This document shows, one piece after another, positions 1 through 64,000 of a stretch of 64,000 nucleotides of DNA. How positions within the stretch are numbered: the stretch's first letter is position 1; each line of letters opens with the position of its first letter. Source of the DNA: an uncultured bacterium (GTDB taxonomy: Bacteria > CAZDME01 > JAYEMH01); NCBI GenBank assembly GCA_964506075.1, contig CAZDKO010000002.1:16-64015 (forward strand), written 5' to 3'. The position numbers and the translations under genes are program-made. Under the pieces are notes generated by a model. It did not search any database, had not been told where the DNA came from, and worked only from the letters and a program-made list of their open reading frames with translations.

Positions 1-148
1 CACTGCCAATTTTTGTTTCCTTACATCAGAAGAAGGTTTAACGACTTGTCTCCGCAGTCAAACTAAGTACGGGGAAGAAAGCCCCCGCAGTTTTCTTCCT
101 TCCCTTTCAAAAGAATAAAACCAGCGCGGGGGTTAGAGGGGAAATAAA

Positions 149-571
149 ATGACCAGACAAGAGATTATTGAATTTATTAACGCTAATCTTTGCTGTTATC
201 TGGCTACGGCCGTAGACAACCAGCCGTACGTCCGGGGAATGATGGTTTATAAGGCGGATGAAAACGGCGTTATTTTTCACACCGGCAGTAACAAAGAATT
301 ATATCAGCAAATACTGAAAAATCCGGCCGTGGAAATTTGTTTCTTTAACCCTGAAAAGAATATTCAAGTCAGAGTCAGAGGGAAAATTGTCATCAAAAAG
401 GATATGGAATTAAAAAAAGAAATCGTCCAGGCCCGGCCTTTTTTAAAACCCTGGGTTGAAAAGATGGGCTATGATCTGTTAATAGTGTTTCAACTGGTTG
501 ATTGCGTGGCCCATTTATGGACCTTTGAAACGAACTTCTCGCCGAAAGAATATGTTAAGCTGACCGTTTAA
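149..571 (+). CDS. Pyridoxamine 5'-phosphate oxidase-like FMN-binding (GSP26-like) protein
   Basis: 140-aa ORF whose size and sequence pattern (CYLATAVDNQPYVRGM; ICFFNPEKNIQVRVRGK) resemble split-barrel PNPOx-family proteins. Recognised by eye only. Confidence 0.55.
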   Translation: MTRQEIIEFINANLCCYLATAVDNQPYVRGMMVYKADENGVIFHTGSNKELYQQILKNPAVEICFFNPEKNIQVRVRGKIVIKKDMELKKEIVQARPFLKPWVEKMGYDLLIVFQLVDCVAHLWTFETNFSPKEYVKLTV

Positions 572-608
572 TAATTTTTTGCCGGCGATTTAAACCGGAA
601 GAGGAAAG

Positions 609-1913
609 ATGAATAATAAAATAACCGGCGGTAAATTGGTTCTTGTTCACTTTTTTAGTCTAATAATCTTTGTGTTCATCGTTGTTTTATCGGTTGAGGC
701 CGGAGCGGTGAAATGTGTTTTCAAAGACCCGCAGTATTCGTTTCAATGCCTGCGCACTATCGGTTATACTGCTTCCGGCGGCGCGGACATAGGCGAGTGT
801 CTCAATACCGCTTACCGGATAAAAGAAGGGGATGACGAAAGCTGGTATAACGAATGGTTTAAAACAGCCGACCGGGTTGAAACCACGGCGAATCTCTTTT
901 TCAATCGGGGGCATAAGAGGAGCGCTAAAGAGGCATATTTCCGGGCCTCCAATTATTACCGGAACGCCGGTTTCTTTCTGGTTTCCGACCCGTTTGACCC
1001 GCGGATAATGAAGACCTGGAATAAAAGCCGGAGCTGTTTTTTAAAAGCGGCCAAATTATCCGACACCCCGATTAAGTTTATCAGGATTCCGTTTGAAAAG
1101 ACGACTCTACCTGGATATTTGTGTCTGGTGGATAATTCCGGGAAGAAAAGGCCCCTGTTAATTATCCACAGTGGTTTTGACGGTACGGCGGAGGAACTTT
1201 ATTTCGGCGTCGCTTTCGCCGCCGTTAAGCGCGGTTATAATTGCCTTCTTTTTGAAGGACCGGGACAGGGAGAAATTATCAGGAAAGAAAAGATTCCTTT
1301 TCGTCCTGATTGGGAAACGGTGGTAAAGCCCGTTGTTGATTTTGCTCTTCTTCAGCCGGAAGTTGACCCGCATAAAATCGCTCTTATGGGAATCAGCTTC
1401 GGGGGATACCTTGCTCCGCGCGCCGCTGCTTTTGAGCCTCGTCTTAAAGCGTGCATTGCTAACGGCGGGGTTTATGATTTTTATGACAGTGTTATCAAAA
1501 AAAATCCGCCGGACACCGAAGAGATTATCAATAACAAGGAGGCATCAAAGGAATTTGACCGGGGAGTCCTTGAGGAAATGAAAAAGAATGCGGATTTAAG
1601 ATGGGTTTTTGGTAACGGGATGTGGACCTTTGGTGCCGCCTCACCCAGTGAGTGGCTGAAAATGCTTAAACCTTATAATATGAAAGATACCGCCGGTAAA
1701 ATTAACTGCGCTATGCTGGTACTTGATTCCGAAGGGGATAAAGACCTTCCCGGACAGGCCAGGCAGTTATATGACGCCCTGGAGTGTCATAAAGAATACA
1801 TGGTTTTTTCAGCGGCGGAGGGAGCCGAGGAACACTGTCAGATGGGAGCGATTATGATTTCCAACGAGCGTATCTTAAACTGGCTGGATAATTTTTTTGC
1901 CTCTCACCGTTAA
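609..1913 (+). CDS. Alpha/beta-hydrolase (peptidase/esterase-like) with N-terminal hydrophobic segment
   Basis: 434-aa ORF with a nucleophile elbow GxSxG (MGISFGGY), an N-terminal TM/signal-like stretch (LVLVHFFSLIIFVFIVVL) and a C-terminal acidic/His region (EGAEEHCQ). Confidence 0.6.
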   Translation: MNNKITGGKLVLVHFFSLIIFVFIVVLSVEAGAVKCVFKDPQYSFQCLRTIGYTASGGADIGECLNTAYRIKEGDDESWYNEWFKTADRVETTANLFFNRGHKRSAKEAYFRASNYYRNAGFFLVSDPFDPRIMKTWNKSRSCFLKAAKLSDTPIKFIRIPFEKTTLPGYLCLVDNSGKKRPLLIIHSGFDGTAEELYFGVAFAAVKRGYNCLLFEGPGQGEIIRKEKIPFRPDWETVVKPVVDFALLQPEVDPHKIALMGISFGGYLAPRAAAFEPRLKACIANGGVYDFYDSVIKKNPPDTEEIINNKEASKEFDRGVLEEMKKNADLRWVFGNGMWTFGAASPSEWLKMLKPYNMKDTAGKINCAMLVLDSEGDKDLPGQARQLYDALECHKEYMVFSAAEGAEEHCQMGAIMISNERILNWLDNFFASHR

Positions 1914-1934
1914 AATTAAACTGTATTATATCGC

Positions 1935-1962
1935 TTGATAAAAATTTTAAAGGTAGTAAAAT
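1935..1962 (+). promoter_or_regulatory. Candidate sigma70-type promoter upstream of the 2037 gene
   Basis: TTGATA (1935-1940), 16-nt spacer, TAAAAT (1957-1962), about 75 nt upstream of the ATG. Confidence 0.3.
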
Positions 1963-2036
1963 ATAAAAGCTCGAATGAGGGTGAAATTAGGAATATTTTA
2001 AAAATTTAAACATAACTGCGGGGAATAATTTAAAAC

Positions 2037-3830
2037 ATGGCTAATCTTGATATTTACGGAAGTTTTAAGTTTGTTGATAAAAAGGTGATTATTAAATTAA
2101 GAGACAAGGTCTGTGAAGACTCCGAAGAATTGCTCTCCAGCATATTATTTCGCGAGGTCGTGGAGAGATTAATGAAAAAACTTGTCAGGGAAAGTTCTCC
2201 TCTTTTACAGGTGTTCGGGAAAAAAGAAGATGACCCCGTCAATCAAAACGATATTGAAGTTATGATTAAAGTTTTACAGGTGCTGGGGAAAATGCCTCTA
2301 AAAGCCGTTCCTAAATTGATTGAAGGCTCCGGGCCGTTTATCCGGGACCCGGCTCTTTTAAATACTCTGGTGGAAAGATTATATAATTACTGGAGGGAAT
2401 TTGAACGGTTTATCGTCTGTGATTCCAAAAGGGACGCTCTGGATAAGCGTCCGTACCGGACGTTCAATTCAACGATTGAATCTCTGACTGATTTGGTGAG
2501 AAAGGTATACCGTGACATTCAGGAGAACATTACCGGAAAACACCCCATAATTTACCGGCAGGTGGGGGCCGGGGCAGAGATTGCGGCCATTGCCGTGCCG
2601 AAAGAAATTGAGCTTCCGGAAGGTTCTTATCAGAAATTAGCCGGTATTTCTTTAATCCGGCAGATACTGTTATATCCGCCTCTCCTGCTTAACCCGCCGA
2701 TGAATAAAAGAGCGGGTAAATTTGAACGGATAATTAAGAACCCTCTGGAAGAACTTGAAATTGATAAGAATGAATGGTTGTGTTACCCGGCTAAAGTAGG
2801 CCCGCTTTTAATTCTTATCTATTTTCACGAAATCTTTTTTGAACTGGGTTTTTCCTTATGTAATTTATTTGAGCTGGCGGATGACGAATTTTTAGCCCGG
2901 AAGCCCGACGCCGTGTATCTATTCGGTGTGCCGGGAACGGTGCTTGACCGGATGGAAGGACTTTCACCGACGGTTTTTTATGATGATACCGAGAGGGGAA
3001 TATTAACCGCGGCTATCCCCGGGAGAAAAGAATTCGGCTATTTCGGATATCTTAAAAAGATGGCTCTGACCCTTCATAATGTCAGGGTGATGAAAGACGG
3101 AAAGATGCCTTTTCACGGAGCAATGGTCAGGATTTTTATTAAGGGTGGTAAGGTGGTAACCATGCTGATTATCGGTGATACCGGAGCCGGTAAATCAGAA
3201 ACCCTTGAGGCCTTCAGGACAATAGGCGAAGAACAGATTGAAGAAATGATTATTATTGCCGACGATATGGGCTCGTTAAGTTTTAATCAGGAAGGGAAAA
3301 TTATCGGATATGGAACAGAGGTCGGGGCGTTTATCAGACTGGACGACCTCAAGCCCGGCTATGCCCTGGGACAGCTTGACCGCTCAATCATTATGAATCC
3401 CAGCCAGATTAACGCGCGGGTGGTATTACCGGTTACGACCTATGAAGAGGTAATCAAAGGATATCCCGTTGATATGATTTTTTATGCCAATAATTATGAA
3501 GAAGTTGACGAGGACCACCCGGTGATTGAACGTCTCTTAACTCCCGAAAAAGCGCTTAATGTTTTCCGGGAGGGGACGGCGATGAGTAAAGGGACGACGA
3601 CAACAACCGGCCTCGTCCATACTTATTTTGTCAATATCTTTGGAGCCATCCAGTATAAACCGCTTCACGATGAAATCGCCAGAAAATATTTTGACGAATT
3701 CTTCAGCCAGGGGATTTTCGTCGGGCAGCTCCGGACCCGGCTGGGCATTGCCGGATACGAAAGGAAAGGGCCGGAAGAAGCAGCTCGGGAATTATTGAAG
3801 ATGTGCGTTATGCCTCCGGAACTGATATAG
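2037..3830 (+). CDS. Large protein with HPr-kinase/PEPCK-fold-like P-loop domain, function unknown
   Basis: 597-aa ORF. It carries the motif pair IIGDTGAGKSETLEAF followed 19 residues later by IIIADD, resembling the HprK/P signature GxSGxGKSE...LVADD. The N-terminal ~370 aa are not recognisable. Confidence 0.45.
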   Translation: MANLDIYGSFKFVDKKVIIKLRDKVCEDSEELLSSILFREVVERLMKKLVRESSPLLQVFGKKEDDPVNQNDIEVMIKVLQVLGKMPLKAVPKLIEGSGPFIRDPALLNTLVERLYNYWREFERFIVCDSKRDALDKRPYRTFNSTIESLTDLVRKVYRDIQENITGKHPIIYRQVGAGAEIAAIAVPKEIELPEGSYQKLAGISLIRQILLYPPLLLNPPMNKRAGKFERIIKNPLEELEIDKNEWLCYPAKVGPLLILIYFHEIFFELGFSLCNLFELADDEFLARKPDAVYLFGVPGTVLDRMEGLSPTVFYDDTERGILTAAIPGRKEFGYFGYLKKMALTLHNVRVMKDGKMPFHGAMVRIFIKGGKVVTMLIIGDTGAGKSETLEAFRTIGEEQIEEMIIIADDMGSLSFNQEGKIIGYGTEVGAFIRLDDLKPGYALGQLDRSIIMNPSQINARVVLPVTTYEEVIKGYPVDMIFYANNYEEVDEDHPVIERLLTPEKALNVFREGTAMSKGTTTTTGLVHTYFVNIFGAIQYKPLHDEIARKYFDEFFSQGIFVGQLRTRLGIAGYERKGPEEAARELLKMCVMPPELI

Positions 3831-3858
3831 AAAGATATTGATACTCAGGGAAGAAAAG

Positions 3859-4221
3859 ATGTTTGACGTTGAAATTGACAAATCAAAAAATTTATTAAAA
3901 TTAAAATTCGCTTTAAATTTTACCGCAGAAGAAGCCAAACAGTGGCTTGAAAAAACCAGGGTTTATTTATCCCGGTTAAAACCAGGGTTTTTTATTTTAA
4001 CCGATATCAGTACCCTGGATAATATGGATTATGCCGCAGGAAAATATATAGATTCCATTATGGATGCTTGTAATAAAAAAGGAGTTTCTAAGGTGGTAAG
4101 AATTATTCCCGACAAGAGAAAAGATATCGGGTTTAATATTATGTCTATTTTTCATTATAAAAGCAACGTGCAAATTGTAAATTGTGAAACTGTGGATGAA
4201 GCCTTAAAACATCTACCCTGA
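3859..4221 (+). CDS. Small STAS/SpoIIAA-like protein (tentative)
   Basis: The ORF track starts at TTG 3838; an ATG at 3859 (MFDVEIDK) is preferred. Its ~120-aa size and pattern (FFILTDISTLDNMD...VSKVVRIIPD) recall STAS-type domains. The assignment is weak. Confidence 0.35.
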   Translation: MFDVEIDKSKNLLKLKFALNFTAEEAKQWLEKTRVYLSRLKPGFFILTDISTLDNMDYAAGKYIDSIMDACNKKGVSKVVRIIPDKRKDIGFNIMSIFHYKSNVQIVNCETVDEALKHLP

Positions 4222-4310
4222 ACGATTATCACCCGCCTCACGCCTTTCATTAGAAAGTATCCAGCCTAAGAAAGTTTCATAAAAGAGCCCGATGTTTTTA
4301 GTTAAATTTC

Positions 4311-4339
4311 TTACTATTTTTAAATGATGATGTTATAAT
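4311..4339 (+). promoter_or_regulatory. Candidate sigma70 promoter with extended -10
   Basis: TTACTA (4311-4316), 17-nt spacer, TGtTATAAT with TATAAT at 4334-4339, about 35 nt upstream of the ATG at 4375. AGGT/GGGAGG SD-like sequence lies just before the start. Confidence 0.4.
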
Positions 4340-4374
4340 TGTAAAAAACAACCGGAGTTGAAACGGGAGGTAAA

Positions 4375-5772
4375 ATGAAAGTTAAATTTTTAGGGGCGGC
4401 ACAGAATGTTACCGGCTCAAAATTCCTGCTTGAGACCGAAAAATCCCGTCTTTTAATAGACTGCGGTTTATACCAGGAAAGAGAGTTTCGTTACCGTGAC
4501 TGGGAAGATTTACCGGTTTCTCCCGCCAGTATTGATGAGGTAGTTTTAACTCATGCTCATATTGACCATTGCGGCTATTTGCCTAAATTAGTAAAGAATG
4601 GCTTCAAGGGTAGAATTTTCTGCACTCACCCGACGGCAGAGATTGCTGAAATTGCCCTTTTAGATTCGGCGAAACTGCAGGAAGATGATGCCGAATTCAA
4701 AAGGAAGCGGCATGAACACGAGGGAAAAAAAGGTCCTTATCCGGAAGTACCGCTTTATACTATTGCCGACGCCAGAAAGGTTTTTCCTCTTTTTGAAACT
4801 ATTTCTTATCACGAGGAATTTCAGGTGATGCCGGACGTAAAGGCAGTTTTTTATGATGCCGGCCACATCCTGGGAGCGACCATGCTTGAGTTAAAAATAA
4901 ATGAAAACGGAAAAGAAAAAATATGCGTTTTTTCCGGCGATCTGGGAAGATGGAATAACCCCATTTTACCGGACCCGGAGATTATCAATAAAGCCGACTA
5001 TGTTTTTATGGAATCAACGTATGGGAATAGACTGCATGAAGACCAGGAAACGGCCATAGAAAAACTCTGCCGGATAATAACGGATACCCAGGAAGCCGGA
5101 GGGAACGTGATAATACCGAGTTTTGCCATTGAAAGGGCACAGGAACTTCTTTATTATCTTTATAAACTTATACAAGCGGACCGGATTCCGCATCTTATGA
5201 TTTTTCTGGACAGCCCCATGGCCATTGACGTTACCGAAGTATTTAAAAAGTATTCTGATTATTTCAGCCCTGAAACCAGAAATTTGATAGAGGACGGGCA
5301 ATCTCCTTTTGATTTCCCGTTATTAAAAATAACCCGTTTAACCGAAGAATCCAAAGCCATAAATCACCTGAAGGGTACTTCCATCATAATTGCCGGTTCA
5401 GGTATGTGCACCGGCGGAAGAATCAAACATCATTTAGCCAATAACATCACCAGAGCCGAAAATACAATTCTTTTTATCGGTTATCAGGCCGAGGGAACTC
5501 TGGGCAGGGAGATACTGGAGCGGCCTAAAAAGGTGAGAATATTCGGGAAGATACATCCGGTGCAGGCCAGGATAGAGAAAATAAACGGTTTTTCCGCCCA
5601 TGCGGATAAAAATGAACTTTTAAAGTGGGTTTCTAATTTTACCGGGACCCCCGAAAAAATATTCGTTATTCATGGTGAAAAAAAAGTAGTGGCTGATTTT
5701 GCTTCTTTTTTAAGTGAAAGGTTAAAAAGCGAAATAATTATTCCGGAATACTTAAACGAATATAATCTTTAA
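4375..5772 (+). CDS. MBL-fold beta-CASP ribonuclease (RNA-metabolising metallo-beta-lactamase)
   Basis: HxHxDH motif (LTHAHIDHCGYLP). Its 465-aa size and C-terminal pattern (GFSAHAD...FVIHGE) are typical of beta-CASP/CPSF-like enzymes. Confidence 0.8.
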   Translation: MKVKFLGAAQNVTGSKFLLETEKSRLLIDCGLYQEREFRYRDWEDLPVSPASIDEVVLTHAHIDHCGYLPKLVKNGFKGRIFCTHPTAEIAEIALLDSAKLQEDDAEFKRKRHEHEGKKGPYPEVPLYTIADARKVFPLFETISYHEEFQVMPDVKAVFYDAGHILGATMLELKINENGKEKICVFSGDLGRWNNPILPDPEIINKADYVFMESTYGNRLHEDQETAIEKLCRIITDTQEAGGNVIIPSFAIERAQELLYYLYKLIQADRIPHLMIFLDSPMAIDVTEVFKKYSDYFSPETRNLIEDGQSPFDFPLLKITRLTEESKAINHLKGTSIIIAGSGMCTGGRIKHHLANNITRAENTILFIGYQAEGTLGREILERPKKVRIFGKIHPVQARIEKINGFSAHADKNELLKWVSNFTGTPEKIFVIHGEKKVVADFASFLSERLKSEIIIPEYLNEYNL

Positions 5773-5777
5773 TTAAA

Positions 5778-7178
5778 ATGCCTGGTAAAAAATTCTGGTT
5801 AATTGTATTTTTAATCGTCGTTATAATCATATTGATATATATGAAAGAAAAACAGGTTATTACCGAATCGGGATGGGAGCGGATAGAATTTAACCGCTCT
5901 GACCGTATTCTGGTTCTGGCTCCTCATCCTGATGATGAAGTTCTGGGCTGCGGCGGTATTATCCAGAAAGCCGTAGCGATGAAATTACCTTTGCGAATAG
6001 TTTTTCTTACCTATGGCGATAATAATCAGTGGTCGTTCTGGCTTTACCGGAAGCATCCCGTCGTAAGGCCGGAATCCGTCCGGGAGATGGGTCTGGTCCG
6101 TCACGACGAAGCCATAGCGGCGGATAAAACGCTGGGGGTTCCACCGGAACAATTGATATTCCTGGGTTATCCTGATTTTAGAACTTTAAGAATCTGGTAT
6201 GCCCACTGGGGAGAGAGTCCGCCCGGACGCAGTATGCTTACCGATGTAAAAGCCGTTCCGTATGCCAATGCCTTTCGTCCGGGCGCCCCGTATAAGGGAG
6301 AAGAAATATTAAAAGATTTAAAAACGATAATTCAGGAATTTAAACCGACCAGGATATTTCTTTCACATCCGGGCGACCATAATCCCGACCACCGCTCGTT
6401 TTATCTTTTTAGCCGCATTGCCCTCTGGGACCTGGAAAAAGAGATAGACCCGGAGGTTTATCCTTACCTGATACATTATAAAAAATGGCCTTTACCCAAA
6501 GGATATCATCCCGGAAGTTTATTATATCCTCCCGGTCTGTTTGCCAAACAAATTAAATGGGGCATTAATAAGTTAAATACAGATGAAATTAATGTTAAAC
6601 ACGGGGCGATAGAAAAACACTATTCACAATATAAATCTAACGCCGCCTATCTTCTTTCTTTTATCCGTTCACCGGAATTATTCGGGGATTTCCCGGTCAT
6701 CACTTTACAAACAAATGCCCCGGCGGTCTATCTTAATTCGGGACGTGAAGAAGAGTTTGAAGAATTACCGGAAGAACTGACCGAACAGGAAAACGCTTAT
6801 TTCGTCGGTTTAGAAGAGCAGGCTGTCCGTTTAGAAAATAATGATTTGGTGCTTTCGGTTAAGTTATCACGCCCTCTGGCTGAAACGGTAGGAATTTCAA
6901 TTTATGTTTTTGGTTATAGAGAGGATAAATCTTTTCAGGATATGCCCAAAATCCATATCCGCTTTGGCGCCTTTAAGCACGAGGTTTTAAACCAGGATAA
7001 TTTGCTTCCTATGGAGGCGGTAAAGATACTTCGCCAGCCGAAAGAAATAGCCGTCCGCGTGCCGCTTGAATTACTGGGAGAGCCGGAACGTATTCTGACC
7101 AGCGCCGATACTTATTTAGGGGGAGTACCTTTAGACTGGGCTTCCTGGCGGGTTCTGGATTTAAGAATTAAGCAGTAA
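5778..7178 (+). CDS. PIG-L/LmbE-family deacetylase with N-terminal TM anchor and unknown C-terminal domain
   Basis: LVLAPHPDDEVLGCGG and HPGDHNPDH motifs are present. An N-terminal hydrophobic helix is also seen (FWLIVFLIVVIIILIY). Confidence 0.7.
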   Translation: MPGKKFWLIVFLIVVIIILIYMKEKQVITESGWERIEFNRSDRILVLAPHPDDEVLGCGGIIQKAVAMKLPLRIVFLTYGDNNQWSFWLYRKHPVVRPESVREMGLVRHDEAIAADKTLGVPPEQLIFLGYPDFRTLRIWYAHWGESPPGRSMLTDVKAVPYANAFRPGAPYKGEEILKDLKTIIQEFKPTRIFLSHPGDHNPDHRSFYLFSRIALWDLEKEIDPEVYPYLIHYKKWPLPKGYHPGSLLYPPGLFAKQIKWGINKLNTDEINVKHGAIEKHYSQYKSNAAYLLSFIRSPELFGDFPVITLQTNAPAVYLNSGREEEFEELPEELTEQENAYFVGLEEQAVRLENNDLVLSVKLSRPLAETVGISIYVFGYREDKSFQDMPKIHIRFGAFKHEVLNQDNLLPMEAVKILRQPKEIAVRVPLELLGEPERILTSADTYLGGVPLDWASWRVLDLRIKQ

Positions 7179-7206
7179 GAATTCAGGATTAAGAAGTAAG
7201 TAATTC

Positions 7207-7289
7207 GTATACCGTTGTCCGCCTGCCTGCTGCCCGCCTGTCACCCGCCTGTCGGCAGACAGGGCGGACAGGGCAGGCAGGTATACCGT
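7207..7289. repeat. GC-rich imperfect palindrome (65 bp, 7216-7280) flanked by 9-bp direct repeat GTATACCGT; MITE-like insertion
   Basis: GTATACCGT occurs at 7207-7215 and 7281-7289. The interior is built from CCTGCC/CTGTCC words that fold back on themselves. A related copy lies at 39280-39343 (27 nt identical in reverse complement). Confidence 0.6.
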
Positions 7290-7382
7290 AGAATTAAGTG
7301 GTAAGGATTAAGTAACTAAAAACTTAATTCTTAGAGTTTCCGTAGGAAACGTCTTAATTCTTAATCCTGTAAGAAGCTTAAT
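7286..7382. repeat. 97-bp repeat, copy A (perfect inverted partner at 15896-15992)
   Basis: Hand reverse-complementing 7286-7382 gives an exact match to 15896-15992. The element is built of AATTAAG/GGATTAAG words around a small hairpin (GTTTCC-GTA-GGAAAC). Confidence 0.85.
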
Positions 7383-7422
7383 TCTGTGAGAAACTTAATC
7401 CTTAATTTTTACTCCTTAATTA

Positions 7423-7509
7423 TGGTGCCGAAGGTGGGAGTTGAACCCACATGGACCGAAATCCATACGGCCCTGAACCGTACGCGTCTGCCAATTCCGC
7501 CACTTCGGC
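7423..7509 (-). tRNA. tRNA-Leu (anticodon CAG), long variable arm, CCA encoded
   Basis: The reverse complement reads GCCGAAG-TG-GCGG...TACGG-TTCAGGG-CCGTA...GGGTTCAACTCCCAC-CTTCGGC-ACCA. This gives a cloverleaf with a 7-bp acceptor stem and anticodon loop uuCAGgg. Confidence 0.9.
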
Positions 7510-7602
7510 ATTTTTCACGGATAAAATTAACCGCCGGTTTTATAATCATATAAAAAAAAGAAGAGAAAGTCAATTAAATGTTGCGGACTTTCTAAATTTC
7601 AC

Positions 7603-7631
7603 TTGCCTGCATTATATACATATGGTATACT
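7603..7631 (+). promoter_or_regulatory. Candidate promoter of smpB, possibly producing a leaderless mRNA
   Basis: TTGCCT (7603-7608), 17-nt spacer, TATACT (7626-7631). The smpB ATG at 7638 lies 7 nt after the -10, and no SD is visible. Confidence 0.35.
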
Positions 7632-7637
7632 CCACCT

Positions 7638-8087
7638 ATGGTTTCTGAGAAAATAATCACGGTTAATCGTCAGGCGAGATATGAGTATTATATTCTGGAA
7701 ACCTATGAAGCCGGTATCAGTCTTAAGGGCAATGAGGTTAAATCCTTAAGAGACGGCCGGGCAAATTTAAAAGACAGTTTCGCCCGGGTAAATAAAGGCG
7801 AGCTTTTTTTATTTAATGCCCAGATTAGCGCCTATAGTTATGACCACGAAAAAGGTTATGACCCCCGGCGGACGCGTAAGCTTTTAATGCATCGCTCGGA
7901 GATTAACGGCCTTACAGGGAGAGTCGGGGAAAAGGGGTTGACTTTAGTTCCCCTTAAGATGTATTTTAAGCATGGTAAAGCGAAAGTGGAAATTGCTCTG
8001 GCGAAGGGTAAAAAACTTTATGATAAGCGGGAAACCCTTAAGCGCCGGGCGGCGGAAAGAGAAATTAAACGTTCAATGAAAGGATAG
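7638..8087 (+). CDS. smpB: SsrA-binding protein SmpB
   Basis: 149-aa ORF with NRQARYEYYILETYEAGISLKGNEVKSLR and a C-terminal basic tail. It lies adjacent to tmRNA. Confidence 0.95.
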   Translation: MVSEKIITVNRQARYEYYILETYEAGISLKGNEVKSLRDGRANLKDSFARVNKGELFLFNAQISAYSYDHEKGYDPRRTRKLLMHRSEINGLTGRVGEKGLTLVPLKMYFKHGKAKVEIALAKGKKLYDKRETLKRRAAEREIKRSMKG

Positions 8088-8094
8088 ATGTTTT

Positions 8095-8199
8095 CCCCCG
8101 TGCCTGCCCCTGTGTTTCGTTTTACAAGCTAAAGCGAAGTAAAACGACAGAGGGCCAGTTTTATTCTTTCTCGAAGAGAACGAATAAAACTACGGGGGG
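8095..8199. repeat. Multi-stem palindromic element (family H) between smpB and ssrA
   Basis: A closing stem CCCCCGT (8095) / ACGGGGG (8192-8199) encloses two inner hairpins: TCGTTTTAC...GTAAAACGA and AGTTTTATTC...GAATAAAACT. Its termini are shared with the element at 50681-50738. Confidence 0.6.
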
Positions 8200-8216
8200 A
8201 GTGTGCCAAACATAAC

Positions 8217-8572
8217 GGGGGCGAATCAGGCTCGACCGAGGCAATGTTAGCCAAAGTAGCATGCCGAGTTTGTCAGGGAGCTCGTCAAAAACTTGACAAA
8301 AAATTAACAGCTGACTTTGCGAAAGCTGCTTAAGATTACCCACGGGTAATCTCGTCCTCCCCGGTATCGTCTGTGTGCCGGGAAAGGGCGTCGACTCAGC
8401 AGACTGGTTACTGTCCCTGCCTGAGGGGTGGTAACGAGATTTTACCAGGATAGTCTCTTCTAAATCATGCTTATGGGAGTTAGGAGAGGCGAAGTTCAAA
8501 TTATAAGCTAAGCATGTAGAATCTTTGACGGCAACCTTTGGGACCCGGGTGCAATTCCCGGCGCCTCCACCA
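8217..8572 (+). ncRNA. ssrA: tmRNA (SsrA)
   Basis: The 5' GGGGGCG pairs with the 3' CGCCUCC-ACCA, including a G3:U pair (alanine identity). A T-arm-like GGGTGCAATTCCCGG is present. The internal tag frame ends GCT GAC TTT GCG AAA GCT GCT TAA (...ADFAKAA*). Confidence 0.9.
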
Positions 8573-8600
8573 TAAACAAAAAAATAAAGGAGTGGCCAGT

Positions 8601-9860
8601 TTGAAAAAAATTTTTGCCGTGATGTTGGTTTTTTCAATTTTTTTTATTTGGGCCGGTTTTGCTTCAGCGAAAGAAAGCAGCGTTTATTTTGACGGACAAA
8701 GGCACGGTGATGATTTACCTCTCTATAACATTGAAGGGGTAGATTATGCTTCTCTGGTTGATTTAAAAGAGATTTTAGACCTTTCTGTAGAATGGGAGCC
8801 CGTCTCCCGGCGGATAGTATTTAAAACGGAAAGGGGAGATATATCTCTTCTTATTGATAACCCGAGAATAATCGTTAATGAAAGGATTGCTTATTTAAAC
8901 AATCCGTCTCGTTTTTTAAACAGCGGGGTGGTCATTCCCATGCAATTTTTAACGGATTTTCTTCCGGAAATATTAGGATATAAAATTTCCTGGAGTCCGG
9001 AAGAATCGCGCCTGGATATTGAAAAAAAACAGAAAGTTATTATCGGGGAGAAAGAGGATTTCTCTCCGGTGGAATTATCTTCCCTGGAGGAAAAAGAACC
9101 GGTTTCTCCGAGGGGTGCGGCGGCTTCCGGTAAAAAGAAAAGCTCCGTACCCGGGAATTACCGGATTGATTTAGTCGTTATTGACCCCGGACACGGCGGG
9201 CGCGATCCCGGAGCCATAGGCAGAAAAGGACTTAAAGAGAAAGACGTCGTTTTAGATATTGCCCATCGGGTAAGCAGCCGGCTCAAAGAAAAAGGAATCC
9301 GGATTATTATGACCCGTGACCGAGACCAGTTTGTCTCTTTAGACGAAAGAGCGGCCATTGCCAATCGTAACCGGGCTGATTTATTTTTAAGCATTCACGC
9401 TAACGCTGCTTTTTCCCGCCGGGCTAACGGCTTTGAAACTTTTTACGTTTCGGAAGCGGTTGATGATCACGCGCGGGCCATAGCGGCGATAGAAAATTCC
9501 GTATTAGAACTGGAAAATAATAATTCCCGGAAAAAATTAGATAACACTCTCCACGCTATTCTCTGGGACCTGGCTTATACTGAGTTCAGGGTGGAAAGTA
9601 TTGAATGGGGAGAACTCTTACAGAGGGAGTTATGTAAAATAGCCCGGGGTGAGAACCGGGGGGTAAAACCCGGTCCTTTTTATGTTTTAAAGGGAGCGCA
9701 AATGCCTTCTATTTTAGTGGAAGTAGGGTTTATCAGTAACGTGGTAGAAGAGAGTTCTCTAAGAAAAAGTTCTTACCGGGATAAAATTGCCGACGCCATA
9801 GCTAACAGTGTTCTTTATTATAAAAAAGTATACGAGAAGAAGGCCGGTTTTACCAGATAG
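8601..9860 (+). CDS. N-acetylmuramoyl-L-alanine amidase (Amidase_3/AmiC-like) with N-terminal targeting domain
   Basis: VIDPGHGGRDPGA and LSIHANA motifs are present. The start was re-picked to TTG 8601 (AAGGAG 8 nt upstream) because the track start 8538 lies inside tmRNA. A signal peptide follows (LKKIFAVMLVFSIFFIWAGFASA). Confidence 0.85.
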   Translation: MKKIFAVMLVFSIFFIWAGFASAKESSVYFDGQRHGDDLPLYNIEGVDYASLVDLKEILDLSVEWEPVSRRIVFKTERGDISLLIDNPRIIVNERIAYLNNPSRFLNSGVVIPMQFLTDFLPEILGYKISWSPEESRLDIEKKQKVIIGEKEDFSPVELSSLEEKEPVSPRGAAASGKKKSSVPGNYRIDLVVIDPGHGGRDPGAIGRKGLKEKDVVLDIAHRVSSRLKEKGIRIIMTRDRDQFVSLDERAAIANRNRADLFLSIHANAAFSRRANGFETFYVSEAVDDHARAIAAIENSVLELENNNSRKKLDNTLHAILWDLAYTEFRVESIEWGELLQRELCKIARGENRGVKPGPFYVLKGAQMPSILVEVGFISNVVEESSLRKSSYRDKIADAIANSVLYYKKVYEKKAGFTR

Positions 9861-9873
9861 AAAGATAACCAAA

Positions 9874-10488
9874 ATGGCAAGGAAAGCAAAAATGAGAAAA
9901 CCCAGAAAATATAGTAAGAAGGTTAGTGTTTTTTGGCCGGTGTTTATTGTTATTGTCGGTTTTCTATTAATCGCCGGAGGGTTCTGGCTTTATGATGTTT
10001 TTTCCAAAAAAGAAAAAATAGAATTTTCTAAAGTAGGTGTTAAAGGCGAAAAAACAACCAGAGAAGTTAACCTTTATTTTGCCAGTCCGGATGCCGATAA
10101 ATTAGCGGTGGAAAAAAGGGAAATCCTCAAACAGTCCAATCAAATAGAAGAAATGAAAATGGTTGTAGACGAATTAATACGCGGACCGAGAAATAAGAAT
10201 ATGACTCAAACCCTGCCTCCGCAGACAAAACTTCGCTCGCTCTTCGTTGATTTTAATGAAGCGGTTGCTTATCTTGATTTTACGGAAAGCCTGGTTGAAT
10301 ATTCAGCCGGAGGAAGCACCGGAGAAATCCTTTCGGTCTATTCCCTCAGTAACACCATTATTGATAATTTTCCCGAAGTCAAACAGATAAAAATCCTGAT
10401 TAGCGGGGAAGAAAAGCAGACTTTAGATGGGCATATTGATCTGACTCGTCCTATTGGTTTTAGCGAAGGAATTGTTGAGACAAGATGA
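9874..10488 (+). CDS. GerMN-domain protein (membrane-anchored)
   Basis: Start at ATG 9874, after the amidase stop. It has a basic N-terminus plus a TM helix, then the pattern LYFASPDADKL...LIRGP...VAYLDF...LDGHIDL typical of GerM/LpqB-type domains. Amidase-GerM pairing is common. Confidence 0.6.
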   Translation: MARKAKMRKPRKYSKKVSVFWPVFIVIVGFLLIAGGFWLYDVFSKKEKIEFSKVGVKGEKTTREVNLYFASPDADKLAVEKREILKQSNQIEEMKMVVDELIRGPRNKNMTQTLPPQTKLRSLFVDFNEAVAYLDFTESLVEYSAGGSTGEILSVYSLSNTIIDNFPEVKQIKILISGEEKQTLDGHIDLTRPIGFSEGIVETR

Positions 10489-11279
10489 AGAATGCGCCCA
10501 TTGGTATATTTGATTCCGGTGTGGGAGGATTAACGGTTTTCCGCGAGATTTGCCGCTTTTTCCCTCATGAAGACATAGTTTACTTCGGTGATACGGCTCG
10601 TGTTCCTTACGGAAGCAAATCATCGGAAACTATTACCCGGTTTGCCTTTGAAAATATTGATTTTTTAAAAACTTTCAATACAAAGGTAATCGTTGTTGCC
10701 TGTAATACCGCTTCGGCCGTTCTTTCTAACCTGAAGAAAAATTTTAACCTGCCTTTAATTACCGTGATTGAACCCGGGGTAAAAGAAGCACTTTTTTCTT
10801 CCCGTAATAAAAGGGTCGGGGTTATCGGCACGGAAAGCACCATAAGAAGCGGGGCATACCAGAAAATTTTCGGTGAATATGATTCTTCGGTGAAAGTGTT
10901 TTCTCAAGCCTGTCCTCTTTTTGTTCCGTTGATTGAAGAAGATTGGATAAAAAGACCGGAAACCGTTTTAATCGTCCGGAGGTATTTATCGACGTTTAAA
11001 AATAAAAACATTGATACTTTAATTCTGGGTTGTACTCATTATCCTTTACTTAAGCCGGTTATCCGGGAAGAAACAGGTCCGCACGTTAAACTGATAGATT
11101 CGGCTTATGCCGTGGCTAAGGAACTGAAGAATTTGTTAAACCAGAGAAAAATAGAGATTAAGGATAAAGGGAAGCCGGAGTATAAATTTTTTGTCAGTGA
11201 CCTGCCGCCTAAGTTTAAAAAAATCGGCGAGAGGTTTATAAAACAAAAAATAGATAAAATTTACATTCACCGTATTTAA
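10485..11279 (+). CDS. murI: Glutamate racemase
   Basis: IGIFDSGVGGLTV is present, with the two catalytic Cys motifs VACNTAS and LGCTHYP. Confidence 0.9.
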   Translation: MKNAPIGIFDSGVGGLTVFREICRFFPHEDIVYFGDTARVPYGSKSSETITRFAFENIDFLKTFNTKVIVVACNTASAVLSNLKKNFNLPLITVIEPGVKEALFSSRNKRVGVIGTESTIRSGAYQKIFGEYDSSVKVFSQACPLFVPLIEEDWIKRPETVLIVRRYLSTFKNKNIDTLILGCTHYPLLKPVIREETGPHVKLIDSAYAVAKELKNLLNQRKIEIKDKGKPEYKFFVSDLPPKFKKIGERFIKQKIDKIYIHRI

Positions 11280-11292
11280 TCAAGGAATTATT

Positions 11293-11664
11293 ATGTTTGA
11301 AATAATGGTTGAAGATTATTTTAGCGCAGCTCACCGCCTGCGGGAATATAAGGGCAAATGTGAAGAGTTGCACGGACATAACTGGAAAGTTGAGGTGAGC
11401 GTGGAAGGGCGAAGCCTCAATCCAACCGGTATGGTTCTGGATTTTAAGGAGCTTAAGGATAAGCTTAAAAATGTTTTACAAAAATTAGACCACCGGTATT
11501 TAAATGAGGTGGCTCCTTTTGATAAAATAAACCCGACCTCAGAAAACGTTGCCTGTTATATTTATGGGGAATTAAAGAAAAATCTTAATGATGCCGGGAT
11601 TAAACTTTCTAAAGTTACCGTCTGGGAAGCGGAAAAATCCGGTGCTACTTATATGGAAGGTTAA
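11293..11664 (+). CDS. queD: 6-carboxy-5,6,7,8-tetrahydropterin synthase
   Basis: 123-aa PTPS-fold protein with FSAAHRL...CEELHGHNWKVEV. It lies next to queC/queE. Confidence 0.9.
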   Translation: MFEIMVEDYFSAAHRLREYKGKCEELHGHNWKVEVSVEGRSLNPTGMVLDFKELKDKLKNVLQKLDHRYLNEVAPFDKINPTSENVACYIYGELKKNLNDAGIKLSKVTVWEAEKSGATYMEG

Positions 11665-11675
11665 AATAAAATTAG

Positions 11676-12377
11676 ATGAAAAAGGCGGTAATTTTACTTT
11701 CCGGAGGGCTGGATTCTACCGTAACTTTATATCTGGCTAAAGAGGCCGGATATAAAGTTTACGGCCTTACTTTTAATTACGGACAAAGGCATAAAAAGGA
11801 GATAGAGGCGGCTAAAAAAATATCCCGCCGTATAAAAGTGCCTCTGGAAATAGTCAAAATAAAACTTCCCTGGCTTAAAGATGCTTTGACTGATAAAAGA
11901 AAACATCTGCCAATGAGAAATTTAGAAGAAATTCCCCGGCAGATACCCTCAACTTACGTGGCGGCACGCAACACCATATTTTTAAGTTTTGCCGTTTCTT
12001 TTGCCGAATCAATCGGCGCCGGAACCATATTTATCGGGGCTAACGCTCTGGACTGGAGCGGTTACCCGGACTGCACCCCGGAATATTTCCGGGCCTGGGA
12101 GAAAGTCATAGAGCGGGGAACAAAGACAGGGATAAAGGGGAAGCGGATAAAAATAAAGGTTCCTTTAGTTCGTAAAACTAAAGCGGATATTGTCAAACTC
12201 GGGGAAAAAACAGGCGTACCTTTTGAACTGACCTGGTCCTGCTACGAAGGGGGAAAATTTCCCTGCGGTAAATGTGACACCTGTTTATTAAGAGCTAAAG
12301 GTTTTAAAATGGCCGGGATTAAAGACCCGGCGGTAAAACAAATTTTTAAAAATGAAACAGAACGCAAAAATTCTTGA
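11676..12377 (+). CDS. queC: 7-cyano-7-deazaguanine synthase
   Basis: PP-loop LLSGGLDST and a C-terminal Zn-Cys cluster (SCYEGGKFPCGKCDTCLLR). Confidence 0.9.
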   Translation: MKKAVILLSGGLDSTVTLYLAKEAGYKVYGLTFNYGQRHKKEIEAAKKISRRIKVPLEIVKIKLPWLKDALTDKRKHLPMRNLEEIPRQIPSTYVAARNTIFLSFAVSFAESIGAGTIFIGANALDWSGYPDCTPEYFRAWEKVIERGTKTGIKGKRIKIKVPLVRKTKADIVKLGEKTGVPFELTWSCYEGGKFPCGKCDTCLLRAKGFKMAGIKDPAVKQIFKNETERKNS

Positions 12378-13050
12378 GATTTTTCCCAGTATTCAGGGAG
12401 AGGGACCTTATTTAGGAGAGAGGCAGATTTTTATCCGTTTCGCCGGATGTAATTTAAGCTGTATTTTTTGTGACGTGGCCGCTGAAATATTTCCGGAAGT
12501 CCAATATTTTAGTCCGGAAGAATTATCTAACGCCGTTAAGAATTTAGAAGCTAAATCCGGGCCTTTTCATTCTTTGAGTTTGACCGGAGGAGAACCGTTA
12601 CTTCAGGTTGAATTCCTGAAAGAGTTTTTAGACGGGGTTAAAAAAAATAAAATATATCTGGAAACCAACGGGACGTTGCCGGATAAATTAGAAGAGGTTA
12701 TTGAGCGGATTGATTTTATCAGTCTGGATTTTAAACTGCCTTCTTCAGCCGGGATGAAAAGTTGCTGGGAACTCCATCGTCGCTTTTTAAAGATTGCCAG
12801 AGTGAAAAAAACCTTTGTCAAACTGATACTGACCGATAAAACGACCCCGGAAGATTTTAAAAAAGCCGTAGAGATAATAAATGATATTGATAAAACTATC
12901 CCTCTGGTTCTTCAGCCGGTAACGGCTGTAAACGGGTTCAGGGATGAAATCTCTCCGCAGAAATTACTTTTTTTCCAGAGGGAGGCTTTAAAATTTCTTG
13001 GTGAAGTCAAAATTATTCCTCAACTCCATAAGGTGCTGGGAGTGAGGTAA
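12352..13050 (+). CDS. queE: 7-carboxy-7-deazaguanine synthase (radical SAM)
   Basis: EIFPSIQGEGPYLGERQIFIRFAGCNLSCIFCD is the QueE-type cluster motif. The start overlaps the end of queC. Confidence 0.85.
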   Translation: MKQNAKILEIFPSIQGEGPYLGERQIFIRFAGCNLSCIFCDVAAEIFPEVQYFSPEELSNAVKNLEAKSGPFHSLSLTGGEPLLQVEFLKEFLDGVKKNKIYLETNGTLPDKLEEVIERIDFISLDFKLPSSAGMKSCWELHRRFLKIARVKKTFVKLILTDKTTPEDFKKAVEIINDIDKTIPLVLQPVTAVNGFRDEISPQKLLFFQREALKFLGEVKIIPQLHKVLGVR

Positions 13051-13065
13051 TTTAAGGATTGTAAG

Positions 13066-13094
13066 TTGACAGTGACATATATATATGATATTAT
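13066..13094 (+). promoter_or_regulatory. Near-consensus sigma70 promoter of the rplU-rpmA-obg operon
   Basis: TTGACA (13066-13071), 17-nt spacer, TATTAT (13089-13094). AAGGAAGG SD lies before the ATG at 13131. Confidence 0.5.
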
Positions 13095-13130
13095 AAAAAG
13101 CCGCAATTAAAGAAAGGAAGGTTAAATCGG

Positions 13131-13448
13131 ATGTACGCTATAGTTGAAGTAATGTCAAAACAGTATAAAGTGATACCGGGAGAAATGATAACGGTGGATA
13201 ATCTCCCTGTCCGGAAGAAAAAAGAAATAGAATTTAAAAATGTTCTTTTAATAGCTGATAATAAAGATGTTTCTATCGGCACGCCTTTTATCAAAGGAGC
13301 CAGGGTAGCCGGAGAGATAATTCAGCAGAAAAAGGGGCGGAAAATCAGAGTGTTCAAGTATCTCAAACGTAAAGATTTTCACCGGACGATTGGCCATCGC
13401 CAATTAGAAACGCAGATAAAAATTATAGAAGTTAAACAAGGAGAGTAA
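13131..13448 (+). CDS. rplU: 50S ribosomal protein L21
   Basis: MYAIVE...GKQYKV-type N-terminus, 105 aa, followed directly by L27. Confidence 0.95.
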   Translation: MYAIVEVMSKQYKVIPGEMITVDNLPVRKKKEIEFKNVLLIADNKDVSIGTPFIKGARVAGEIIQQKKGRKIRVFKYLKRKDFHRTIGHRQLETQIKIIEVKQGE

Positions 13449-13451
13449 CAA

Positions 13452-13709
13452 ATGGCACATAAAAAAGGAATGGGAAGCTCCTCCAACGGCCGTGACAGTG
13501 CCGGCCAGCGGTTAGGAGTTAAAAGGTATGCCGGACAGTTTATCCAGGCCGGCAGTATTATCGTCAGACAGCGCGGAACCCGTTTTAAGCCGGGGGATTA
13601 TGTAGGCATCGGGAAAGACGATACCCTTTTTGCCAAAGCCAGCGGTTTAGTTTCTTTTAGGAAACTGGGCAAAGGTAAAAACATTGTCAGTATCATAGCC
13701 AGAACTTAA
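13452..13709 (+). CDS. rpmA: 50S ribosomal protein L27
   Basis: [24 protein letters not shown]...RQRGT. Confidence 0.95.
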
Positions 13710-13727
13710 TTTTTAGACTTTCTTAGC

Positions 13728-14717
13728 GTGTTTATTGACGTTGCTGAAATATATGTGAAAGCGGGTAATGGGGGAGCCGGGTGCGTGAGTTTCCACCGGG
13801 AGAAGTACATCTCCCGCGGCGGGCCTGACGGAGGAAATGGAGGTAAAGGAGGCGATGTAACCATTGAAGCCGACCGACATTTAGCCACCTTGATGGATTT
13901 CCATTATAAAAAACGTTGGTGCGCGGAGAACGGTGAAAGAGGAAAAGGAAACCGGAGAACCGGTGCCAATGGAAAAAGTTTAGTCATAAAAGTTCCTACG
14001 GGAACCGTCATTAAAGAGAAAGAAACCGATAGAGAATTTGATTTAATTGAAGACAAAGAAAAAATAATAATTGCTTATGGAGGAAAAGGCGGCAGAGGAA
14101 ATGCCGCTTTTGCTACATCTACGGAAAGAGCGCCCCGTTTTGCCCAGAAAGGCATTCCCGGGCAGGAAAAGATTATCAGGTTAGAACTTAAATTGATTGC
14201 CGACGTCGGTTTGGTCGGCTGTCCCAACGCGGGAAAATCCACTTTTTTAGGCAAAGTGACCGGGGCAAAACCAAAAGTAGCCTCTTATCCTTTTACTACT
14301 TTAAGGCCGTATCTGGGGCTGGTAGAAATTGATTCAGCGACGCGTTTTGTTTTAGCCGATATCCCCGGTTTACTGGAGGGGGCTCATAAAGGCGTGGGGC
14401 TGGGAGATGATTTTCTCCGTCATATTGAAAGAACCAGGATTATTATTTATGTTATAGACCTGGCCGGAACCGACGGGCGTGACCCGGTCAATGATTTTTA
14501 CGTTTTAGAAAAGGAACTCAAATCTTATAAAGCGGATTTAAGCCAGAGACCTTTTTTTATCGCTTTAAACAAAATTGATTTACCCGAAGCCAAAAAGAAC
14601 CTCGACAGATTTAAAAAAGAAGTAAAAGGTAAAATTTATCCTCTTTCGGCTTTGACCGGCGAGGGGGTAGACAGTTTAATTAAAGCCGTCGCTAAAGAAC
14701 AACAAAAGGTAAACTGA
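13728..14717 (+). CDS. obg: GTPase Obg/CgtA
   Basis: GTG start. It has the Obg fold (FIDVAEIYVKAGNGGAGCVSFHREK, glycine-rich GGxGG repeats), G1 GCPNAGKST, G3 DIPGL and G4 NKID. Confidence 0.95.
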   Translation: MFIDVAEIYVKAGNGGAGCVSFHREKYISRGGPDGGNGGKGGDVTIEADRHLATLMDFHYKKRWCAENGERGKGNRRTGANGKSLVIKVPTGTVIKEKETDREFDLIEDKEKIIIAYGGKGGRGNAAFATSTERAPRFAQKGIPGQEKIIRLELKLIADVGLVGCPNAGKSTFLGKVTGAKPKVASYPFTTLRPYLGLVEIDSATRFVLADIPGLLEGAHKGVGLGDDFLRHIERTRIIIYVIDLAGTDGRDPVNDFYVLEKELKSYKADLSQRPFFIALNKIDLPEAKKNLDRFKKEVKGKIYPLSALTGEGVDSLIKAVAKEQQKVN

Positions 14718-14725
14718 TTAAACCA

Positions 14726-15853
14726 ATGAAACGCCATCAATTTTTCAGTCAGGCCAGAAGAATAGTAATCAAGATAGGCACCAATGTCCTTACTAATAAA
14801 AACAATACCTTAAATCTGCAACGTATTGAAAATATCGTCAAGGATATAGCTGCTTTAAAAAAAGAAAACCGGGAAATTGTCATTGTTACTTCGGGGGCAA
14901 TAGGAGCGGGTATGGGGCGGCTTAAACTTAAGGAAAAGCCGCGGACTATCCCTTTAAAACAGGCGGCGGCTTCGGTGGGACAGAGCCAGCTTATGTTTAT
15001 CTATGATAAGTTTTTCAGCCGTTTTAAAAGAATAGTCGGACAGGTCCTTCTTACCCAGGAAGACCTGAACGATAGAAGTCGCTACCTTAACGCGCGTAAT
15101 ACCTTAAGAAGTTTGCTCGGTGCCGGTGTTATTCCGATTATTAACGAGAATGATACCGTAGCCGTAGAGGAGATTAAAGTCGGAGATAATGATATTCTTT
15201 CGGCTCTGGTTACCAATCTCATTGAAGCCGATTTATTGATTATTTTATCCGATATTGACGGTTTTCATACCGGGGATCCCAAGAAAAATAAAAAAGCTAA
15301 ATTAATTTTACAGGTAGAAAAAATTACCAGCCAGATTGAAGAAATGGCTGAAGGGACAATTGTTCATACGGCTACCGGCGGAATGAAAACCAAAATTCAA
15401 GCGGCTAAAATAGTGACTAAATCCGGAGAGGCAATGATTATTGCCAACGGGACCAAAAAAAGTATTTTGTCCAGACTTTTTGCCGGTGAGGAAACCGGCA
15501 CTTTATTTATTCCGGAATTCCAGGATAAGATGGCCAGCCGCAAACGCTGGATTGCTTTTCGGCTTAGCGTCAAAGGAGTGATACTTTTAGACGAAGGGGC
15601 CAAGGAAGCTCTGATTTCCAAAGGTAAAAGTTTACTCCCTTCCGGTATAATCGGCTATAAAGGTAAATTTCAGCCCGGAGACATAGTCAGTCTTCAGGAT
15701 ATCAAAGGCCGGGAGATAGCCCGGGGGATGGTGAATTATTCTCATGAAGAGCTGGATAAAATAAAAGGGAAGAAAACAACCGAAATTGAAAAAATTCTCG
15801 GTTATAAATATTACGACGAAATAATTCACCGTAATAACATGGCGGTGATATAA
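14726..15853 (+). CDS. proB: Glutamate 5-kinase (with PUA domain)
   Basis: Amino-acid kinase pattern (IVIKIGTNVLT, VTSGAIGAG, NENDTV, GDNDILSA) plus a C-terminal PUA-like region. Confidence 0.9.
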   Translation: MKRHQFFSQARRIVIKIGTNVLTNKNNTLNLQRIENIVKDIAALKKENREIVIVTSGAIGAGMGRLKLKEKPRTIPLKQAAASVGQSQLMFIYDKFFSRFKRIVGQVLLTQEDLNDRSRYLNARNTLRSLLGAGVIPIINENDTVAVEEIKVGDNDILSALVTNLIEADLLIILSDIDGFHTGDPKKNKKAKLILQVEKITSQIEEMAEGTIVHTATGGMKTKIQAAKIVTKSGEAMIIANGTKKSILSRLFAGEETGTLFIPEFQDKMASRKRWIAFRLSVKGVILLDEGAKEALISKGKSLLPSGIIGYKGKFQPGDIVSLQDIKGREIARGMVNYSHEELDKIKGKKTTEIEKILGYKYYDEIIHRNNMAVI

Positions 15854-15895
15854 ATAGAAATAAGGATTAAGACGTTCGCTGCGCTCACTTTAAGG

Positions 15896-15992
15896 ATTAA
15901 GCTTCTTACAGGATTAAGAATTAAGACGTTTCCTACGGAAACTCTAAGAATTAAGTTTTTAGTTACTTAATCCTTACCACTTAATTCTACGG
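15896..15992. repeat. 97-bp repeat, copy B (perfect inverted partner of 7286-7382)
   Basis: Exact reverse-complement identity to 7286-7382. Similarity continues degenerately for ~10 more nt (ACGGaATACGgA versus ACGGtATACGaA). Confidence 0.85.
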
Positions 15993-16007
15993 AATACGGA
16001 CGACGAA

Positions 16008-17270
16008 ATGGTAATTCAGATGGAAAAGACAATCAAACAAATTGCCGAGGCGACCAGGAAAGCCGGTTTTTTCCTTGCCCAGGTAAGCGAGGAAGGAAAA
16101 AACAAAGCCCTTAATAAAATGGCTTATTTTATTGAAAGAGATGCCAGATTAATAAAAACGGCCAATCAAAAAGATATTCGTTACAGTCAGGAGCATAAAC
16201 TCTCCTCGGCTTTAATTGACCGTCTGGCTCTTAACGATAAACGCATTAAGAGTATGGCTGAAGGTTTAAGGGAGGTGGCCCTTTTAAAAGACCCGGTGGG
16301 GGAGATAATCAAGCAGTGGAAGAGGCCTAACGGTTTGGAGATTACCAAAATCAGAGTTCCTATCGGCGTCATCGGGATAATTTATGAATCCCGCCCCAAC
16401 GTCACGGCCGACGTTGCCGGTCTTTGTTTAAAATCAGGTAATGCCGTCATTCTCCGGGGCGGTTCGGAGGCGGTAAATTCAAACCGGGCCATCGTTAATA
16501 TTTTAAAGCGGGCACTTAATGACGTCGGTTTTCCCGAAACAATTCTGGGTTATATTGATTTCACCCGCCATGAAGCGGTGAAAATTTTGTTAAAGATGGA
16601 TAAATATATTGATTTGATTATCCCCAGAGGAGGAGCAAATTTAATTAAGACGGTAAAAGAAAACTCGCTTATCCCGGTGGTGGCGCACGATAAAGGCGTC
16701 TGCCACGTCTACGTTGATAAAGCGGCTGATCCGGGAAAAGCCGAAGAGGTAGCTTATAATGCCAAGACAAACCGGCCGGGGACGTGTAACGCCATGGAAA
16801 CTTTACTGGTGCATCAGGCCGTAGCCGAGACATTTCTTCCCGAGATGTTAAAACGTTTTAAAGAGGCAAAGGTAGAAATAAGGGGCTGCCCGAAAACTAA
16901 AAGTATTTTCCCCGCTATCAAAGAAGCGGCCGAGGAGGACTGGTCTGCCGAATATTTAGATTTAATTTTAGCGGTGAAAGTTGTAGAAAACGTTGAACAG
17001 GCGGTTTCCCATATCAATCAATATGGCTCCGGACATTCCGACGCCATTATCACCGAAGATAAAAAAACGGCTGAATTCTTTTTAGCCAGGGTTGATTCGG
17101 CCTGTGTATATGTAAATGCCTCTACCCGTTTTACCGACGGCAATCAGTTTGGTATGGGAGCGGAAATCGGTATCAGTACCAGTAAGATTCACGCCCGCGG
17201 TCCAATGGGACTTGAAGAATTAACGACCTACAAATACTTAATTCGTGGTAACGGACAAATCAGGAGTTAA
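16008..17270 (+). CDS. proA: Gamma-glutamyl phosphate reductase
   Basis: Aldehyde-dehydrogenase-like protein with IYESRPNVT and PGTCNAMETLLVH (catalytic Cys). It follows proB. Confidence 0.9.
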   Translation: MVIQMEKTIKQIAEATRKAGFFLAQVSEEGKNKALNKMAYFIERDARLIKTANQKDIRYSQEHKLSSALIDRLALNDKRIKSMAEGLREVALLKDPVGEIIKQWKRPNGLEITKIRVPIGVIGIIYESRPNVTADVAGLCLKSGNAVILRGGSEAVNSNRAIVNILKRALNDVGFPETILGYIDFTRHEAVKILLKMDKYIDLIIPRGGANLIKTVKENSLIPVVAHDKGVCHVYVDKAADPGKAEEVAYNAKTNRPGTCNAMETLLVHQAVAETFLPEMLKRFKEAKVEIRGCPKTKSIFPAIKEAAEEDWSAEYLDLILAVKVVENVEQAVSHINQYGSGHSDAIITEDKKTAEFFLARVDSACVYVNASTRFTDGNQFGMGAEIGISTSKIHARGPMGLEELTTYKYLIRGNGQIRS

Positions 17271-17282
17271 GCAATATTCATC

Positions 17283-17876
17283 ATGGAAAAGAAGGATGCT
17301 GTCGGTATATTTGGAGGGACGTTTAATCCGGTTCATAATGCCCATCTCCGTTTAGCCAGGGTAGCGAAAGAGAAGTTTAATTTATCAAAAATTATTTTTG
17401 TCCCGTCTGCCCGCCCGCCGCATAAAAAAGTTTATGACGAAGTAACCCCTTACCAGCGTTATCAGATGACCAGGTTAGCGGTTAAGGAGTTTCCCTTTTT
17501 TTCGGTCTCTAACGTTGAATTAAAGCGGGGCGGCAAATCTTACAGTGTGGAAACCGTTGAACGATTAAGAAAAAGGTTCAAAAAAGGCAGTGAAATTTTT
17601 TTTATTATCGGTTCGGATTCTCTTTCCCAGCTTTCTACCTGGAAAAGAATCGGCAAGCTTTTTAAACTCTGTAAATTCGTGGTTTTTAAAAGGCCCGGAT
17701 ACCCGGTGAAAATTCTTAATAAAGAGTTTAAAGACCGGGTTGAAATCGTTAACATAAAACCGCAGGATATTTCTTCAACGGAAATCAGAAAGAGAATTAA
17801 ACAGGGTAAAAGCGTTTCCGGGATGGTGCCGGGAAGCGTTTTAGACTATATCAGAAAAAATAAACTTTATCATTAA
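17283..17876 (+). CDS. nadD: Nicotinate-nucleotide adenylyltransferase
   Basis: GIFGGTFNPVHNAHL (HxGH-type motif) and ISSTEIR. Confidence 0.9.
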   Translation: MEKKDAVGIFGGTFNPVHNAHLRLARVAKEKFNLSKIIFVPSARPPHKKVYDEVTPYQRYQMTRLAVKEFPFFSVSNVELKRGGKSYSVETVERLRKRFKKGSEIFFIIGSDSLSQLSTWKRIGKLFKLCKFVVFKRPGYPVKILNKEFKDRVEIVNIKPQDISSTEIRKRIKQGKSVSGMVPGSVLDYIRKNKLYH

Positions 17877-17893
17877 AGGACAGGTGATTTAAT

Positions 17894-18271
17894 TTGGAGG
17901 CTAAAGAGAAAGCTCTTCTGGCCGGAGAATTAGCTTCTCAGAAGAAAGCAGAAGATATTGTTGTTTTAGAAATGAAAAAGGTTACGAACCTGACCGATTA
18001 TTTTGTCATCTGTTCCGGGACTTCTTCTGTCCATCTTGAAGCGGTTACCGACGGGATTATTGAGGGGTTAGCCAGAGAAAAAATAAAACCCCTGGGGACG
18101 GAAGGTTCCAGAGCTTCAAACTGGTTTCTCATTGATTATGGTGATGTAATCATTCATGTTTTCCGTGAAGAAGCCAGAATTTTTTACCGGCTGGAAAATC
18201 TGTGGGGGGATACCAAAAAGGTAAGGTTAAAGAAAGCTGAAAAAACAAAGGTGAAGAGTGTATCAAATTAA
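17894..18271 (+). CDS. rsfS: Ribosomal silencing factor RsfS (IojAP family)
   Basis: TTG start. Pattern DIVVLEM...TDYFVICSGTS..H...WFLIDYGDVIIHVF, with the usual nadD-rsfS linkage. Confidence 0.85.
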   Translation: MEAKEKALLAGELASQKKAEDIVVLEMKKVTNLTDYFVICSGTSSVHLEAVTDGIIEGLAREKIKPLGTEGSRASNWFLIDYGDVIIHVFREEARIFYRLENLWGDTKKVRLKKAEKTKVKSVSN

Positions 18272-19925
18272 AGGCGAAATAGAGAAATTGACCGGGGAGG
18301 CGCTTAAGGAAACTTTAAAATCCAGAAAGATGAATTTAGAGGAGCTTCCGGAGGTTTCCGTTGAAAGAAGCAAGGAAGATAAATTCGGGGATTATTCAAC
18401 CAACATAGCGCTTCTTCTGGGAAAAAAGATAAATGATTCTCCCGTAAACGTCGCTTCCGATATCATCCGGCATATTAAGAACAATGATTTTTTTTCAGAA
18501 ATTAAAGTCGTCCCTCCCGGGTTTATTAATTTTTTTGTAAAGAACGGAAAGCTTCAAGGGGTTTTAAAAGCCATCCTGGACGAGAATAAAAAATTCGGAT
18601 ATTTTAAATCCAGGAATGAAAAAGTACAGGTTGAATTTGTCAGCGCTAACCCGACCGGCCCCTTACACGTCGGGCATGGGCGGGGAGCGGCCATAGGAGA
18701 TTGTATCGCCAATGTTCTTTCGGCTTATGGTTATGAAGTCTGCCGGGAGTATTATCTGAATGATGCCGGTGCCCAGATTGATACCCTGGGGGTATCCGTT
18801 AAATACCGTTATCTTGAGCTTCTGGACCAGAAGGAGAATTTCCCCGATAAATGGAACGAATATCCGACCTATCAGGGAGAATACGTTAAGGAGATTGCCC
18901 GGGAAATAAAGAATAAATATGGAGACGGATGGCGCGAAAAGGAAATCGGTGTTTTCAGCCGGTTTGCGGTTGAGGGTATGACCAGAGGCATTAAAGAGGA
19001 CCTGGAAATTTTCGGTGTTTCTTTTGACCGGTGGTTCAAAGAGAGTGAGCTCCATCAGAAAAAAGAAATAGATAAGATTTTAAAGATACTGGAAAAGAAA
19101 GGATATATTGAGCATAAAGACGGAGCGGTCTGGTTTAAATCGTCTCTTTTTGGCGACGCTAAAGACCGGGTTATAATCAGACAGAACAATGCCCCGACTT
19201 ATCTGGCTTCGGATATCGCTTACCACGCCCAGAAATTTAAACATTATAACCAGGTTGTCAACGTCTGGGGAGCCGACCACCATGGTTATATCCAGCGGAT
19301 GAAAGCGGCGGCAGAGGCCCTGGGTTATAAACCGGAAGATTTAAGGATTGTGCTGGTTCAGCTGGTTAAACTTTCCCGTGAAGGTGAGATAATTTCAATG
19401 TCTACCCGCAGCGGAGAATTTATTACCTTAAGAGAACTTCTTGATGAGGTAGGAAAAGACGCCGCCAGATTTATCTTTATGACCCGGCGAAGTGATGCCC
19501 AGCTTGAATTTGACCTGGAACTGGCCAAGAAGAAGTCTCTTGATAATCCGGTTTACTATATTCAATATGCCCACGCGCGTTTATGCAGTATCCTTAGACT
19601 GGCCGAAGAGAAAAAAATAAATCTTCAAAAACTCAATACGGCCGGGTTAGAATTACTCCAGCAAAAAGAAGAATTAAACCTGATTAAACTTCTGGTTCAG
19701 TTTCCGGATGTAATTGAAGATGCCGCCCGGGCTCTTGAACCGCACCGGTTAACCGTCTATCTGATGGAAATAGCTCAATCTTTCCATAGTTTTTATAATA
19801 TTCACCGGGTGATTACCGATGAAGCTGATTTGACTTTAGCCAGACTTTCTTTAATAAAGTCTATCCAGATTGTTATTGAAAACGCTCTGGGTCTTTTGGG
19901 CGTAGCGGCGCCGGAGAAAATGTAA
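18258..19925 (+). CDS. argS: Arginine--tRNA ligase
   Basis: SANPTGPLHVGHGR (HIGH-type), SMSTRSG (KMSK-type) and a C-terminal DALR-like anticodon-binding region. Confidence 0.95.
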   Translation: MYQIKGEIEKLTGEALKETLKSRKMNLEELPEVSVERSKEDKFGDYSTNIALLLGKKINDSPVNVASDIIRHIKNNDFFSEIKVVPPGFINFFVKNGKLQGVLKAILDENKKFGYFKSRNEKVQVEFVSANPTGPLHVGHGRGAAIGDCIANVLSAYGYEVCREYYLNDAGAQIDTLGVSVKYRYLELLDQKENFPDKWNEYPTYQGEYVKEIAREIKNKYGDGWREKEIGVFSRFAVEGMTRGIKEDLEIFGVSFDRWFKESELHQKKEIDKILKILEKKGYIEHKDGAVWFKSSLFGDAKDRVIIRQNNAPTYLASDIAYHAQKFKHYNQVVNVWGADHHGYIQRMKAAAEALGYKPEDLRIVLVQLVKLSREGEIISMSTRSGEFITLRELLDEVGKDAARFIFMTRRSDAQLEFDLELAKKKSLDNPVYYIQYAHARLCSILRLAEEKKINLQKLNTAGLELLQQKEELNLIKLLVQFPDVIEDAARALEPHRLTVYLMEIAQSFHSFYNIHRVITDEADLTLARLSLIKSIQIVIENALGLLGVAAPEKM

Positions 19926-19927
19926 GT

Positions 19928-21352
19928 ATGGAAATTAAGAAGTATGACCTGATTGTTCTGGGAGCCGGTCCGGGCGGGTATTCAGCGGCCATCAGGGCGG
20001 CTCAACTCGGGAAAAAAGTTGCTCTTATTGAAAAAAATGAGCTGGGAGGGATATGCCTTAATGAGGGGTGTATCCCGACAAAAACGTTTTTAGAATACGT
20101 TGATAATCTGAATATTTTTAAAAAGGCCGGGACCTGGGGAGTTGACCTGGAAATAAAAAATGTAAATTTCCGGGCGTTTTTAAAGCGCAAAGAAAAAATA
20201 GTCAGTATTTTAGTCAACGGGCTTAATAAAACCATTTCATCGTACGGTATTGACGTCTACCGGGGAGAGGGAGTTTTTATCAAACCGGGTTCAATTGAAG
20301 TCCGGGATAGAGAAGATAATCATTACCATTTAGAAGCGCCGAAAATAATTATTGCTTCCGGGTCATTTCCCAGAAAATTTTCTCCTTTTGATTTACCTGA
20401 TGAGGGTTTAATTGACAGTAGTGCGGCTTTAAAATTAGAAATAATTCCTCAAAGCCTGGTTATTGTCGGTGGGGGGGTAATCGGGTGTGAATTCGCCAGT
20501 ATTTTTTCCGGATTAGGCACAAAGGTTATTTTGGTAGAAATAGAAAAGAATATATTGCCTGAGGAAGACAGAGAAATCTCCCGGCGCCTGGAATTTGCTT
20601 TTCGTGCTTCTAACATAAAAGTGTATAAAGAAACAAAGGTGGAAAAAATTGAAAGAAGGAACGATTCCTTATATCTTAAATTGTCCGGCGGGGCTGAAAT
20701 TTCGGGTGAAAAAATATTAATTGCCCTGGGCCGGACCCCGAATACAAAAATAAAAGGAATAGAAAAACTCGGTTCAAAAGACTGGAGAAACGGCATAAAG
20801 GTGAACGAACACTTTGAAACCGACGTAAAAGGCATTTATGCCGTCGGTGACGTTACCGGCGGCCCTTTTCTGGCTCACCGGGCTTATCAGGAAGGGGTGA
20901 TGGCGGCTGAAAACGCTTTCGGGGGGAATAATTTTATTGACCGGGAAGCCATACCGTATTGTGTTTATACCCTGCCGGAAATAGCCAGGGCAGGCTTGAC
21001 CGAGGAGGAAGCGGCCGGAAGAGGAATTAAAATTAAAGTGGGGCGCTATCCTTTCGGAGGTTTAAGCCGGGCGGTAATTTCCAACGAACAGGAAGGAATT
21101 TTTAAAATCATCAGCCGGGAAGATAACGATAAAATTCTGGGCATTCACATTATGGGTAAAAGAGCCACGGATTTAATAGGAGAAGGGGTACTGGCTTTGA
21201 AATTAGGGCTCACCGCTAAAGATTTAATAAAGATTATTCATGCCCATCCGACTTTTTATGAAGGAATCCACAGCGCCGCTGAAGACGTGCTTGATGAGGC
21301 CATTCATCTGCCTTTAAAAATTTTGAAAAAGAATAACCGGCCATTAAATTAA
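19928..21352 (+). CDS. lpdA: Dihydrolipoyl dehydrogenase (E3)
   Basis: FAD GxGxxG (GAGPGGY), redox-active disulfide GGICLNEGCIPTK, NAD GGGVIGCE, and C-terminal HAHPT. Confidence 0.85.
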   Translation: MEIKKYDLIVLGAGPGGYSAAIRAAQLGKKVALIEKNELGGICLNEGCIPTKTFLEYVDNLNIFKKAGTWGVDLEIKNVNFRAFLKRKEKIVSILVNGLNKTISSYGIDVYRGEGVFIKPGSIEVRDREDNHYHLEAPKIIIASGSFPRKFSPFDLPDEGLIDSSAALKLEIIPQSLVIVGGGVIGCEFASIFSGLGTKVILVEIEKNILPEEDREISRRLEFAFRASNIKVYKETKVEKIERRNDSLYLKLSGGAEISGEKILIALGRTPNTKIKGIEKLGSKDWRNGIKVNEHFETDVKGIYAVGDVTGGPFLAHRAYQEGVMAAENAFGGNNFIDREAIPYCVYTLPEIARAGLTEEEAAGRGIKIKVGRYPFGGLSRAVISNEQEGIFKIISREDNDKILGIHIMGKRATDLIGEGVLALKLGLTAKDLIKIIHAHPTFYEGIHSAAEDVLDEAIHLPLKILKKNNRPLN

Positions 21353-21375
21353 TAAGTATTATAAATTAAAAACTG

Positions 21376-21645
21376 ATGAAAATTGAAATAAGATTGGAAG
21401 CTCCGGGATTCGGGACAAGGGAAGCCGTTATAGTACAATGGTTGGCTGATATCGGCGATACAGTTACCGAAGAGCAGCCCATTATAGAGCTTATGAGTGA
21501 ACAGGAAATGTTTTCTGTTTTTGCTCCGGCTGATGGAATCATTCAGGATACGTTTTTTCGCGCCGGAGAGACGGTAACGGTTAATGACGTCTTAGGTATC
21601 ATTGAAACCGATATAGAACTTTTTGATAAAACCATAAGGAGATAA
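21376..21645 (+). CDS. Lipoyl/biotinyl-domain-like protein lacking the modifiable lysine
   Basis: 89-aa ORF with hammerhead-barrel pattern (VIVQWLADIGDTVTEEQPIIELMSEQEMFSVFAPADGII). The position aligned by eye to the DK/MK lysine is Gln. Confidence 0.5.
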   Translation: MKIEIRLEAPGFGTREAVIVQWLADIGDTVTEEQPIIELMSEQEMFSVFAPADGIIQDTFFRAGETVTVNDVLGIIETDIELFDKTIRR

Positions 21646-21647
21646 AC

Positions 21648-22853
21648 GTGGAGAGCTATTTATCCTCAAGAATTAATTCAATAACCCCATCTTCTACCCT
21701 GGCCATCAGCGCTCAAGCTAAAGCCATGCAGAGTCAGGGGATTAACGTGATTAGCCTGGCGGCCGGAGAACCGGATTTTGACACGCCCGAGTATATTAAA
21801 GAGGCGGCCATTGAAGCTTTAAAAGGTGGTTTTACCAGATATACACCGGCTTCAGGCACGGCTGAACTTAAAGAAGCGGTTGCCCATAAATTTAAAAAGG
21901 ATAACCAGCTTGATTATAAAGCCGATGAAATTATTATTTCCTGCGGGGCAAAACATTCTCTTTACAACGTCATCCAGGTGCTTTGTGATAAAGGGGATGA
22001 AGTTATTATTCCGTCGCCATACTGGCTGACTTATCCGGCTCAGGTTAAATTAGCCGGCGCCACTGCGGTAATCATTCCTACTTTAGAGGAAAGAAATTTC
22101 AAGTTATCCTTAAGCCTTCTTAAAAGAGCGATAACCAGGAACAGTAAAGTTTTGATTATAAATTCACCGTCTAACCCCACCGGTGCCGTTTATAAACAAA
22201 GTGAACTTGAAGAGATAAAAGAGGTTTGTCTGGAACATAATATCTGGGTTATTTCCGATGAGATATACGAAAAGATTATTTATGATGATTGCCGGCACGT
22301 CAGCATTGCTTCTCTCGGAGAGGACATAAAGAATAAAACCCTGGTGGTGAACGGAGTCTCCAAAACTTACGCCATGACCGGATGGCGGATAGGGTACGCC
22401 GCGGGCCCCAGAGAGGTTATTGCGGCCATGTCTAAACTTCAGAGCCACAGCACTTCCAACCCGACTTCTTTTGCCCAGAAAGGGGCTATGGCGGCTTTAA
22501 AAGATCCCCAGGGGGAAAAGATAATTTCAAAAATGGTAAACGCTTTTTACGAACGTCGGAATTTCTTAGTCAGCGAATTAAACCGATGGGAAAAAGTCCG
22601 TTTTGTGAATCCTTCCGGTGCTTTTTATTTATTCCTTGACGTTTCTGAATATTTCGGTACTGTTTGTAACAACGTGGAAATTAAGTCTTCAATCCAATTC
22701 AGTCAATCTTTACTTGAAGGTGCCCGGGTAGCGGTTGTTCCCGGTGCCGCTTTTGGAGGAGATGAATTTATCCGCCTTTCATTCGCTACCTCCATAGAGA
22801 ACATAAAAGAAGCTTTAGCCAGAATCAAGAAGTTTTTAAAAACATTATCTTAA
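21648..22853 (+). CDS. Aspartate/aromatic aminotransferase (class I PLP-dependent)
   Basis: GTG start. LAAGEPDFDTP, SPSNPTG and the PLP-Lys region NGVSKTYAMTGWRIGY are present. Confidence 0.85.
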   Translation: MESYLSSRINSITPSSTLAISAQAKAMQSQGINVISLAAGEPDFDTPEYIKEAAIEALKGGFTRYTPASGTAELKEAVAHKFKKDNQLDYKADEIIISCGAKHSLYNVIQVLCDKGDEVIIPSPYWLTYPAQVKLAGATAVIIPTLEERNFKLSLSLLKRAITRNSKVLIINSPSNPTGAVYKQSELEEIKEVCLEHNIWVISDEIYEKIIYDDCRHVSIASLGEDIKNKTLVVNGVSKTYAMTGWRIGYAAGPREVIAAMSKLQSHSTSNPTSFAQKGAMAALKDPQGEKIISKMVNAFYERRNFLVSELNRWEKVRFVNPSGAFYLFLDVSEYFGTVCNNVEIKSSIQFSQSLLEGARVAVVPGAAFGGDEFIRLSFATSIENIKEALARIKKFLKTLS

Positions 22854-22873
22854 TTATTTTTATAAATTTCAGT

Positions 22874-22911
22874 CCCCAGAAAGATATACCGGTCTTTCTT
22901 GGGGCTTTTTA
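22874..22911 (+). terminator. Rho-independent terminator after the aminotransferase gene
   Basis: CCCCAGAAAGA / TCTTTCTTGGGG stem (one bulged T), 8-nt loop, followed by CTTTTTA. Confidence 0.55.
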
Positions 22912-22972
22912 TGTTGATAAGGTCTTTTCTTTATGATATAAATATATCACTATAAGCTACAAGGGGATAAAA

Positions 22973-24091
22973 ATGGCGGTAAAACGCATATTATTGCTGT
23001 ACATTTCAGTCGGTTCCGGCCATCAGCAGGCGGCCGATTCCATCGTTAACGGAATCACCCAGCTAAACCCTCAGATTCAAGCTCTCAGTGTTAATTCTTT
23101 TAATTACATTAACCCTCTTTTAGAAAGAGTAGTCAACAGTATTTATATGGGCATCATAAAGGCTACTCCCGAGGTGTGGGACTATCTTTATGATAATCCT
23201 AAAATTGTCGGTAAAACGGCCGAAGTTCGTAAATTCGTCAATAAAGTAAATTCCCCCGGTTTAATCAAACTGGTAGAAGATTTTAAACCGGACGTAATTG
23301 TTTGCACCCAGGCCTTTCCCTGCGGAATCATCGCGGCTTACAAAGAGAAAAATAACGTTAATATCCCTCTGATAGCCGTAGCTACGGACTATATCGTTCA
23401 TTCTTACTGGATTCATAATAAGGTTGACATTTACATTGTCCCTTCAGAAGATACCAAAAAGATTTTAATCAAAAGTACCGTCCCGGAAGATAAAATCCTG
23501 CCTTACGGCATACCGATTAACCCTCTTTTTAGATTAAAATACGATAAAGAAAGGATTTTCCGCGAGCTTAATTTAAATCCGGAACTTCCGATAGTATTAA
23601 TTATGGGCGGGAGCCAGGGGTTGGGAAATCTGTACCGGATAACGATGCATCTGGAAAAAGTGAATTTTCCTTTTCAGATAATTATCATCACCGGCACAAA
23701 CGGTTTCCTGCGGAAAAAATTAGAAAGGAAACAAAGACGTTTTAAAAAACCGACCAAGGTACTCAGTTTTGTCAATAACATTTACGAATTTATGGAAGTG
23801 GCTTCTTTAATCATTACCAAAGCCGGCGGGTTGACCGTAGCTGAATCTTTATCCAAAGGATTACCGCTGCTTATCATTAACCCTATCCCCGGGCAGGAAG
23901 AGAAAAACACCCAGTTCCTGCTGAAAGAAGGCGTGGCTTTAAGAGCGAATAATGAAAGACATCTTTGCCATATTATCAAGGATTTGTTTGAAGATTCAGG
24001 AAAACTGGCGGAAATGCGGACGAAGGCGGCCGCTCTGGGTAAGCCGAATTCTTCAATAAACATTGCCAACTTATTAATTAATATAAAGTAA
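22973..24091 (+). CDS. MGDG-synthase/UgtP-family diacylglycerol glycosyltransferase
   Basis: N-terminal ILLLYISVGSGHQQAA and C-terminal GT28-like ITKAGGLTVAESL...PGQEE.N. Confidence 0.7.
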   Translation: MAVKRILLLYISVGSGHQQAADSIVNGITQLNPQIQALSVNSFNYINPLLERVVNSIYMGIIKATPEVWDYLYDNPKIVGKTAEVRKFVNKVNSPGLIKLVEDFKPDVIVCTQAFPCGIIAAYKEKNNVNIPLIAVATDYIVHSYWIHNKVDIYIVPSEDTKKILIKSTVPEDKILPYGIPINPLFRLKYDKERIFRELNLNPELPIVLIMGGSQGLGNLYRITMHLEKVNFPFQIIIITGTNGFLRKKLERKQRRFKKPTKVLSFVNNIYEFMEVASLIITKAGGLTVAESLSKGLPLLIINPIPGQEEKNTQFLLKEGVALRANNERHLCHIIKDLFEDSGKLAEMRTKAAALGKPNSSINIANLLINIK

Positions 24092-24966
24092 TGGGTGCTT
24101 TTTTTTATAAATCAGCGTCTTTTTTAGTTAATCATCTGCCTTTAGAATTTTGTTATCGGTTAGCGGTGCGAATAGGCGATATATACTGCCTTTTTGCCCG
24201 TTCTAACCGCCGGGCAATCAAAAGCAACCTGACGCATATTTTTAACGGCAACATAGATAAAAAGAAACTCAATTTTTATATAAGACAGACTTTCAGGGAA
24301 TTCAGTAAATATTTAGTGGAATTTTTATTTTTCCCTCAGTTATCCGTAGAAAATATCGACCGGTTTATTAAAATAGAAAACGCTGATTATATAGAGGAGG
24401 CCTTAAAAAACGGCAATGGAGTGATTATTTTAACCGCCCATTTCGGCAACTGGGAATTAGGCGGCATAACTATGGGGTTAAAGGGCTATCCGATCAGTGC
24501 CGTTGCCTTAGACCACAGAGACAGTGAGGTTAACCGGTTTTTTTTGAACCAGCGTAAAAGTAAAGGTGAAAATATAATCCGATTAGGTTTTGGTATGCGC
24601 CAGTGTTTTGATATCCTTCGGGAAAATAAAATACTGGCTTTGGTCGGCGACCGGGATTTTAATCATTCGGAAACGGGTTTAAAGGTAAATTTTTGCGGCC
24701 AGGAAACGCTCAGCTGTATCCCGATGGGTGCGGCTAAGTTAGCACTTAAGACCGGAGCAGCAATTGTTCCCGGCTTTGTGGTGAGAGATGAAAAAAATAT
24801 GTGCCGGCTAACCTTCAGCCCCTCTTTAAAAATAACAGAAACCGGTAATAAAGAAAAAGATATCAAATCAATAATGGAAGATTTTTTTAACGTTTTTAAA
24901 AAACATATACTACAGTATCCCTATCTATGGTTTTTGTTTAGACCTTTGTGGGAAGAAATTAAATAA
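24091..24966 (+). CDS. Lipid A biosynthesis (LpxL/HtrB-type) acyltransferase family protein
   Basis: LTAHFGNWELGG (HX4-type acyltransferase motif of the Lip_A_acyltrans family). ATG overlaps the preceding stop. Confidence 0.7.
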   Translation: MGAFFYKSASFLVNHLPLEFCYRLAVRIGDIYCLFARSNRRAIKSNLTHIFNGNIDKKKLNFYIRQTFREFSKYLVEFLFFPQLSVENIDRFIKIENADYIEEALKNGNGVIILTAHFGNWELGGITMGLKGYPISAVALDHRDSEVNRFFLNQRKSKGENIIRLGFGMRQCFDILRENKILALVGDRDFNHSETGLKVNFCGQETLSCIPMGAAKLALKTGAAIVPGFVVRDEKNMCRLTFSPSLKITETGNKEKDIKSIMEDFFNVFKKHILQYPYLWFLFRPLWEEIK

Positions 24967-25641
24967 ATGAAAAATATCTGCGCTTTAATTCCCGCTTATA
25001 ATGAAGAAGAAACAATCGGCGATTTAGTCAGCGGGTTACGTTTGAAAGTGGAAAACGTATTTGTCGTTAATGACGGTTCTCTAGATAATACCGCTCAGGT
25101 GGCTGAAAGGGCCGGGGCAGTTGTTTTACAGCATGACCGGTGTCTGGGTAAAGGAGCCTCTTTAAGGACCGGTTATGATTATTGTTTATCCAGAGAGTTT
25201 ACCGCTGTATTAAATCTCGATTCTGACGGCCAGCATGACTGGCAGGATGCGGATAATTTCTTTAAGGCTTTTGAGGAGACGCACGCCGGAATTATTATTG
25301 GCGACAGGATGAATGACGTTAAGGATATGCCCTGGTTGAGATATATGACTAACCGCCTCACTTCAAGGATTATATCTTCTTTGATAAAGCAGGAGGTAAA
25401 CGATACTCAGTGCGGGTATAGATTAATTCAAAGTGAAGTTTTGAAAAAAATAAAATTAACCACGGCGCATTTTGACACCGAATCGGAATTGTTAATTAAG
25501 GCCGGCCGGCTGGGATGCAAGATTTTTTCCGTGCCGATTAAAACTATTTATAGAAGAGAGAAAAGTAAGATTAATCGTCTCGTTGATACCTGCCGGTTTA
25601 TCAGGCTCATCTGGCGAAGTTTTTTATGGGCGCATAAATAA
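24967..25641 (+). CDS. Family 2 glycosyltransferase (polyprenol-phosphate sugar transferase-like)
   Basis: ALIPAYNEEETIG, VVNDGSLDNT, LDSDGQHD and QCGYRL. Confidence 0.75.
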   Translation: MKNICALIPAYNEEETIGDLVSGLRLKVENVFVVNDGSLDNTAQVAERAGAVVLQHDRCLGKGASLRTGYDYCLSREFTAVLNLDSDGQHDWQDADNFFKAFEETHAGIIIGDRMNDVKDMPWLRYMTNRLTSRIISSLIKQEVNDTQCGYRLIQSEVLKKIKLTTAHFDTESELLIKAGRLGCKIFSVPIKTIYRREKSKINRLVDTCRFIRLIWRSFLWAHK

Positions 25642-25652
25642 AGTGTTTAAAA

Positions 25653-26297
25653 ATGGATAAAATTAAGGATGCCCGTTTAAATATGCTGCGGGAACAGATA
25701 GTGGGAAGGGGAATCACCAATCTTCTGGTCATATCGGCGATGCAGAAGGTTCCTCGCCATAAATTTATTGAGGAAAAATTTCTTAACGAGGCTTATGAAG
25801 ATTATCCCTTACCGATTGAAAATGGACAGACTATTTCCCAGCCTTATATGGTCGCTTTAATGACCCAGGCCCTGGAGCTTAAAGGCGGGGAAAAGGTTTT
25901 AGAAATCGGTTCAGGTTCAGGATACCAGGCGGCGGTGCTGGCCGAGATTGCCGGGGGAGTTTACAGCGTGGAAAGATTTGCCGATTTAGCTGAAAAGGCG
26001 AAAAGAGTTCTCGGTGAGCTGGGGTATAACAATATCAGGATTAAATCCGGTGACGGAACGTTAGGCTGGGAGGAATTTTCTCCTTACGACGGAATTATTG
26101 TTACCGCCGGAGCCCCTGACTTGCCGCAGCCGTTGGTTCAGCAGTTAGCCGAGGGCGGAAGGTTGGTAATTCCCATCGGCGGGAGATTTATGCAGACTCT
26201 ATACGCATATAAAAAAAAGAATGATAGATTAGAAGAAGAAAGCCTCTGTGGCTGTCAGTTTGTTCCCCTGGTCGGTGAAGAAGGCTGGAGAGACTGA
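25653..26297 (+). CDS. pcm: Protein-L-isoaspartate O-methyltransferase
   Basis: VPRHKF, QTISQPYMVALM and VLEIGSGSGYQAAVLA. Confidence 0.9.
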   Translation: MDKIKDARLNMLREQIVGRGITNLLVISAMQKVPRHKFIEEKFLNEAYEDYPLPIENGQTISQPYMVALMTQALELKGGEKVLEIGSGSGYQAAVLAEIAGGVYSVERFADLAEKAKRVLGELGYNNIRIKSGDGTLGWEEFSPYDGIIVTAGAPDLPQPLVQQLAEGGRLVIPIGGRFMQTLYAYKKKNDRLEEESLCGCQFVPLVGEEGWRD

Positions 26298-26301
26298 TAT
26301 A

Positions 26302-26793
26302 ATGGAAAAATTAATCAGCTGTTTTCAAGGGTGCCCGAAAGAATTATTGACCGTATTGATAGCGGCGCTTCCTATTTCTGAATTGAGAGGGGCTATCCCG
26401 TTTGCTTTAGGGATGAATATCCCTGTTTTTAAAGCTTATCTTTTGGCCGTATTCGGTAATTTAATCCCGATAGTTCCGCTGTTGCTTTTTTTTGGCGAGG
26501 TGGTTCGCGTGCTGGAAAGATTTAAATTAGGAAAAAAATTTTTAAACTGGCTGTTTACCAGGACGCGGAGCCGGAGCCAGCTGATGCAAAAATTTGAGTT
26601 TTTCGGCTTGATTATATTTGTCGCCATTCCTTTGCCGGTGACCGGAGCCTGGACAGGGACGGTAGCGGCTTTTCTTTTCGGGATGAGGTTCCGCTATGCT
26701 TTCTTAGCCATCAGTCTGGGAGTGATGATTGCCGGTGTTATCGTGACGGTAATAAGTGTGGGTGGTTTTCAGTTTTTAAAATTTATAAGGTAA
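26302..26793 (+). CDS. Small multi-TM membrane protein (COG2426-like putative small multidrug export protein)
   Basis: Start re-picked to ATG 26302 (MEKLISCF). It has PISELRGAIPFA and four hydrophobic helices. Confidence 0.5.
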   Translation: MEKLISCFQGCPKELLTVLIAALPISELRGAIPFALGMNIPVFKAYLLAVFGNLIPIVPLLLFFGEVVRVLERFKLGKKFLNWLFTRTRSRSQLMQKFEFFGLIIFVAIPLPVTGAWTGTVAAFLFGMRFRYAFLAISLGVMIAGVIVTVISVGGFQFLKFIR

Positions 26794-26796
26794 AGT

Positions 26797-26875
26797 CGGG
26801 GTGTAGCGCAGCCCGGTTTAGCGCGCACGGTTCGGGACCGTGAGGCCGGGAGTTCAAATCTCCCCACCCCGACCA
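26797..26875 (+). tRNA. tRNA-Pro (anticodon CGG), CCA encoded
   Basis: CGGGGTG-TA-GCGC...CACGG-TTCGGGA-CCGTG...GGGAGTTCAAATCTCCC-CACCCCG-ACCA. Confidence 0.9.
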
Positions 26876-26970
26876 TTAAAAATTTGTAATCTGGTTTACC
26901 ACAAATTTCTATTATTTCCTCTGAAGGATATATCAAAAACCTCTTAATCTATGTTTTTTAAAAAATTAAA

Positions 26971-27255
26971 ATGACCGATAACGTTCGTTTACATGTTTAT
27001 TTTAGAGGGACCGTCCAGGGGGTAGGATTCAGGTTCTATACCGAACGGGTCGCCCGGAATTTTTCTTTAAGCGGGTTCGTCAGAAATTTGCCCGACGGCT
27101 CGGTAGAGGTTACGGCCGAAGGAGAAAAAAAGGTTTTAGAAAGATTTTTAGATAATTTGATTTCAGGGAGTCTGGGTCCATACATCAGCTCTAAAGACGT
27201 TTCCTGGGACCACCCGACCGGTGAATTTAAAGATTTTACCATCAGTTACTGGTAA
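26971..27255 (+). CDS. acyP: Acylphosphatase
   Basis: 94 aa with VYFRGTVQGVGFRFYT and GFVRNLPDGSVEV. Confidence 0.85.
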   Translation: MTDNVRLHVYFRGTVQGVGFRFYTERVARNFSLSGFVRNLPDGSVEVTAEGEKKVLERFLDNLISGSLGPYISSKDVSWDHPTGEFKDFTISYW

Positions 27256-27285
27256 GGTTTTTAATTTAAGAACGGAAAGCCGAAA

Positions 27286-28011
27286 ATGAAATACGGTTTA
27301 ATGGCTGATATCCATGGAAATTTAGAAGCTCTTGAAGTTATCCTGGATAATTTTAAAAAACAAGCCGTAGATAAAATCCTTTGCGTCGGTGACCTGGTGG
27401 GGTACGGTGCCAGTCCGGATGCCTGTATAGATAAGGTGAGGGACCTGTCTGTTGTATGCGTAGCCGGTAATCATGACCGGGCGGTGCTGAAAAAAACAGA
27501 CGTTGATTATTTTAATCCCCAGGCAAAAGAAGCGGTTCTCTGGACGGAAAAAAAACTGGAGAAAAAAAACAAAAAATTTTTAGAAAGCCTGCCTCTTTTA
27601 ATAGAAGAAAATAATTTCCAGCTTGTTCACGCCAGTTTGGTTAATCCAGCCGAATGGTCTTACGTTTTAAACTTCTATGATGCCAACGGTAATTTTCTGG
27701 TGATGAAAAGTCCGCTGCTTTTTATAGGACATTCTCACGTGCCGATTGTCTTTTTATTGAACATAGGGAGAATCGGTTATAGCTTTAGCAGCCGGATTAA
27801 GATTGAAAGGGGAATCAAATATATAGTTAACGTGGGAAGCGTGGGCCAGCCCCGCGACGGAGACCCCCGCGCCTGCTCCGTTTTATATGACGACAAAAAA
27901 AAGGAAATTATTTTTCAGAGATTTGATTACCCGATAGAAAAGGCCCAGGAGAAAATAAGAGCCGCCGGTTTACCGGAAATAGAAGCGGCCCGTTTATCGG
28001 AAGGCATATAG
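27286..28011 (+). CDS. Metallophosphoesterase (YfcE/MJ0936-like)
   Basis: ADIHGN, GDLVGYG, GNHD and GHSH motifs in the canonical order. Confidence 0.75.
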   Translation: MKYGLMADIHGNLEALEVILDNFKKQAVDKILCVGDLVGYGASPDACIDKVRDLSVVCVAGNHDRAVLKKTDVDYFNPQAKEAVLWTEKKLEKKNKKFLESLPLLIEENNFQLVHASLVNPAEWSYVLNFYDANGNFLVMKSPLLFIGHSHVPIVFLLNIGRIGYSFSSRIKIERGIKYIVNVGSVGQPRDGDPRACSVLYDDKKKEIIFQRFDYPIEKAQEKIRAAGLPEIEAARLSEGI

Positions 28012-28033
28012 AGTCGGTAAGGAGCCCGGTCCG

Positions 28034-28924
28034 GTGAAAAGTCACATAGTGGATTTTTTGCAGTTCTTAAAAATTGAGAGAAATTTAGCCGATAATACCG
28101 TCAGTGCCTACGGCCGGGACTTAGAGAAATTCCGGCGATATCTTTCCTCGGTAAAGAAAGAGGACGTTTCTCTGGTTGAACGCGACGACATTCAGGATTA
28201 CACCCGCTTTTTAAAGGGGAAGAATTTTTCTTCCCAGACGATTGCCCGGAATCTGGTCTCCATCAAAATGTTTTTTCGTTTTATGATGCGGGAGGGCAAG
28301 ATAAAGAACGACCCCAGCCAGGACCTGGAAGCGCCCTTAAGCTGGTCAAAATTACCGGAGGTTTTAGGGATTAACGAGGTAGAAAATTTACTTAATCAGC
28401 CGGCCCTGATGAAAAGAAACGGCTGTCGGGACAGGGCAATTCTGGAATTACTTTACGCTACGGGAATGAGAGTTTCTGAACTGGTGAATTTAAAGCTTTC
28501 CGATTTAAATTTAAAAATCGGCTACGTCCGTTGTCTGGGAAAAGGAGAGAAGGAAAGAATCGTCCCCGTCGGGAAAATAGCCAGAGAGGTTCTTGAAAAT
28601 TATCTGGCTAAAGCAAGACCGGTTTTAACCGGCAAAGGAAAAGATTCCCAGTATTTGTTTGTCAATAAGCACGGCTTGCCGTTTTCCCGTCAGGCTATCT
28701 GGAAAATGTTAAAAAAATATGTCCGGAAAGCCGGCATCAGAAAAAACGTTACGCCCCATACTTTACGGCACTCGTTTGCCACTCATTTACTTCACGGTGG
28801 AGCTGATTTGCGTTCTGTTCAGGAAATGCTGGGGCACGCCAATATTTCCACCACCCAGATTTACACCCACGTAGACAGAGGGCGCCTTAAAGAAGTTCAT
28901 AAGAAATACCACCCGCGCGGTTAA
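28034..28924 (+). CDS. Tyrosine recombinase, XerC/XerD family
   Basis: GTG start. It has an N-terminal SAM-like core-binding domain (FLKIERNLADNTVSAYGRDL) and catalytic ELLYATGMRVSE...HTLRHSFATHLL...GHANISTTQIYTHV. Confidence 0.85.
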   Translation: MKSHIVDFLQFLKIERNLADNTVSAYGRDLEKFRRYLSSVKKEDVSLVERDDIQDYTRFLKGKNFSSQTIARNLVSIKMFFRFMMREGKIKNDPSQDLEAPLSWSKLPEVLGINEVENLLNQPALMKRNGCRDRAILELLYATGMRVSELVNLKLSDLNLKIGYVRCLGKGEKERIVPVGKIAREVLENYLAKARPVLTGKGKDSQYLFVNKHGLPFSRQAIWKMLKKYVRKAGIRKNVTPHTLRHSFATHLLHGGADLRSVQEMLGHANISTTQIYTHVDRGRLKEVHKKYHPRG

Positions 28925-28926
28925 AG

Positions 28927-31203
28927 ATGCAGATAATCGTTACTCATACTAATTCGGATTTTGACGCTTTAGCTTCTCTGGTAGCGGCGAGGAAATTATA
29001 TCCCGCGGCCCGGATAGTTATTCCGGGTTCACCCGAAGAAGCGGTCGCTGATTTTATCGTTAAATATGAAAAAGAACTTAACCTTTTAGCGGAGAAGGAG
29101 GTTAAATTAGAAGAGGTTAGTTTGCTGGTTATGGTTGACACCCGCCACTCCAGCCGGCTCGGCCGGCTCGGGGAAATAACCCAGAGGAAAAATTTAGAAA
29201 TTCATATTTATGACCATCATGCCGTTCATCCGCAGGATTTTAAAGGGAAAATTAACGTCGGACGTCTTACGGGGGCGACCGTTACCATCCTTCTTGAAAT
29301 GATTAGAAAAAAAGATATTCCCCTGTCGGCTTTTGAAGCCTCATTAATGCTCCTGGGTTTATATCAGGATACCGGTTCTTTAACGTATCCCTCAACCACC
29401 GAAGAGGATAAAGAAGCGGCCCGGTACCTTTTATCCTGCGGCGCCGATTTGAACTTTATCTCCGGTTATCTAAAAAAGAAAATGACCGGGGACCAGATTG
29501 TCTTATACCGGCAGTTAAAAAAGACCAGAGAGGTTTTTTTCTTCGGGGGGGCAAAAATAATTATTCTAAGTGCGGTAGTCAATCACTATATTCCCAACTT
29601 AGCCCTTATCACGCAGAAGTTTCTGGATGAAGAAAAAGCGGACGTTGTTTTTACCCTGGTGGTGATGACGCGGCATCTCCATCTGGTCGCCAGAAGCCGG
29701 AGTAAAGAAATTGATGTTGAAGAAATCGTGAGCTTTTTCGGCGGAGGGGGACATTCAACCGCTGCCTACGCCCGGATAAAGGAGGGGGAATTAAAAGCGG
29801 TTAAGAAAAATATTCTGGCTATATTAAGAAGAAAGATTAAAAAATTAGGCAGGGAGGATTGGAATAAAGTTATCCCTGTCCCGGAAATATCGCCGGCCCC
29901 CGCGGCTCTTAAAAAAGGGAAAAACCTGAAAGGATTAATGGATGACAGGCTTCCGGTAAAGATTATAAAATTTCTTAAGAGAATCGGCGGCTTAGGCGAT
30001 AAAGAGAAAAAATCCGTTTTTGTCGTCGGTGGTTTTGTCAGGGATTTAATTCTGGGGGTTCCTAATTATGATATAGATATTGTCGTGGAAGGCGACGGGA
30101 TATCCTTTGCGGATAAATTGGCGCAGGGTTTAAAAGCCAAGGTGAGAAAGCATAAAAAATTCGGAACGGCGGTAATTTATCTGTCGGACGGTTTCAAAAT
30201 TGACGTCGCTACCGCCCGGACAGAATATTACCATTATCCGGCGGCCCTTCCGCAGGTCACAGGAAGTTCCATTGAAGCCGATTTATACCGCCGGGATTTT
30301 ACGATTAATGCCCTGGCTATTTGTTTAAATAAAGACAGGTTCGGCCGATTAATTGATTTTTTTGGAGGGGAGCGCGACCTGAAAAAGGGGATAATAAGAG
30401 CCCTGCATGATTTAAGTTTTGTGGAAGACCCGACCAGGATTTTCCGGGCCGTCAGATTTGAACAGCGCTACGGCTTCCGGATAGACCGGCCTACCCGGCA
30501 CTTAATCCGAACAGCGGTCAATCTGGAAATGTTTGACTGGCTGACCAACCAGCGTCTTCTGGAGGAGTTAATCCTTATTTTAAGCGAGAAAGAGCCGGTC
30601 AAAGCGATAAAGAGAATGTCGGAATTTAACGAGTTAAGGTTTATTCATCCCCGGATAGAGTTAACCAGGGATTTAAAGCAGTTGTTTAAAAGTTTAAAAG
30701 TGGCGATTGAATGGGTAAGAAAAAAACTGCCTCACGAAAAAATAAACAGCTGGCTCATTTATTTTCTGGCTCTGCTGGATAATTTAGATAAAAATGAAAC
30801 GCAGCAGGTAATTAATAAATTTATCTTTTCAAGGCGGAACGGAAATCTTATTCTGTTGTCTAAAGAAAAGGGGCCGCAATTAAGCAATAACCTGCGGACT
30901 AAAGGGCTTAAGAACAGTGAAATTTTCTGCCAGCTGATGGGACTGCCGCTGGAAGTACTCGTTTATTTATTGGCTAAAGCCGGTTCTTCCCGCGAAGAAG
31001 AAAGAATAAAGAAATTTATTAGTGAGCTTCGAAAAATTCATCCTTTGATTCAGGGAAAGGATTTAGCCGGATTGGGAATTAAAGAAGGTCCGGTCTATAA
31101 AGAGATTTTCCGTAATATTTTATGGAATAAACTTGACGGGAAAATTAAGACTAAAAAAGATGAAATCGTTTTTGTCAGGGAAAGATGGGCTAAACCCATT
31201 TAA
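28927..31203 (+). CDS. DHH/DHHA1 phosphoesterase fused to poly(A) polymerase/CCA-adding nucleotidyltransferase
   Basis: N-terminal THTNSDFDALAS, IYDHH and GGGGHSTAA (DHH/DHHA1). Central VVGGFVRDLILGVPNYDIDIVVEG and RRDFTINALA mark the PolyA_pol head domain. Confidence 0.7.
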   Translation: MQIIVTHTNSDFDALASLVAARKLYPAARIVIPGSPEEAVADFIVKYEKELNLLAEKEVKLEEVSLLVMVDTRHSSRLGRLGEITQRKNLEIHIYDHHAVHPQDFKGKINVGRLTGATVTILLEMIRKKDIPLSAFEASLMLLGLYQDTGSLTYPSTTEEDKEAARYLLSCGADLNFISGYLKKKMTGDQIVLYRQLKKTREVFFFGGAKIIILSAVVNHYIPNLALITQKFLDEEKADVVFTLVVMTRHLHLVARSRSKEIDVEEIVSFFGGGGHSTAAYARIKEGELKAVKKNILAILRRKIKKLGREDWNKVIPVPEISPAPAALKKGKNLKGLMDDRLPVKIIKFLKRIGGLGDKEKKSVFVVGGFVRDLILGVPNYDIDIVVEGDGISFADKLAQGLKAKVRKHKKFGTAVIYLSDGFKIDVATARTEYYHYPAALPQVTGSSIEADLYRRDFTINALAICLNKDRFGRLIDFFGGERDLKKGIIRALHDLSFVEDPTRIFRAVRFEQRYGFRIDRPTRHLIRTAVNLEMFDWLTNQRLLEELILILSEKEPVKAIKRMSEFNELRFIHPRIELTRDLKQLFKSLKVAIEWVRKKLPHEKINSWLIYFLALLDNLDKNETQQVINKFIFSRRNGNLILLSKEKGPQLSNNLRTKGLKNSEIFCQLMGLPLEVLVYLLAKAGSSREEERIKKFISELRKIHPLIQGKDLAGLGIKEGPVYKEIFRNILWNKLDGKIKTKKDEIVFVRERWAKPI

Positions 31204-31296
31204 ATAGCAGAAATTTATATGGAAAATATAGCTTAAATCGTATAAAATAAATAGGGGACATTAAAACTCCGGAAACACTGAAATAAGCGAATAACC

Positions 31297-32703
31297 ATGA
31301 AAAAATTAAGGAAAATTAATAATTTTTGCGCCGCCTCAATGAAAGGTTTTACTTTTATTGAGACAATAGTGGTTATTTTTATTCTGGGGCTGGCGGCAGC
31401 GATTACCATCCCGGCGATTGAAAAAAGCCAGGAAACAGTCGGCATTGTCAGGGAAGCGGTAGATTTAAAAAATATCCAGGGTGCTTTAGAGCAATACCAT
31501 AATAGCCGGGGATATTATCCTCAAGGGAGTAATGCCGAGCTGGTTATTGGCCTTAGGCCCTATATTCTTTTTGAAGAAAAGTATATCCGGGATGGTTTAT
31601 TTATAGATTCCTGGGGAAACCCTTATGTTTATCGTTGTCCGGGATTTCTTCATCCGGAAAGTTATGACCTTTTTTCCTGGGGACCGACCGGTGTCCCGCC
31701 CGGTGAGTTAATTTATGGCCGGGGAGGAGAGGGATTTAAGACGGTTATCTGCGGCGTTCCGCAGAGCGTTGGGATTCAGGGAACCGGCAGTGTCTCGCCC
31801 GTCGGTGACGGCGAAGTAAATATTCCTTTACCTCCCAAAACGAGCACTTCTGGTTCAGGGGGTGGCAGCGGCGGAAGTTCTGCTTCATCCGGCGGCGGCC
31901 CGGGGACGACCGTGCAAATTGATATCCCCTGGGATTTAACGGTGGTGCCGAACGACTCCATGGTTTATCTTTCCTGGAAAACCCCTACTTATAGCGCCAC
32001 CGGTAACGCCCCTGATTTTTTCCGGGTTTACCGCAGCTGGATTCCCGGCGATGACTATGAGTTAATTGCGACCGTGCCTTATGTCTTATATCCCGACCGG
32101 CAAGGTTTTTTCCCTGATGCCGATGTCTCCAATAATTATACGTATTACTACCGGGTCACGGCGGTTTGGGAAGGCGATAATGCCACGGAAAGTGAATTTT
32201 CCCAGACGGTCAAAGTTACTCCGTCTGCAAACAGTATCTATGCCGAGCAGATAGCCGATAGTTTAGAAATTCTGGGTGAAACCCAGGCCGGTAACGCTCT
32301 GGCGTCTCTTATAGACTCTCAAGAAGTAACGTTGGGTTTTGGACAGATTAGTTCTTTAGCCATAGCCTGGTTTGAACCGCTTAATGAAGCCATAATTATA
32401 AATCTGGGTTATTTTTCCAAAGATTCTAAAGTGGGCGCGGCTCTTTTAGCCCATGAAGCGACTCATGCCCAGTGGTTTTATGACCCGGCTCAGGGGACGC
32501 CGGTTCCGGATGGGGGAGACCGTTCTTCAAACTCAATTGACCAGGAATACCATGCTTTTCTGAATGCCGCTCTGGTCTGGGAAGAACTGGATGCCGCCGG
32601 TTTAGACTTTAATCTGGATGTATGGTCGGCAGTGACTTTACAGGGGGAAGAAGAAGCAAAGTCTTTAATCAGGGCGGTTTACTGGGGTTTACCTGAATAT
32701 TAA
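31297..32703 (+). CDS. Prepilin-type (GspG-like) pseudopilin fused to FN3-like and HExxH-containing C-terminal domains
   Basis: Class III signal MKG/FTFIETIVVIFILGL (alternative start ATG 31339), then the GspG-like core DSWGNPYVY and a Gly/Ser linker (SGSGGGSGGSSASSGGG). An FN3-like beta region follows (YYYRVTAVW), then LLAHEATHAQ. Confidence 0.6.
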   Translation: MKKLRKINNFCAASMKGFTFIETIVVIFILGLAAAITIPAIEKSQETVGIVREAVDLKNIQGALEQYHNSRGYYPQGSNAELVIGLRPYILFEEKYIRDGLFIDSWGNPYVYRCPGFLHPESYDLFSWGPTGVPPGELIYGRGGEGFKTVICGVPQSVGIQGTGSVSPVGDGEVNIPLPPKTSTSGSGGGSGGSSASSGGGPGTTVQIDIPWDLTVVPNDSMVYLSWKTPTYSATGNAPDFFRVYRSWIPGDDYELIATVPYVLYPDRQGFFPDADVSNNYTYYYRVTAVWEGDNATESEFSQTVKVTPSANSIYAEQIADSLEILGETQAGNALASLIDSQEVTLGFGQISSLAIAWFEPLNEAIIINLGYFSKDSKVGAALLAHEATHAQWFYDPAQGTPVPDGGDRSSNSIDQEYHAFLNAALVWEELDAAGLDFNLDVWSAVTLQGEEEAKSLIRAVYWGLPEY

Positions 32704-32717
32704 AAAAAGGATTTACT

Positions 32718-33326
32718 ATGAATAGAAAATTTAAAATACGTTTATCCTGTCTTGGTTTTTTGGGCTGTCTTATTTTAATCCTGCTGGTTTCGGCCTGCAG
32801 CCGCGAGAAAATATCCGAAAAAGAAAAAAGCTCAAAACAGGCAGATTTTCTTGATTTTAAAAGTGATTTAATTAATGTAACCTTTCAATATCCTTCCGAC
32901 TGGGAGATGAAGGAGATAGACAATCCCAGGGCTAATTATCACCAGATTCATCTGGTGGGGCCGCGCCGTGACGATATTATTTTTCCCGTGTCTTTAACGG
33001 TTACGACTTTCTCCCGGAGCAAATCTTTAGACGAAGAGTTAGCTCAATACTTATCTCAAAAAAAGAAACTGAAGGATTTTAATTTATTAAATCGTTCAGA
33101 AGACAGTTTAAACGATAAGGCGTTTAAAAACGTTGAATTCAGTTACAATATCAGTCTGCCTCTTTACGCGGTGAAGGCGAAAGAGGTAAAAATCAAAGAA
33201 AGAACAGCTTTCCTGAAAAATGACGATACGCTTTATAAAATCAGTTTTTTTGTTGATGAAGAAAGATTTGATGATTTCATAGAAGTTTTTAATAAAGTCA
33301 AACAGACGTTTTCTCTGGCCGGTTAA
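32718..33326 (+). CDS. Lipoprotein of unknown function
   Basis: Signal peptide with lipobox (LILLVSAC). 202 aa; no recognisable catalytic motif. Confidence 0.5.
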   Translation: MNRKFKIRLSCLGFLGCLILILLVSACSREKISEKEKSSKQADFLDFKSDLINVTFQYPSDWEMKEIDNPRANYHQIHLVGPRRDDIIFPVSLTVTTFSRSKSLDEELAQYLSQKKKLKDFNLLNRSEDSLNDKAFKNVEFSYNISLPLYAVKAKEVKIKERTAFLKNDDTLYKISFFVDEERFDDFIEVFNKVKQTFSLAG

Positions 33327-33351
33327 GAAGATAAATTCAGTTTAATTTTGA

Positions 33352-33378
33352 GCCGTCAAAAGATTGATGGCTTTTTTT
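33352..33378 (+). terminator. Rho-independent terminator
   Basis: GCCGTCAA-AAGA-TTGATGGC stem-loop (one G:U pair) followed by seven T. Confidence 0.5.
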
Positions 33379-33480
33379 ATGGATTGAATTATTATTGTCA
33401 TTGCCGTCCCGGTTATGATGGGGTTTTTTATTGACACTCGTCTTTTTATATGTTATGTTTATCCAGAGGTAACAAGAATC

Positions 33481-33792
33481 ATGGGAATTGAATTAAAACA
33501 CGGTGAAAAGTTTTCACAGGAAGAAAAGAACCTGGCCGCTTTAGGATATATACCTGTTATATGTCTTATAGTATTGCTTCTTAAAAAAGAGCATCCCTTT
33601 ATCTGTTTCCACGCCAAACAGGGGCTGATTATGTGTCTTTGCTTCTTTCTTTTTTGGTATATGCCGATCATCGGAACGGTAATGAATTTTTTCCTGGTAG
33701 CCATGATGTTTGTCGGTTTGATTAAAGCCAAAGAAGGGGAATACTGGAAAGCCCCCGTATTGGGTAACTTAGCCGAAAAAATTAAAGTGTAG
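33481..33792 (+). CDS. Small membrane protein (DUF4870-like)
   Basis: Start re-picked to ATG 33481. Pattern EEKNLAALGYIPVICLIVLLLKK...HAKQGL with three hydrophobic helices. Confidence 0.5.
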   Translation: MGIELKHGEKFSQEEKNLAALGYIPVICLIVLLLKKEHPFICFHAKQGLIMCLCFFLFWYMPIIGTVMNFFLVAMMFVGLIKAKEGEYWKAPVLGNLAEKIKV

Positions 33793-33798
33793 CGTCTC

Positions 33799-35106
33799 GT
33801 GAAGTTTAAAAAAATTTTTTTATTTTTTGTATTATTTTTTTTATCTTTAACCGGGGGGAAAAAAATCAACTCTAACGGTTTTATGCGGACGGAATTAAAT
33901 AACGGTATGGTAATTCTTACTCAGGAATATGACACTATTCCGGTAGTGGCGGTCAGTGTCTGGGCAAAAGTGGGTTCTTCTTATGAAGGGGAAGGGATTT
34001 ACGGCATATCTCATTTTCTGGAACACATGCTTTTCAGAAGGAAACCCACGGCTGAAAAAGAGGCCACCATCCAGGCAGAAATTGAAGGGGCCGGGGGATA
34101 TTTAAACGGCGCTACCGGAAAAGAAATAACCTATTATTTTGCCGTTGTGCCGAAGGATTTTGCCGAAGAGACACTGGAGCTTCTCCTGGACCTTTTTTTA
34201 AACCCTGATTTTGATGAGAAGGATTTTCTGGAGGAAAAGAAAGTAATCATTGAAGAAATCTCCCGTAAAGATGATAACCCGGCGGATTTAATGGGGGATT
34301 TATTATTTGAAACGATATACGAAAATCATCCTTACGGGCACTCGGTTTTAGGGAATATAAAAACGATTCAAAATATGAAAATTGATTCTCTGATTGAGTA
34401 TCATAAAAAATACTATAATCCCGGTAACATGATTGTCAGTATTGTCGGTGATTTTAATCAAAAAAATACGGTAAAAAAATTAAAGAAACGTTTTGGTTCT
34501 GATGATAAGATGCCGCCGGCGGCGGGGCCTTCGACGGGAAAAATTGAAAAGGGAATAAAACAAAAAGAAATGAAAAAAAACGTTAACCAGGCCTATTTTT
34601 CCCTGGCTTTTAGCGGCCCGGCGGTTACTGAGAAAGACCATTTCACCCTGGACCTTCTGGCCACGATTTTAGGCGAAGGCGTCAGTTCCCGGCTCGTTGA
34701 ACGTTTAAAAGAAAAGGAAAAGCTGGTTAATGATATCAGCTGTCATTTTTTTACGCAGAAGCTCTCCGGACTACTGGCCGTTTCTGCCTACTTTAATCCG
34801 GAAAACACGGAAAAAGTGAAAGCCGGCATCTGGGAAGAAATAGAAAAAGTTAAAAACGGCAAAATCGGGCAGGAAGAGATAGAAAAAGCCAAAAGAATGA
34901 TTGAATCTAACTTTTATTTTCACAACGAACTCTTTAAAGACCAGGCTTTATCCCACGCTTACTGGGAATGTTTAGGGGTCGGCGGGTATGAAAAAGATTA
35001 TCTTAACAACATAAATTCCGTCAATGCCGAAGAGCTTAAAGAAGCCGCTTCAAAATATTTTGACCCCCGGAATTTTTCCCAGGTTATTATTAAACCGCCT
35101 TCTTAA
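33799..35106 (+). CDS. M16-family zinc peptidase (catalytic subunit)
   Basis: GTG start, signal peptide and inverted zinc motif HxxEH (GISHFLEHMLF). Confidence 0.85.
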   Translation: MKFKKIFLFFVLFFLSLTGGKKINSNGFMRTELNNGMVILTQEYDTIPVVAVSVWAKVGSSYEGEGIYGISHFLEHMLFRRKPTAEKEATIQAEIEGAGGYLNGATGKEITYYFAVVPKDFAEETLELLLDLFLNPDFDEKDFLEEKKVIIEEISRKDDNPADLMGDLLFETIYENHPYGHSVLGNIKTIQNMKIDSLIEYHKKYYNPGNMIVSIVGDFNQKNTVKKLKKRFGSDDKMPPAAGPSTGKIEKGIKQKEMKKNVNQAYFSLAFSGPAVTEKDHFTLDLLATILGEGVSSRLVERLKEKEKLVNDISCHFFTQKLSGLLAVSAYFNPENTEKVKAGIWEEIEKVKNGKIGQEEIEKAKRMIESNFYFHNELFKDQALSHAYWECLGVGGYEKDYLNNINSVNAEELKEAASKYFDPRNFSQVIIKPPS

Positions 35107-35118
35107 TTCCTGTTATTT

Positions 35119-36444
35119 ATGAATAAAAAAAGGATTTTTCTTTTCCTGTTTTTAAATATTTTAATTGTTGTTTCCGGAATGAGCGCCAGGTCTGAACTGA
35201 AAAAAGGGAAAGCAGTGGTTAAAAAAAACGTTTTGGGAAACGGCTTAGAGCTTTTAATTAAAAATAATCCTTCTAATGAAATAGTAGCGATAGAAATTTT
35301 CTCCAGCGGCGGTTCGGCTTCGGAAAGTCTGGAGGAAGCCGGGCTTTCCTATCTTACTACCCGTCTTTTATTCAAAGGGACAAAGAACAAAGATTTTATC
35401 CGGATTGCCCGCGGATTTGATTCTCTGGGGGCTGCTTTCGGGTTTTCCGTAGAAAGAGATTTTTCCGAAATCAATCTGGTCGTGCCCAGAAAATACTGGA
35501 AAGAGGCGTTTGGTCTGCTCTCGGAAGTTTTAACCTCCCCGAGTTTTCCCGAAGAAGAAATCGCCAAAGAAAAAGCTTTAATGCTTCAGGAAATAAAAAG
35601 TGTTGATGACGATCCTTTTGATTATACCTATCGTCTATTTAACGAAAATATGTACGGCTGTCATCCCTACGCCAAGCCGGCTTACGGATTGCCCGAAACT
35701 ATATCAAAATTTAACCGTAATGACATAGTTTCCCGTTATAATAAATATTTCTGCGGCCGTAATACCGTGCTGGCTTTGGTCGGCAACGTCAATCCGAAAG
35801 AAGCGATGGAAATAATCAACAAAGGTTTAGGGAGTCTTCCTGCAGGCGAACGTTTACGGCTTCAATTTCAGGATTTCCAGATTCCGGCGGAGGGGAAAAT
35901 TGTTAAAAAAACCGACTTGACGCAGACGATGGTATTACTGGGTTTTAAAGCGCCCTCCATTAATCATCCGGACTATGCGGGGTTAAAACTTGTCAACTCT
36001 TTAATGGGCGGCGGGATGAGCTCCAGGATTTTTGAAAACATCCGGGATAAAAAAGGAATCGGTTATGCCCTGGGTACTTTTTATCCCACCCGTCTGGATG
36101 AGAGCGTTTTTGTTTTTTTTGTCGGCGTTCAACCGGAGAGGACCGAAGAAGCCGTTACCTCTTTCTGGGGTGAGATTGAAAAAATAAAAAAAGAAACCGT
36201 TTCTGAAGAAGAACTGACAAAAACTAGAAATTATTTAATCGGTAATTTTCTTCTTAATAAGCAGAGGAACAAAGACCAGGCCTATTTTTTAAGCTGGTTT
36301 GAAACGCTGGGTTTAGGGATGGATTTTGATGCGGTCTATCTGGATGCCGTCGGAAAATTAAAGAGTAAGGAGATAAAAGAAATAGCCAACAAATATTTTC
36401 AACCGGAAAACAGTTATCTTTTTATATTACAACCGGAAAATTAA
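35119..36444 (+). CDS. M16-family peptidase, non-catalytic partner
   Basis: M16 architecture with a signal peptide, but HxxEH is replaced (LSYLTTRLLF). It is paired with the upstream M16 gene. Confidence 0.8.
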   Translation: MNKKRIFLFLFLNILIVVSGMSARSELKKGKAVVKKNVLGNGLELLIKNNPSNEIVAIEIFSSGGSASESLEEAGLSYLTTRLLFKGTKNKDFIRIARGFDSLGAAFGFSVERDFSEINLVVPRKYWKEAFGLLSEVLTSPSFPEEEIAKEKALMLQEIKSVDDDPFDYTYRLFNENMYGCHPYAKPAYGLPETISKFNRNDIVSRYNKYFCGRNTVLALVGNVNPKEAMEIINKGLGSLPAGERLRLQFQDFQIPAEGKIVKKTDLTQTMVLLGFKAPSINHPDYAGLKLVNSLMGGGMSSRIFENIRDKKGIGYALGTFYPTRLDESVFVFFVGVQPERTEEAVTSFWGEIEKIKKETVSEEELTKTRNYLIGNFLLNKQRNKDQAYFLSWFETLGLGMDFDAVYLDAVGKLKSKEIKEIANKYFQPENSYLFILQPEN

Positions 36445-36449
36445 CGATT

Positions 36450-37253
36450 ATGAAGAGAAACCCTTGTGTAGCCGGACAGTTTTATCCGGGAGAGCCCGGA
36501 CGGCTCAGGAAAGAAATTGACGGTTTTTCAGTCTCCGGCGCCGAAAAAAAACCGGTTAAAGGAGTACTTTCTCCCCACGCCGGATACGTCTATTCGGGCA
36601 AAGTGGCGGCGGACGTATTTTCACGGATAGAAGCACCCGATACTTTTATTCTTCTCGGACCGAATCACACCGGATTAGGAGAAGATTTTGCTTTGTGGGA
36701 TAAAGGGACCTGGGGGACTCCGCTGGGTGAAGTGGAAGTTGATGAGAAACTGGCCGAAGAAATTTTAGCCGATTCTTCTTTAATTAAACCCGATTACCGG
36801 GCTCATCTGCACGAGCATTCAATAGAAGTTCAGCTTCCTTTTATACAGTATTTTGCCGGTTCGGCTAAGATTGTGCCTTTAGCTTTAATGCGCGGCACGT
36901 TTGGCGAGCTGGAAAAAATAAGCCGGACAATTACGGAAGCAATTCAAAAGACCGGGAAAAAAGTTGTCATCGCGGCCAGTTCTGATATGAGCCACTATTT
37001 ACCTCGTAAAGCCGCGGAGAAACTTGACAAAATAGCTCTGGAGCCGTTACTGAAACTTGAAGCCCGGCGGTTCTTTGATACGGTCGTTAAAAATAATATT
37101 TCTATGTGCGGCTTTCTTCCCGCTACGGTTATGATTCTGGTCTGTAAGGCCCTGGGTTCTAAAAAAGGGGAGATGGTAATGTACACCACTTCGGGAGAAA
37201 CCAGCGGTGATTATTTCCAGGTTGTCGGCTATGCGGGAGCTTTATTTGCATGA
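36450..37253 (+). CDS. MEMO1-family protein (AmmeMemoRadiSam system protein B)
   Basis: CVAGQFYPG, SPHAGYVYSG, GPNH and SSDMSHY. Confidence 0.8.
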   Translation: MKRNPCVAGQFYPGEPGRLRKEIDGFSVSGAEKKPVKGVLSPHAGYVYSGKVAADVFSRIEAPDTFILLGPNHTGLGEDFALWDKGTWGTPLGEVEVDEKLAEEILADSSLIKPDYRAHLHEHSIEVQLPFIQYFAGSAKIVPLALMRGTFGELEKISRTITEAIQKTGKKVVIAASSDMSHYLPRKAAEKLDKIALEPLLKLEARRFFDTVVKNNISMCGFLPATVMILVCKALGSKKGEMVMYTTSGETSGDYFQVVGYAGALFA

Positions 37254-38044
37254 TTCGTTACTTTCCGTTCGCTAAAAAAAATAAAGTCGCTCTGGTTCTC
37301 GGCGGTGGCGTCGCCCGCGGACTGGCCCATATCGGGGTGCTGAAGGTTCTAAACAGGGAAAAAATTATCGTTGATATGGTGGTGGGGACGAGCATCGGCG
37401 CTTTAATAGGGGCTGCTTATTGCGCCGGGCATAATCTGAGCTCTCTGGAGAAAAAGGCCCAGAAAATGTCGTGGAAAGATTTATTTGACTTCGGTATACC
37501 CCGGCTGGGTTTAATGGAAGGGAAAAAACTGGAGCGGTTAATAAGGGAGGAAATCTCCAACCTCCGTTTTGAAGATTTAAAAATTCCCCTGGCGGTAGTC
37601 ACGACGGATATAAATAACGGGGTTGAAGTGATTCACACCAAAGGCTTACTCTGGCCGGTAATCAAAGCCAGTTGTTCTATTCCCGGCCTTTTTAATCCGG
37701 TTAGAGTGGATAAGAAGCTTTTAGTGGACGGCGGGGTTTTACATAACGTTCCGGCTAAAATTGCCCGTGATTTGGGAGCGGATAAACTGATTGCGGTTGA
37801 TGTCGGTTATTATATCAAAAAAGGAGAAATGAAAAATATCTGGAGTGTTTTCCTGCAGGCCTGGCATTTGCGGGGAAAAGAACTGGGGCGTTATCAGAAT
37901 TTACATGCGGAAATTCTGATAAAGGTGAATTTACCGGGTGTCTCTCCGGTTGATTTTCAGCATAGTAAAGAATGCATCCGGCAGGGTGAACTGGCGACCG
38001 AGAAAAAAATACCGCAGATTAAAAAACTATTGAGAATAAAATGA
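37250..38044 (+). CDS. Patatin-like phospholipase
   Basis: LGGGVARGLAHIGV (oxyanion), GTSIGA (GxSxG) and VDGG (Asp of the catalytic dyad). Confidence 0.85.
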   Translation: MIRYFPFAKKNKVALVLGGGVARGLAHIGVLKVLNREKIIVDMVVGTSIGALIGAAYCAGHNLSSLEKKAQKMSWKDLFDFGIPRLGLMEGKKLERLIREEISNLRFEDLKIPLAVVTTDINNGVEVIHTKGLLWPVIKASCSIPGLFNPVRVDKKLLVDGGVLHNVPAKIARDLGADKLIAVDVGYYIKKGEMKNIWSVFLQAWHLRGKELGRYQNLHAEILIKVNLPGVSPVDFQHSKECIRQGELATEKKIPQIKKLLRIK

Positions 38045-39042
38045 TAAAAATTTCAAAAAAAGCCGTCATAATTTTTAAAGTTATCCTGACCGTGGCCTTA
38101 ATTGCTTTTCTGTTAAAAAGAGTAGATATGGGTGAAGTGTTGAGTTTGATTAAGCAGGTCAAGGTGGAATATCTTTTTTTAAGCGGGATATTGTATATTT
38201 TTTTCATGCTCGTAGCGGCTTACCGCTGGCAGTGCCTTTTGAATATCCAGAAGATTAAAATCGGCTTAGGGAAAGTTATCCGGTTAACTTTTATGGGCTA
38301 TTTTTTCAATAATTTTTTGCCGACCACAGTCGGGGGGGACGTGGTCAAAGGGTATCTGGTCTCCCGGGATACGAAAAAAGTCGCCGAATCATACGTATCC
38401 ATTCTGATGGACCGGGTCACGGGCCTGGGCGGCCTGGTTTTACTGGCGGTATTGGTAATTTTATTTATTCCCACGGTCAGTATCAACCGGAATATAATTT
38501 ATCTGGTCTGGGGATGCTTTGTCTGTTTTGTGGTCTTACTTATTATTTCAACGGTGGGCGGTAAGTTTTTCGGGAAAAAACTCGGCTGGTTGAAACGCCT
38601 TGCCCGGAAACTTAAAATTGAAGATAAAATAACAAAGGTGTATAATATTTTTTATACGCATAAAGAGTATAAAGGGGTGCTTGTAAAGACAATCTTTTTA
38701 TCGCTGATAATCCAGGTAACTTTTATTTTCATTAACTATTTGCTGGTGAGAGGATTGCCGCTTAACCGGGATATTCCGATCGGTTACTTTTTTATCTATA
38801 CCCCCACCATCGCTTTAATAAGCAGTTTGCCGGTTACTATTAACGGAATAGGAGTGAGAGAAAATCTTTACGTGGAATTTTTCGGCGGTATTTTAGGTAA
38901 GGATGCTGCCGGTTCTCTTTCCATTCTCCTGCTTCTTTTCTTATGGGCGGCCGGTTTAATCGGCGGGGTTTACTATCTTTTTTCTAATTTCCGGTCAACC
39001 CCGATTAAAACTTTAGTGGAAAAAGAGGAGCTGAATCTATGA
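38041..39042 (+). CDS. Flippase-like / lysylphosphatidylglycerol-synthase TM-region family membrane protein (UPF0104)
   Basis: About 8 TM helices with YRWQCLL and FFNNFLPTTVGGDVVKGY. Confidence 0.7.
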   Translation: MIKISKKAVIIFKVILTVALIAFLLKRVDMGEVLSLIKQVKVEYLFLSGILYIFFMLVAAYRWQCLLNIQKIKIGLGKVIRLTFMGYFFNNFLPTTVGGDVVKGYLVSRDTKKVAESYVSILMDRVTGLGGLVLLAVLVILFIPTVSINRNIIYLVWGCFVCFVVLLIISTVGGKFFGKKLGWLKRLARKLKIEDKITKVYNIFYTHKEYKGVLVKTIFLSLIIQVTFIFINYLLVRGLPLNRDIPIGYFFIYTPTIALISSLPVTINGIGVRENLYVEFFGGILGKDAAGSLSILLLLFLWAAGLIGGVYYLFSNFRSTPIKTLVEKEELNL

Positions 39043-39194
39043 TACAGAAAGAACTTTTAAATATCCTGGCGTGTCCTTCCTGTAAGGGCGCGGTAAAAGA
39101 GGAAGATAATAAAATAGTCTGCCAGAAATGCGGGTTAAAATATCCGGTCAGAGACGGCATTCCGGTAATGCTGATTGATGAAGCGGAGAAGTAA
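39039..39194 (+). CDS. Trm112/YcaR-family small zinc-ribbon protein (not in ORF track, 51 aa)
   Basis: Hand translation gives MIQKELLNILACPSCKGAVKEEDNKIVCQKCGLKYPVRDGIPVMLIDEAEK*. This is the classic LLxILxCPxCKG...GIPVML pattern. The ATG overlaps the upstream stop (ATGA). Confidence 0.7.
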   Translation: MIQKELLNILACPSCKGAVKEEDNKIVCQKCGLKYPVRDGIPVMLIDEAEK

Positions 39195-39541
39195 GCGGCT
39201 GATAGCGGATGGCAGATGGCTTATAGCAGATGGCACAAGGCTAATAAATTTAAAATATAAATGACGAATGACTAAATTCCCTGCCTGCCCTGTCCGCCCT
39301 GTCTGCCGGCAGGCAGGCGACAGGCGGGCGACAGACAGGCAGGAGACAAGGATAAATGTTTAAATGCTCAAATGAGCAAAATAGAATTTTTTCTGTTCTC
39401 TGTACTCTGGTTTCTGTTTTCTTATTAGTCATTTGATTATTCATTCGTCATTAGGCATTTGAGAATTAGACATTTAATTAAACTAGTCAACTGGCTAACC
39501 GGTCAACCGGATAACCGGCTAACCGACAAACGGAGGCATCA
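39195..39541. repeat. Intergenic block of nested short-word repeats and palindromes
   Basis: GATAGC/GATGGC words occupy 39195-39240. Outer arms AATGACGAATGACTA / TAGTCATT..CATTCGTCATT enclose the GC-rich palindrome 39280-39343. Four tandem 8-mers (CTAACCGG TCAACCGG ATAACCGG CTAACCGA) lie at 39495-39526. Confidence 0.7.
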
Positions 39542-40015
39542 ATGGCTAACATTCTGCTGATTCACGGGCCTAATTTAAATCTTCTCGGTTCCAGAGAACC
39601 AGATATATACGGCAAAGTTAACCTGGATGATATTAATAAAAATCTTACTTTAATGGCCCGGAAAGAAAAGGATGAAATTAAAATCATCCAGTCCAATCAC
39701 GAAGGGGAAATCGTGGAAGAAATCGGCAAAAACAAAAGCTGGGCCGATGTATTAATCATTAATCCGGCGGCTTATACTCATACCAGCGTCGCCATCAGGG
39801 ACGCTATTTTAGCCACCCGGATACCGGCCATTGAAGTTCACCTGAGCAATATTTACGCCCGGGAAGAGTTCCGTCATCAGTCTTTAATTGCACCGGTATG
39901 TGTCGGACAGATAAGCGGCTTTGGCGAGGCGAGTTATTATCTGGCTATGGAAGCGGCCCGTAAGATAATCAGGAAAAGTGAAAATCAAAAACCAAAAACA
40001 AAAAAATCTCTTTGA
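39542..40015 (+). CDS. aroQ: Type II 3-dehydroquinate dehydratase
   Basis: ILLIHGPNLNLLGSREPDIYG, QSNHEGE and INPAAYTHTSVA. Confidence 0.9.
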   Translation: MANILLIHGPNLNLLGSREPDIYGKVNLDDINKNLTLMARKEKDEIKIIQSNHEGEIVEEIGKNKSWADVLIINPAAYTHTSVAIRDAILATRIPAIEVHLSNIYAREEFRHQSLIAPVCVGQISGFGEASYYLAMEAARKIIRKSENQKPKTKKSL

Positions 40016-41051
40016 GAAAATAAAAAAAGCCGATTTAGACGCTTTTTTCACCGCTGATAGCCAGAATATAAAATACCTGACCGATTTTGCCAGTCAGGAC
40101 GGAGTGTTGCTGGTTACCAAAGAGGAAATGTATTTTTTTACCAGCTCCTGCGAGCTGGAAGAGGCAAAAGCGCACCTTGCTTCGGGGAAAGTTCTTCAGC
40201 GCCGCCGGGGTGAATGGCTTTTTTTAAAAGAGTTCATGGCGAAGAAAAGAATCAGGCGTCTGGGTTTTGAAGAGCATCATCTATCCCTGGCCGGTTTTAA
40301 AACGCTTAAGAAAAATATTACTAAATGCCGCTTGAAAGGGACCGACGGTTTTATTGAAGAATTACGGGTCGTTAAATCCGCGGATGAGGTGGCCCGGATA
40401 AAAGAAGCCATTACCATTACCGAAAATATTATTTTAAAAATTAAGCGTTATTTCAAAACCGGTTGCTCGGAAAAAGATATTTTAAAAAGACTTCTGGAAT
40501 TTATCGCCCGCTCGGGCGTTAAACCGGCTTTTAATCCCATTGTGGCTTTTAATTCACATACGGCAATTCCGCACGCCGAAGCCGGGGAGAGACGTCTTAA
40601 GCGGGGAGACCTGGTTCTTATTGATATCGGGGTGGATTTTAAAGGCTATAAATCCGATTTAACCCGGACTTTTGTCTTCGGGAAATTAAATCCGCGGCAG
40701 GAAAAAATTTATAACCTGGTTTTAAGGGCCCAGAATCATATGTCTCAATGGATTAAACCGGGAATGTCAATTATGACGGTCGAAAAAGAAGCCCATGATT
40801 ATTTTAAAGCATCCGGTCTGGCTGACTATTTTTCCCATTCGGTCGGACACGGCATAGGATTAGAAGTGCATGAACGGCCCTTCTTTTCCCTTAAAAATAA
40901 GGGTAAATTAATACCCGGGATGGTTTTTGTTCTTGAACCGGCGCTCTATTTACCGGGGTGGGGGGGGATAAGAATTGAAGATGATTTTCAGCTTACGGAA
41001 AAAGGATGTCGGAAATTAAGTTCAATATCGGTTAAACCTTTAATCAATTAG
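39978..41051 (+). CDS. Xaa-Pro aminopeptidase (M24B)
   Basis: GTG start (uncertain; it overlaps aroQ by 38 nt). Metal ligand pattern DIGVDFKGYKSDLTRT, HSVGHGIGLEVHE and LEPALY...GIRIEDD. Confidence 0.8.
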   Translation: MKIKNQKQKNLFEKIKKADLDAFFTADSQNIKYLTDFASQDGVLLVTKEEMYFFTSSCELEEAKAHLASGKVLQRRRGEWLFLKEFMAKKRIRRLGFEEHHLSLAGFKTLKKNITKCRLKGTDGFIEELRVVKSADEVARIKEAITITENIILKIKRYFKTGCSEKDILKRLLEFIARSGVKPAFNPIVAFNSHTAIPHAEAGERRLKRGDLVLIDIGVDFKGYKSDLTRTFVFGKLNPRQEKIYNLVLRAQNHMSQWIKPGMSIMTVEKEAHDYFKASGLADYFSHSVGHGIGLEVHERPFFSLKNKGKLIPGMVFVLEPALYLPGWGGIRIEDDFQLTEKGCRKLSSISVKPLIN

Positions 41052-41069
41052 AATGGCGAGCGTATAGAT

Positions 41070-41627
41070 ATGATTACTCCAAATAGTTTTAAACGCGGGA
41101 TGGTGATAGAATTAAATAATGAACTTTTTGAAATCCAGGATTTTTCCTGGGTGAAACCGGGTAAAGGCGGCGCTTTTGCGCGGACCAAAATTAAAAATCT
41201 CAATACCGGGGCGATTACTGAAAAGATGTTTCGGACCGAAGAGAAAGTAGCCAAGGCCGACTTGAGCACTCTTTCACTGGAGTATCTTTATAAAGTGGAT
41301 GATTTATACCACTTTATGCATTTTGAAACCAATGATGAGTACGTTTTAACTGAAGAACAGCTGGGAGAAAAAGTTAATTTTATGCTTGAAAATCAGGAGG
41401 TGACCGGAAAGATTTATCAGGGCAGAATAATAGACGTGGAACTTCCGGCCTCGGTCATTTTAACCGTCAGCCATACTGAACCGGGAGTAAAAGGCAATAC
41501 GGTCAGCGGCGCCACCAAGGAAGCTATTCTTGAAACCGGACATAAAGTCCAGGTGCCCCTGTTTGTAAAAAATAACGATAAGATTAAAGTGGATACCCGC
41601 ACAGGGGAATACTTAAGCCGGGCGTAA
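41070..41627 (+). CDS. efp: Elongation factor P
   Basis: 185 aa with VKPGKGGAFARTKIKNL and the three-domain EF-P pattern. Confidence 0.95.
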   Translation: MITPNSFKRGMVIELNNELFEIQDFSWVKPGKGGAFARTKIKNLNTGAITEKMFRTEEKVAKADLSTLSLEYLYKVDDLYHFMHFETNDEYVLTEEQLGEKVNFMLENQEVTGKIYQGRIIDVELPASVILTVSHTEPGVKGNTVSGATKEAILETGHKVQVPLFVKNNDKIKVDTRTGEYLSRA

Positions 41628-41674
41628 GAAATTTTATTTTTCTGCGTTTTAAAAAGTTACAGGAGGGAGGATAA

Positions 41675-42145
41675 ATGGACCCTAAAACCAAAAAAGACAT
41701 TGAAGATATTATAGAGCTTTTTGAGAGGACCGACCTTAATGAGATTGAAGTGGAAAAAGAAGGGTTGAAAATTCGTTTACGAAAAGACCCTCCGTCGGTT
41801 ATAACCGCCTCTCCCGGTTATACTAAAATTACCGAAGAAAAAACGGCCGTCAAAGAAGAGAGTAAAGAAAAGAAAAAAGAAGAGGAAAGAAAAACGGAAG
41901 AAAATTTGGTTCCGATTAAAACCCCGATGGTAGGCAGTTTCTACCGCTCTCCGGCGCCGGATTCCGAGCCTTTTGTGGAAGTCGGCGATACGGTTGAACC
42001 GGAACAGATAGTTTGTATTATTGAAGCGATGAAACTGATGAATGAAATTAAATCCGAGATAAAGGGAAGAATCGTAAAAATTTTAGTAGAAGACGGCCAC
42101 CCGGTAGAATACGGACAGGTCTTGTTTCTGGTCCAGCCGGAATAA
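41675..42145 (+). CDS. accB: Acetyl-CoA carboxylase biotin carboxyl carrier protein
   Basis: Pro/Glu/Lys-rich linker followed by the biotinyl motif [12 protein letters not shown]. Confidence 0.9.
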
Positions 42146-42160
42146 ATAAAGGGATAAAAA

Positions 42161-43525
42161 ATGTTTAATAAAATTTTAATCGCTAACCGGGGCGAGATAG
42201 CTTTAAGGATTATCCGGGCCTGTAAGGAATTGGGGATAAGCACCGTGGCGGTTTATTCCGAAGCGGACGTTAATTCTCTCCACGTGCGCTATGCGGACGA
42301 AAGCATCTGCATCGGGCCTCCCCCCAGCAGCAGCAGTTATCTTTCTATCCCTAATATTATCAGTGCGGCGGAAGTAATGGATGTGGAGGCCATTCATCCC
42401 GGTTACGGCTTTCTGGCCGAAAACGCCCATTTTGCCGAAATCTGCGAATCCTGCGGGATAAAATTTATCGGCCCGACGGCGGAGAATATCCGGATGATGG
42501 GAAATAAAATAGAAGCCAGGCAAATAATGAAGAAAGCCGGTATCCCGGTCATTCCCGGCAGCGACGGCATAGTTAGGACCAAAGAGGAAGCTTTGATTAT
42601 CGCCAGGAAAATCGGGTATCCGATAATGATTAAAGCGGCGGCCGGCGGGGGAGGCCGGGGAATGCGAATTGCCCATAACGACGTCAGTTTAGCCAATGCT
42701 TTTATGACCGCCCAGGCCGAAGCGGATGCGGCTTTTAATAATACCGACCTTTATATTGAAAAGTGCATTCAGGAAGCCCGCCACATTGAATTTCAGATTT
42801 TAGCCGATAATTTCGGCAACATCGTTCATCTGGGAGAAAGAGAGTGCACCATTCAGAGACGTTATCAAAAACTGGTGGAGGAAGCTCCTTCGGTGGCTCT
42901 GGATAAGAAACTGAGAAGAAAGATGGGGGAGACGGCTTTACGCGCCGCTAAAGCCATAAAATATTCCACGGCCGGGACGATTGAATTTTTACTGGACGGG
43001 GAGGAGCATTTTTATTTTATGGAAATGAATACCCGTATCCAGGTGGAACATCCGGTGACGGAAATGGTGACCGGTCTGGATTTATTAAAAGAACAAATTC
43101 AGATTGCGCACGGAGAAAAATTAAAATACCATCAGGACCAGATAAGACTGAACGGCTGGGCCATTGAATGCCGCATTAACGCCGAGGACCCGGAGAATGA
43201 TTTTATTCCTTCCCCCGGAGAGATTACTTCTTATTATTTCCCGGGGGGGCTCGGTATCCGGATAGACAGCCACATTTATACGGGTTACCGGATTCCGCCT
43301 TTTTACGATTCTCTGATTGCCAAACTTATTGCTTATGGTTCCACCCGGGAGGAAGCCATTATGCGGATGCAGAGGGCTTTATCGGAAATTGAAGTTAACG
43401 GGGTGAAAACGACGATTCCCTGTCACCAGTCAATTTTAAACAATCCGCTTTTTATCCGCGGAAAAATTTCCGCCGGTTTTATTGATAGAGCCTGGACAGC
43501 CAGAGTGAAAACAGAGGAGGTTTAA
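42161..43525 (+). CDS. accC: Acetyl-CoA carboxylase biotin carboxylase
   Basis: [33 protein letters not shown] and [15 protein letters not shown]. Confidence 0.95.
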
Positions 43526-43528
43526 AAG

Positions 43529-43888
43529 ATGCAGGGTTCTTCAGAACTCGGGAAGGTAAAAATACGGAACGAAGTAGTCGGGGTTATGGCCGGGGTGGCC
43601 GCTATGGAAATTAAAGGGGTGGCCGGAATGAGCCGTGATTTTGTTAGCGGTCTGGCAGAATTGCTGGGTAAAAAAGACCTGGATAAAGGCATCAGGGTGC
43701 AGATAAGAGGCAATGAAGCGCGCCTGACGCTAAACATCATTATCCAGTACGGTTCAAGGATTCCTGAGGTGTCATATCAGGTTCAGGAGAACGTTAAAAA
43801 GACCGTGGAGAGGATGACCGGTTTAAATGTAACGGAGGTGTCCGTGAACATTCAGGGAATTAATATGGGAAAGAAAACCGGGGATTAA
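43529..43888 (+). CDS. Asp23/Gls24-family envelope stress protein
   Basis: 119 aa with GKVKIRNEVVGVMAGVAAMEIKGV and VSVNIQGI. Confidence 0.8.
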   Translation: MQGSSELGKVKIRNEVVGVMAGVAAMEIKGVAGMSRDFVSGLAELLGKKDLDKGIRVQIRGNEARLTLNIIIQYGSRIPEVSYQVQENVKKTVERMTGLNVTEVSVNIQGINMGKKTGD

Positions 43889-43902
43889 GAAAGGAGCGGA
43901 TA

Positions 43903-44472
43903 ATGAAAAATTTATACCAGTCATTTAAGGTGTTAATTCAGGTGATATTTCTTATCGCTTTCGGGTTCTATGCCCTGGCTTTTTCTTTGAACATTGACAG
44001 CGTCTTAAAGCCGATTGATTTTTTATACGGTACCCCTCGCGGGCGGTTGATTGTTATGGTTGTCGGCGCGCTTTCTATCCTGGCGAGCATCATAATGATT
44101 CTGGCCCAGTCAAAGGCTTCTTCGGAAAACAGGGCCATTTCTTTTGAGAATCCTTCAGGCAACGTTAAAATCAGTCTTACCGCCATTGAGGATTTTATCC
44201 GTAAGGTTGCTCTCCAGATTCCGGGTATCCACGATTTAAAGCCGATGGGTGTGGTCCGGAAAAATAAGATTATAGTCAATACCAAAGTGACCGTCTGGGG
44301 GAGCGAAAATCTTTTGAATATAAGCAGTAAAGCCCAGGAGGCGATAAAGTCATACCTGCAGGAAATACTGGGCGGAGACGAAAAGATTGAAATAAATATG
44401 CACGTGGTTAAAGTGCTTCAGGATGCCAGTAAATTAAAAGCGGCCGAGCCCGCAGAAACCCCAACGGAGTAA
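43903..44472 (+). CDS. Membrane anchor protein of the Asp23 system (AmaP-like)
   Basis: Two N-terminal TM helices followed by an Asp23-like soluble domain. It lies immediately downstream of the Asp23 gene. Confidence 0.55.
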   Translation: MKNLYQSFKVLIQVIFLIAFGFYALAFSLNIDSVLKPIDFLYGTPRGRLIVMVVGALSILASIIMILAQSKASSENRAISFENPSGNVKISLTAIEDFIRKVALQIPGIHDLKPMGVVRKNKIIVNTKVTVWGSENLLNISSKAQEAIKSYLQEILGGDEKIEINMHVVKVLQDASKLKAAEPAETPTE

Positions 44473-44478
44473 AACACT

Positions 44479-45057
44479 ATGGAGAAAAAAAAGATTATCC
44501 TTTCTTCGTTAGAGGAACGGATTAAAACGCTTAACGTAATTTGTCAGGATTCCGAATTAGTGGGGAAAATTGAAAAGGTCGTTGAATTAATCTGCGGGGC
44601 TTATCGTTCGGACAGAAAAGTCATTTTTATGGGTAACGGCGGCAGCGCTTCCCAGGCCCAGCATTTTGCCGCCGAACTTATCGGGCGGTTTAAGCTGGAA
44701 AGAAAAGCCCTTAAGTCTCTGGCCCTGACCGCCAACACCTCAATTTTAACCGCGGTCGGCAATGATTACGGTTTTGATAAAATTTTCTCGCGCCAGATTG
44801 AAGCCCTGGTTGAAGCCGGTGACATCGTTATCGGCCTTTCCACCAGCGGTAATTCACCGAACGTTATTGAAGGAATTAAATTAGCCAAAGAACTCGGGGC
44901 CGACGTCATCGGCTTTACCGGCGCCAGAGAAAATAAATTGACCGGACTGGTTGACGTCAATATAGCCGTGCCGTCCGAGCACACGCCGGAAATACAGGAA
45001 TTCCATCTTATGATTGGCCACCTTATCTGTGAAATGGTGGAAGCCACTCTTTTTTAA
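44479..45057 (+). CDS. gmhA: Phosphoheptose isomerase (SIS domain)
   Basis: FMGNGGSASQAQHFAAEL, NDYGFD and GLSTSGNSPN. Confidence 0.85.
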   Translation: MEKKKIILSSLEERIKTLNVICQDSELVGKIEKVVELICGAYRSDRKVIFMGNGGSASQAQHFAAELIGRFKLERKALKSLALTANTSILTAVGNDYGFDKIFSRQIEALVEAGDIVIGLSTSGNSPNVIEGIKLAKELGADVIGFTGARENKLTGLVDVNIAVPSEHTPEIQEFHLMIGHLICEMVEATLF

Positions 45058-45533
45058 TGATGAAAAAATTACTGCCTCTAAAAGAATTAGAAAAAAAAAT
45101 TAAAAGTTTAAAAGCCGGAGGTAAAAAGATAGTTTTTACCAACGGCTGTTTTGATATTATTCACGGCGGCCACGTCAAGTGCCTGGAAAAAGCCAAATCC
45201 TTAGGGGATATCCTGGTGGTAGCTTTAAATACCGACCAATCGGTAAAAAAACTTAAAGGGAAAAACCGGCCGCTTTTTCCGTTAAAAGAAAGAGCCCGGG
45301 TTTTAGGGGCTTTTGCCGACGTGGATTTTATCACCTGTTTTAATGAGGCCACGCCGATAAAGGTGATTAAGGCTTTAAAGCCGGATATTCTCATCAAAGG
45401 TTCTGATTATAAGGATAAGGAAATTGTCGGCGGGCAGTTTATTAAAAGCTACGGCGGTAAGGTCGTCAGGTTCCCCATCTACCGGAATTATTCCACCAGC
45501 AAAATTTTAGAGGAGATATTGAAAAATTTTTAA
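45057..45533 (+). CDS. D-glycero-beta-D-manno-heptose 1-phosphate adenylyltransferase (RfaE domain II-like cytidylyltransferase)
   Basis: VFTNGCFDIIHGGHVKCL (HxGH) and a 158-aa size. It is adjacent to gmhA. Confidence 0.8.
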   Translation: MMKKLLPLKELEKKIKSLKAGGKKIVFTNGCFDIIHGGHVKCLEKAKSLGDILVVALNTDQSVKKLKGKNRPLFPLKERARVLGAFADVDFITCFNEATPIKVIKALKPDILIKGSDYKDKEIVGGQFIKSYGGKVVRFPIYRNYSTSKILEEILKNF

Positions 45534-46179
45534 TCCAGGCGTTGATTACAGTTTATACGTTATTATAGACCGGCAGTACCTGCCGGAAGACCCCGTCCCT
45601 CTCGTTTTAAAAGTTATTGAAGGGGGCGCGACGGTTATTCAGTACCGGGATAAAATTAACCCTTCAAAATATTCTTTTAGCCTGGCGACGAAACTTTTTG
45701 AAGCGGCTAAAGAAAAAAAGATTCCTTTTGTGATTAATGACCGCGTTGATATCGCTATGTGCCTGGGAAATTACGCCGTTCACGTCGGCGATAAAGATAT
45801 GAAGGTGGCTTCGGTCCGTGCTATTTTGCCGCCCTTTGGACTGATTGGCCGGACGGCTCACAACTGGGAAGATGTCTACAGCGCCGAAAGGGAAGGGGCA
45901 AATTACGTGGGGCTGGGACCATTTTTCCCCACCCGAACCAAAAAGGATTGTCAGGAGATTGTCTCCAGGGAATTTGTAAAGGACGTGATGGCACACCTTA
46001 GAATCCCGGTGGTGGCGGTCGGCGGCATAAGTCTTCAGAACGTTGAGGAAGTGCTGGATATCGGGGTGGAAAACGTCGCCATCTGTTCGGATATTATGTT
46101 AGCCGAGGACCCGTATAAACAAACTAAACTGATTAAGGAAAAATTACTTAAAGCTAAAGAAAGAAAAAGACAGAAATGA
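45526..46179 (+). CDS. thiE: Thiamine-phosphate synthase; start codon non-canonical or unresolved
   Basis: The frame open from 45523 encodes ...LYVIIDRQYL...VIQYRDK...PFVINDRVDIA...HVGDKD...GANYVGLGPFFPTRTK...PVVAVGGI. The first ATG/GTG/TTG is at 45730, deep inside the domain. ATT at 45526 has an AGGAGA SD 9 nt upstream. Confidence 0.7.
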   Translation: MFNPGVDYSLYVIIDRQYLPEDPVPLVLKVIEGGATVIQYRDKINPSKYSFSLATKLFEAAKEKKIPFVINDRVDIAMCLGNYAVHVGDKDMKVASVRAILPPFGLIGRTAHNWEDVYSAEREGANYVGLGPFFPTRTKKDCQEIVSREFVKDVMAHLRIPVVAVGGISLQNVEEVLDIGVENVAICSDIMLAEDPYKQTKLIKEKLLKAKERKRQK

Positions 46180-47456
46180 CCCAGCTGGAAAAAGCGAAAA
46201 AAAATCAAATTACGAAAGAGATGAAAGAGGTGGCTAAAGATGAGGGCCTCCCGGTCTCTTATATTCTTGAAAACGTTAAAGAGGGGAAAATTGTCATCCC
46301 CAGTAATAAATTTAAAAGGCCCAGAAGGGTCTTTGGTATCGGCAAGGGCTTAAGGATTAAGGTTAATACTAATCTGGGGACTTCACCCGAAACTAATAAC
46401 CCGGCTTCAGAAATAGCTAAACTTAAATTAGCCCTGGCCAGAGGCACCCATACGGTGATGGATTTAAGCACTGGCGGTGACCTGGATAAAATGAGAAGAA
46501 AAATTCTGGATAAGTGCTGTGTCCCTTTAGGGACGGTGCCTATCTACCAGACGGTGGTTGAAGCTTTGAGAAAAAAAAGGGACCTCTCCAGTATCAAAAA
46601 AGAAGACATTTTTGCCGCTATAGAGAAGCAGGCTAAAGACGGCGTTGATTTTATGACCATTCACGCCGGGGTCAATCTGGAATCGGTTAAGCGCCTTCAA
46701 AAACAAAAAAGGTTAACCGCGGTGGTCAGCCGCGGCGGTTCTTTTTTAACTTCCTGGATATTGGCCAATAAAAAAGAAAATCCTCTTTACGAATATTTTG
46801 ACGAGTTGCTTTCTATCGCTTATAAGTATGACGTCACTTTAAGTCTGGGCGACGGGATGCGGCCGGGGTCTCTGGCTGATGCGACCGACCGGCCCCAGAT
46901 TCAGGAACTGATAATTTTAGGGGAACTGGCCGAACGGGCGCGGGAAAAAAATGTTCAGGTGATGATTGAAGGCCCGGGTCATATCCCTTTAAACCAGATA
47001 GAAGCCAACGTTTTACTGGAAAAATCTTTATGCCGGGAAGCCCCTTTTTACGTTCTTGGTCCTTTAGTTACGGACATTGCGCCCGGATACGACCATTTAA
47101 CTTCAGCCATCGGCGGAGCCATTGCCGGGGCGGCCGGGGCGGATTTTTTGTGTTACGTGACTCCTTCGGAACATTTACGCCTGCCGACGCTTGAAGACGT
47201 GGAAGAAGGGGTTATTGCCGCCCGTATCGCCGCTCACGCGGCCGATATCGCCCGGGGAGTAAAAGGGGCGATTGAATGGGACCATAAAATGAGTGTTTTA
47301 AGAGCGAAAAGAAAATGGCCGGAACAGATGAAACTGGCGATAAACCCGGATAAGGCCTTAAAATTCCGTAAAAAAAGCCGGCCGAAATTATCCGACGTCT
47401 GTACGATGTGCGGCAAATACTGTTCAATGAAAGGACTGGAAAAATGGCTGTCTTAA
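46176..47456 (+). CDS. thiC: Phosphomethylpyrimidine synthase
   Basis: TVMDLSTGG, IPLGTVPIYQ, MTIHAG, GPGH and the C-terminal cluster CTMCGKYCSMK. Confidence 0.9.
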   Translation: MTQLEKAKKNQITKEMKEVAKDEGLPVSYILENVKEGKIVIPSNKFKRPRRVFGIGKGLRIKVNTNLGTSPETNNPASEIAKLKLALARGTHTVMDLSTGGDLDKMRRKILDKCCVPLGTVPIYQTVVEALRKKRDLSSIKKEDIFAAIEKQAKDGVDFMTIHAGVNLESVKRLQKQKRLTAVVSRGGSFLTSWILANKKENPLYEYFDELLSIAYKYDVTLSLGDGMRPGSLADATDRPQIQELIILGELAERAREKNVQVMIEGPGHIPLNQIEANVLLEKSLCREAPFYVLGPLVTDIAPGYDHLTSAIGGAIAGAAGADFLCYVTPSEHLRLPTLEDVEEGVIAARIAAHAADIARGVKGAIEWDHKMSVLRAKRKWPEQMKLAINPDKALKFRKKSRPKLSDVCTMCGKYCSMKGLEKWLS

Positions 47457-48361
47457 TTGTGGGCTCAATTGCTCTTGATTCGGTAAAAACGCCTTTTGGG
47501 GAAGCCGAGGAAGTTTTAGGCGGTTCAGCTACTTATGCTTCTTACGCCGCCAGTTTTTTTACCACGCCGTATCTGGTGGGAGTAGTGGGAAAAGATTTTC
47601 CCGAGAAACACATTGAGCTTTTACGGGGAAAATCAATTGATTTAAAAGGGCTGATGGTTGAAGAGGGGAAGACTTTTCGCTGGAAGGGATATTATGATTT
47701 TGATTTAAACAGCGCCAAAACCCTTTCCACCTGTTTAAACGTGTTTCAGAATTTTCGTCCAAGGCTACCCGAGGAATACCGTAAAATCAAAAATGTTTTT
47801 CTGGGTAATATTGACCCTGATGTCCAGCTTGAGGTTATCGACCAGGTGGAAAGCCCGGAGCTGGTCGTCGGAGACACGATGAATTTCTGGATTAGCAATA
47901 AAAAAGAGGCGCTTCTAAAGGTTTTAAAAAAGATAAACGTTTTAGTTATCAATGACGCCGAGGCCAGGCAGTTATCGGAGGAGCCCAATTTAATTAAGGC
48001 CGGAAAAAATTTGCTTTCTTTCGGCCCGGAATATATAATTATCAAAAAAGGGGAGCACGGGGCGTTACTTTTTTCCGATTCGGTTTTCTTTTCCCTGCCG
48101 GCTTATCCTCTGGAATCTTTGTATGACCCGACCGGAGCCGGGGACAGTTTTGCCGGCGGCTTTATCGGTTATTTATCCGGCATAGATAATTTTAACGGCT
48201 CTGAATTTAAAAAAGCCCTGGTTTACGGGAGCGTGGTCGCTTCCTTTGACGTTGAGGATTTCAGTCTTAACCGTCTGGTAAAACTGAATAAAGAAGATAT
48301 AGACCGGCGGTATAAGGAATTTGTAAATATTTCGCATTTTGAAAATTTCAAGCGGGATTAA
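47444..48361 (+). CDS. PfkB-family carbohydrate/nucleoside kinase
   Basis: Start re-picked to ATG 47444 (MAVLIVGSIALD). GGSATYAS and DPTGAGDSFAGGF are present. The last 10 nt overlap tRNA-Gly. Confidence 0.8.
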   Translation: MAVLIVGSIALDSVKTPFGEAEEVLGGSATYASYAASFFTTPYLVGVVGKDFPEKHIELLRGKSIDLKGLMVEEGKTFRWKGYYDFDLNSAKTLSTCLNVFQNFRPRLPEEYRKIKNVFLGNIDPDVQLEVIDQVESPELVVGDTMNFWISNKKEALLKVLKKINVLVINDAEARQLSEEPNLIKAGKNLLSFGPEYIIIKKGEHGALLFSDSVFFSLPAYPLESLYDPTGAGDSFAGGFIGYLSGIDNFNGSEFKKALVYGSVVASFDVEDFSLNRLVKLNKEDIDRRYKEFVNISHFENFKRD

Positions 48362-48426
48362 CTCAGCGGTAGAGTGCAACCTTCCCAAGGTTGAGGCCAC
48401 GGGTTCGAATCCCGTATCCCGCTCCA
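48352..48426 (+). tRNA. tRNA-Gly (anticodon CCC), CCA encoded
   Basis: GCGGGAT-TA-ACTC...CAACC-TTCCCAA-GGTTG...ACGGGTTCGAATCCCGT-ATCCCGC-TCCA. Confidence 0.9.
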
Positions 48427-48600
48427 GAGTTACGGCTAATAGCGTATGGCGGATAGCCAATAGCACGTGGCAAATAGCGGATAGCACATAGCTGATAGCG
48501 AATAGCAGATGGCTTATGGCAGATGGCGTATAGCCAATAGCAGATGGTTAATTGGTAATTTGTTTTTGCCATCAGCTATCTGCTATAAGCTATTCGCCAA
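48427..48600. repeat. Low-complexity GATAGC/GATGGC/AATAGC word repeat block between tRNA-Gly and tRNA-Ser
   Basis: A run of 6-8-mers (GGCGGATAGCCAATAGCACGTGGCAAATAGCGGATAGC...) ends in a partially complementary tract (GCCATCAGCTATCTGCTATAAGCTATTCGCC). The same words occur at 39195-39240. Confidence 0.7.
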
Positions 48601-48605
48601 AAACC

Positions 48606-48695
48606 GGAGAGGTGCCAGAGCGGTCGATCGGAGCTGCCTGCTAAGCAGTTGAACCCGAAAGGGTTCCCTGGGTTCGAATCCCAGCCTCTCCGCCA
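48606..48695 (+). tRNA. tRNA-Ser (anticodon GCU), long variable arm, CCA encoded
   Basis: GGAGAGG-TG-CCAG...CTGC-CTGCTAA-GCAG, variable arm TTGAACCCGAAAGGGTTCC, then CTGGGTTCGAATCCCAG-CCTCTCC-GCCA. Confidence 0.9.
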
Positions 48696-48721
48696 CCGCC
48701 GCTTTGCTTCGCAAAGCGAAG

Positions 48722-49040
48722 CAGCGGTGGCAGAGAATCGAAAATCGAAAGTCGAGAATAGATAAAAATAGGTTTTCGATTCGGTCAATTTTCGATTATC
48801 GATTTTCAAGCTTTGTATTTCTTTAAGCAAAGGGTAAATTTTCAGCAGCGGTGGCAGAGCAATCGAGAATCGAAAATCGAAATTAGATTTAAGAAGATTC
48901 TTGATTGCGGTCAATTCTCGATTTTCTATTTTCGGAAAAATCTAAGAATAACAGAGAATCGAAAATCGAGATTCGAAATTAGATAAAAGGAGATTTTTGA
49001 TTCGGTCAATTTTCGATTATCGATTTTCAATTTTCAAAAT
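48722..49040. repeat. Three tandem ~100-124-bp units of an (AATCGA)n-rich imperfect palindrome
   Basis: The units start near 48731, 48855 and 48952. Each has a left arm (A)GAATCGAAAATCGA(A/G)A.TCGA.AAT.AGAT and a right arm TTGATTCGGTCAATTTTCGATTATCGATTTTC. Units 1 and 2 are each preceded by CAGCGGTGGCAGAG (48722, 48846). Confidence 0.8.
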
Positions 49041-49041
49041 C

Positions 49042-49386
49042 ATGGCATTTATATTCGAGAAATTAGACGTTTACAGAAAGGCCGTTGATTTCGCGGACAA
49101 AATCTGCGACTTAACTAAAGATTTTCAAAAGGGAAATTATTATTTGGCTGACCAGTTAAATCGTGCATCATTGTCAATATCCACGAATATAGCAGAAGGC
49201 AACGGCAAGTATCATAAAGCAGATAGAGTTAATTTCTTTCGAATAGCGCGCGGTTCGGCATTTGAGTGCGTACCAATTTTAGAAATATGCAAAAGGAAGA
49301 AACTCATTGCTGAAGAGTTAAATGCATCTTTAAAGAAGGAAGTGGAAAACATCTGCAAAATGTTATCTGGTCTTATAAACACCTAA
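49042..49386 (+). CDS. Four-helix-bundle protein (23S rRNA intervening-sequence protein / Avd-like family)
   Basis: Start re-picked to ATG 49042. MAFIFEKLDVYRKAVDF...QLNRASLSISTNIAEGNGKYHKADRVNFFRIARGSAFE matches this family's hallmark pattern. Confidence 0.85.
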   Translation: MAFIFEKLDVYRKAVDFADKICDLTKDFQKGNYYLADQLNRASLSISTNIAEGNGKYHKADRVNFFRIARGSAFECVPILEICKRKKLIAEELNASLKKEVENICKMLSGLINT

Positions 49387-49410
49387 CCACTTTAACAGGA
49401 AACCACACCA

Positions 49411-50172
49411 ATGAAACAATGGTACGAATTATTATTTGAGAATTACGCCCGCAAATACGATAAAGAATGTTATGTCCAGGGAACGACTGGCGAGTGCGAC
49501 TTTATTGAGCAGGAGATAAATCGCGATAAGTCGATAAAGATCCTGGATATCGGCTGCGGCACGGGACGCCATGCTATTGAACTGACAAAAAGGGGATACA
49601 ACGTTACCGGCGTTGACCTTTCCGAGAATCAGATAAAAAGGGCAAGGGAAAAGGCCCAAGAGGCAGGGGTGACCATCGATTTCCAAATACAAGATGCGCG
49701 CAATCTCTCTTTTGACGGCAAATTTGATCTGGCGATTATGTTGTGTGAAGGCGGATTCCCTCTGATGGAAACAGATGAGATGAATTTTGAGATACTCAAG
49801 AACGCCACAAAAGCGCTGAAAGATAAAGGCAAGCTCATTTTCACCACATTAAACGGATTGTTTCCGCTGTTTCATTCGGTCAATGAATTCTATGAGTCGG
49901 CGCAGAAAGAAGGCCAATCCCAGTGTAAGGAGTGCTCCTTTGATCTGATGACTTTCCGAGACCATAATACAACAGTTTTTGAAGATGACTCCGGGAATAA
50001 AAGAGAACTCAAAAGCAATGAGCGCTACTATGTGCCAAGTGAACTCACATGGCTTTTAAAGACGCTGGGGTATAAGAAAATAGAAATTTTTGGGGCGAAG
50101 CTGGGCGCGTATTCAAGAAAAGATAAGCTGACGACTGAAGATTTTGAAATGCTGGTGATCGGACAGCGGTAG
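49411..50172 (+). CDS. Class I SAM-dependent methyltransferase
   Basis: Motif I ILDIGCGTGRHAIEL and post-I VTGVDLS. 253 aa. Confidence 0.8.
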   Translation: MKQWYELLFENYARKYDKECYVQGTTGECDFIEQEINRDKSIKILDIGCGTGRHAIELTKRGYNVTGVDLSENQIKRAREKAQEAGVTIDFQIQDARNLSFDGKFDLAIMLCEGGFPLMETDEMNFEILKNATKALKDKGKLIFTTLNGLFPLFHSVNEFYESAQKEGQSQCKECSFDLMTFRDHNTTVFEDDSGNKRELKSNERYYVPSELTWLLKTLGYKKIEIFGAKLGAYSRKDKLTTEDFEMLVIGQR

Positions 50173-50208
50173 TAGAAAATCGAGAATCGAGAATCGAAAA
50201 TAGATTAT
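50173..50208. repeat. Left-arm-only copy of the (AATCGA)n element
   Basis: GTAGAAAATCGAGAATCGAGAATCGAAAATAGAT lies directly after the methyltransferase stop. Confidence 0.7.
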
Positions 50209-50232
50209 AAGAGGACAGGAATTAAATAAAAA

Positions 50233-50676
50233 ATGGCAAACGATAAAAGTCTTATAAAAAATAAAGTATTAGTTCGTCGGTACATCGAGGAAATTATTAA
50301 TACGGGAAATGTCAAGGAGATAGAAAAGTTTATTTCCCCGGATTACCTTGAGATTGGCGAAGGTAAAAACAACGCTTTCGGAATTAAGGGGGCGAAAGAA
50401 CATATTTTAGGTGTCCGGCAGACGTATCCTGACTTAAAATTGACGGTTGACCACCAAATTGCCGAAGGTGACTGGGTAGCGACCTACATAACCGCCCGTG
50501 GCACCCATAAGGGAACCTGGCTGGGTATAAAGCCAACCGGTAAGGTCGTAACCTATACCGGCGTTAATATAAATAAAATAGTTGATGGCAGAATTGTCGA
50601 ACATGGCGGAGCCGCCAATCTTCTTTTAGAGTTACTGAAAATTGGAGCGGTTCGGGTGGTAGGGGCAAAAAAATGA
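50233..50676 (+). CDS. SnoaL-like ester cyclase family protein
   Basis: 147 aa with NKVLVRRYIEEIINTGN, GTHKGTWLGIKPTGK and VDGRIVEHGG. Confidence 0.75.
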   Translation: MANDKSLIKNKVLVRRYIEEIINTGNVKEIEKFISPDYLEIGEGKNNAFGIKGAKEHILGVRQTYPDLKLTVDHQIAEGDWVATYITARGTHKGTWLGIKPTGKVVTYTGVNINKIVDGRIVEHGGAANLLLELLKIGAVRVVGAKK

Positions 50677-50680
50677 GCCG

Positions 50681-50775
50681 CCCCCGTGCTTGTTTTGTTT
50701 ATCCCCATGTTTAGTTTTATAAAATAAAACTACGGGGGTAGAAAATCGAGAATCGAAAATCGAAATTAGATAAAA
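50681..50775. repeat. Family-H palindromic element (50681-50738) abutting another left-arm (AATCGA)n copy (50738-50775)
   Basis: CCCCCGTGCTTG...TTTTGTTTATCCCCAT...AGTTTTAT-AAA-ATAAAACTACGGGGG is followed by GTAGAAAATCGAGAATCGAAAATCGAAATTAGAT. The termini match 8095-8199 and the inner arm matches 58159-58230. Confidence 0.7.
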
Positions 50776-50983
50776 AAGGTTGTTTTTTATGATGATAATA
50801 AAAAATACCTTAACGGATTCGTTAATCATGGTGGCGGAAAAATAATTAAAACCTTCGCTGAAAATGGCGGAGGTTTCTATTTATTGTATGGTATGAAAAA
50901 GTGGTCTGACCCCTTTTTTATTAGATGTTAAGATTGAAAGGTTGATATTAGATTAAATATACGATATTGAGGAGGAAAATACC

Positions 50984-52261
50984 ATGGCCATAAGAGAAAA
51001 AGTAGAGTCACTTGAAAAAGTAAGTGAGGCAACCGATCGCACACTACGTTTATGGCTCAGAGGCAGAAAGCAAGACTTGCGTGTTTACAGGATCCCGATA
51101 AAGCACCTCTATTTTAATATTGAGAATGGCCGATACGCAGACAAGATGATACAGCTTAGGGCTGATAATCCAGGCGTAGATATTGACCCAAAATCAGATG
51201 TGTGGAGAGATGAAATCTATAAAATGTTAAAAGGTGAATATGTAGGAACAATCGAAGCTGAAGGGACAGAACGTGACGAAGTTGACTTCGATAGATTAAG
51301 CGAAGACATAAGAAAAAGAGAGCAACTGAATCCAGGCATAGTTCTTGCAGATGGCGGTGTAATAGATGGAAATAGGCGATTAGCTGTTCTTATGTCTTTA
51401 GATGATGAAAGATTTAGCCACTTTGATGGTGTTATTCTTCCAGATGATATTTCTGCAGAAGATAGGTGGAGAATTGAAGTAGGGGTCCAGCTTGGAAAAG
51501 ACCAACAATTAGATTATTCCCCTATTAATAAATTGTTGAAAATTAGGCAAGGTTTGCTTATGTATAAATCCATGAAATTACCTAGCGGAAAATCTGCAGA
51601 AGATATGGTAGCTGAGGCCCTATATGGTGTATCAAAAAAAGAGGTTTCAGAGAGTATAGATCTAATTAACCTGATCGATGAATATCTAGATTTTTTCAAA
51701 TGCAAAGGTCAATATCATCAGGTAGCAGATAAAAACGAACGGTTTATTGAAGCCCTTGGCAGTTTAAAAGCGGCAGAAGGAAAACTAGCTCCTCACGAGA
51801 TAGCAAAGCTAAAAGTTCAATTATTCGTTATTGTAAAAGAAGGCATTATGTCCAACTGGGAGATTAGGGACGTAAAACGTGCATTAGGGGGAATTCAAAA
51901 AGCTAGGGGACGGAAAAGTACGCTAATCCAAAAAGCAGTAGGGCATTTGATTGCTCATACAACAGATCCTAAAACAGTTCGAGATGCCTATACAGATAAT
52001 ACCCAAGGTAAGATAGTATTAAAATCTAAAACAATATGTCGAGAATTTAAAGATATTTTTGAAGCAGAAAAAGATGCTAATCAACCTCTTACATTAGCGA
52101 AAGATGCTCGTGCGAAATTAGATACATTAAAAGAATCTCTAAAAGATTTTAAGAAACCTGAAGATGCACTTGCCATAGTAGAAGAACTATCCATTATGAA
52201 AAAGCTTATAAGAGCGTGTCTAAGCACTGTTAAATTGCCGAAGCATAAAGTTAAGGGGTAA
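50984..52261 (+). CDS. ParB/Srx-fold (DUF262/DndB-like) N-terminal domain protein, first gene of candidate defence cassette
   Basis: Strong SD (GAGGAGG). YRIPIKHLYFNIENGRY and LNPGIVLADGGVIDGNRRLAVL resemble the ParB/Srx signature (xDGxxR). The C-terminal ~250 aa are helical and unrecognised. Confidence 0.55.
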   Translation: MAIREKVESLEKVSEATDRTLRLWLRGRKQDLRVYRIPIKHLYFNIENGRYADKMIQLRADNPGVDIDPKSDVWRDEIYKMLKGEYVGTIEAEGTERDEVDFDRLSEDIRKREQLNPGIVLADGGVIDGNRRLAVLMSLDDERFSHFDGVILPDDISAEDRWRIEVGVQLGKDQQLDYSPINKLLKIRQGLLMYKSMKLPSGKSAEDMVAEALYGVSKKEVSESIDLINLIDEYLDFFKCKGQYHQVADKNERFIEALGSLKAAEGKLAPHEIAKLKVQLFVIVKEGIMSNWEIRDVKRALGGIQKARGRKSTLIQKAVGHLIAHTTDPKTVRDAYTDNTQGKIVLKSKTICREFKDIFEAEKDANQPLTLAKDARAKLDTLKESLKDFKKPEDALAIVEELSIMKKLIRACLSTVKLPKHKVKG

Positions 52262-52278
52262 CCCATAGGTATTAGTGT

Positions 52279-54201
52279 ATGGCAATACGATTGTATTTTA
52301 CTCAAGAAGGTAATTTAGAGATAAATTCGTTAGAACAAAATAATTTTTCTATAGAAGAGGAAGGAACTGTTTTAGTTCTGCCTTTTAGGACTATTGAAAA
52401 AGACCGTCACCATATTATCATAAACCCAGGGGAGAAACTAAATGAGACGATAGAATACATATTATCCGAACTTAAAAATAAAAATTATATAGTTGAACTT
52501 GATTCTTATTTAAAAAAGTATTGGGATAATTATATTCTCGAGAAAAATAAAATAAGAGACATAAGAAGGGAAAAAACAAGATTAAGCGTTGACAATAAAG
52601 CGATAAGGCCTATTTTTAAATACACACGTCAACCATTTTCTCATCAGCTTAGAGGAATACGTCATGCGTTAAATTTGGAAAATGCAGCTAATTTTTCTGT
52701 ACCAGGAAGCGGGAAAACGCAAGTTGCTTTAGGTATTTTTATGTATTTGAAAACAAAGAAAGTTGTGGAGAAATGTTTTGTTATAGGACCCGCAAGTTGT
52801 TTCGAACCATGGGAAAATGAAGCAAGAGAGTGTCTACAGCGGCCAATTACGGTGTTGCGTTGGTCAGGGAGTGTTACGAAGAGGCGCAGAATAGGCAGTC
52901 TTGCCAGAAACAGTGATTTAATACTGATAACATATCAAACAGCTTGTAATGATTTTTTATTATTAGAACAGATACTCAGACGATATAAAACTCTTCTGGT
53001 ATTAGATGAATCACATCATGTTAAGAATCCAAATGGATCACGCGCAAAAGCTATTTTACGTCTTTCCCCATTTTCTACTAAAAGATTAATTCTTACAGGC
53101 ACACCGGCTCCACATTCTCTATTTGATGTATGGACACAATTTTCTTTTCTTTGGCCATCTCAACAACTTATAAAGGATTTTTATTCATTTAAAAGAGAAT
53201 TAGAATCACACAAGAACCCAGCAGTCAAACTGAAACGGGATCTTAATCCATATTTCATTCGAACAACAAAAAAGGAATTAGGACTTCCCGAAATTAAATG
53301 GGATATTGATTTTATAAACAAAAAAGATATTCCCTCTGAACAGAGAAAAATTATTGACCTTTTAGAGCTAAAGACATTAACAGAGGCTAGGAAATTTGGT
53401 CTTTCAGATGTAGATATGGATGTCTTGTATAAATGGAGAATAGCAAGAATTATTAGATTATTACAAGCTGCATCAAACCCAGCTCTTTTGTTAAAAAGAA
53501 TAGATTGCTGTAACATTGAGAAGAGCCTGGATGTCGATATGTCAGATCTGGTAAATTATGCGAATGTATTTTTAAGTCTAAAAAAATTACCTATAAAGAT
53601 AGATATCGTTATAAAAAAGACAAAAGCACTCGTAGAGTCAGGAAAAAAGGTTATAGTCTGGTCATGGTTTGTAGAAAACTTATGTCTTTTGGAAAAGCTG
53701 TTAAATAAATATAATCCGCTAATGATATATGGTGAAATTAAACCCTACGAAGAAAAAGAAGATTCAGCATTAGAAGAAAGTAGAGAACGGAATATACGCG
53801 ATTTTAAAAAGAAAAAGGACAGACCTATATTGTTGGCCAATCCGGCTGCCTGTGCAGAATCAATATCTCTACACAAACAGTGCCAGGATGCAATATATCT
53901 TGATAGAAATTTTAATTGCGGACAATTTTTACAATCAATGGACCGTATTCATAGGGTTGGAATGCCGCGCGACACAACAGCTCTATATCACATTCCTATC
54001 ATTGATTGCGCTATTGAGCGTAGCATAGATAAACGCCTCAAAAAACGCCAGCAAGATCTTTACACAGTTCTTAACGATCCAATGCCAGTTTTAGGTGTTG
54101 ATGATGACGCCTGGCTTGCAGATTCGACTGGTGAGCTAAACGATGCGTTTGATGATGTAATAAAAGAAATAAAAAATGAGAAAAGAAAACACTCTATATA
54201 A
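52279..54201 (+). CDS. SNF2-family (SF2) helicase/translocase
   Basis: Motif I VPGSGKTQ, motif II LVLDESHHVKN, motif III LILTGTPAP and motif VI QSMDRIHRVGM. The N-terminal ~120 aa are unassigned. Confidence 0.85.
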   Translation: MAIRLYFTQEGNLEINSLEQNNFSIEEEGTVLVLPFRTIEKDRHHIIINPGEKLNETIEYILSELKNKNYIVELDSYLKKYWDNYILEKNKIRDIRREKTRLSVDNKAIRPIFKYTRQPFSHQLRGIRHALNLENAANFSVPGSGKTQVALGIFMYLKTKKVVEKCFVIGPASCFEPWENEARECLQRPITVLRWSGSVTKRRRIGSLARNSDLILITYQTACNDFLLLEQILRRYKTLLVLDESHHVKNPNGSRAKAILRLSPFSTKRLILTGTPAPHSLFDVWTQFSFLWPSQQLIKDFYSFKRELESHKNPAVKLKRDLNPYFIRTTKKELGLPEIKWDIDFINKKDIPSEQRKIIDLLELKTLTEARKFGLSDVDMDVLYKWRIARIIRLLQAASNPALLLKRIDCCNIEKSLDVDMSDLVNYANVFLSLKKLPIKIDIVIKKTKALVESGKKVIVWSWFVENLCLLEKLLNKYNPLMIYGEIKPYEEKEDSALEESRERNIRDFKKKKDRPILLANPAACAESISLHKQCQDAIYLDRNFNCGQFLQSMDRIHRVGMPRDTTALYHIPIIDCAIERSIDKRLKKRQQDLYTVLNDPMPVLGVDDDAWLADSTGELNDAFDDVIKEIKNEKRKHSI

Positions 54202-55183
54202 TTTAATAAAATCCAATGGAAATTTAGGAGAGATAGCGCTTGTTTTAAGACCACTACAGAAGGGGGCGCTTGAAGACTGGGTTCTTAAAGTTTGCATTTA
54301 TAAGCAAGCTGGGGTGAGCACTAGAATACCTGAGCCAGATACACTAATAAATGCTTCAGCAGTTTTAGGGCTGGTAGAAATCAGAAAAAGGAAGAAAAAT
54401 AGAGTAGTGTCTCTTTCGAGGCTTGGCAAAAATATTGTTAGATTAAAAACTGTAGAAAAAGATAGACTGACAAAACAACAAGGAAAGATCATTTTTTCTA
54501 TTGCACTAGAAAAAATGGATATTATAGATGATGTGTTATCTGTAATAAATATGTTTAACATTTATCAAAATGGAGATTTTAGGATTAGTAGTAATGATAA
54601 CCGAATTAATTATCTTGAGGACCAAATTCTCCGCCTATTCCAGCAGTTAAAAATTGCTACCTATCAAAACGGAAATATAATCGTTGAAAAAAAAGACAAA
54701 GAATGGTTAATTGCTTTAATCTCATCCATACGTGAGACTAGCATAGATGAGCTCTTAGACCTACTGACTTTGAAAAGGAAGTATGGAATAATGGCAGAGG
54801 ATTTTGTATTGCGGAAAGAGAAAGAAAGACTGGTTAAGATTGGGCGCATGGATCTTGCTAGTTTAGTTAAGAAAATAAGTGACCAGAATATTTCTGCGGG
54901 ATATGACATTTTGTCCTTTGATGGATGCAAATCGTCTCTTATTCCAGATAGATTTATTGAAGTAAAGGGAAGCTCAAATAATCAGTTAGTTTTTTATATA
55001 TCAAAAAATGAAATACAAATAGCACAAAAAATGCAAGATAAATATTGGATATATTGTGTATTGGGCGTAGGAAATCCAACTAATCAAAAAATAGAAATAA
55101 TAAATAATCCATATAAAAGAATTTTTCAGGAAAAGCAGTTTAACATAGAACCCATTTTGTGGCGGATAAGCGAAAAAAGATAA
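54176..55183 (+). CDS. DUF3883-type PD-(D/E)xK nuclease-like protein with N-terminal putative wHTH/recognition region
   Basis: The C-terminal GYDILSF...DRFIEVKGS...FYISKNEIQIAQ...YWIYCV matches the DUF3883 restriction-endonuclease-like pattern (D...EVK). The start overlaps the SNF2 gene by 26 nt. Confidence 0.6.
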   Translation: MRKENTLYNLIKSNGNLGEIALVLRPLQKGALEDWVLKVCIYKQAGVSTRIPEPDTLINASAVLGLVEIRKRKKNRVVSLSRLGKNIVRLKTVEKDRLTKQQGKIIFSIALEKMDIIDDVLSVINMFNIYQNGDFRISSNDNRINYLEDQILRLFQQLKIATYQNGNIIVEKKDKEWLIALISSIRETSIDELLDLLTLKRKYGIMAEDFVLRKEKERLVKIGRMDLASLVKKISDQNISAGYDILSFDGCKSSLIPDRFIEVKGSSNNQLVFYISKNEIQIAQKMQDKYWIYCVLGVGNPTNQKIEIINNPYKRIFQEKQFNIEPILWRISEKR

Positions 55184-55208
55184 TGAGCAACCATTAATTA
55201 TCAGAGAG

Positions 55209-56045
55209 ATGAATATACAAAAGAGTTTTAATAAGATTATATGCGGTGACTGTCTGGATGTTTTAAAAGATTTTCCAAATAGTTGCATAGATTTAATAAT
55301 AACATCCCCGCCTTATGCAAATAGCCGGAAGGCTGATTATGGAGGTATACAGCCATCCGAATATGTTGCTTGGTTATTACCGCGCACCGAACAATTTATG
55401 CGAGTATTAAAGCCGAGCGGTACCTTTATATTAAATATAAAAGAGAAGGTGGTGGATGGCGAAAGGCATACGTATGCAATTGATTTAATTCTTAAAATGC
55501 GTGAACAGGGTTGGCGTTGGACAGAAGAATTTATTTGGCACAAAAAGAATTCTTTCCCTGGAAAATGGCCAAATCGTTTCAGAGATGCTTGGGAAAGATG
55601 TTTGCAGTTCAATAAACGCAAACAATTTAAAATGTACCAAGATGCAGTAAAAATTCCTATTGGCGAATGGGCAAATTATAGACTTAAGAATTTGAGTGAT
55701 AGTGATAATATAAGATTGGACTCGCATTCAAAAAGCGGCTTTGGCAGACGCGTCGCTAATTGGGCCGGCAAAAAAAAGGTATATCCAACAAATGTGTTAC
55801 ATATAGCAACAGAATGTGCTAATAGAAGTCATAGTGCCACGTTTCCTATTGGACTACCTACATGGTTTATAAAATTATTTACTAAAAAGGGAGATGTTGT
55901 GCTAGATCCTTTTATCGGTTCTGGTACAAGTGCCGTGGCTTCTAGGAAACTTAGCAGAAAGTATATTGGTATTGATATTGAAAAAAAGTTTTGTGAATTA
56001 GCTCAAAAAAATATAAATAAAAATTGTTCCAAGGAAAATTACTAA
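55209..56045 (+). CDS. Beta-class DNA amino-methyltransferase (N4-C or N6-A; motif IV SPPY)
   Basis: Motif IV IITSPPYAN lies near the N-terminus and motif I VLDPFIGSGTSAVA near the C-terminus. HSATFP is also present. This order is typical of PF01555-type MTases. Confidence 0.85.
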   Translation: MNIQKSFNKIICGDCLDVLKDFPNSCIDLIITSPPYANSRKADYGGIQPSEYVAWLLPRTEQFMRVLKPSGTFILNIKEKVVDGERHTYAIDLILKMREQGWRWTEEFIWHKKNSFPGKWPNRFRDAWERCLQFNKRKQFKMYQDAVKIPIGEWANYRLKNLSDSDNIRLDSHSKSGFGRRVANWAGKKKVYPTNVLHIATECANRSHSATFPIGLPTWFIKLFTKKGDVVLDPFIGSGTSAVASRKLSRKYIGIDIEKKFCELAQKNINKNCSKENY

Positions 56046-56092
56046 TCGCCTTCATCGTAAGAATATGTATCTAAAAGAATCTTAATAATAGT

Positions 56093-56139
56093 GACAGCTA
56101 GCAGTTTTTAAAATAGCCGCTATCCCTGATAAAGCCAGA
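56093..56139 (+). promoter_or_regulatory. Conserved ~48-bp upstream motif, copy 1 (partner at 58252-58299)
   Basis: GACAGCTAGCAGTTTTTAAAATAGCCGCTATCCCTGATAAAGCCAGA versus GACAGCTACCGGTTTTAAAAATAGCTACCATACCCTGATAAAGCGAGA, roughly four-fifths identical by eye. Confidence 0.55.
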
Positions 56140-56208
56140 AAGTAATTGGCATAAGGTTGTTTGGAGACCAAGAGGGAGGACAAGAAAATCACTCTGATCC
56201 CATTTCTG

Positions 56209-56258
56209 CAATATTGTTGGGTGTTCACCAAGAGAATTATTAACGTGCGACAATATTG
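56209..56258. promoter_or_regulatory. Pair of palindromic CAATATTG boxes (candidate operator) upstream of the 56337 gene
   Basis: GCAATATTGTTGG (box at 56209-56216) and GACAATATTGTGG (box at 56251-56258). The 8-bp perfect palindromes lie 42 bp apart centre to centre. Confidence 0.4.
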
Positions 56259-56336
56259 TGGAAAAACTAGACCATTATTTAGCAGAATATATTCGATGAA
56301 TATCAAAAACAATGTTTTCGAAAAGGTTATTAATGT

Positions 56337-57206
56337 ATGCGCGCCTCTAAATATATAGCTATAGGGATAGTTTTTTTACTAGCAGCCGTTGTGCAGGGGT
56401 CGCTTAGATATATTACGCCGGAATTAATTAGTACATTCCAGAATAATCCTATACTAATAAATGTTTTGGCGGGACTGTCTCATAATAAATTCTATACATC
56501 AGTAATAGCCAGCACAATAATGGCGTCTCAATTATTATTGGGGATTATTTTATATCCGCGAGATTATATAAAAAAGCGAAAAACAAAAATTCTGAAACGC
56601 ATACATTCAAATTTATTTAATGATGATACCAATCACAGGGTAACGTTATTTAAAGAGGTAGGTTATATTCACGCATTGTGGGAATATGTGTGGACATTAT
56701 TTTATCACTTAAGGCCGAAATATTTCTTTAGGTTTTTGCTTCATTTAAAAAAATTCCCATGCCCGGCAAATTATTTAATCATAGATATCAGAGAGGGACG
56801 CTTTAAAAAATCACGGACAATGTTCAAAGTAGAAGAAAACATTTTGGGCAACTGCGAAGGAATTGTCGGAATGATAAGATGCCAAAAAGCTATGAGCCTT
56901 TGCGTTTCCGATTTGCCAGATATAACAAATATAGACCTCGATAGTATAGATTTATCAAATATGCGAAAGAACGAAACTAAAACAGTTCGAGAGTATATGG
57001 AAAAGGGTTACATAAAAAACATAGAATCGTTAAAAATTCTACATTTAAAATCTCGACATTTTTTAGGTTCGGTAATTTATAAAACCGAAGGCGTGCCATG
57101 CGCAATGCTTTTAGTAGATAGTACATCAGAATCTAATCCATTTACAGAAAAGGTGGTGGATAAGTTTACTGTATATAGTGAATTTTTAACTGACTTGATA
57201 TCATAA
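56337..57206 (+). CDS. Membrane protein: two N-terminal TM helices plus GAF-like cytoplasmic domain (tentative)
   Basis: TM segments YIAIGIVFLLAAVVQGSL and SVIASTIMASQLLLGIILY. The C-terminal pattern (RVTLFKEVG...GIVGM...HFLGSVIY..EGVPCAMLLVDS...F) loosely resembles GAF folds. No confident family match. Confidence 0.35.
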   Translation: MRASKYIAIGIVFLLAAVVQGSLRYITPELISTFQNNPILINVLAGLSHNKFYTSVIASTIMASQLLLGIILYPRDYIKKRKTKILKRIHSNLFNDDTNHRVTLFKEVGYIHALWEYVWTLFYHLRPKYFFRFLLHLKKFPCPANYLIIDIREGRFKKSRTMFKVEENILGNCEGIVGMIRCQKAMSLCVSDLPDITNIDLDSIDLSNMRKNETKTVREYMEKGYIKNIESLKILHLKSRHFLGSVIYKTEGVPCAMLLVDSTSESNPFTEKVVDKFTVYSEFLTDLIS

Positions 57207-57220
57207 TAAAGGAGATAGAA

Positions 57221-57643
57221 ATGACCACTATTAACATTGACCAGAATAGATACAAACAAGCTATACCATTTTTTGATTCGAGAGGAATAAAAATAACCAT
57301 GTATTTACCACCGATTTTTATTCCCCAATCAGTAAACGGTAGCTATATATCAGAGGACGACTCTTTTGAAATAAAATTTAACTATAAAGAAATAGAAGTA
57401 GCAATAACGTTATTTGATAATGATCACGCCCGTTTTATGGTAGGAAAACATACAAAAAAACCGTTAGCCCTGCATATAAAAAATGTAAAGAAACAAGGTG
57501 TTACATTTATTACTTTAGAACAAATTTTTAATGATGCAATAAGCAAAGTAGATAAACCTATAGAAAAGGGTAATATGGAAGTAGCAAAATCTGTTGTTAC
57601 AGATAATGTTGAAAGTTTTGCAAGTACAGTCCCTAGTATATAA
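57221..57643 (+). CDS. Hypothetical protein (140 aa)
   Basis: AAGGAG SD sits 6 nt upstream, with a 14-nt gap to the preceding gene. No recognisable motif. Confidence 0.4.
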   Translation: MTTINIDQNRYKQAIPFFDSRGIKITMYLPPIFIPQSVNGSYISEDDSFEIKFNYKEIEVAITLFDNDHARFMVGKHTKKPLALHIKNVKKQGVTFITLEQIFNDAISKVDKPIEKGNMEVAKSVVTDNVESFASTVPSI

Positions 57644-57661
57644 AATTATTTCGAGGATCAA

Positions 57662-58027
57662 ATGAAAGATGTCACAAGAAGAGCCGTTGCGTTTATTGCA
57701 GGGTGCTTAATAAGCGGGGAAAAAGCGTCTGCGATATATGATTATTCTGCGGCAAAATATTTCAATTTTAGTGGTAAAGTATCCGAAAAGGATATATCCC
57801 TTTATGATCATGAGCTAAATTGTAACATTATTGCGGGATTCGGAACTGTAAATTCTTATTCACTATACCATTACGGCACTAAGAAACACATTGCCCTTGA
57901 AATAAAACAAGCAAATTTTACAGGATACGACTACGATTCGGGGAAACATTTCCAAGGTTCTGTAGCTAATACAGCTATAAATATATATGATTATGAAACA
58001 GGACAGTATTATAATTTCTCGATATAG
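57662..58027 (+). CDS. Hypothetical protein made of ~5 degenerate ~20-aa YDY-type beta-hairpin repeats; weak lipobox
   Basis: Repeats: IYDYSAAKYFNFSG / LYDHELNCNIIAGFG / LYHYGTKKHIALEI / GYDYDSGKHFQGSV / IYDYETGQYYNFSI. The N-terminal RRAVAFIAGC resembles a short lipoprotein signal. Confidence 0.4.
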   Translation: MKDVTRRAVAFIAGCLISGEKASAIYDYSAAKYFNFSGKVSEKDISLYDHELNCNIIAGFGTVNSYSLYHYGTKKHIALEIKQANFTGYDYDSGKHFQGSVANTAINIYDYETGQYYNFSI

Positions 58028-58063
58028 TATCAGGTCCGTCAAAATATTCTTTTTCAGCAAAAA

Positions 58064-58098
58064 GGTAAAATTTTGGTGCGGGAAAATTTTGCCTTTTT
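58064..58098 (+). terminator. Rho-independent terminator ending the three-gene module
   Basis: GGTAAAATTTT-GGTGCGGG-AAAATTTTGCC stem-loop (one mismatch) followed by TTTTT. Confidence 0.55.
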
Positions 58099-58158
58099 GT
58101 GAGGTGTTTTCACGTTGAACAAAAAAGGGTCAGAATCGTTTTTGATTAAGTATTGTCT

Positions 58159-58230
58159 CCGTAATTTTGTTTATTCCCATAGTTTTATTTTATAAAACTA
58201 AACATGGGAATAAACAAAATAAACACGGGG
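58159..58230. repeat. Family-H palindromic element, long near-perfect hairpin
   Basis: TTTTGTTTATTCCCAT and ATGGGAATAAACAAAA form a perfect 16-bp inverted repeat. The inner pair is AGTTTTAT-TTT-ATAAAACT and the outer pair CCGT/ACGG. Confidence 0.75.
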
Positions 58231-58251
58231 ATGGCGCTAAAAAGCGCAAGG

Positions 58252-58299
58252 GACAGCTACCGGTTTTAAAAATAGCTACCATACCCTGATAAAGCGAGA
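58252..58299 (+). promoter_or_regulatory. Conserved ~48-bp upstream motif, copy 2, ending 1 nt before the PIF1-like ATG
   Basis: See 56093-56139. The GATAAA hexamer ends 7 nt before the ATG at 58301 and no SD is visible, so the transcript may be leaderless. Confidence 0.5.
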
Positions 58300-58300
58300 T

Positions 58301-59620
58301 ATGAGAAAAAGAAATAGACTTCTTAATGAAGCAAATATTTTGCCTGACAACCTGGAATTAAATGATGAATTCGTAGACACTTTTAATTTAATAGAAAATA
58401 CGGATGACAGCATTTTTATTACCGGTAAGGCCGGTACCGGTAAATCAACCCTCCTTAAATATTTCAAAAAGAACACCGCTAAAAATGTCGCTATTTTAGC
58501 GCCGACCGGTATTGCGGCCATAAATGTTGGCGGCCAGACAATCCACTCTTTTTTCAGATTTCCGCCTCGTTTAATCCAGAAGGATAATATTCGCAGAAGA
58601 CGTAACAGTATAATCATTCAAAGACTCGACACAGTAATAATCGATGAAGTTTCTATGGTGCGCGCCGACGTTATGGACGGGATTGACTATGCGCTTAGGA
58701 TTGGTCGTGATGAGATGAAGCTGCCATTCGGTGGCGTCCAGATGGTATTTTTGGGAGATTTATTTCAGCTTCCCCCGGTGGTAGAGAAGGAAGCGCAAGA
58801 CATTTTTGACCAGCGCTACGATAGTCCGTATTTTTTTAAAGCCAAAGTTTTCAATAAACTGAACCTGCGATATGTGGAGTTGAATAAAAATTACCGCCAA
58901 TCAGATACCCGATTTGTTGATTTGTTGAATAAAATCCGGAATAAGACTCAAGGGGATGATGACCTTGAGCTGCTGAATGAGAGAGTGACAAAAATAATCC
59001 CGGGAGATTATAATCATCGTGTTTTTTTGACGGCTACCAATAACCGCGCCAATGCGATAAATGAAGAAAAATTAGCCGGTCTACTTGACCAGGAATATAA
59101 ATATGAAGCCGATATTACCGGCAAATTTGAAGAATCTGCTTATCCAACGGAGGATTGTTTGAGGCTTAAGAAGGGAGCACAGATTATTTTGATAAAAAAT
59201 GACCCTGATAAAAGATGGGTAAATGGCACCATTGCGGAGATTGCGGCGTTATCCCCGGGCACTATAAAAGTTTCTATAAATGGAAACATTCATGAGGTGG
59301 CAAAGGCAACCTGGGAAAAGATTAAATACGAATATAATTTAGACGAAGATAAAATTGAAGAAAAGATAATCGGTACCTTTGAACAATATCCGATAAAACT
59401 AGCCTGGGCAATTACCATCCACAAGAGCCAGGGCCAGACTTTTGACAATATTATTATAGATTTAGGAGCCGGCGCTTTTAGTCATGGCCAGGTATACGTT
59501 GGTCTTAGTCGCTGCACTTCGCTGGAAGGTATTATTTTAAAAAGGCCGGTAATTGAGAGCGACATTATTTTTGATGAAAGAGTCTACGAGTTTAGAAACA
59601 GATTTCTGAATTTAATATAA
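58301..59620 (+). CDS. PIF1/RecD-like SF1B DNA helicase
   Basis: Walker A ITGKAGTGKST, Walker B VIIDEVSMV, GDLFQLPPV, NYRQ, TIHKSQGQTFD and YVGLSRCTSLEGI. Confidence 0.85.
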   Translation: MRKRNRLLNEANILPDNLELNDEFVDTFNLIENTDDSIFITGKAGTGKSTLLKYFKKNTAKNVAILAPTGIAAINVGGQTIHSFFRFPPRLIQKDNIRRRRNSIIIQRLDTVIIDEVSMVRADVMDGIDYALRIGRDEMKLPFGGVQMVFLGDLFQLPPVVEKEAQDIFDQRYDSPYFFKAKVFNKLNLRYVELNKNYRQSDTRFVDLLNKIRNKTQGDDDLELLNERVTKIIPGDYNHRVFLTATNNRANAINEEKLAGLLDQEYKYEADITGKFEESAYPTEDCLRLKKGAQIILIKNDPDKRWVNGTIAEIAALSPGTIKVSINGNIHEVAKATWEKIKYEYNLDEDKIEEKIIGTFEQYPIKLAWAITIHKSQGQTFDNIIIDLGAGAFSHGQVYVGLSRCTSLEGIILKRPVIESDIIFDERVYEFRNRFLNLI

Positions 59621-59624
59621 AAAA

Positions 59625-59786
59625 ATGGCTAAAAATTTATATTGTCTAATGTTATTATTATTCATCTTATTGACTTTGGCGGGATGTACTACACCTTTTA
59701 ACGCCGATAAACAAACTTTACCTAATGTATCGGAGCCTAATCCGTTACAACCGGATATTTATACCCATCGCCGGTTTTACCGGTAG
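59625..59786 (+). CDS. Small putative lipoprotein (53 aa, not in ORF track)
   Basis: Hand translation gives MAKNLYCLMLLLFILLTLAGCTTPFNADKQ...RFYR* with a good lipobox (LTLAGC). It starts 5 nt after the helicase stop. Confidence 0.4.
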   Translation: MAKNLYCLMLLLFILLTLAGCTTPFNADKQTLPNVSEPNPLQPDIYTHRRFYR

Positions 59787-59841
59787 GTGGGGGAGTAAAA
59801 ATAATTAACATAACGTTGTTTTGATAAGGAGACCAATACCA

Positions 59842-60801
59842 ATGCCAGAAATACCGGAAAAAGAAATTAAACCGACTATACGCCGGCCCAAACCCGGAGA
59901 GCTTAGACGCCGGAGAATAATTTCTGAACATATACTTTCTCCTGAAGAAATTATGCGAGCCAGATTAAAGCGCTGGACACTTTCACTTATTAACACCTGG
60001 AGCCTTGCCTTAGAGCCCTACGCTATTGATATTTGTCCGGGAGGTCCTGTTTTAATCTCTGGAGTTGGTAAGGAAATTATGGTTTATTCTTCAGATGGGA
60101 CCTATCAAACGACGTGGCCAGCAGTACCCGGAGATATATCCGAAGGAATACGGGGGTTGACCGTTGATAATAGAACAACTAATGGTTCCATCTATGTAGC
60201 TATGTATGGGAGGGGGTATGTGCATGTTTTAAGCCGGAATGGAGTAGTTCAGAATAGTTGGCTGGGAACTACCAATGGACAAACTCAGATTGGACCTCAC
60301 GGATTTATTATTCTTCCTGACGGTAATCTTATTATTGCTGATGACCGTAATCATTGCCTCCATGTTTTTAAACCGGACGGCACTTACATTAGAACAATTG
60401 GCTCTCAAGGGGGAGGCGAGGGGCAGTTCAGCAATCCGCGACAATTGGCTTACGATGAGCGAAATGATGAAATCTACGTGATGGACCGGAACAATCATCG
60501 CGTTCAGGTCATTCATATTACTGGCAGTTACCGGCGCGGCTGGGGGAGTGAAGGTTCTGCTGCCGGTCAATTTAATCAGTCTCACGGTATCGCTCTGGAT
60601 AAAAATAAAAATGTTATTTACGTTGGTGATACATATAACAACCGTATCCAGGTTTTCACTACGACCGGGACTTTTCTCTGCGAGTGGAAAGACCCCGGTT
60701 TTAAGGAGCCCCGATATATGGCCATTGACAGCGCCGGCCAATTATACGTCACCTATTACCGTAATAAAAAAGTAGGGATTTTTCAATTATCAGAGGAATA
60801 A
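59842..60801 (+). CDS. NHL-repeat beta-propeller protein
   Basis: Start re-picked to ATG 59842 (AAGGAG 10 nt upstream). It has repeated NHL units (DRNHCLHVFKPDGTYIRTIGSQG.GEGQFSNPRQLAYD; DRNNHRVQVIH; TYNNRIQVFTTTGTF). Confidence 0.75.
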   Translation: MPEIPEKEIKPTIRRPKPGELRRRRIISEHILSPEEIMRARLKRWTLSLINTWSLALEPYAIDICPGGPVLISGVGKEIMVYSSDGTYQTTWPAVPGDISEGIRGLTVDNRTTNGSIYVAMYGRGYVHVLSRNGVVQNSWLGTTNGQTQIGPHGFIILPDGNLIIADDRNHCLHVFKPDGTYIRTIGSQGGGEGQFSNPRQLAYDERNDEIYVMDRNNHRVQVIHITGSYRRGWGSEGSAAGQFNQSHGIALDKNKNVIYVGDTYNNRIQVFTTTGTFLCEWKDPGFKEPRYMAIDSAGQLYVTYYRNKKVGIFQLSEE

Positions 60802-60869
60802 AAACAGCGATTGAAACATTGCCTTATTTCATAGATAAAAAAATTAAAAAAGTATGATATAATATTATT

Positions 60870-61058
60870 ATGCAACTAAAAAAATCTATTACTAAACTTA
60901 AAAAGATTAACAAAGAAGAAGATTTCTTTGCGAATGCTTCTCCGGGAGAACTTGTTTCTTTTATGTGGGAACTTACGGAGGAAATCTGGTCGCTCAGAGG
61001 AGTTAATTATGCTGAACGAAGATTACAAAGAAATGTTACAAATCTTATTGAACAATGA
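60870..61058 (+). CDS. Small protein upstream of and overlapping a nucleotidyltransferase gene (possible antitoxin-like partner)
   Basis: 62-aa ORF that overlaps the downstream gene by 50 nt. No recognisable motif. Confidence 0.3.
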   Translation: MQLKKSITKLKKINKEEDFFANASPGELVSFMWELTEEIWSLRGVNYAERRLQRNVTNLIEQ

Positions 61059-61455
61059 GGTAAAATTTCTCGTTGTCGGGGCTTATGCTATGGGGGCTTA
61101 CGGTTATCCGCGGGCAACCGGTGATTTTGACATATGGGTAGAGGCATCTCCGGATAATTCCCAAAAAATATATAACTCTCTTTTTGAATTTGGCGCACCT
61201 CTTTCCGATATCACTAAAGATACCTTTACTAAAAGGGGAGTTATTTTTCAAATCGGGGTCGCCCCCCGGCGTATTGATATTATCACGCATATTGACGGCG
61301 TCAATTTCCAGGATGCTTATAAAACAAGAGAAAATATAGAAATTGAAAACCTGTCCATACCATTCATATCAAAAGAAAACCTCATCAAAAATAAAGTCTC
61401 CACCGGCAGAGAAAAAGATAAATTAGACGCTGATTATTTAAAAGATAATAAATAA
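61009..61455 (+). CDS. Minimal nucleotidyltransferase-fold protein (DUF6036/MNT-like)
   Basis: Start re-picked to ATG 61009. LVVGAYAMGAYGYPRATGDFDIWVE matches the NTase G[SG]...DxD pattern. 148 aa. Confidence 0.6.
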   Translation: MLNEDYKEMLQILLNNEVKFLVVGAYAMGAYGYPRATGDFDIWVEASPDNSQKIYNSLFEFGAPLSDITKDTFTKRGVIFQIGVAPRRIDIITHIDGVNFQDAYKTRENIEIENLSIPFISKENLIKNKVSTGREKDKLDADYLKDNK

Positions 61456-61511
61456 AAATACCAGTTTTTTTGCAAAGCAAACCGTGTTTAAAGCACAGAG
61501 AGTAATAAAGT

Positions 61512-62591
61512 TCAGTTCAGTTTTCTATGTAAAGCGATGTTTGAAATATAGAGTCTTCTGAATTTAATGTCTTGCTCTTTTATTTTATACGAGTGCCAAT
61601 CAGCAGAGGTAAAAATATCTTTAGGTTCATTTTTATTTTTACCCTGGACATCTTTTTCCCTGAATGAGCGAAGCGGCCATTCTTTAATTCCTTTACCTAT
61701 TCCTCCGCTTGATGCATGCATAAACACGATTTTTACTACCCCTCCGTCTTTGTAGTGGACCTCTTTAACTATCCCGACGTGCAATCGGTTTTTACCTCCG
61801 CCTTCTCCTTTTACAAAGATAATGCTTCCGGGAAATACCATATTAACAAGTTCCCCGGCGAACCCTTTTTTAGCCTCCATCAGCCCTTTTTCATCATTAT
61901 TTTCTTTAGCTTTCTCACCTTTAGCTTTCCAGGTATAGAGCTTTTCGTTCATTTCCGAATCTGTCCGGATATTCCGGCAGTAATCAAAAAATGGTTTAAC
62001 GCCGACAACCTTATTGTCTCCCGCTAATTTCTTCAGGTCAATCCCGAAAGCATCACGGAGCATTTTATCCCTGACAAAACCGTCACACATCCCAACCTTT
62101 TCATAAAAGTCTTTCATCGGACGAAGCCCGTAGTATTCCTCATATTCGCTAAAGGAGGTTATTTCTTTTCCTGTTTTAGTTTTTAAGGGCTTTGATTTTA
62201 AAATCTTATCAATATCAGACTTTATTTTTTCTATTTCCTTTTCTTTTTTTTGTCTTTCCGCTTCCGTTAAAGGTTTTTTCTTGTCACTCAATTCTTTTTC
62301 CAGTTTTGCAATTTGTTCTCTCTTTTCGGCAGCAGGTTTTATCTCGGCTTTATGTAAATCAGAGTCTTTATAGTATTGGTTTGACTTGTCAAAAAATTGG
62401 CAGTATTTTTTATATACCTCATTATATATATCGTTTACCGGTTTTTGCGCTATTTCAAAGAGCCTTTTTAAGGCCGGTTTATACGGGTCGAATATTTTAC
62501 ATATGACCTTTTTACTCATCTCATTGAAATATTTATGTACCGGTCCCCATCCGCACGGACACCACGGGTCATGATTGTAAGCGTTACACAT
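61512..62591 (-). CDS. NlpC/P60-like protein with Cys/His-rich N-terminus and Lys/Glu-rich coiled-coil middle; no signal peptide
   Basis: GMCDGFVRD resembles the NlpC/P60 catalytic Cys motif (DCSGFV). PGSIIFV...RLHVGIV...IVFMHASS resembles the His region (PGDLIFF...HVGIY...IHAS). It is the only convincing minus-strand CDS in the window. Confidence 0.45.
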   Translation of the reverse strand: MCNAYNHDPWCPCGWGPVHKYFNEMSKKVICKIFDPYKPALKRLFEIAQKPVNDIYNEVYKKYCQFFDKSNQYYKDSDLHKAEIKPAAEKREQIAKLEKELSDKKKPLTEAERQKKEKEIEKIKSDIDKILKSKPLKTKTGKEITSFSEYEEYYGLRPMKDFYEKVGMCDGFVRDKMLRDAFGIDLKKLAGDNKVVGVKPFFDYCRNIRTDSEMNEKLYTWKAKGEKAKENNDEKGLMEAKKGFAGELVNMVFPGSIIFVKGEGGGKNRLHVGIVKEVHYKDGGVVKIVFMHASSGGIGKGIKEWPLRSFREKDVQGKNKNEPKDIFTSADWHSYKIKEQDIKFRRLYISNIALHRKLN

Positions 62592-62827
62592 AAGCTCTCC
62601 TTTCTGAATTTCATAATTGGCAACTCTTTATTTAACCCCTTATCCACCAAGAGCAGCCTGACGTCTGTGTATATTTACCATTATTATACCGCCAAATTGG
62701 AAGGATAAATACAATCATTTATGTTTTTTTATCATTATACGCCCTCCTAATTTATCCTCTTCTCCCGTAATAACACGCTTGCAAATGGCTCATATCGGTG
62801 TTAAAATTGAGCATAAAACGGGAGGGG

Positions 62828-63091
62828 ATGATGGGAAAAATCGCCTTTATAGCGGCTATTATATTACCCTTATGGAATATACCGCTTATCATTAGAATTA
62901 TCAAAAGAAAATCCTCTAAAGATATTAGTCTATATTGGGTCTGGGGGGTGTGGATTTGTTTTTTACTTATGGCTCCGGATGGTTTTCGTTCTTCCGACCC
63001 GGTCTGGCGGGCGTTTAACATTATGAATCTTATCCTTTTCAGCGCCGTGGCCATTGTGGTTTTAGCTTACCGAAAAATAGAGAAGAAATAG
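62828..63091 (+). CDS. Three-TM small membrane protein, PQ-loop/SemiSWEET-like (tentative)
   Basis: Start at ATG 62828 with a GGAGGGG SD. ILPLWNIPLIIRIIKRKSSKDISL resembles the PQ-loop motif, with PL in place of PQ. Confidence 0.4.
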   Translation: MMGKIAFIAAIILPLWNIPLIIRIIKRKSSKDISLYWVWGVWICFLLMAPDGFRSSDPVWRAFNIMNLILFSAVAIVVLAYRKIEKK

Positions 63092-63096
63092 GGGAG

Positions 63097-63645
63097 GTGA
63101 AGATTACTTTGGAATTATATAAGGAGATAAATATTTTTACGAAAGAACTCTTTCACTACGGAGTGCGGATATTAATTTGCGGGGGAGGAGTCAGTTTTCA
63201 CCCCGGTGAGGCGCTTAGCGTTTTAAGTATGAAATATAAAAAAGATAAACTTTTACAGCTTTCAAAACAAGTCGCTTTTGAAACCTTTTTAAAATGCCCG
63301 GAAGGCACCGTAGAAGTGGCCAGGGGTATTATTTATCATTTAGCCGATAAAGAATTGTTAGATGAATTAATCGCCCTGCGCCAGCAGAGACTTAAAGAAA
63401 TGCCTCCGGCTAATTATAAAGAGGACACTCAGGGTATAGAGGAATTAATTGATGAAATTTGCAGCCGCTTAGAAATTCCCTATCCTGAAGGTGTTGAAAC
63501 TTCAGACCCGTTAGTTAAGTGTAGAGACGAAATTCAGGGTATGGAAGAATTGATTGCCGGAATCTGCAACCGCTTAAAAATTCCCTGTCCTGAAGGCATT
63601 GAACCCTTAGACTCGCAAATGGAAGCCTATTTATTCTGGGGATAA
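63097..63645 (+). CDS. Hypothetical protein with a C-terminal tandem ~34-aa duplication
   Basis: GTG start. TQGIEELIDEICSRLEIPYPEGVETSDPL and IQGMEELIAGICNRLKIPCPEGIEPLDSQ are encoded by two similar ~100-bp DNA tracts. Confidence 0.4.
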   Translation: MKITLELYKEINIFTKELFHYGVRILICGGGVSFHPGEALSVLSMKYKKDKLLQLSKQVAFETFLKCPEGTVEVARGIIYHLADKELLDELIALRQQRLKEMPPANYKEDTQGIEELIDEICSRLEIPYPEGVETSDPLVKCRDEIQGMEELIAGICNRLKIPCPEGIEPLDSQMEAYLFWG

Positions 63646-63655
63646 GCAGAACATA

Positions 63656-64000
63656 ATGGAAATTAAAAAAAATATTTACAAAGAATTAGAGTCAAGAATA
63701 TTGGTGATTGCCGGTCCGATGGGAACCAGCATTCAAAAACGTCATTTGAATGAAGAGGATTTCCGGGGAGAAATGTTTAAAAATCATCCGTCACCGCTTA
63801 ACGGCAATAACGACCTGCTTACCCTCACCAGGCCCGAAATAGTCAGGGAAATTCACCGGGATTTTCTGGAAGCCGGCGCCGATATTATTGAAACCAATAC
63901 CTTTAACGCCAATAAGATATCACAGTCGGATTATCACCTGGAGGAAAAAGTTTATGAATTGAATTATAAATCCGCCCGGCTTTTAAAGGAACTGGCTGAT
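63656..64000 (+). CDS. metH: Methionine synthase, N-terminal homocysteine-binding domain (partial, runs off window)
   Basis: ILVIAGPMGTSIQ, NDLLTLTRPEIVREIHRDFLEAGADIIETNTFNAN. Confidence 0.85.
   Translation, partial: MEIKKNIYKELESRILVIAGPMGTSIQKRHLNEEDFRGEMFKNHPSPLNGNNDLLTLTRPEIVREIHRDFLEAGADIIETNTFNANKISQSDYHLEEKVYELNYKSARLLKELAD

Follow-up and report, generated by a model that had tools for sequence, protein, structure and literature searches.

A four-gene ParB-like, SNF2, nuclease and methyltransferase cassette as a candidate restriction-modification-like defence system in bacteria

Gene content of the locus

Four ORFs, all on the + strand, lie tightly packed at 50984-56045 in the ORF list of the window (the whole stretch of 64,000 nucleotides that was analyzed; Table 1), with a 17-nt gap between ORF1 and ORF2, a 26-nt overlap of ORF2 with ORF3 and a 25-nt gap before ORF4, exactly as the original prediction had described. 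The length of the ORFs, the strong family matches and the conserved synteny argue that such a cassette is not a product of chance. It was also correctly placed in an AT-rich island (GC 0.33-0.35 across 52-58 kb vs. 0.40-0.47 in most of the window); the statement that it sits "next to tRNA genes", however, turned out to be only roughly right, as tRNA-Gly (48352-48426) and tRNA-Ser (48606-48695) genes are indeed found upstream, but ~2.3 kb away and with three small genes in between. A Shine-Dalgarno sequence (GAGGAGG) precedes the ORF1 ATG, and a terminator-like hairpin further upstream probably ends the preceding transcription unit and would, thus, mark the 5' boundary of the cassette, which is weak evidence, since terminator-like sites are no more numerous in this region than expected from shuffling.

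Table 1. Features of the cassette and its upstream boundary (window positions)
Feature	Position	Strand	Length/location	Description
Terminator-like hairpin	50849..50876	+	~107 nt 5' of the ORF1 ATG	12-pair stem; consensus scan only
ORF1	50984..52261	+	425 aa	ParB/Srx-fold protein; family without a model in Pfam, NCBIfam, PADLOC, PHROGs
ORF2	52279..54201	+	640 aa	SNF2-family SF2 ATPase, predicted dsDNA translocase
ORF3	54176..55183	+	335 aa	Tandem winged helix and C-terminal NOV_C/DUF3883 PD-(D/E)xK nuclease
ORF4	55209..56045	+	278 aa	Beta-class amino-methyltransferase, SPPY

Every motif that had been quoted for the four proteins is present. Those of ORF1 are YRIPIKHLYFNIENGRY at residue 35 and GGVIDGNRRLAVL at residue 124, and its family (1,549 clusters at 50% identity) returned zero matches in Pfam, NCBIfam, PADLOC v2 and PHROGs, DUF262 and DndB models included, with only recurrent sub-threshold matches to ddrB-ParB (E 0.002-0.09) and none at threshold among the ParB models of Pfam. 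The proposed ParB/Srx affinity gained its support from structure: a Foldseek search of the AlphaFold (AF2) model (pLDDT 86.5) against the PDB ranked the N-domain of pNOB8 ParB (5k5d) first (probability 1.00, E 6e-3), with sulfiredoxin also among the matches, and the named matches within the top 50 in BFVD were nearly all Spo0J, ParB, ParB-sulfiredoxin or DdrB-like proteins (E down to 2e-4). The TM-scores are modest (0.30-0.49), in part because the full-length protein served as the query, and a profile of the ORF1 family did not find ParB among PDB sequences. Some plasmid members are labelled "ParB/RepB/Spo0J family partition protein" or "ParB N-terminal domain-containing protein" by PGAP, and the family alignment matched one member named ParB in this way with an hhalign probability of 99.4. 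The core of ORF1 (residues 34-170), behind which comes a helical C-terminal region, is its most conserved segment (pairwise identity of 0.64); among the invariant residues are G49, R50 and Y51, G129, N130, R131 and R132, E165, G167 and Q169, and N182 and K186.

The family assignments suggested for the other three proteins were all borne out by Pfam. ORF2 (SNF2-rel_dom 1.9e-21; ResIII 1.3e-09; Helicase_C 3.6e-07) carries VPGSGKTQ at 141 (GSGKT 143-147), LVLDESHHVKN at 240 (DESH 243-246), LTGTPAP at 272 and QSMDRIHRVGM at 552, and, judged by these motifs, is a complete SNF2 ATPase, for which a role as a dsDNA translocase is predicted; no domain could be assigned to its N-terminal ~115 aa. Its top PADLOC matches were ZorD (6.8e-25) and DpdE (4.8e-14), yet the scores fell far below the NCBIfam equivalog cut-offs (31.9 bits vs. 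1500 for ZorD, 32.4 vs. 610 for DrmD and 14.5 vs. 500 for DpdE), and no family member passed these curated cut-offs; together with the matchless ORF1, this agrees with the initial failure to assign the cassette to any named system.

ORF3 starts with two winged-helix modules (~7-90 and 100-170), from which a long linker helix (190-221) leads to a NOV_C domain at the C-terminus (formerly DUF3883; 1e-18, 67.6 bits vs. a cut-off of 22.1) with GYDILSF at 242, RFIEVKGS at 259 and YWIYCV at 290. As E208, E215, G242-Y243-D244 and E262-V263-K264 are invariant among 34 homologs, the PD-(D/E)xK catalytic motif is intact, and the fold expected for this protein was recovered. The AF2 model (pLDDT 85) resembled winged-helix proteins in Foldseek (Roquin ROQ, TubR, PadR, RosR, SelB), at probabilities as high as 1.00 but with E-values of only ~1e-2; identity is variable in the winged-helix part (0.26-0.31) vs. 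0.46 in the nuclease core. ORF4 matches N6_N4_Mtase (5e-44) and, in PADLOC, MTase_II (2.4e-52), its motif IV (SPPY 33-36) preceding motif I (FIGSG 235-239).

Recurrence and linkage across genomes

The co-occurrence of the four genes as a unit, which the original prediction left to be checked, was found in many genomes: about 100 related loci from several bacterial phyla were surveyed and linkage was counted over non-redundant ones, the named genomes including Thermodesulfobacteriota, Acidobacteriota, Planctomycetota, Chloroflexota, Pseudomonadota, Bacillota and Actinomycetota. The gene immediately downstream of the ORF1 homolog encodes an SNF2 ortholog in 66 of 66 loci, a nuclease gene comes next after the SNF2 gene in 59 of 61, with the overlap between the two seen again in other loci, and a methyltransferase gene is adjacent in 55 of the 56 determinable ones (loci with incomplete flanks where none was seen being excluded). 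A search begun independently, from distant ORF3 homologs, arrived at the same architecture. The nuclease of the relatives may be NOV_C, a MutH-like protein or, as a fusion with the SNF2 protein, a PLD domain. ORF1 and SNF2 together form the invariant core, around which the nuclease and the methyltransferase have been non-orthologously replaced in some relatives.

The methyltransferase gene stands upstream or downstream of the trio and on either strand, though it is co-directional with it in 48 of 55 loci and usually within tens of bases, and its product belongs to the small SPPY (25), large DPPY (27), Dam-type (2) or Dcm (1) class at the 55 loci. The SPPY motif, read initially as a hint of N4-cytosine methylation, is there in ORF4 and in 12/12 of the small methyltransferases checked at related loci, and does suggest m4C, but the family as a whole is not bound to this chemistry. 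A constant methyltransferase of variable class is the pattern that would be expected if a protective mark were required while its chemistry remained free. No component that would read the methylation is obvious when unrelated methyltransferase classes serve one core, which counts against a methylation-gated system.

Close relatives carry the same four genes, as a unit of transfer, in surroundings that are unrelated to one another and abound in integrases, transposases and AbiE, toxin-antitoxin, Fic and STAND genes. The distribution is patchy (11 loci in 185,579 species representatives).

Proposed function and rival explanations

We consider it reasonably probable, albeit far from certain, that the four components of the cassette make up an NTP-dependent, restriction-modification-like defence system. 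Host DNA would be methylated by ORF4, which is predicted to lay down a mark, probably N4-methylcytosine as suggested by SPPY, whose self-protecting role is an inference without experimental evidence. ORF2 and ORF3, which are probably co-translated given the overlap of their genes, might then act as a motor and nuclease split over two proteins, cutting or nicking incoming DNA that lacks methylation, any complex between the components being likewise inferred. In GmrSD, BrxU and SspE, nucleases are gated by NTPase domains of the ParB fold, which in ParB itself act as CTP-gated clamps. By analogy with either, ORF1 is predicted to be an NTP-binding switch or a DNA clamp and an obligate partner of the motor, which may bind a nucleotide at a conserved arginine pocket (G49-R50-Y51, G129-N130-R131-R132), bind DNA and license or load the SNF2-nuclease pair, a specific role that is inferred rather than shown. 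There is precedent for such parts: HmaA, in which an SNF2 helicase and a DUF3883 domain are joined in one protein, acts as a Mn-dependent nickase on which defence against T4 depends (PMC11232893), and ParB-DUF262 domains have been described as NTPase sensor modules in GmrSD, SspE, DndB and NsnA (PMC12065111).

HmaA alone, however, protects against T4 without its methyltransferase, and HmaB is missing in about 15% of Hma loci (PMC11232893), which counts against the methylation-gated reading and leaves room for two independent units, i.e., a methylation-independent ORF1-ORF2-ORF3 effector (HmaA/ZorD-like, with some other trigger) beside an orphan or separate Type II methyltransferase. The variation in methyltransferase position, strand and class would fit this, as would L017 and L018, where the enzyme is paired with a BglII-like restriction endonuclease and might there be part of an ordinary Type II system, and the plasmid locus L024, where none was found within 7 kb with the queries used. 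An adjacency this close and mostly co-directional, kept across distant phyla, is nevertheless far above what co-localization within islands would produce, and displacement by non-orthologous enzymes with adjacency kept is the signature of a required function; we thus hold two units to be unlikely. It is more improbable still that the methylase, SNF2 and ParB-like proteins form an establishment or anti-restriction module protecting or processing a mobile element's own incoming DNA, a role that has been proposed for two parts of polyvalent proteins, the methylase-helicase dyad and the DdrB-like ParB domains (SNF2, N6A methylase and ParB serve as hub domains in such proteins; PMC5512222). The recurrent, if weak, DdrB-ParB similarity and the 71 PLSDB plasmids with ORF1 relatives, 63 of them conjugative or mobilizable, speak for it, but a catalytically intact nuclease is nearly always there, the cassette proteins are separate rather than polyvalent, most loci are chromosomal, conjugation or virion genes were not seen nearby in the gene tables examined (except for a T4SS-pilin gene at L001 and a weak TraG-like match at L005), and no relative was found in IMG/VR, with weak matches in only 4 phage records.

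Very little credence is given to a Type IV-like, modification-dependent restriction, with the ParB-fold protein sensing modified foreign DNA (as DUF262 does in GmrSD/SspE) and directing the SNF2-nuclease, even though ParB-DUF262 domains have been described as modified-DNA sensors (PMC12065111) and the relative P0132 has an N-terminal Mrr_N domain. An active-looking methyltransferase next door would make the host's own DNA a target, and the lack of DUF262 or DndB matches for ORF1 does not help either. SNF2 ATPases work in repair and transcription too, and the PGAP "partition protein" labels might point to partition; a housekeeping role in plasmid/chromosome partition or DNA repair is, even so, scarcely credible, given the patchy distribution, low regional GC, mobile or defence-related flanks, linkage to nuclease and methyltransferase genes and no ParA gene seen beside the ORF1 homolog in the examined gene tables of chromosomal and metagenomic loci. 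A methylation-gated, ATP-dependent restriction system with a constant core of a ParB-like NTPase and an SNF2 motor remains the best reading, its function being inferred, and the original interpretation is supported in that each of the computational tests it had named as a possible refutation was run and none went against it; defence activity as such is deduced from sequences and models only, with no experimental evidence.

Comparison with known systems

The cassette, which is met as a unit across many bacterial phyla, was not found described as a system in the libraries or literature searched. It lacks the hallmark genes of Hma, DISARM, BREX, Zorya and Dpd, and DrmA/B/C, ArmC/D, ZorA/B/C and DpdA/C were not among the eight ORFs scanned at 50984-59620. 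With DISARM (DrmD SNF2 and DrmMI), ARMADA II (ArmA and ArmB), Zorya type I (ZorD) and Dpd (DpdE) it shares defence built on an SNF2 ATPase, in several cases with a methyltransferase, but ORF2 reaches merely 14-32 bits against NCBIfam cut-offs of 500-1500, and none of them contains the ORF1 family (PMC13463889). Type III and Type ISP systems resemble it in that self DNA is marked by a methyltransferase and DNA without the mark is attacked by an SF2 ATPase together with the PD-(D/E)xK nuclease to which it is coupled; their Res helicase, however, is non-SNF2 and fused to the nuclease, target recognition is supplied by Mod, there is no ParB-like subunit, and the cassette methyltransferases are, in contrast, interchangeable stand-alone enzymes of unrelated classes.

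GmrSD/BrxU, SspE, DndB, DpdB and Menshen NsnA share with ORF1 a ParB/Srx-fold domain that bears a conserved (D)GxxR arginine motif and precedes a helical domain, and work with a nuclease or DNA-modification module (PMC12065111, PMC10853773), whereas ORF1 has DGNRR as its motif and, besides matching neither DUF262 nor DndB, is never fused to a nuclease and is always coupled to an SNF2 motor, a pairing whose description was not found for any of these proteins in the literature searched. Hma (related to Type-1 BREX, BR), made up of the SNF2-DUF3883 fusion HmaA, the DUF1156 methyltransferase HmaB and the DUF499 ATPase HmaC (PMC11232893, PMC12839542), likewise brings together an SNF2 motor, a DUF3883/NOV_C PD-(D/E)xK nuclease and a DNA methyltransferase with an additional NTPase, and the C-terminus of ORF3 matches that of HmaA (PADLOC 3.3e-08). 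The similarity between ORF2 and HmaA is, however, marginal (E 8e-4 over ~100 residues), the motor and the nuclease of the cassette are separate proteins, the latter with winged helices of its own, its methyltransferase is not of the DUF1156 type, and its fourth component has a ParB fold instead of being a DUF499 ATPase.

Layout and surroundings of the cassette

The four genes proposed to form a modification-based defence cassette, encoding a ParB-like protein (ORF1), an SNF2 ATPase (ORF2), a NOV_C nuclease (ORF3) and an SPPY methyltransferase (ORF4), lie as the original prediction had them: co-directional and packed in the ORF listing, with a 17-nt gap between ORF1 and ORF2, a 26-nt overlap of ORF2 with ORF3 and a 25-nt gap before ORF4, and with all of the motifs quoted for them found at defined positions in the four proteins. 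A GAGGAGG ribosome-binding site is found upstream of ORF1, and neither the promoter nor the terminator scans gave a signal above shuffled sequence. The AT-rich setting is likewise evident (GC content of 0.33-0.35 over 52-58 kb vs. 0.40-0.47 across most of the window). The proposed position "next to tRNA genes" holds only in part, as two tRNA genes are present, but ~2.3 kb upstream of the cassette and with three small genes between; Rfam returned nothing besides these two tRNAs over 48-60 kb. A tRNA-integrated island with direct-repeat borders was considered and rejected, as neither tRNA 3' end is repeated downstream, and none of the ORFs in 44-64 kb, most of them without a profile search, stood out as integrase-like.

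Coordinates of the features discussed, in the window or in related loci (L-numbers)
Sequence	Feature	Position	Strand	Remarks
Window	tRNA-Gly and tRNA-Ser	48.35-48.70 kb		upstream of the cassette
Window	7-nt-periodic array, ATAGCAA-like	48434-48552		directly after tRNA-Gly, before tRNA-Ser; periods 14 and 21 also scored
Window	(AATCGAR)x3 elements	48736-50789		7 copies
Window	gene for a 23S rRNA-intervening-sequence-type four-helix-bundle protein	48997-49386		just past the tRNA genes; PF05635, 3.6e-31
Window	terminator-like hairpin	50849-50876		precedes the cassette; scan result no better than shuffles
Window	ORF1	50984-52261	+	425 aa
Window	ORF2	52279-54201	+	640 aa
Window	ORF3	54176-55183	+	335 aa
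Window	ORF4	55209-56045	+	278 aa
Window	three ORFs	56337-57206, 57221-57643, 57662-58027		no match in any library
Window	strong hairpin	58057-58100		downstream of these three ORFs
Window	Pif1/RecD-like SF1 helicase gene	58301-59620		Pfam PIF1 1.8e-30; PADLOC candidate PDC-S68 1.5e-22
L015	reduced ORF1 homolog	7782-8402
L087	reduced ORF1 homolog	6782-7402
L017	BglII-like restriction endonuclease gene	7507-7986		between SPPY methyltransferase and ORF1 homolog
L018	BglII-like restriction endonuclease gene	7195-7656		between SPPY methyltransferase and ORF1 homolog
L021	fifth gene	9039-9728		after NOV_C
L022	fifth gene	9015-9797		after NOV_C
L023	Dcm, ORF1-like protein, PLD-nuclease + SNF2 fusion, MutH-like endonuclease, Vsr	2070-9320		Lactiplantibacillus plantarum plasmid CP096858.1
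L026	PLD + SNF2 fusion	8142-10715

The stretch between the tRNA genes and the cassette holds a repeated element of its own, a triple heptamer, (AATCGAR)x3, whose A/T-rich tail is conserved. Its copies (none would be expected by chance) are confined to ~2 kb and stand on either side of every small gene that separates tRNA-Ser from ORF1, the last of them ~195 nt ahead of ORF1; the element may be a gene-cassette boundary mark or an operator. On the other side, the three unmatched ORFs and the Pif1-like helicase gene (56337-59620) fall inside the same low-GC stretch as the cassette. An extension of the cassette to include them was rejected, as they are not beside it in its close relatives L019 and L020, and they may represent a second, separate defence locus.

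Linkage across genomes and exchangeable parts

A total of 106 loci was gathered from contigs with ORF1 or ORF3 homologs and from GTDB, metagenome and plasmid sets (the GTDB species-representative scan yielding 11 loci, the metagenome scan 80 and plasmid records four), and, in each of them, profiles and queries for the individual components were run on all stop-to-stop ORFs no shorter than 60 aa; near-identical copies were removed before counting. The expectation that the cassette would be syntenic elsewhere was met, an intact ORF1 homolog being followed by an SNF2 gene on the same strand in all 66 loci with enough downstream sequence. A nuclease gene (NOV_C or MutH-like) comes next in 59 of 61 loci, the two exceptions being a plasmid locus that transposases interrupt and a locus whose SNF2 protein has a PLD nuclease domain fused to it, and a methyltransferase abuts the trio of ORF1, ORF2 and ORF3 homologs in 55 of the 56 loci where this was determinable (a conditional denominator, since a locus counted only if it showed a methyltransferase or had complete coverage of both flanks). 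An independent start from distant ORF3 homologs (26-31% identity) returns to the same architecture, the gene upstream of them being an ORF1 relative (hhalign probability 99.7 and 99.1).

Named carriers include Thermodesulfobacteriota, Vicinamibacterales, Solibacter, Pirellulales, Dehalococcoidia, Chloroflexia, Rhodobacterales and Methyloceanibacter, as well as plasmids of Lactiplantibacillus, Enterococcus, Exiguobacterium and Streptomyces; ORF1 relatives were found on 71 plasmid records, and a scan of IMG/VR returned none. As L019 and L020 share the same four genes, but neither their flanks (unrelated, with AbiE, toxin-antitoxin pairs and a STAND NTPase) nor the genes downstream in the window, the four genes are the mobile unit. 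L015 and L087 are probably decayed copies: what is left of the ORF1 homolog is a fragment with ~130 residues matched, in an open frame of roughly 200 aa, and neither an SNF2 nor a nuclease gene accompanies it. One subclade (L021, L022) has a fifth gene after NOV_C, of 229-260 aa, whose copies are 29% identical and for which no family match was obtained.

The constant element is the ORF1-SNF2 pair, while its partners vary. The methyltransferase is a small beta-class enzyme in 25 loci (upstream or downstream, on either strand, with SPPY in all 12 checked), a large one of 670-730 aa in 27 (19 upstream, 8 downstream, with motif I close to the N-terminus and, in the 3 checked, DPPY at around residue 480), a D12/Dam-class enzyme in two (upstream), and a Dcm C5 enzyme with Vsr in one plasmid locus (upstream, opposite strand), and the nuclease is NOV_C in some loci, MutH-like in others or else a PLD domain carried by the SNF2 protein itself as a fusion. 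If a protective methyl mark and DNA cutting were both required, with their chemistry left free, adjacency would be expected to be kept while non-orthologous displacement went on, which is the pattern found. The Rhodobacterales and Methyloceanibacter loci with a BglII-like gene (L017, L018) carry what, judging from the encoded proteins, is a complete Type II pair joined to the ORF1-SNF2-NOV_C trio. L023 and L026 are plasmid variants of the system, and a related ORF1-like/SNF2 pair was seen on 52 Enterococcus plasmid records.

The component proteins

ORF1 is the least familiar of the four, as neither the protein alone nor a 40-sequence profile has a significant match in Pfam, NCBIfam, PADLOC, PHROGs or PDB sequences (where the family profile recovered no ParB), and none of the curated ParB-type models (ParBc, DUF262, DndB, ddrB-ParB) reaches its threshold on ORF1; several family members do show sub-threshold ddrB-ParB matches (E 0.002-0.09), exactly at the DGNRR site. 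The family is large, with 198 relatives in a word-indexed search (none with a functional name, any named one being a "hypothetical protein") and, in an exhaustive search, 1,549 clusters (50% identity) at E <= 1e-3, or 965 when E <= 1e-10 is demanded. Its strongly conserved core (residues 34-170, 0.64 identity in the alignment) and the residues invariant among 40 sequences, which include G49-R50-Y51-x-D53, D123, G129-N130-R131-R132, E165-x-G167-x-Q169 and N182/K186, can be placed on an AlphaFold model (pLDDT 86.5, pTM 0.79), where the GxxR-type arginine motif G129-N130-R131-R132 opens helix 130-138 after strand 125-128. The suggested ParB/Srx fold is backed by Foldseek, for which the top three PDB matches are chains of the pNOB8 ParB N-domain 5k5d (probability 0.99-1.00, E 6e-3 to 1.4e-2), sulfiredoxin 6ky4 being matched as well (probability 0.75), and the named matches among the top 50 in BFVD (predicted viral structures) are almost all Spo0J/ParB/ParB-sulfiredoxin/DdrB-like (E down to 2e-4); the TM-scores of the fold matches are modest (0.3-0.5). 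Some plasmid-borne relatives have been labelled "ParB/RepB/Spo0J family partition protein" or "ParB N-terminal domain-containing protein" by PGAP, and one such protein is a secure family member (hhalign, probability 99.4); as NCBIfam gave no match on these relatives, the name does not stem from an NCBIfam HMM. ORF1 is consequently read as a divergent member of the ParB/Srx superfamily, on the basis of a modelled fold and a motif and without a curated sequence model. In one relative of 525 aa (P0132), the ORF1-type core is preceded by an Mrr_N winged-helix domain (3.2e-24) in the same chain; this naturally occurring fusion suggests that the component has a part in recognising DNA.

The assignments of the other three proteins were confirmed by curated profiles. 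ORF2 is a complete SNF2 ATPase (Pfam SNF2-rel_dom 1.9e-21, 76.8 bits, cut-off 24.9; also ResIII 1.3e-09 and Helicase_C 3.6e-07, 30.9 bits, cut-off 23.5) in which Walker A, DExH and motif VI were all located; its best defence-library matches are to ZorD (6.8e-25) and DpdE (4.8e-14) in PADLOC, and, as it fails every cut-off of the NCBI curated equivalog models by far (14-32 bits vs. the 500-1500 required), it represents a separate clade of SNF2 motors. At its C-terminus ORF3 has a NOV_C domain (formerly DUF3883, PF13020; 1e-18, 67.6 bits vs. a cut-off of 22.1), a family placed within the PD-(D/E)xK superfamily (PMC3424549), and is predicted to be an active nuclease because E208, E215, G242-Y243-D244 and E262-V263-K264, among them the E...D...ExK catalytic set E208, D244, E262 and K264, are invariant in 34 homologs. 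In its AlphaFold model (pLDDT 85), the N-terminal 185 residues, to which no profile gave an assignment, form two helix-and-hairpin modules whose best PDB matches are winged-helix nucleic-acid binders (Roquin ROQ, TubR, PadR, RosR, SelB), with probabilities up to 1.00 but E values of only ~1e-2; this is the variable part of the protein (pairwise identity 0.26-0.31 vs. 0.46 in the nuclease core). ORF4 is a beta-class amino-methyltransferase (N6_N4_Mtase, PF01555; 5e-44, 151.3 bits vs. a cut-off of 26.7) with motif IV before motif I (SPPY at 33, FIGSG at 235), and SPPY, taken together with established motif knowledge, points to N4-methylcytosine as its product, the modified base itself being inferred.

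A putative restriction mechanism, its rivals and known systems

With the domain identities, intact motifs and gene linkage observed directly, the reading that we take, with moderate confidence, to be the most likely is that of a methylation-gated, NTP-dependent restriction system, in which the defence function, the mark of self, the assembly of a complex and what ORF1 does are all inferred. The methyltransferase would mark host DNA, while the SNF2 motor and the winged-helix NOV_C nuclease would act as a split helicase-nuclease, the variable winged helices being the best candidate for a site-reading element. The overlap of the ORF2- and ORF3-type reading frames recurs in other loci, which suggests coupled translation of motor and nuclease, and a fused counterpart is known in HmaA, an SNF2 helicase joined to a DUF3883 domain that is an Mn-dependent nickase needed for anti-T4 defence (PMC11232893). 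ORF1, whose arginine pocket is highly conserved, would most plausibly bind nucleotide and DNA and license or load the motor; ParB-fold NTPase domains have been described as sensor/gating modules in GmrSD, SspE, DndB and NsnA (PMC12065111, PMC10853773). A more specific proposal, that ORF1 is a nucleotide-gated (possibly CTP-gated) ParB-type clamp on unmethylated DNA that recruits or activates the SNF2 translocase-nuclease, is put forward as a conjecture that we ourselves doubt. Protection against phages or plasmids in general is inferred from context evidence only, namely the low GC content and the many defence and mobile-element genes in the flanks.

Several other explanations have to be weighed. 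The trio might be a methylation-independent effector beside which the methyltransferase is incidental, as would be in line with HmaA working alone (PMC11232893) and with the BglII-like endonuclease that sits beside the methyltransferase in L017 and L018, yet the near-universal methyltransferase adjacency (55/56) is hard to reconcile with this. The same adjacency of a methyltransferase speaks against a Type IV-like sensor of modified DNA, a role for which the Mrr_N fusion in P0132 could otherwise be cited. That the cassette is an establishment or anti-restriction module of mobile elements is made conceivable by its likeness to the methylase-helicase dyad and DdrB-ParB domains of polyvalent proteins (PMC5512222) and by those 71 plasmid records, but an ever-present nuclease, chromosomal settings and the absence from IMG/VR are against it. 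The evidence also argues against a role in partition or repair, given the patchy distribution, the low-GC region and the lack of a ParA gene beside any ORF1 homolog in the window or in the inspected gene tables of chromosomal and metagenomic loci; ORF1 as a canonical ParABS partition ParB was rejected for this last reason, the SNF2 gene always being next.

The interpretation originally given to the cassette is, overall, well supported: it is a conserved, widespread RM-like module, and apparently an undescribed one. Should a methylation-gated restriction system be confirmed, a widespread defence system, with its ORF1 family in many phyla and plasmids, would join the catalogue, ParB-fold nucleotide switches would gain ATP-dependent restriction as a setting besides chromosome partition and Type IV enzymes made of a single protein, and a natural test case would be at hand for one restriction core working with methyl marks of different chemistry. 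Were the clamp proposal true as well, there would be a widespread RM class whose core of ParB clamp and SNF2 motor has nucleases (NOV_C, MutH-like, PLD) and methyltransferases (m4C, m6A, m5C) plugged onto it. A large family without a Pfam, NCBIfam, PADLOC or PHROGs model gains a fold and a context in any case.

As had been anticipated, the profile searches in Pfam, NCBIfam and PADLOC (DefenseFinder and REBASE not being covered) place the cassette outside any named system, the hallmarks of known ones (DUF499, DUF1156, DrmA/B/C, ZorA/B/C, DpdA, PglZ/BrxC) being absent, and the full-text literature searched, which excludes subscription-only literature, holds no description of a ParB-like + SNF2 + nuclease + methyltransferase system, only related ones (Hma, BR, DISARM/ARMADA, Menshen, Dnd, polyvalent proteins); neither there nor in the profile libraries was the ParB-fold/SNF2 pairing found in a named system. 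DISARM is not met (ORF2 vs. DrmD 32.4 bits, cut-off 610), with no DrmA/B/C-type protein among the eight scanned ORFs of 50984-59620 and only marginal similarity of ORF2 to the DrmA helicase domain; nor is Zorya type I (ORF2 vs. ZorD 31.9 bits, cut-off 1500, with no ZorABC matches in PADLOC) or the 7-deazaguanine system Dpd (ORF2 vs. DpdE 14.5 bits, cut-off 500, with no transglycosylase among the same eight ORFs), and ARMADA II and Menshen differ in composition (PMC13463889, PMC12065111). Type III/ISP restriction-modification is alike in logic, but Type III is not met, as the nuclease of the cassette is a separate gene and its motor is SNF2-type rather than a Res helicase-nuclease fusion, and whereas the Type III Mod supplies target recognition, the methyltransferases here are small stand-alone enzymes of interchangeable classes. 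Closest in logic are the Hma/Type-1 BREX-related systems, in which a fused SNF2-nuclease protein is combined with a DUF1156 methyltransferase and a DUF499 ATPase (PMC11232893, PMC12839542); they differ from the cassette, where motor and nuclease are in separate genes, no protein matches DUF1156 or DUF499, and the HmaA model is only partly matched (ORF2 8e-4, ORF3 3e-8). What is familiar in the cassette, then, is all of its domains and the RM logic, and what is new is its ParB-fold/SNF2 core and the unannotated ORF1 family.

What the first reader, a model, noticed from the sequence alone, without database searches (positions are those of the whole stretch)
56337..58098. Three-gene module of unknown function (2TM + GAF-like protein, 140-aa protein, YDY beta-hairpin-repeat protein) immediately downstream of the RM-like cassette
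Seen in sequence: three ORFs are separated by 14-nt and 18-nt gaps, each with an SD-like sequence, and the module closes with a clean terminator at 58064-58098. The first protein has two N-terminal TM helices and a soluble domain whose pattern loosely recalls GAF ligand-binding folds. The third is built from about five degenerate ~20-aa repeats with a (I/L)YDYxxGxxF/Y core and has a weak lipobox (FIAGC). I recognise none of the three as a known family. Inference: small membrane-anchored sensor/effector modules embedded in defence islands are typical of abortive-infection systems. This could be an independent system or an accessory to the upstream cassette.
Basis: partly seen in the sequence, partly recalled or inferred. 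Interest (0 to 1): 0.68.

Follow-up and report, generated by a model that had tools for sequence, protein, structure and literature searches.

The report
Membrane GAF-like gene pair plus rider
Three real but unnamed genes sit in a horizontally acquired restriction-modification island: a conserved pair that looks like a membrane-anchored toxin with its small partner, followed by a small beta-repeat gene that elsewhere rides behind quite different anti-phage genes.

Summary
Three tightly spaced, protein-constrained ORFs (A 56337-57206, B 57221-57643, C 57662-58027) have SD-like sequences and end at a strong hairpin. None matches Pfam, NCBIfam, PHROGs or PADLOC.

The module is not one three-gene unit.
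- A has two N-terminal TM helices, a long basic helix and a probable GAF-like domain. It belongs to a large unnamed family: 412 clusters at 50% identity, nearly all 275-300 aa.
- A is followed within 1-30 nt by a fast-evolving B-type gene in all seven distinct loci where B was looked for, even at about 25% identity.
- Five of those seven A-B loci touch unrelated DNA methylases or restriction-modification (RM) systems. One A-B pair sits alone between housekeeping genes. A B-less A relative lies beside Lamassu.
- C accompanies A-B in only two loci. Elsewhere it follows SIR2, a PDC-S59 ATPase and a Bub operon, or precedes an HNH nuclease. Its AlphaFold model is very confident (pLDDT 96) and has no significant structural neighbour.

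Best reading: A-B is an autonomous toxin-antitoxin or abortive-infection-type pair. Its closest precedent is the validated 281-aa TM+GAF toxin toxFtsL_D9. C is a separately mobile accessory. Function is inferred, not shown. The proposed lipobox is rejected.

The parts
56337..57206 (+). Gene A: 289-aa basic (pI 9.4) membrane protein with two N-terminal TM helices, a long juxtamembrane helix (residues 51-94) and a cytoplasmic alpha/beta domain with a GAF-like motif pattern.
   Evidence: ORF. Hydropathy and pI. AlphaFold model, pLDDT 66.6. Foldseek top 50 almost all GAF-fold proteins, but E >= 0.2. Family of 412 clusters at 50% identity. Protein-level constraint.
57221..57643 (+). Gene B: 140-aa soluble partner with a beta-rich N-terminal half (motif FxIxFxY...VG+xT+K) and a helical C-terminus. 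It always follows A within 1-30 nt and evolves faster than A.
   Evidence: No Pfam or PDB match. pN/pS.
57662..58027 (+). Gene C: 121-aa protein with an N-terminal helix (residues 3-18) and five YDY beta-hairpin repeats (ten strands). It belongs to a promiscuous family found behind other defence genes.
   Evidence: AlphaFold model, pLDDT 96.1, pTM 0.90. No significant PDB or BFVD neighbour. Contexts elsewhere.
57209..57214 (+). Shine-Dalgarno-like AAGGAG, 6 nt upstream of the B start codon.
   Evidence: Read directly from the sequence.
57653..57657 (+). Shine-Dalgarno-like GAGGA, 4 nt upstream of the C start codon.
   Evidence: Read directly from the sequence.
58052..58104 (+). Terminator-like hairpin closing the module.
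   Evidence: 18-bp stem.: -21.2 kcal/mol, z = -4.06.
50984..56045 (+). Context: upstream RM-like cassette of a 425-aa unknown protein, an SNF2 helicase, an NOV_C/DUF3883 nuclease-domain protein and an N6/N4 DNA methylase. It lies 291 nt upstream of A.
50677..50745 (.). Left arm of the 69-nt inverted repeat that brackets the cassette plus the module.
   Evidence: 86% complementary; two copies in the window, 0 expected by chance.
58167..58235 (.). Right arm of the same inverted repeat, just after the terminator hairpin.

Best explanation
**A-B is a self-contained two-gene toxin-antitoxin or abortive-infection-type module carried in a horizontally acquired RM island.**
- A is anchored in the inner membrane by two TM helices. 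It exposes a basic helix and a GAF-like domain to the cytoplasm and is the growth-arresting component.
- B is its cognate, rapidly co-evolving neutraliser or trigger-sensor, made from the same transcript.
- When infection or loss of the element removes B's hold, A acts at the membrane. By analogy with the validated TM+GAF toxin toxFtsL_D9, it would block cell division or envelope function rather than simply form pores.

**C is not a core part of this pair.** It is a separately mobile small beta-hairpin-repeat protein that attaches to the 3' end of several unrelated defence operons. It probably modulates or senses for whichever effector it accompanies.

**Shown:** the genes are real and constrained; the A-B pairing is conserved; the defence-island context recurs; C is promiscuous.

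**Inferred:** toxicity of A, neutralisation by B, any anti-phage role, and the role of C.
For: **A-B pairing**
- The pairing is conserved with gaps of 1-30 nt across seven distinct loci, down to about 25% identity in A: window, L001, L003, L004, L022, L033, L035.
- B diverges faster than A: 43-49% against 57-59% identity, and 28% against 35%.
- A is strongly basic (+10 to +18 net charge). B is near neutral.

**Context**
- Five A-B loci abut unrelated methylases or RM systems: window, L001, L003, L004, L022.
- A B-less A relative, L016, lies next to Lamassu LmuABC.
- L033 and L034 show the pair alone between housekeeping genes, as expected for an autonomous cassette.
- L022 carries a resolvase and an integrase.
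- The window island is low-GC and bounded by an inverted repeat.

**Precedent**
- toxFtsL_D9 is 281 aa and annotated 'GAF; FtsL; transmembrane'. It was validated as a toxin neutralised by an adjacent small protein (PMC10440598).

**A's fold**
- The motif pattern is GAF-like, and the Foldseek top hits are almost all GAF-fold proteins.

**C is separable**
- C follows or sits beside SIR2 (4-nt overlap), PDC-S59 (E = 3e-135), a Bub E1/E2 operon and an HNH_5 nuclease, and occurs on mobile-element contigs.
Against: - No experiment bears on this module.
- B is not a Panacea domain and has no recognisable DNA-binding antitoxin domain.
- No GAF profile reaches significance for A or for 60 family members. 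The A model has only medium confidence, with residues 142-190 below pLDDT 50.
- Only about ten independent loci were examined out of a family of at least 412 clusters, so the defence association rests on a small sample.
- The identical 18-nt B-C spacing in the window and in L003 suggests that C is a functional third member in this subgroup.
Confidence: 0.5

Rival explanations
1. **Ligand-gated membrane effector.** A's GAF-like domain binds a small molecule: a second messenger, or a metabolite whose level changes on infection. A then oligomerises through its TM helices to collapse the membrane, as the TM effectors of Pycsar, CBASS or Thoeris do. B and/or C generate, sequester or sense the signal.
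For: - The architecture is TM plus a ligand-binding-type fold.
- Polar residues are invariant or nearly invariant across the wide family (R101, R152, T103, Y220, D261), which suggests a pocket.
- The best weak fold matches for C are ligand-carrying beta-barrels: FABP, lipocalin, CpeT and LolA.
- In Corallococcus a C homologue lies 1.9 kb from another TM-GAF_2 protein, with an IS element between them.
Against: - No cyclase, TIR, nucleotidyltransferase or other signal-producing enzyme is in the module or is consistently next to it.
- B and C have no enzyme-like signature.
- The only tested TM+GAF toxin did not depolarise membranes (PMC10440598).
- The fold matches for C have TM-scores of 0.51 or lower and E >= 0.015.
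Confidence: 0.15
2. **RM-linked guard or accessory.** A-B (with or without C) works with the neighbouring restriction-modification system. For example, it monitors RM integrity or anti-restriction attack and kills the cell when RM is disabled, in PrrC-EcoprrI style. Alternatively it reinforces post-segregational killing of the RM island.
For: - Five of seven A-B loci sit directly beside a DNA methylase or RM system.
- The B-less relative in L016 sits beside a deoxyribosyltransferase-methyltransferase fusion and a probable dTMP kinase (identified by eye from its P-loop sequence, not scored).
- The window module shares its low GC and the inverted-repeat bracket with the cassette.
Against: - The partner RM systems are unrelated: N6/N4 against C5 methylases, 28-31% identity, upstream or downstream, same or opposite strand. 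A specific physical partnership is therefore unlikely.
- L033 and L034 carry A-B with no RM gene in the flanks.
- General clustering in defence islands explains the adjacency equally well.
Confidence: 0.15
3. **Not defence-related.** A is a membrane-bound GAF-type sensor or regulator of an envelope or stress process, with B as its partner. The defence-island location is incidental hitch-hiking.
For: - GAF domains are mostly housekeeping signalling modules (general knowledge).
- L033, L034 and L035 show no defence genes in their short flanks.
- Some C homologues lie next to housekeeping genes: SufBD, HtpG and iol genes.
Against: - A has no output domain.
- Distribution is patchy, and the closest relatives are scattered in metagenomes.
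- The composition is that of a low-GC island.
- Defence genes recur beside the family in every long context.
Confidence: 0.1

Closest known systems
toxFtsL_D9:PanA toxin-antitoxin pair of Gelidibacter mesophilus (NetFlax; Ernits et al. 2023, PMC10440598)
   Same: - The toxin is 281 aa, against 275-300 aa for the A family.
- It has predicted TM helices, an elongated helical region and a GAF domain.
- It is encoded in a bicistronic pair with a small protein that neutralises it directly.
- It belongs to the TA and phage-defence gene pool.
   Different: - The partner here (B) is not a Panacea/DUF4065 domain and matches no family.
- Sequence homology between A and WP_027127282.1 could not be tested.
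- A third gene (C) follows here.
- No toxicity data exist for A.
TM-plus-sensor effectors of signalling defence systems (Pycsar PycTM, CBASS 2TM-SAVED and Cap15-type effectors, TM-Macro ThsA of type II Thoeris, CRISPR Cam1), recalled from general knowledge
   Same: N-terminal TM helices are fused to a cytoplasmic small-molecule-binding fold. These are short proteins found in defence islands.
   Different: No signal-generating enzyme accompanies A. A GAF-type sensor is not among the described sensor domains. PADLOC models for these systems do not match A.
Pfam DUF5334 (PF17268), for protein C
   Same: 9 of 13 C-family members give a sub-threshold hit (best E = 0.0029) over one YDY hairpin.
   Different: All scores are below the gathering cut-off (15 against 25 bits for the window protein). 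The match covers about 18 residues only. DUF5334 itself has no known function.
PrrC-EcoprrI type RM-linked abortive infection (general knowledge)
   Same: A suicide-type module is embedded in or beside an RM locus.
   Different: There is no anticodon-nuclease or ATPase domain. The RM partners of A-B are heterogeneous, and the pair also occurs without any RM system.

Membership tests
GAF domain (Pfam PF01590 / PF13185 / PF13492) | Significant match to a GAF profile HMM | tested here: not met
   No GAF hit for A at E <= 0.1, nor for any of 60 family members at E <= 0.01. A 60-sequence profile finds no GAF chain in the PDB.
GAF domain (Pfam PF01590 / PF13185 / PF13492) | GAF fold: an antiparallel sheet flanked by helices, with a C-terminal beta-beta-alpha motif | tested here: inconclusive
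   The model has pLDDT 66.6 with a disordered centre. Nearly all of the top 50 Foldseek PDB hits are GAF, IclR-LBD, CodY or fRMsr folds, but the best E is 0.2. hhalign against a genuine TM-GAF_2 protein gives E = 8.8e-4 at probability 23%, over 52 columns only.
toxFtsL_D9 toxin family (NetFlax node D9) | Sequence homology to WP_027127282.1 | not testable with these tools
   The papers and supplements held here give only the accession. No tool could fetch the sequence.
toxFtsL_D9 toxin family (NetFlax node D9) | About 280 aa, with TM helices, a long helix and a GAF domain | tested here: met
   A is 289 aa. TM peaks lie at about 6-22 and 53-73, a helix spans 51-94, and the C-terminal domain is GAF-like. 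Family lengths are 275-300 aa. The GAF assignment itself is only tentative.
toxFtsL_D9 toxin family (NetFlax node D9) | Adjacent Panacea (DUF4065) antitoxin | tested here: not met
   B and its homologues have no Pfam hit.
Type II toxin-antitoxin module | Two small co-directional genes, tightly spaced, with the pairing conserved across divergent homologues | tested here: met
   Gaps are 14, 12, 16, 1, 1, 30 and 22 nt in the seven distinct loci. The B-type motif is retained.
Type II toxin-antitoxin module | Toxicity of one product and neutralisation by the other | not testable with these tools
   This requires expression assays.
Known anti-phage systems (PADLOC-DB v2.0.0) | HMM match to any component model | tested here: not met
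   There are no hits for A, B or C at E <= 0.1.
Bacterial lipoprotein (for C) | Signal peptide with a conserved lipobox cysteine | tested here: not met
   Cys15 is not conserved. There is no hydrophobic segment; maximum hydropathy is 1.3. Residues 3-18 form a confidently modelled helix.
DUF5334 (PF17268) (for C) | Score above the Pfam gathering threshold (25 bits) | tested here: not met
   The window protein scores 15 bits, E = 0.031. 9 of 13 members hit below threshold.

The most novel reading that the evidence does not exclude
C defines a new family of small helix-plus-five-beta-hairpin proteins. The fold is confidently predicted and has no significant structural neighbour. The family serves as a shared, exchangeable sensor or adaptor for mechanistically unrelated defence effectors: a SIR2 NADase, the PDC-S59 ATPase, Bub ubiquitin-like conjugation, an HNH nuclease, and the membrane GAF-like A-B pair. 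A-B itself would be a new membrane-acting abortive-infection system whose GAF-like domain reads an infection cue.
Probability: 0.2. Interest if true: 0.8.

Novelty: new variant of a known kind. Interest (0 to 1): 0.6.

Why it matters
- A belongs to a large family (at least 412 clusters at 50% identity) that no protein-family or defence database names. It has a strictly conserved small partner and recurs beside RM and Lamassu systems.
- If A-B is a toxin-antitoxin or abortive-infection pair, it adds a widespread membrane-acting effector type and a new antitoxin fold. The single validated TM+GAF toxin (toxFtsL_D9) would then become one member of a broad class.
- C is a compact, confidently modelled protein with no structural relatives. 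It travels with at least five different defence partners. Such a component could reveal how unrelated effectors share one sensing or regulatory part.
- All of this can be tested directly with toxicity-rescue and phage-challenge assays.

Tried and rejected
**Family and structure searches that found nothing**
- Pfam, NCBIfam, PHROGs and PADLOC scans of A, B and C gave nothing significant.
- Profile searches of PDB sequences with A, B and C alignments gave only chance-level hits.
- Foldseek with the A model was not significant. Foldseek with the C model against PDB and BFVD was not significant either.

**Collection searches**
- A-family probes of IMG/VR with four subfamily alignments found none. 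One alignment was too diverse to use.
- tblastn of four A-family members against PLSDB found none.
- tblastn of three C-family members against GenBank phages found none.
- One weak PLSDB hit for C (20.7% identity, in an iol operon) was set aside as doubtful.
- The metagenome scan returned only one new A locus.

**Lookups that failed**
- The toxFtsL_D9 sequence could not be obtained from the paper, its supplements or cluster look-ups.
- The source organism could not be identified from cluster names.

**Regulatory signals**
- No conserved promoter or operator was found upstream of A across four loci.
- The sigma-70 scan gave no more sites than shuffled sequence.

**Readings rejected**
- C as a lipoprotein.
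- The three genes as one obligatory unit.
- A-B as a specific accessory of the upstream cassette.
Full report
**1. The observation**

- A: 56337-57206, 289 aa.
- B: 57221-57643, 140 aa.
- C: 57662-58027, 121 aa.

The gaps are 14 and 18 nt. AAGGAG lies 6 nt before the B start and GAGGA 4 nt before the C start. A has only a weak AAAAGG.

The module ends at a long hairpin at 58052-58104. It folds at -21.2 kcal/mol, z = -4.06, and no shuffle folds as well. Its U-tail is weak.

All three are genuine protein-coding genes. Against their closest homologues, synonymous sites are saturated (pS about 0.75) while non-synonymous differences are only 0.25-0.36. Lengths and reading frames are conserved.

**2. 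No known family**

None of the three proteins matches Pfam, NCBIfam, PHROGs or PADLOC. Profiles built from each family find nothing in PDB sequences.

**3. Protein A**

A is strongly basic, with pI 9.4 and net charge +12; homologues range from +10 to +18. It has two hydrophobic segments at about residues 6-22 and 53-73. Positive charge lies on both cytoplasmic sides, so the C-terminal domain should be cytoplasmic.

The AlphaFold model has medium quality: pLDDT 66.6, with residues 142-190 below 50. It shows the two TM helices, the second continuing as a 44-residue helix (51-94), then an alpha/beta domain.

Foldseek gives no significant hit; the best E is 0.2. Yet almost all of the top 50 are GAF-fold proteins: tandem GAFs, IclR ligand-binding domains, CodY, fRMsr and phytochrome GAF.

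The conserved motifs follow the usual order of a GAF_2 domain: HRVTLFKE, CEGIVG...DLPDI, RHFLGSVI and PWGMLLVDS...PF. This reading is my own interpretation of the alignment.

A profile-to-sequence comparison with a genuine TM-GAF_2 protein aligns the last two strands and the C-terminal helix at E = 8.8e-4, but at only 23% probability.

I therefore treat 'GAF-like' as probable, not established.

**4. The A family is large**

The word-indexed search found only seven relatives. The exhaustive profile search found 412 representative clusters (at 50% identity) with E <= 1e-3 and 200 with E <= 1e-10. Nearly all are 275-300 aa and match over their full length.
- None of 60 sampled members has a Pfam domain.
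- R101 and R152 are invariant. T103, G175, Y220, L232, G256 and D261 are at least 90% conserved.
- The family was not found in IMG/VR viral contigs or in PLSDB plasmids.

**5. A-B is the conserved unit**

In seven distinct loci, A is followed on the same strand by a 140-159-aa gene:

| Locus | A-B gap (nt) | Source calls |
|---|---|---|
| window | 14 | 1 |
| L001 | 12 | 8, 11 |
| L003 | 16 | 9, 12 |
| L004 | 1 | 10, 13 |
| L022 | 1 | 70 |
| L033 | 30 | 76 |
| L035 | 22 | 77 |

L002/L015, L034 and L023 duplicate L001, L033 and L022.

B homologues are clearly recognisable in the closer loci. In the distant ones they keep only the motif FxIxFxY...VG+xT+K and a helical tail. The L035 gene is B-like only by position, size and motif; its profile match is not significant (E = 0.15).

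B diverges faster than A: 43-49% against 57-59% identity, and 28% against 35%.

One A relative at 31% identity (L016) lacks B. It is followed instead by a nucleoside-deoxyribosyltransferase/methyltransferase fusion.

**6. Genomic context of A-B**

In the window, the module lies 291 nt downstream of an RM-like cassette. The cassette has a 425-aa unknown protein, an SNF2 helicase, an NOV_C/DUF3883 nuclease-domain protein and an N6/N4 methylase.

The cassette and the module share a low GC: 34.2% against 41.4% for the window. They are bracketed by a 69-nt inverted repeat (50677-50745 and 58167-58235) that has only these two copies in the window. Two tRNA genes lie about 2 kb upstream.

Elsewhere:

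| Locus | Neighbouring genes |
|---|---|
| L001 | HTH protein + 347-aa ORF + divergent N6/N4 methylase |
| L003 | C5 methylase + type II restriction enzyme (E = 1e-39) downstream |
| L022 | Resolvase, A, B, C5 methylase, BpuJI/NOV_C restriction enzyme (E = 8e-139), C5 methylase, Vsr, integrase |
| L004 | N-terminus of a DPP-motif methylase (judged from the sequence by eye), 245 nt downstream |
| L016 | Lamassu LmuABC adjacent |

The methylases are only 28-31% identical to each other. They differ in class, side and strand. These are therefore independent RM systems, not one inherited arrangement.

L033 and L034 show the pair alone, between a proline-racemase-like gene and an M24-peptidase-like gene. 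Both were identified by eye from the partial translations and were not scored against any library. A-B thus behaves as an autonomous cassette that tends to land in defence islands.

**7. Protein C**

The AlphaFold model is very confident, with pLDDT 96.1 and pTM 0.90. It has an N-terminal helix (residues 3-18) followed by ten strands. The strands correspond to five hairpin repeats with a YDY/YDH/YHY core.

No PDB or BFVD structure matches significantly. The best E is 0.015 and the best TM-score is 0.51. The weak matches are LolA, FABP, lipocalin, CpeT, RsfG and a de novo designed barrel.

Nine of 13 family members give a sub-threshold hit to DUF5334 over one hairpin.

The proposed lipobox fails. 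Cys15 is not conserved, there is no hydrophobic segment, and the N-terminus is a packed helix.

**8. C is promiscuous**

C follows B with an identical 18-nt gap in the window and in L003. It is absent after B in L001, L022, L004, L033 and L035.

Elsewhere, C homologues occur in these settings:

| Locus | Setting |
|---|---|
| L009-L011 | Overlaps by 4 nt the stop of a 337-aa SIR2_2 protein; next to a 1342-aa Mrr-helicase |
| L005, L006 | Follows a PDC-S59 ATPase (E = 3e-135) |
| L021 | Follows a Multi_ubiq + ThiF E1 + BubE operon |
| L014 | Precedes an HNH_5 nuclease by 26 nt |
| L012 | 2.4 kb from an NsnA-like protein |
| L007 (Corallococcus) | 1.9 kb from a TM-GAF_2 protein, across an IS insertion |
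| L013, L024-L032 | Nine IMG/VR contigs plus L013, the prophage-like Burkholderia genomic locus |

No GenBank phage encodes C.

C is therefore a separately mobile gene. It repeatedly occupies the 3' end of unrelated defence operons.

**9. Mechanism**

The literature held here contains one direct precedent. NetFlax validated toxFtsL_D9 of Gelidibacter mesophilus as a toxin (PMC10440598).
- It is 281 aa and annotated 'GAF; FtsL; transmembrane'.
- An adjacent small stand-alone antitoxin neutralises it.
- It causes filamentation, divisome inhibition and delayed lysis, without membrane depolarisation.

A has the same size and architecture and also has an obligatory small partner. On that basis I propose that A-B is a TA or abortive-infection-type pair, with A as the membrane-anchored effector and B as its neutraliser or trigger sensor.

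B is not a Panacea domain.

Three rivals are scored lower:
- **A ligand-gated TM effector of a signalling pathway.** No signal-producing enzyme is present.
- **A guard specifically coupled to RM.** The partner RM systems are heterogeneous, and the pair also occurs alone.
- **A non-defence membrane sensor.** Patchy distribution, island composition and recurring defence neighbours argue against it.

C may act as a modulator or sensor for whichever effector it accompanies. That is inference from context only.

**10. Verdict**

This is a defence-island module of unknown families, but it splits into a conserved pair plus a rider, and it is not tied to the upstream cassette.
- It is best classed as a new variant of a known kind: a membrane TM+GAF toxin pair with a new partner.
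- There is a smaller chance that C represents something new in kind.
- The evidence is comparative and structural only, and the sample of contexts is small.

Noticed in passing
window 50677-50745 and 58167-58235: A 69-nt inverted repeat (86% complementary, each copy itself partly palindromic) has only these two copies in the 64-kb window. It exactly brackets the low-GC 7.4-kb segment holding the RM-like cassette and the A-B-C module. These may be island ends or REP-like terminator elements. No transposase or integrase lies inside.
   Followed up: partly
window 48352-50789: tRNA-Gly and tRNA-Ser are separated by a 7/21-nt periodic repeat (48434-48552). Five copies of a 46-nt 'AATCGAAAATCGA...' element follow at 48736-50789, interspersed with small genes. 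This looks like an integration hotspot or repeat-rich junction just upstream of the island.
   Followed up: no
window 50984-56045: The upstream cassette has four genes: a 425-aa protein with no family hit (it contains a DGNRR motif reminiscent of ParB/Srx folds), an SNF2 helicase (ZorD/DpdE-like in PADLOC), an NOV_C/DUF3883 protein that overlaps the helicase gene by 26 nt, and an N6/N4 methylase. This is an unusual four-gene RM-like system that matches no complete PADLOC system.
   Followed up: partly
window 58301-59620: A PIF1/RecD-like helicase (PADLOC PDC-S68 and RecD_like hits) starts immediately after the right arm of the inverted repeat. It may be a further defence-type gene flanking the island.
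   Followed up: no
L009 6991-8366 (also L010, L011): A 337-aa SIR2_2 protein and a C-family gene overlap by 4 nt (GTGA), next to a 1342-aa Mrr_cat-helicase protein. This is a candidate two-gene SIR2 system that PADLOC does not describe as such. In L008 the SIR2 gene appears truncated.
   Followed up: partly
L016 1338-7772: The gene after the A relative is a nucleoside 2-deoxyribosyltransferase/methyltransferase fusion. It is followed by a probable dTMP kinase and a 298-aa unknown protein (neither scored), and then by a complete Lamassu (LmuA/B/C) on the opposite strand. This may be a nucleotide- or DNA-modification module within a defence island.
   Followed up: partly
L007 8001-11338 (Corallococcus sp. 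M7): A C homologue, then an IS element (HTH + DDE_3), then a 304-aa protein with N-terminal hydrophobic segments and a bona fide GAF_2 domain, overlapped by a 68-aa TM protein. This is a second, independent juxtaposition of the C family with a membrane GAF protein.
   Followed up: partly
L021 2218-4467: A C homologue sits 42 nt after a Multi_ubiq + DUF6791/ThiF + BubE (Bub-type ubiquitin-like conjugation) operon, which is flanked by an HTH_3 + Peptidase_M78 pair.
   Followed up: no
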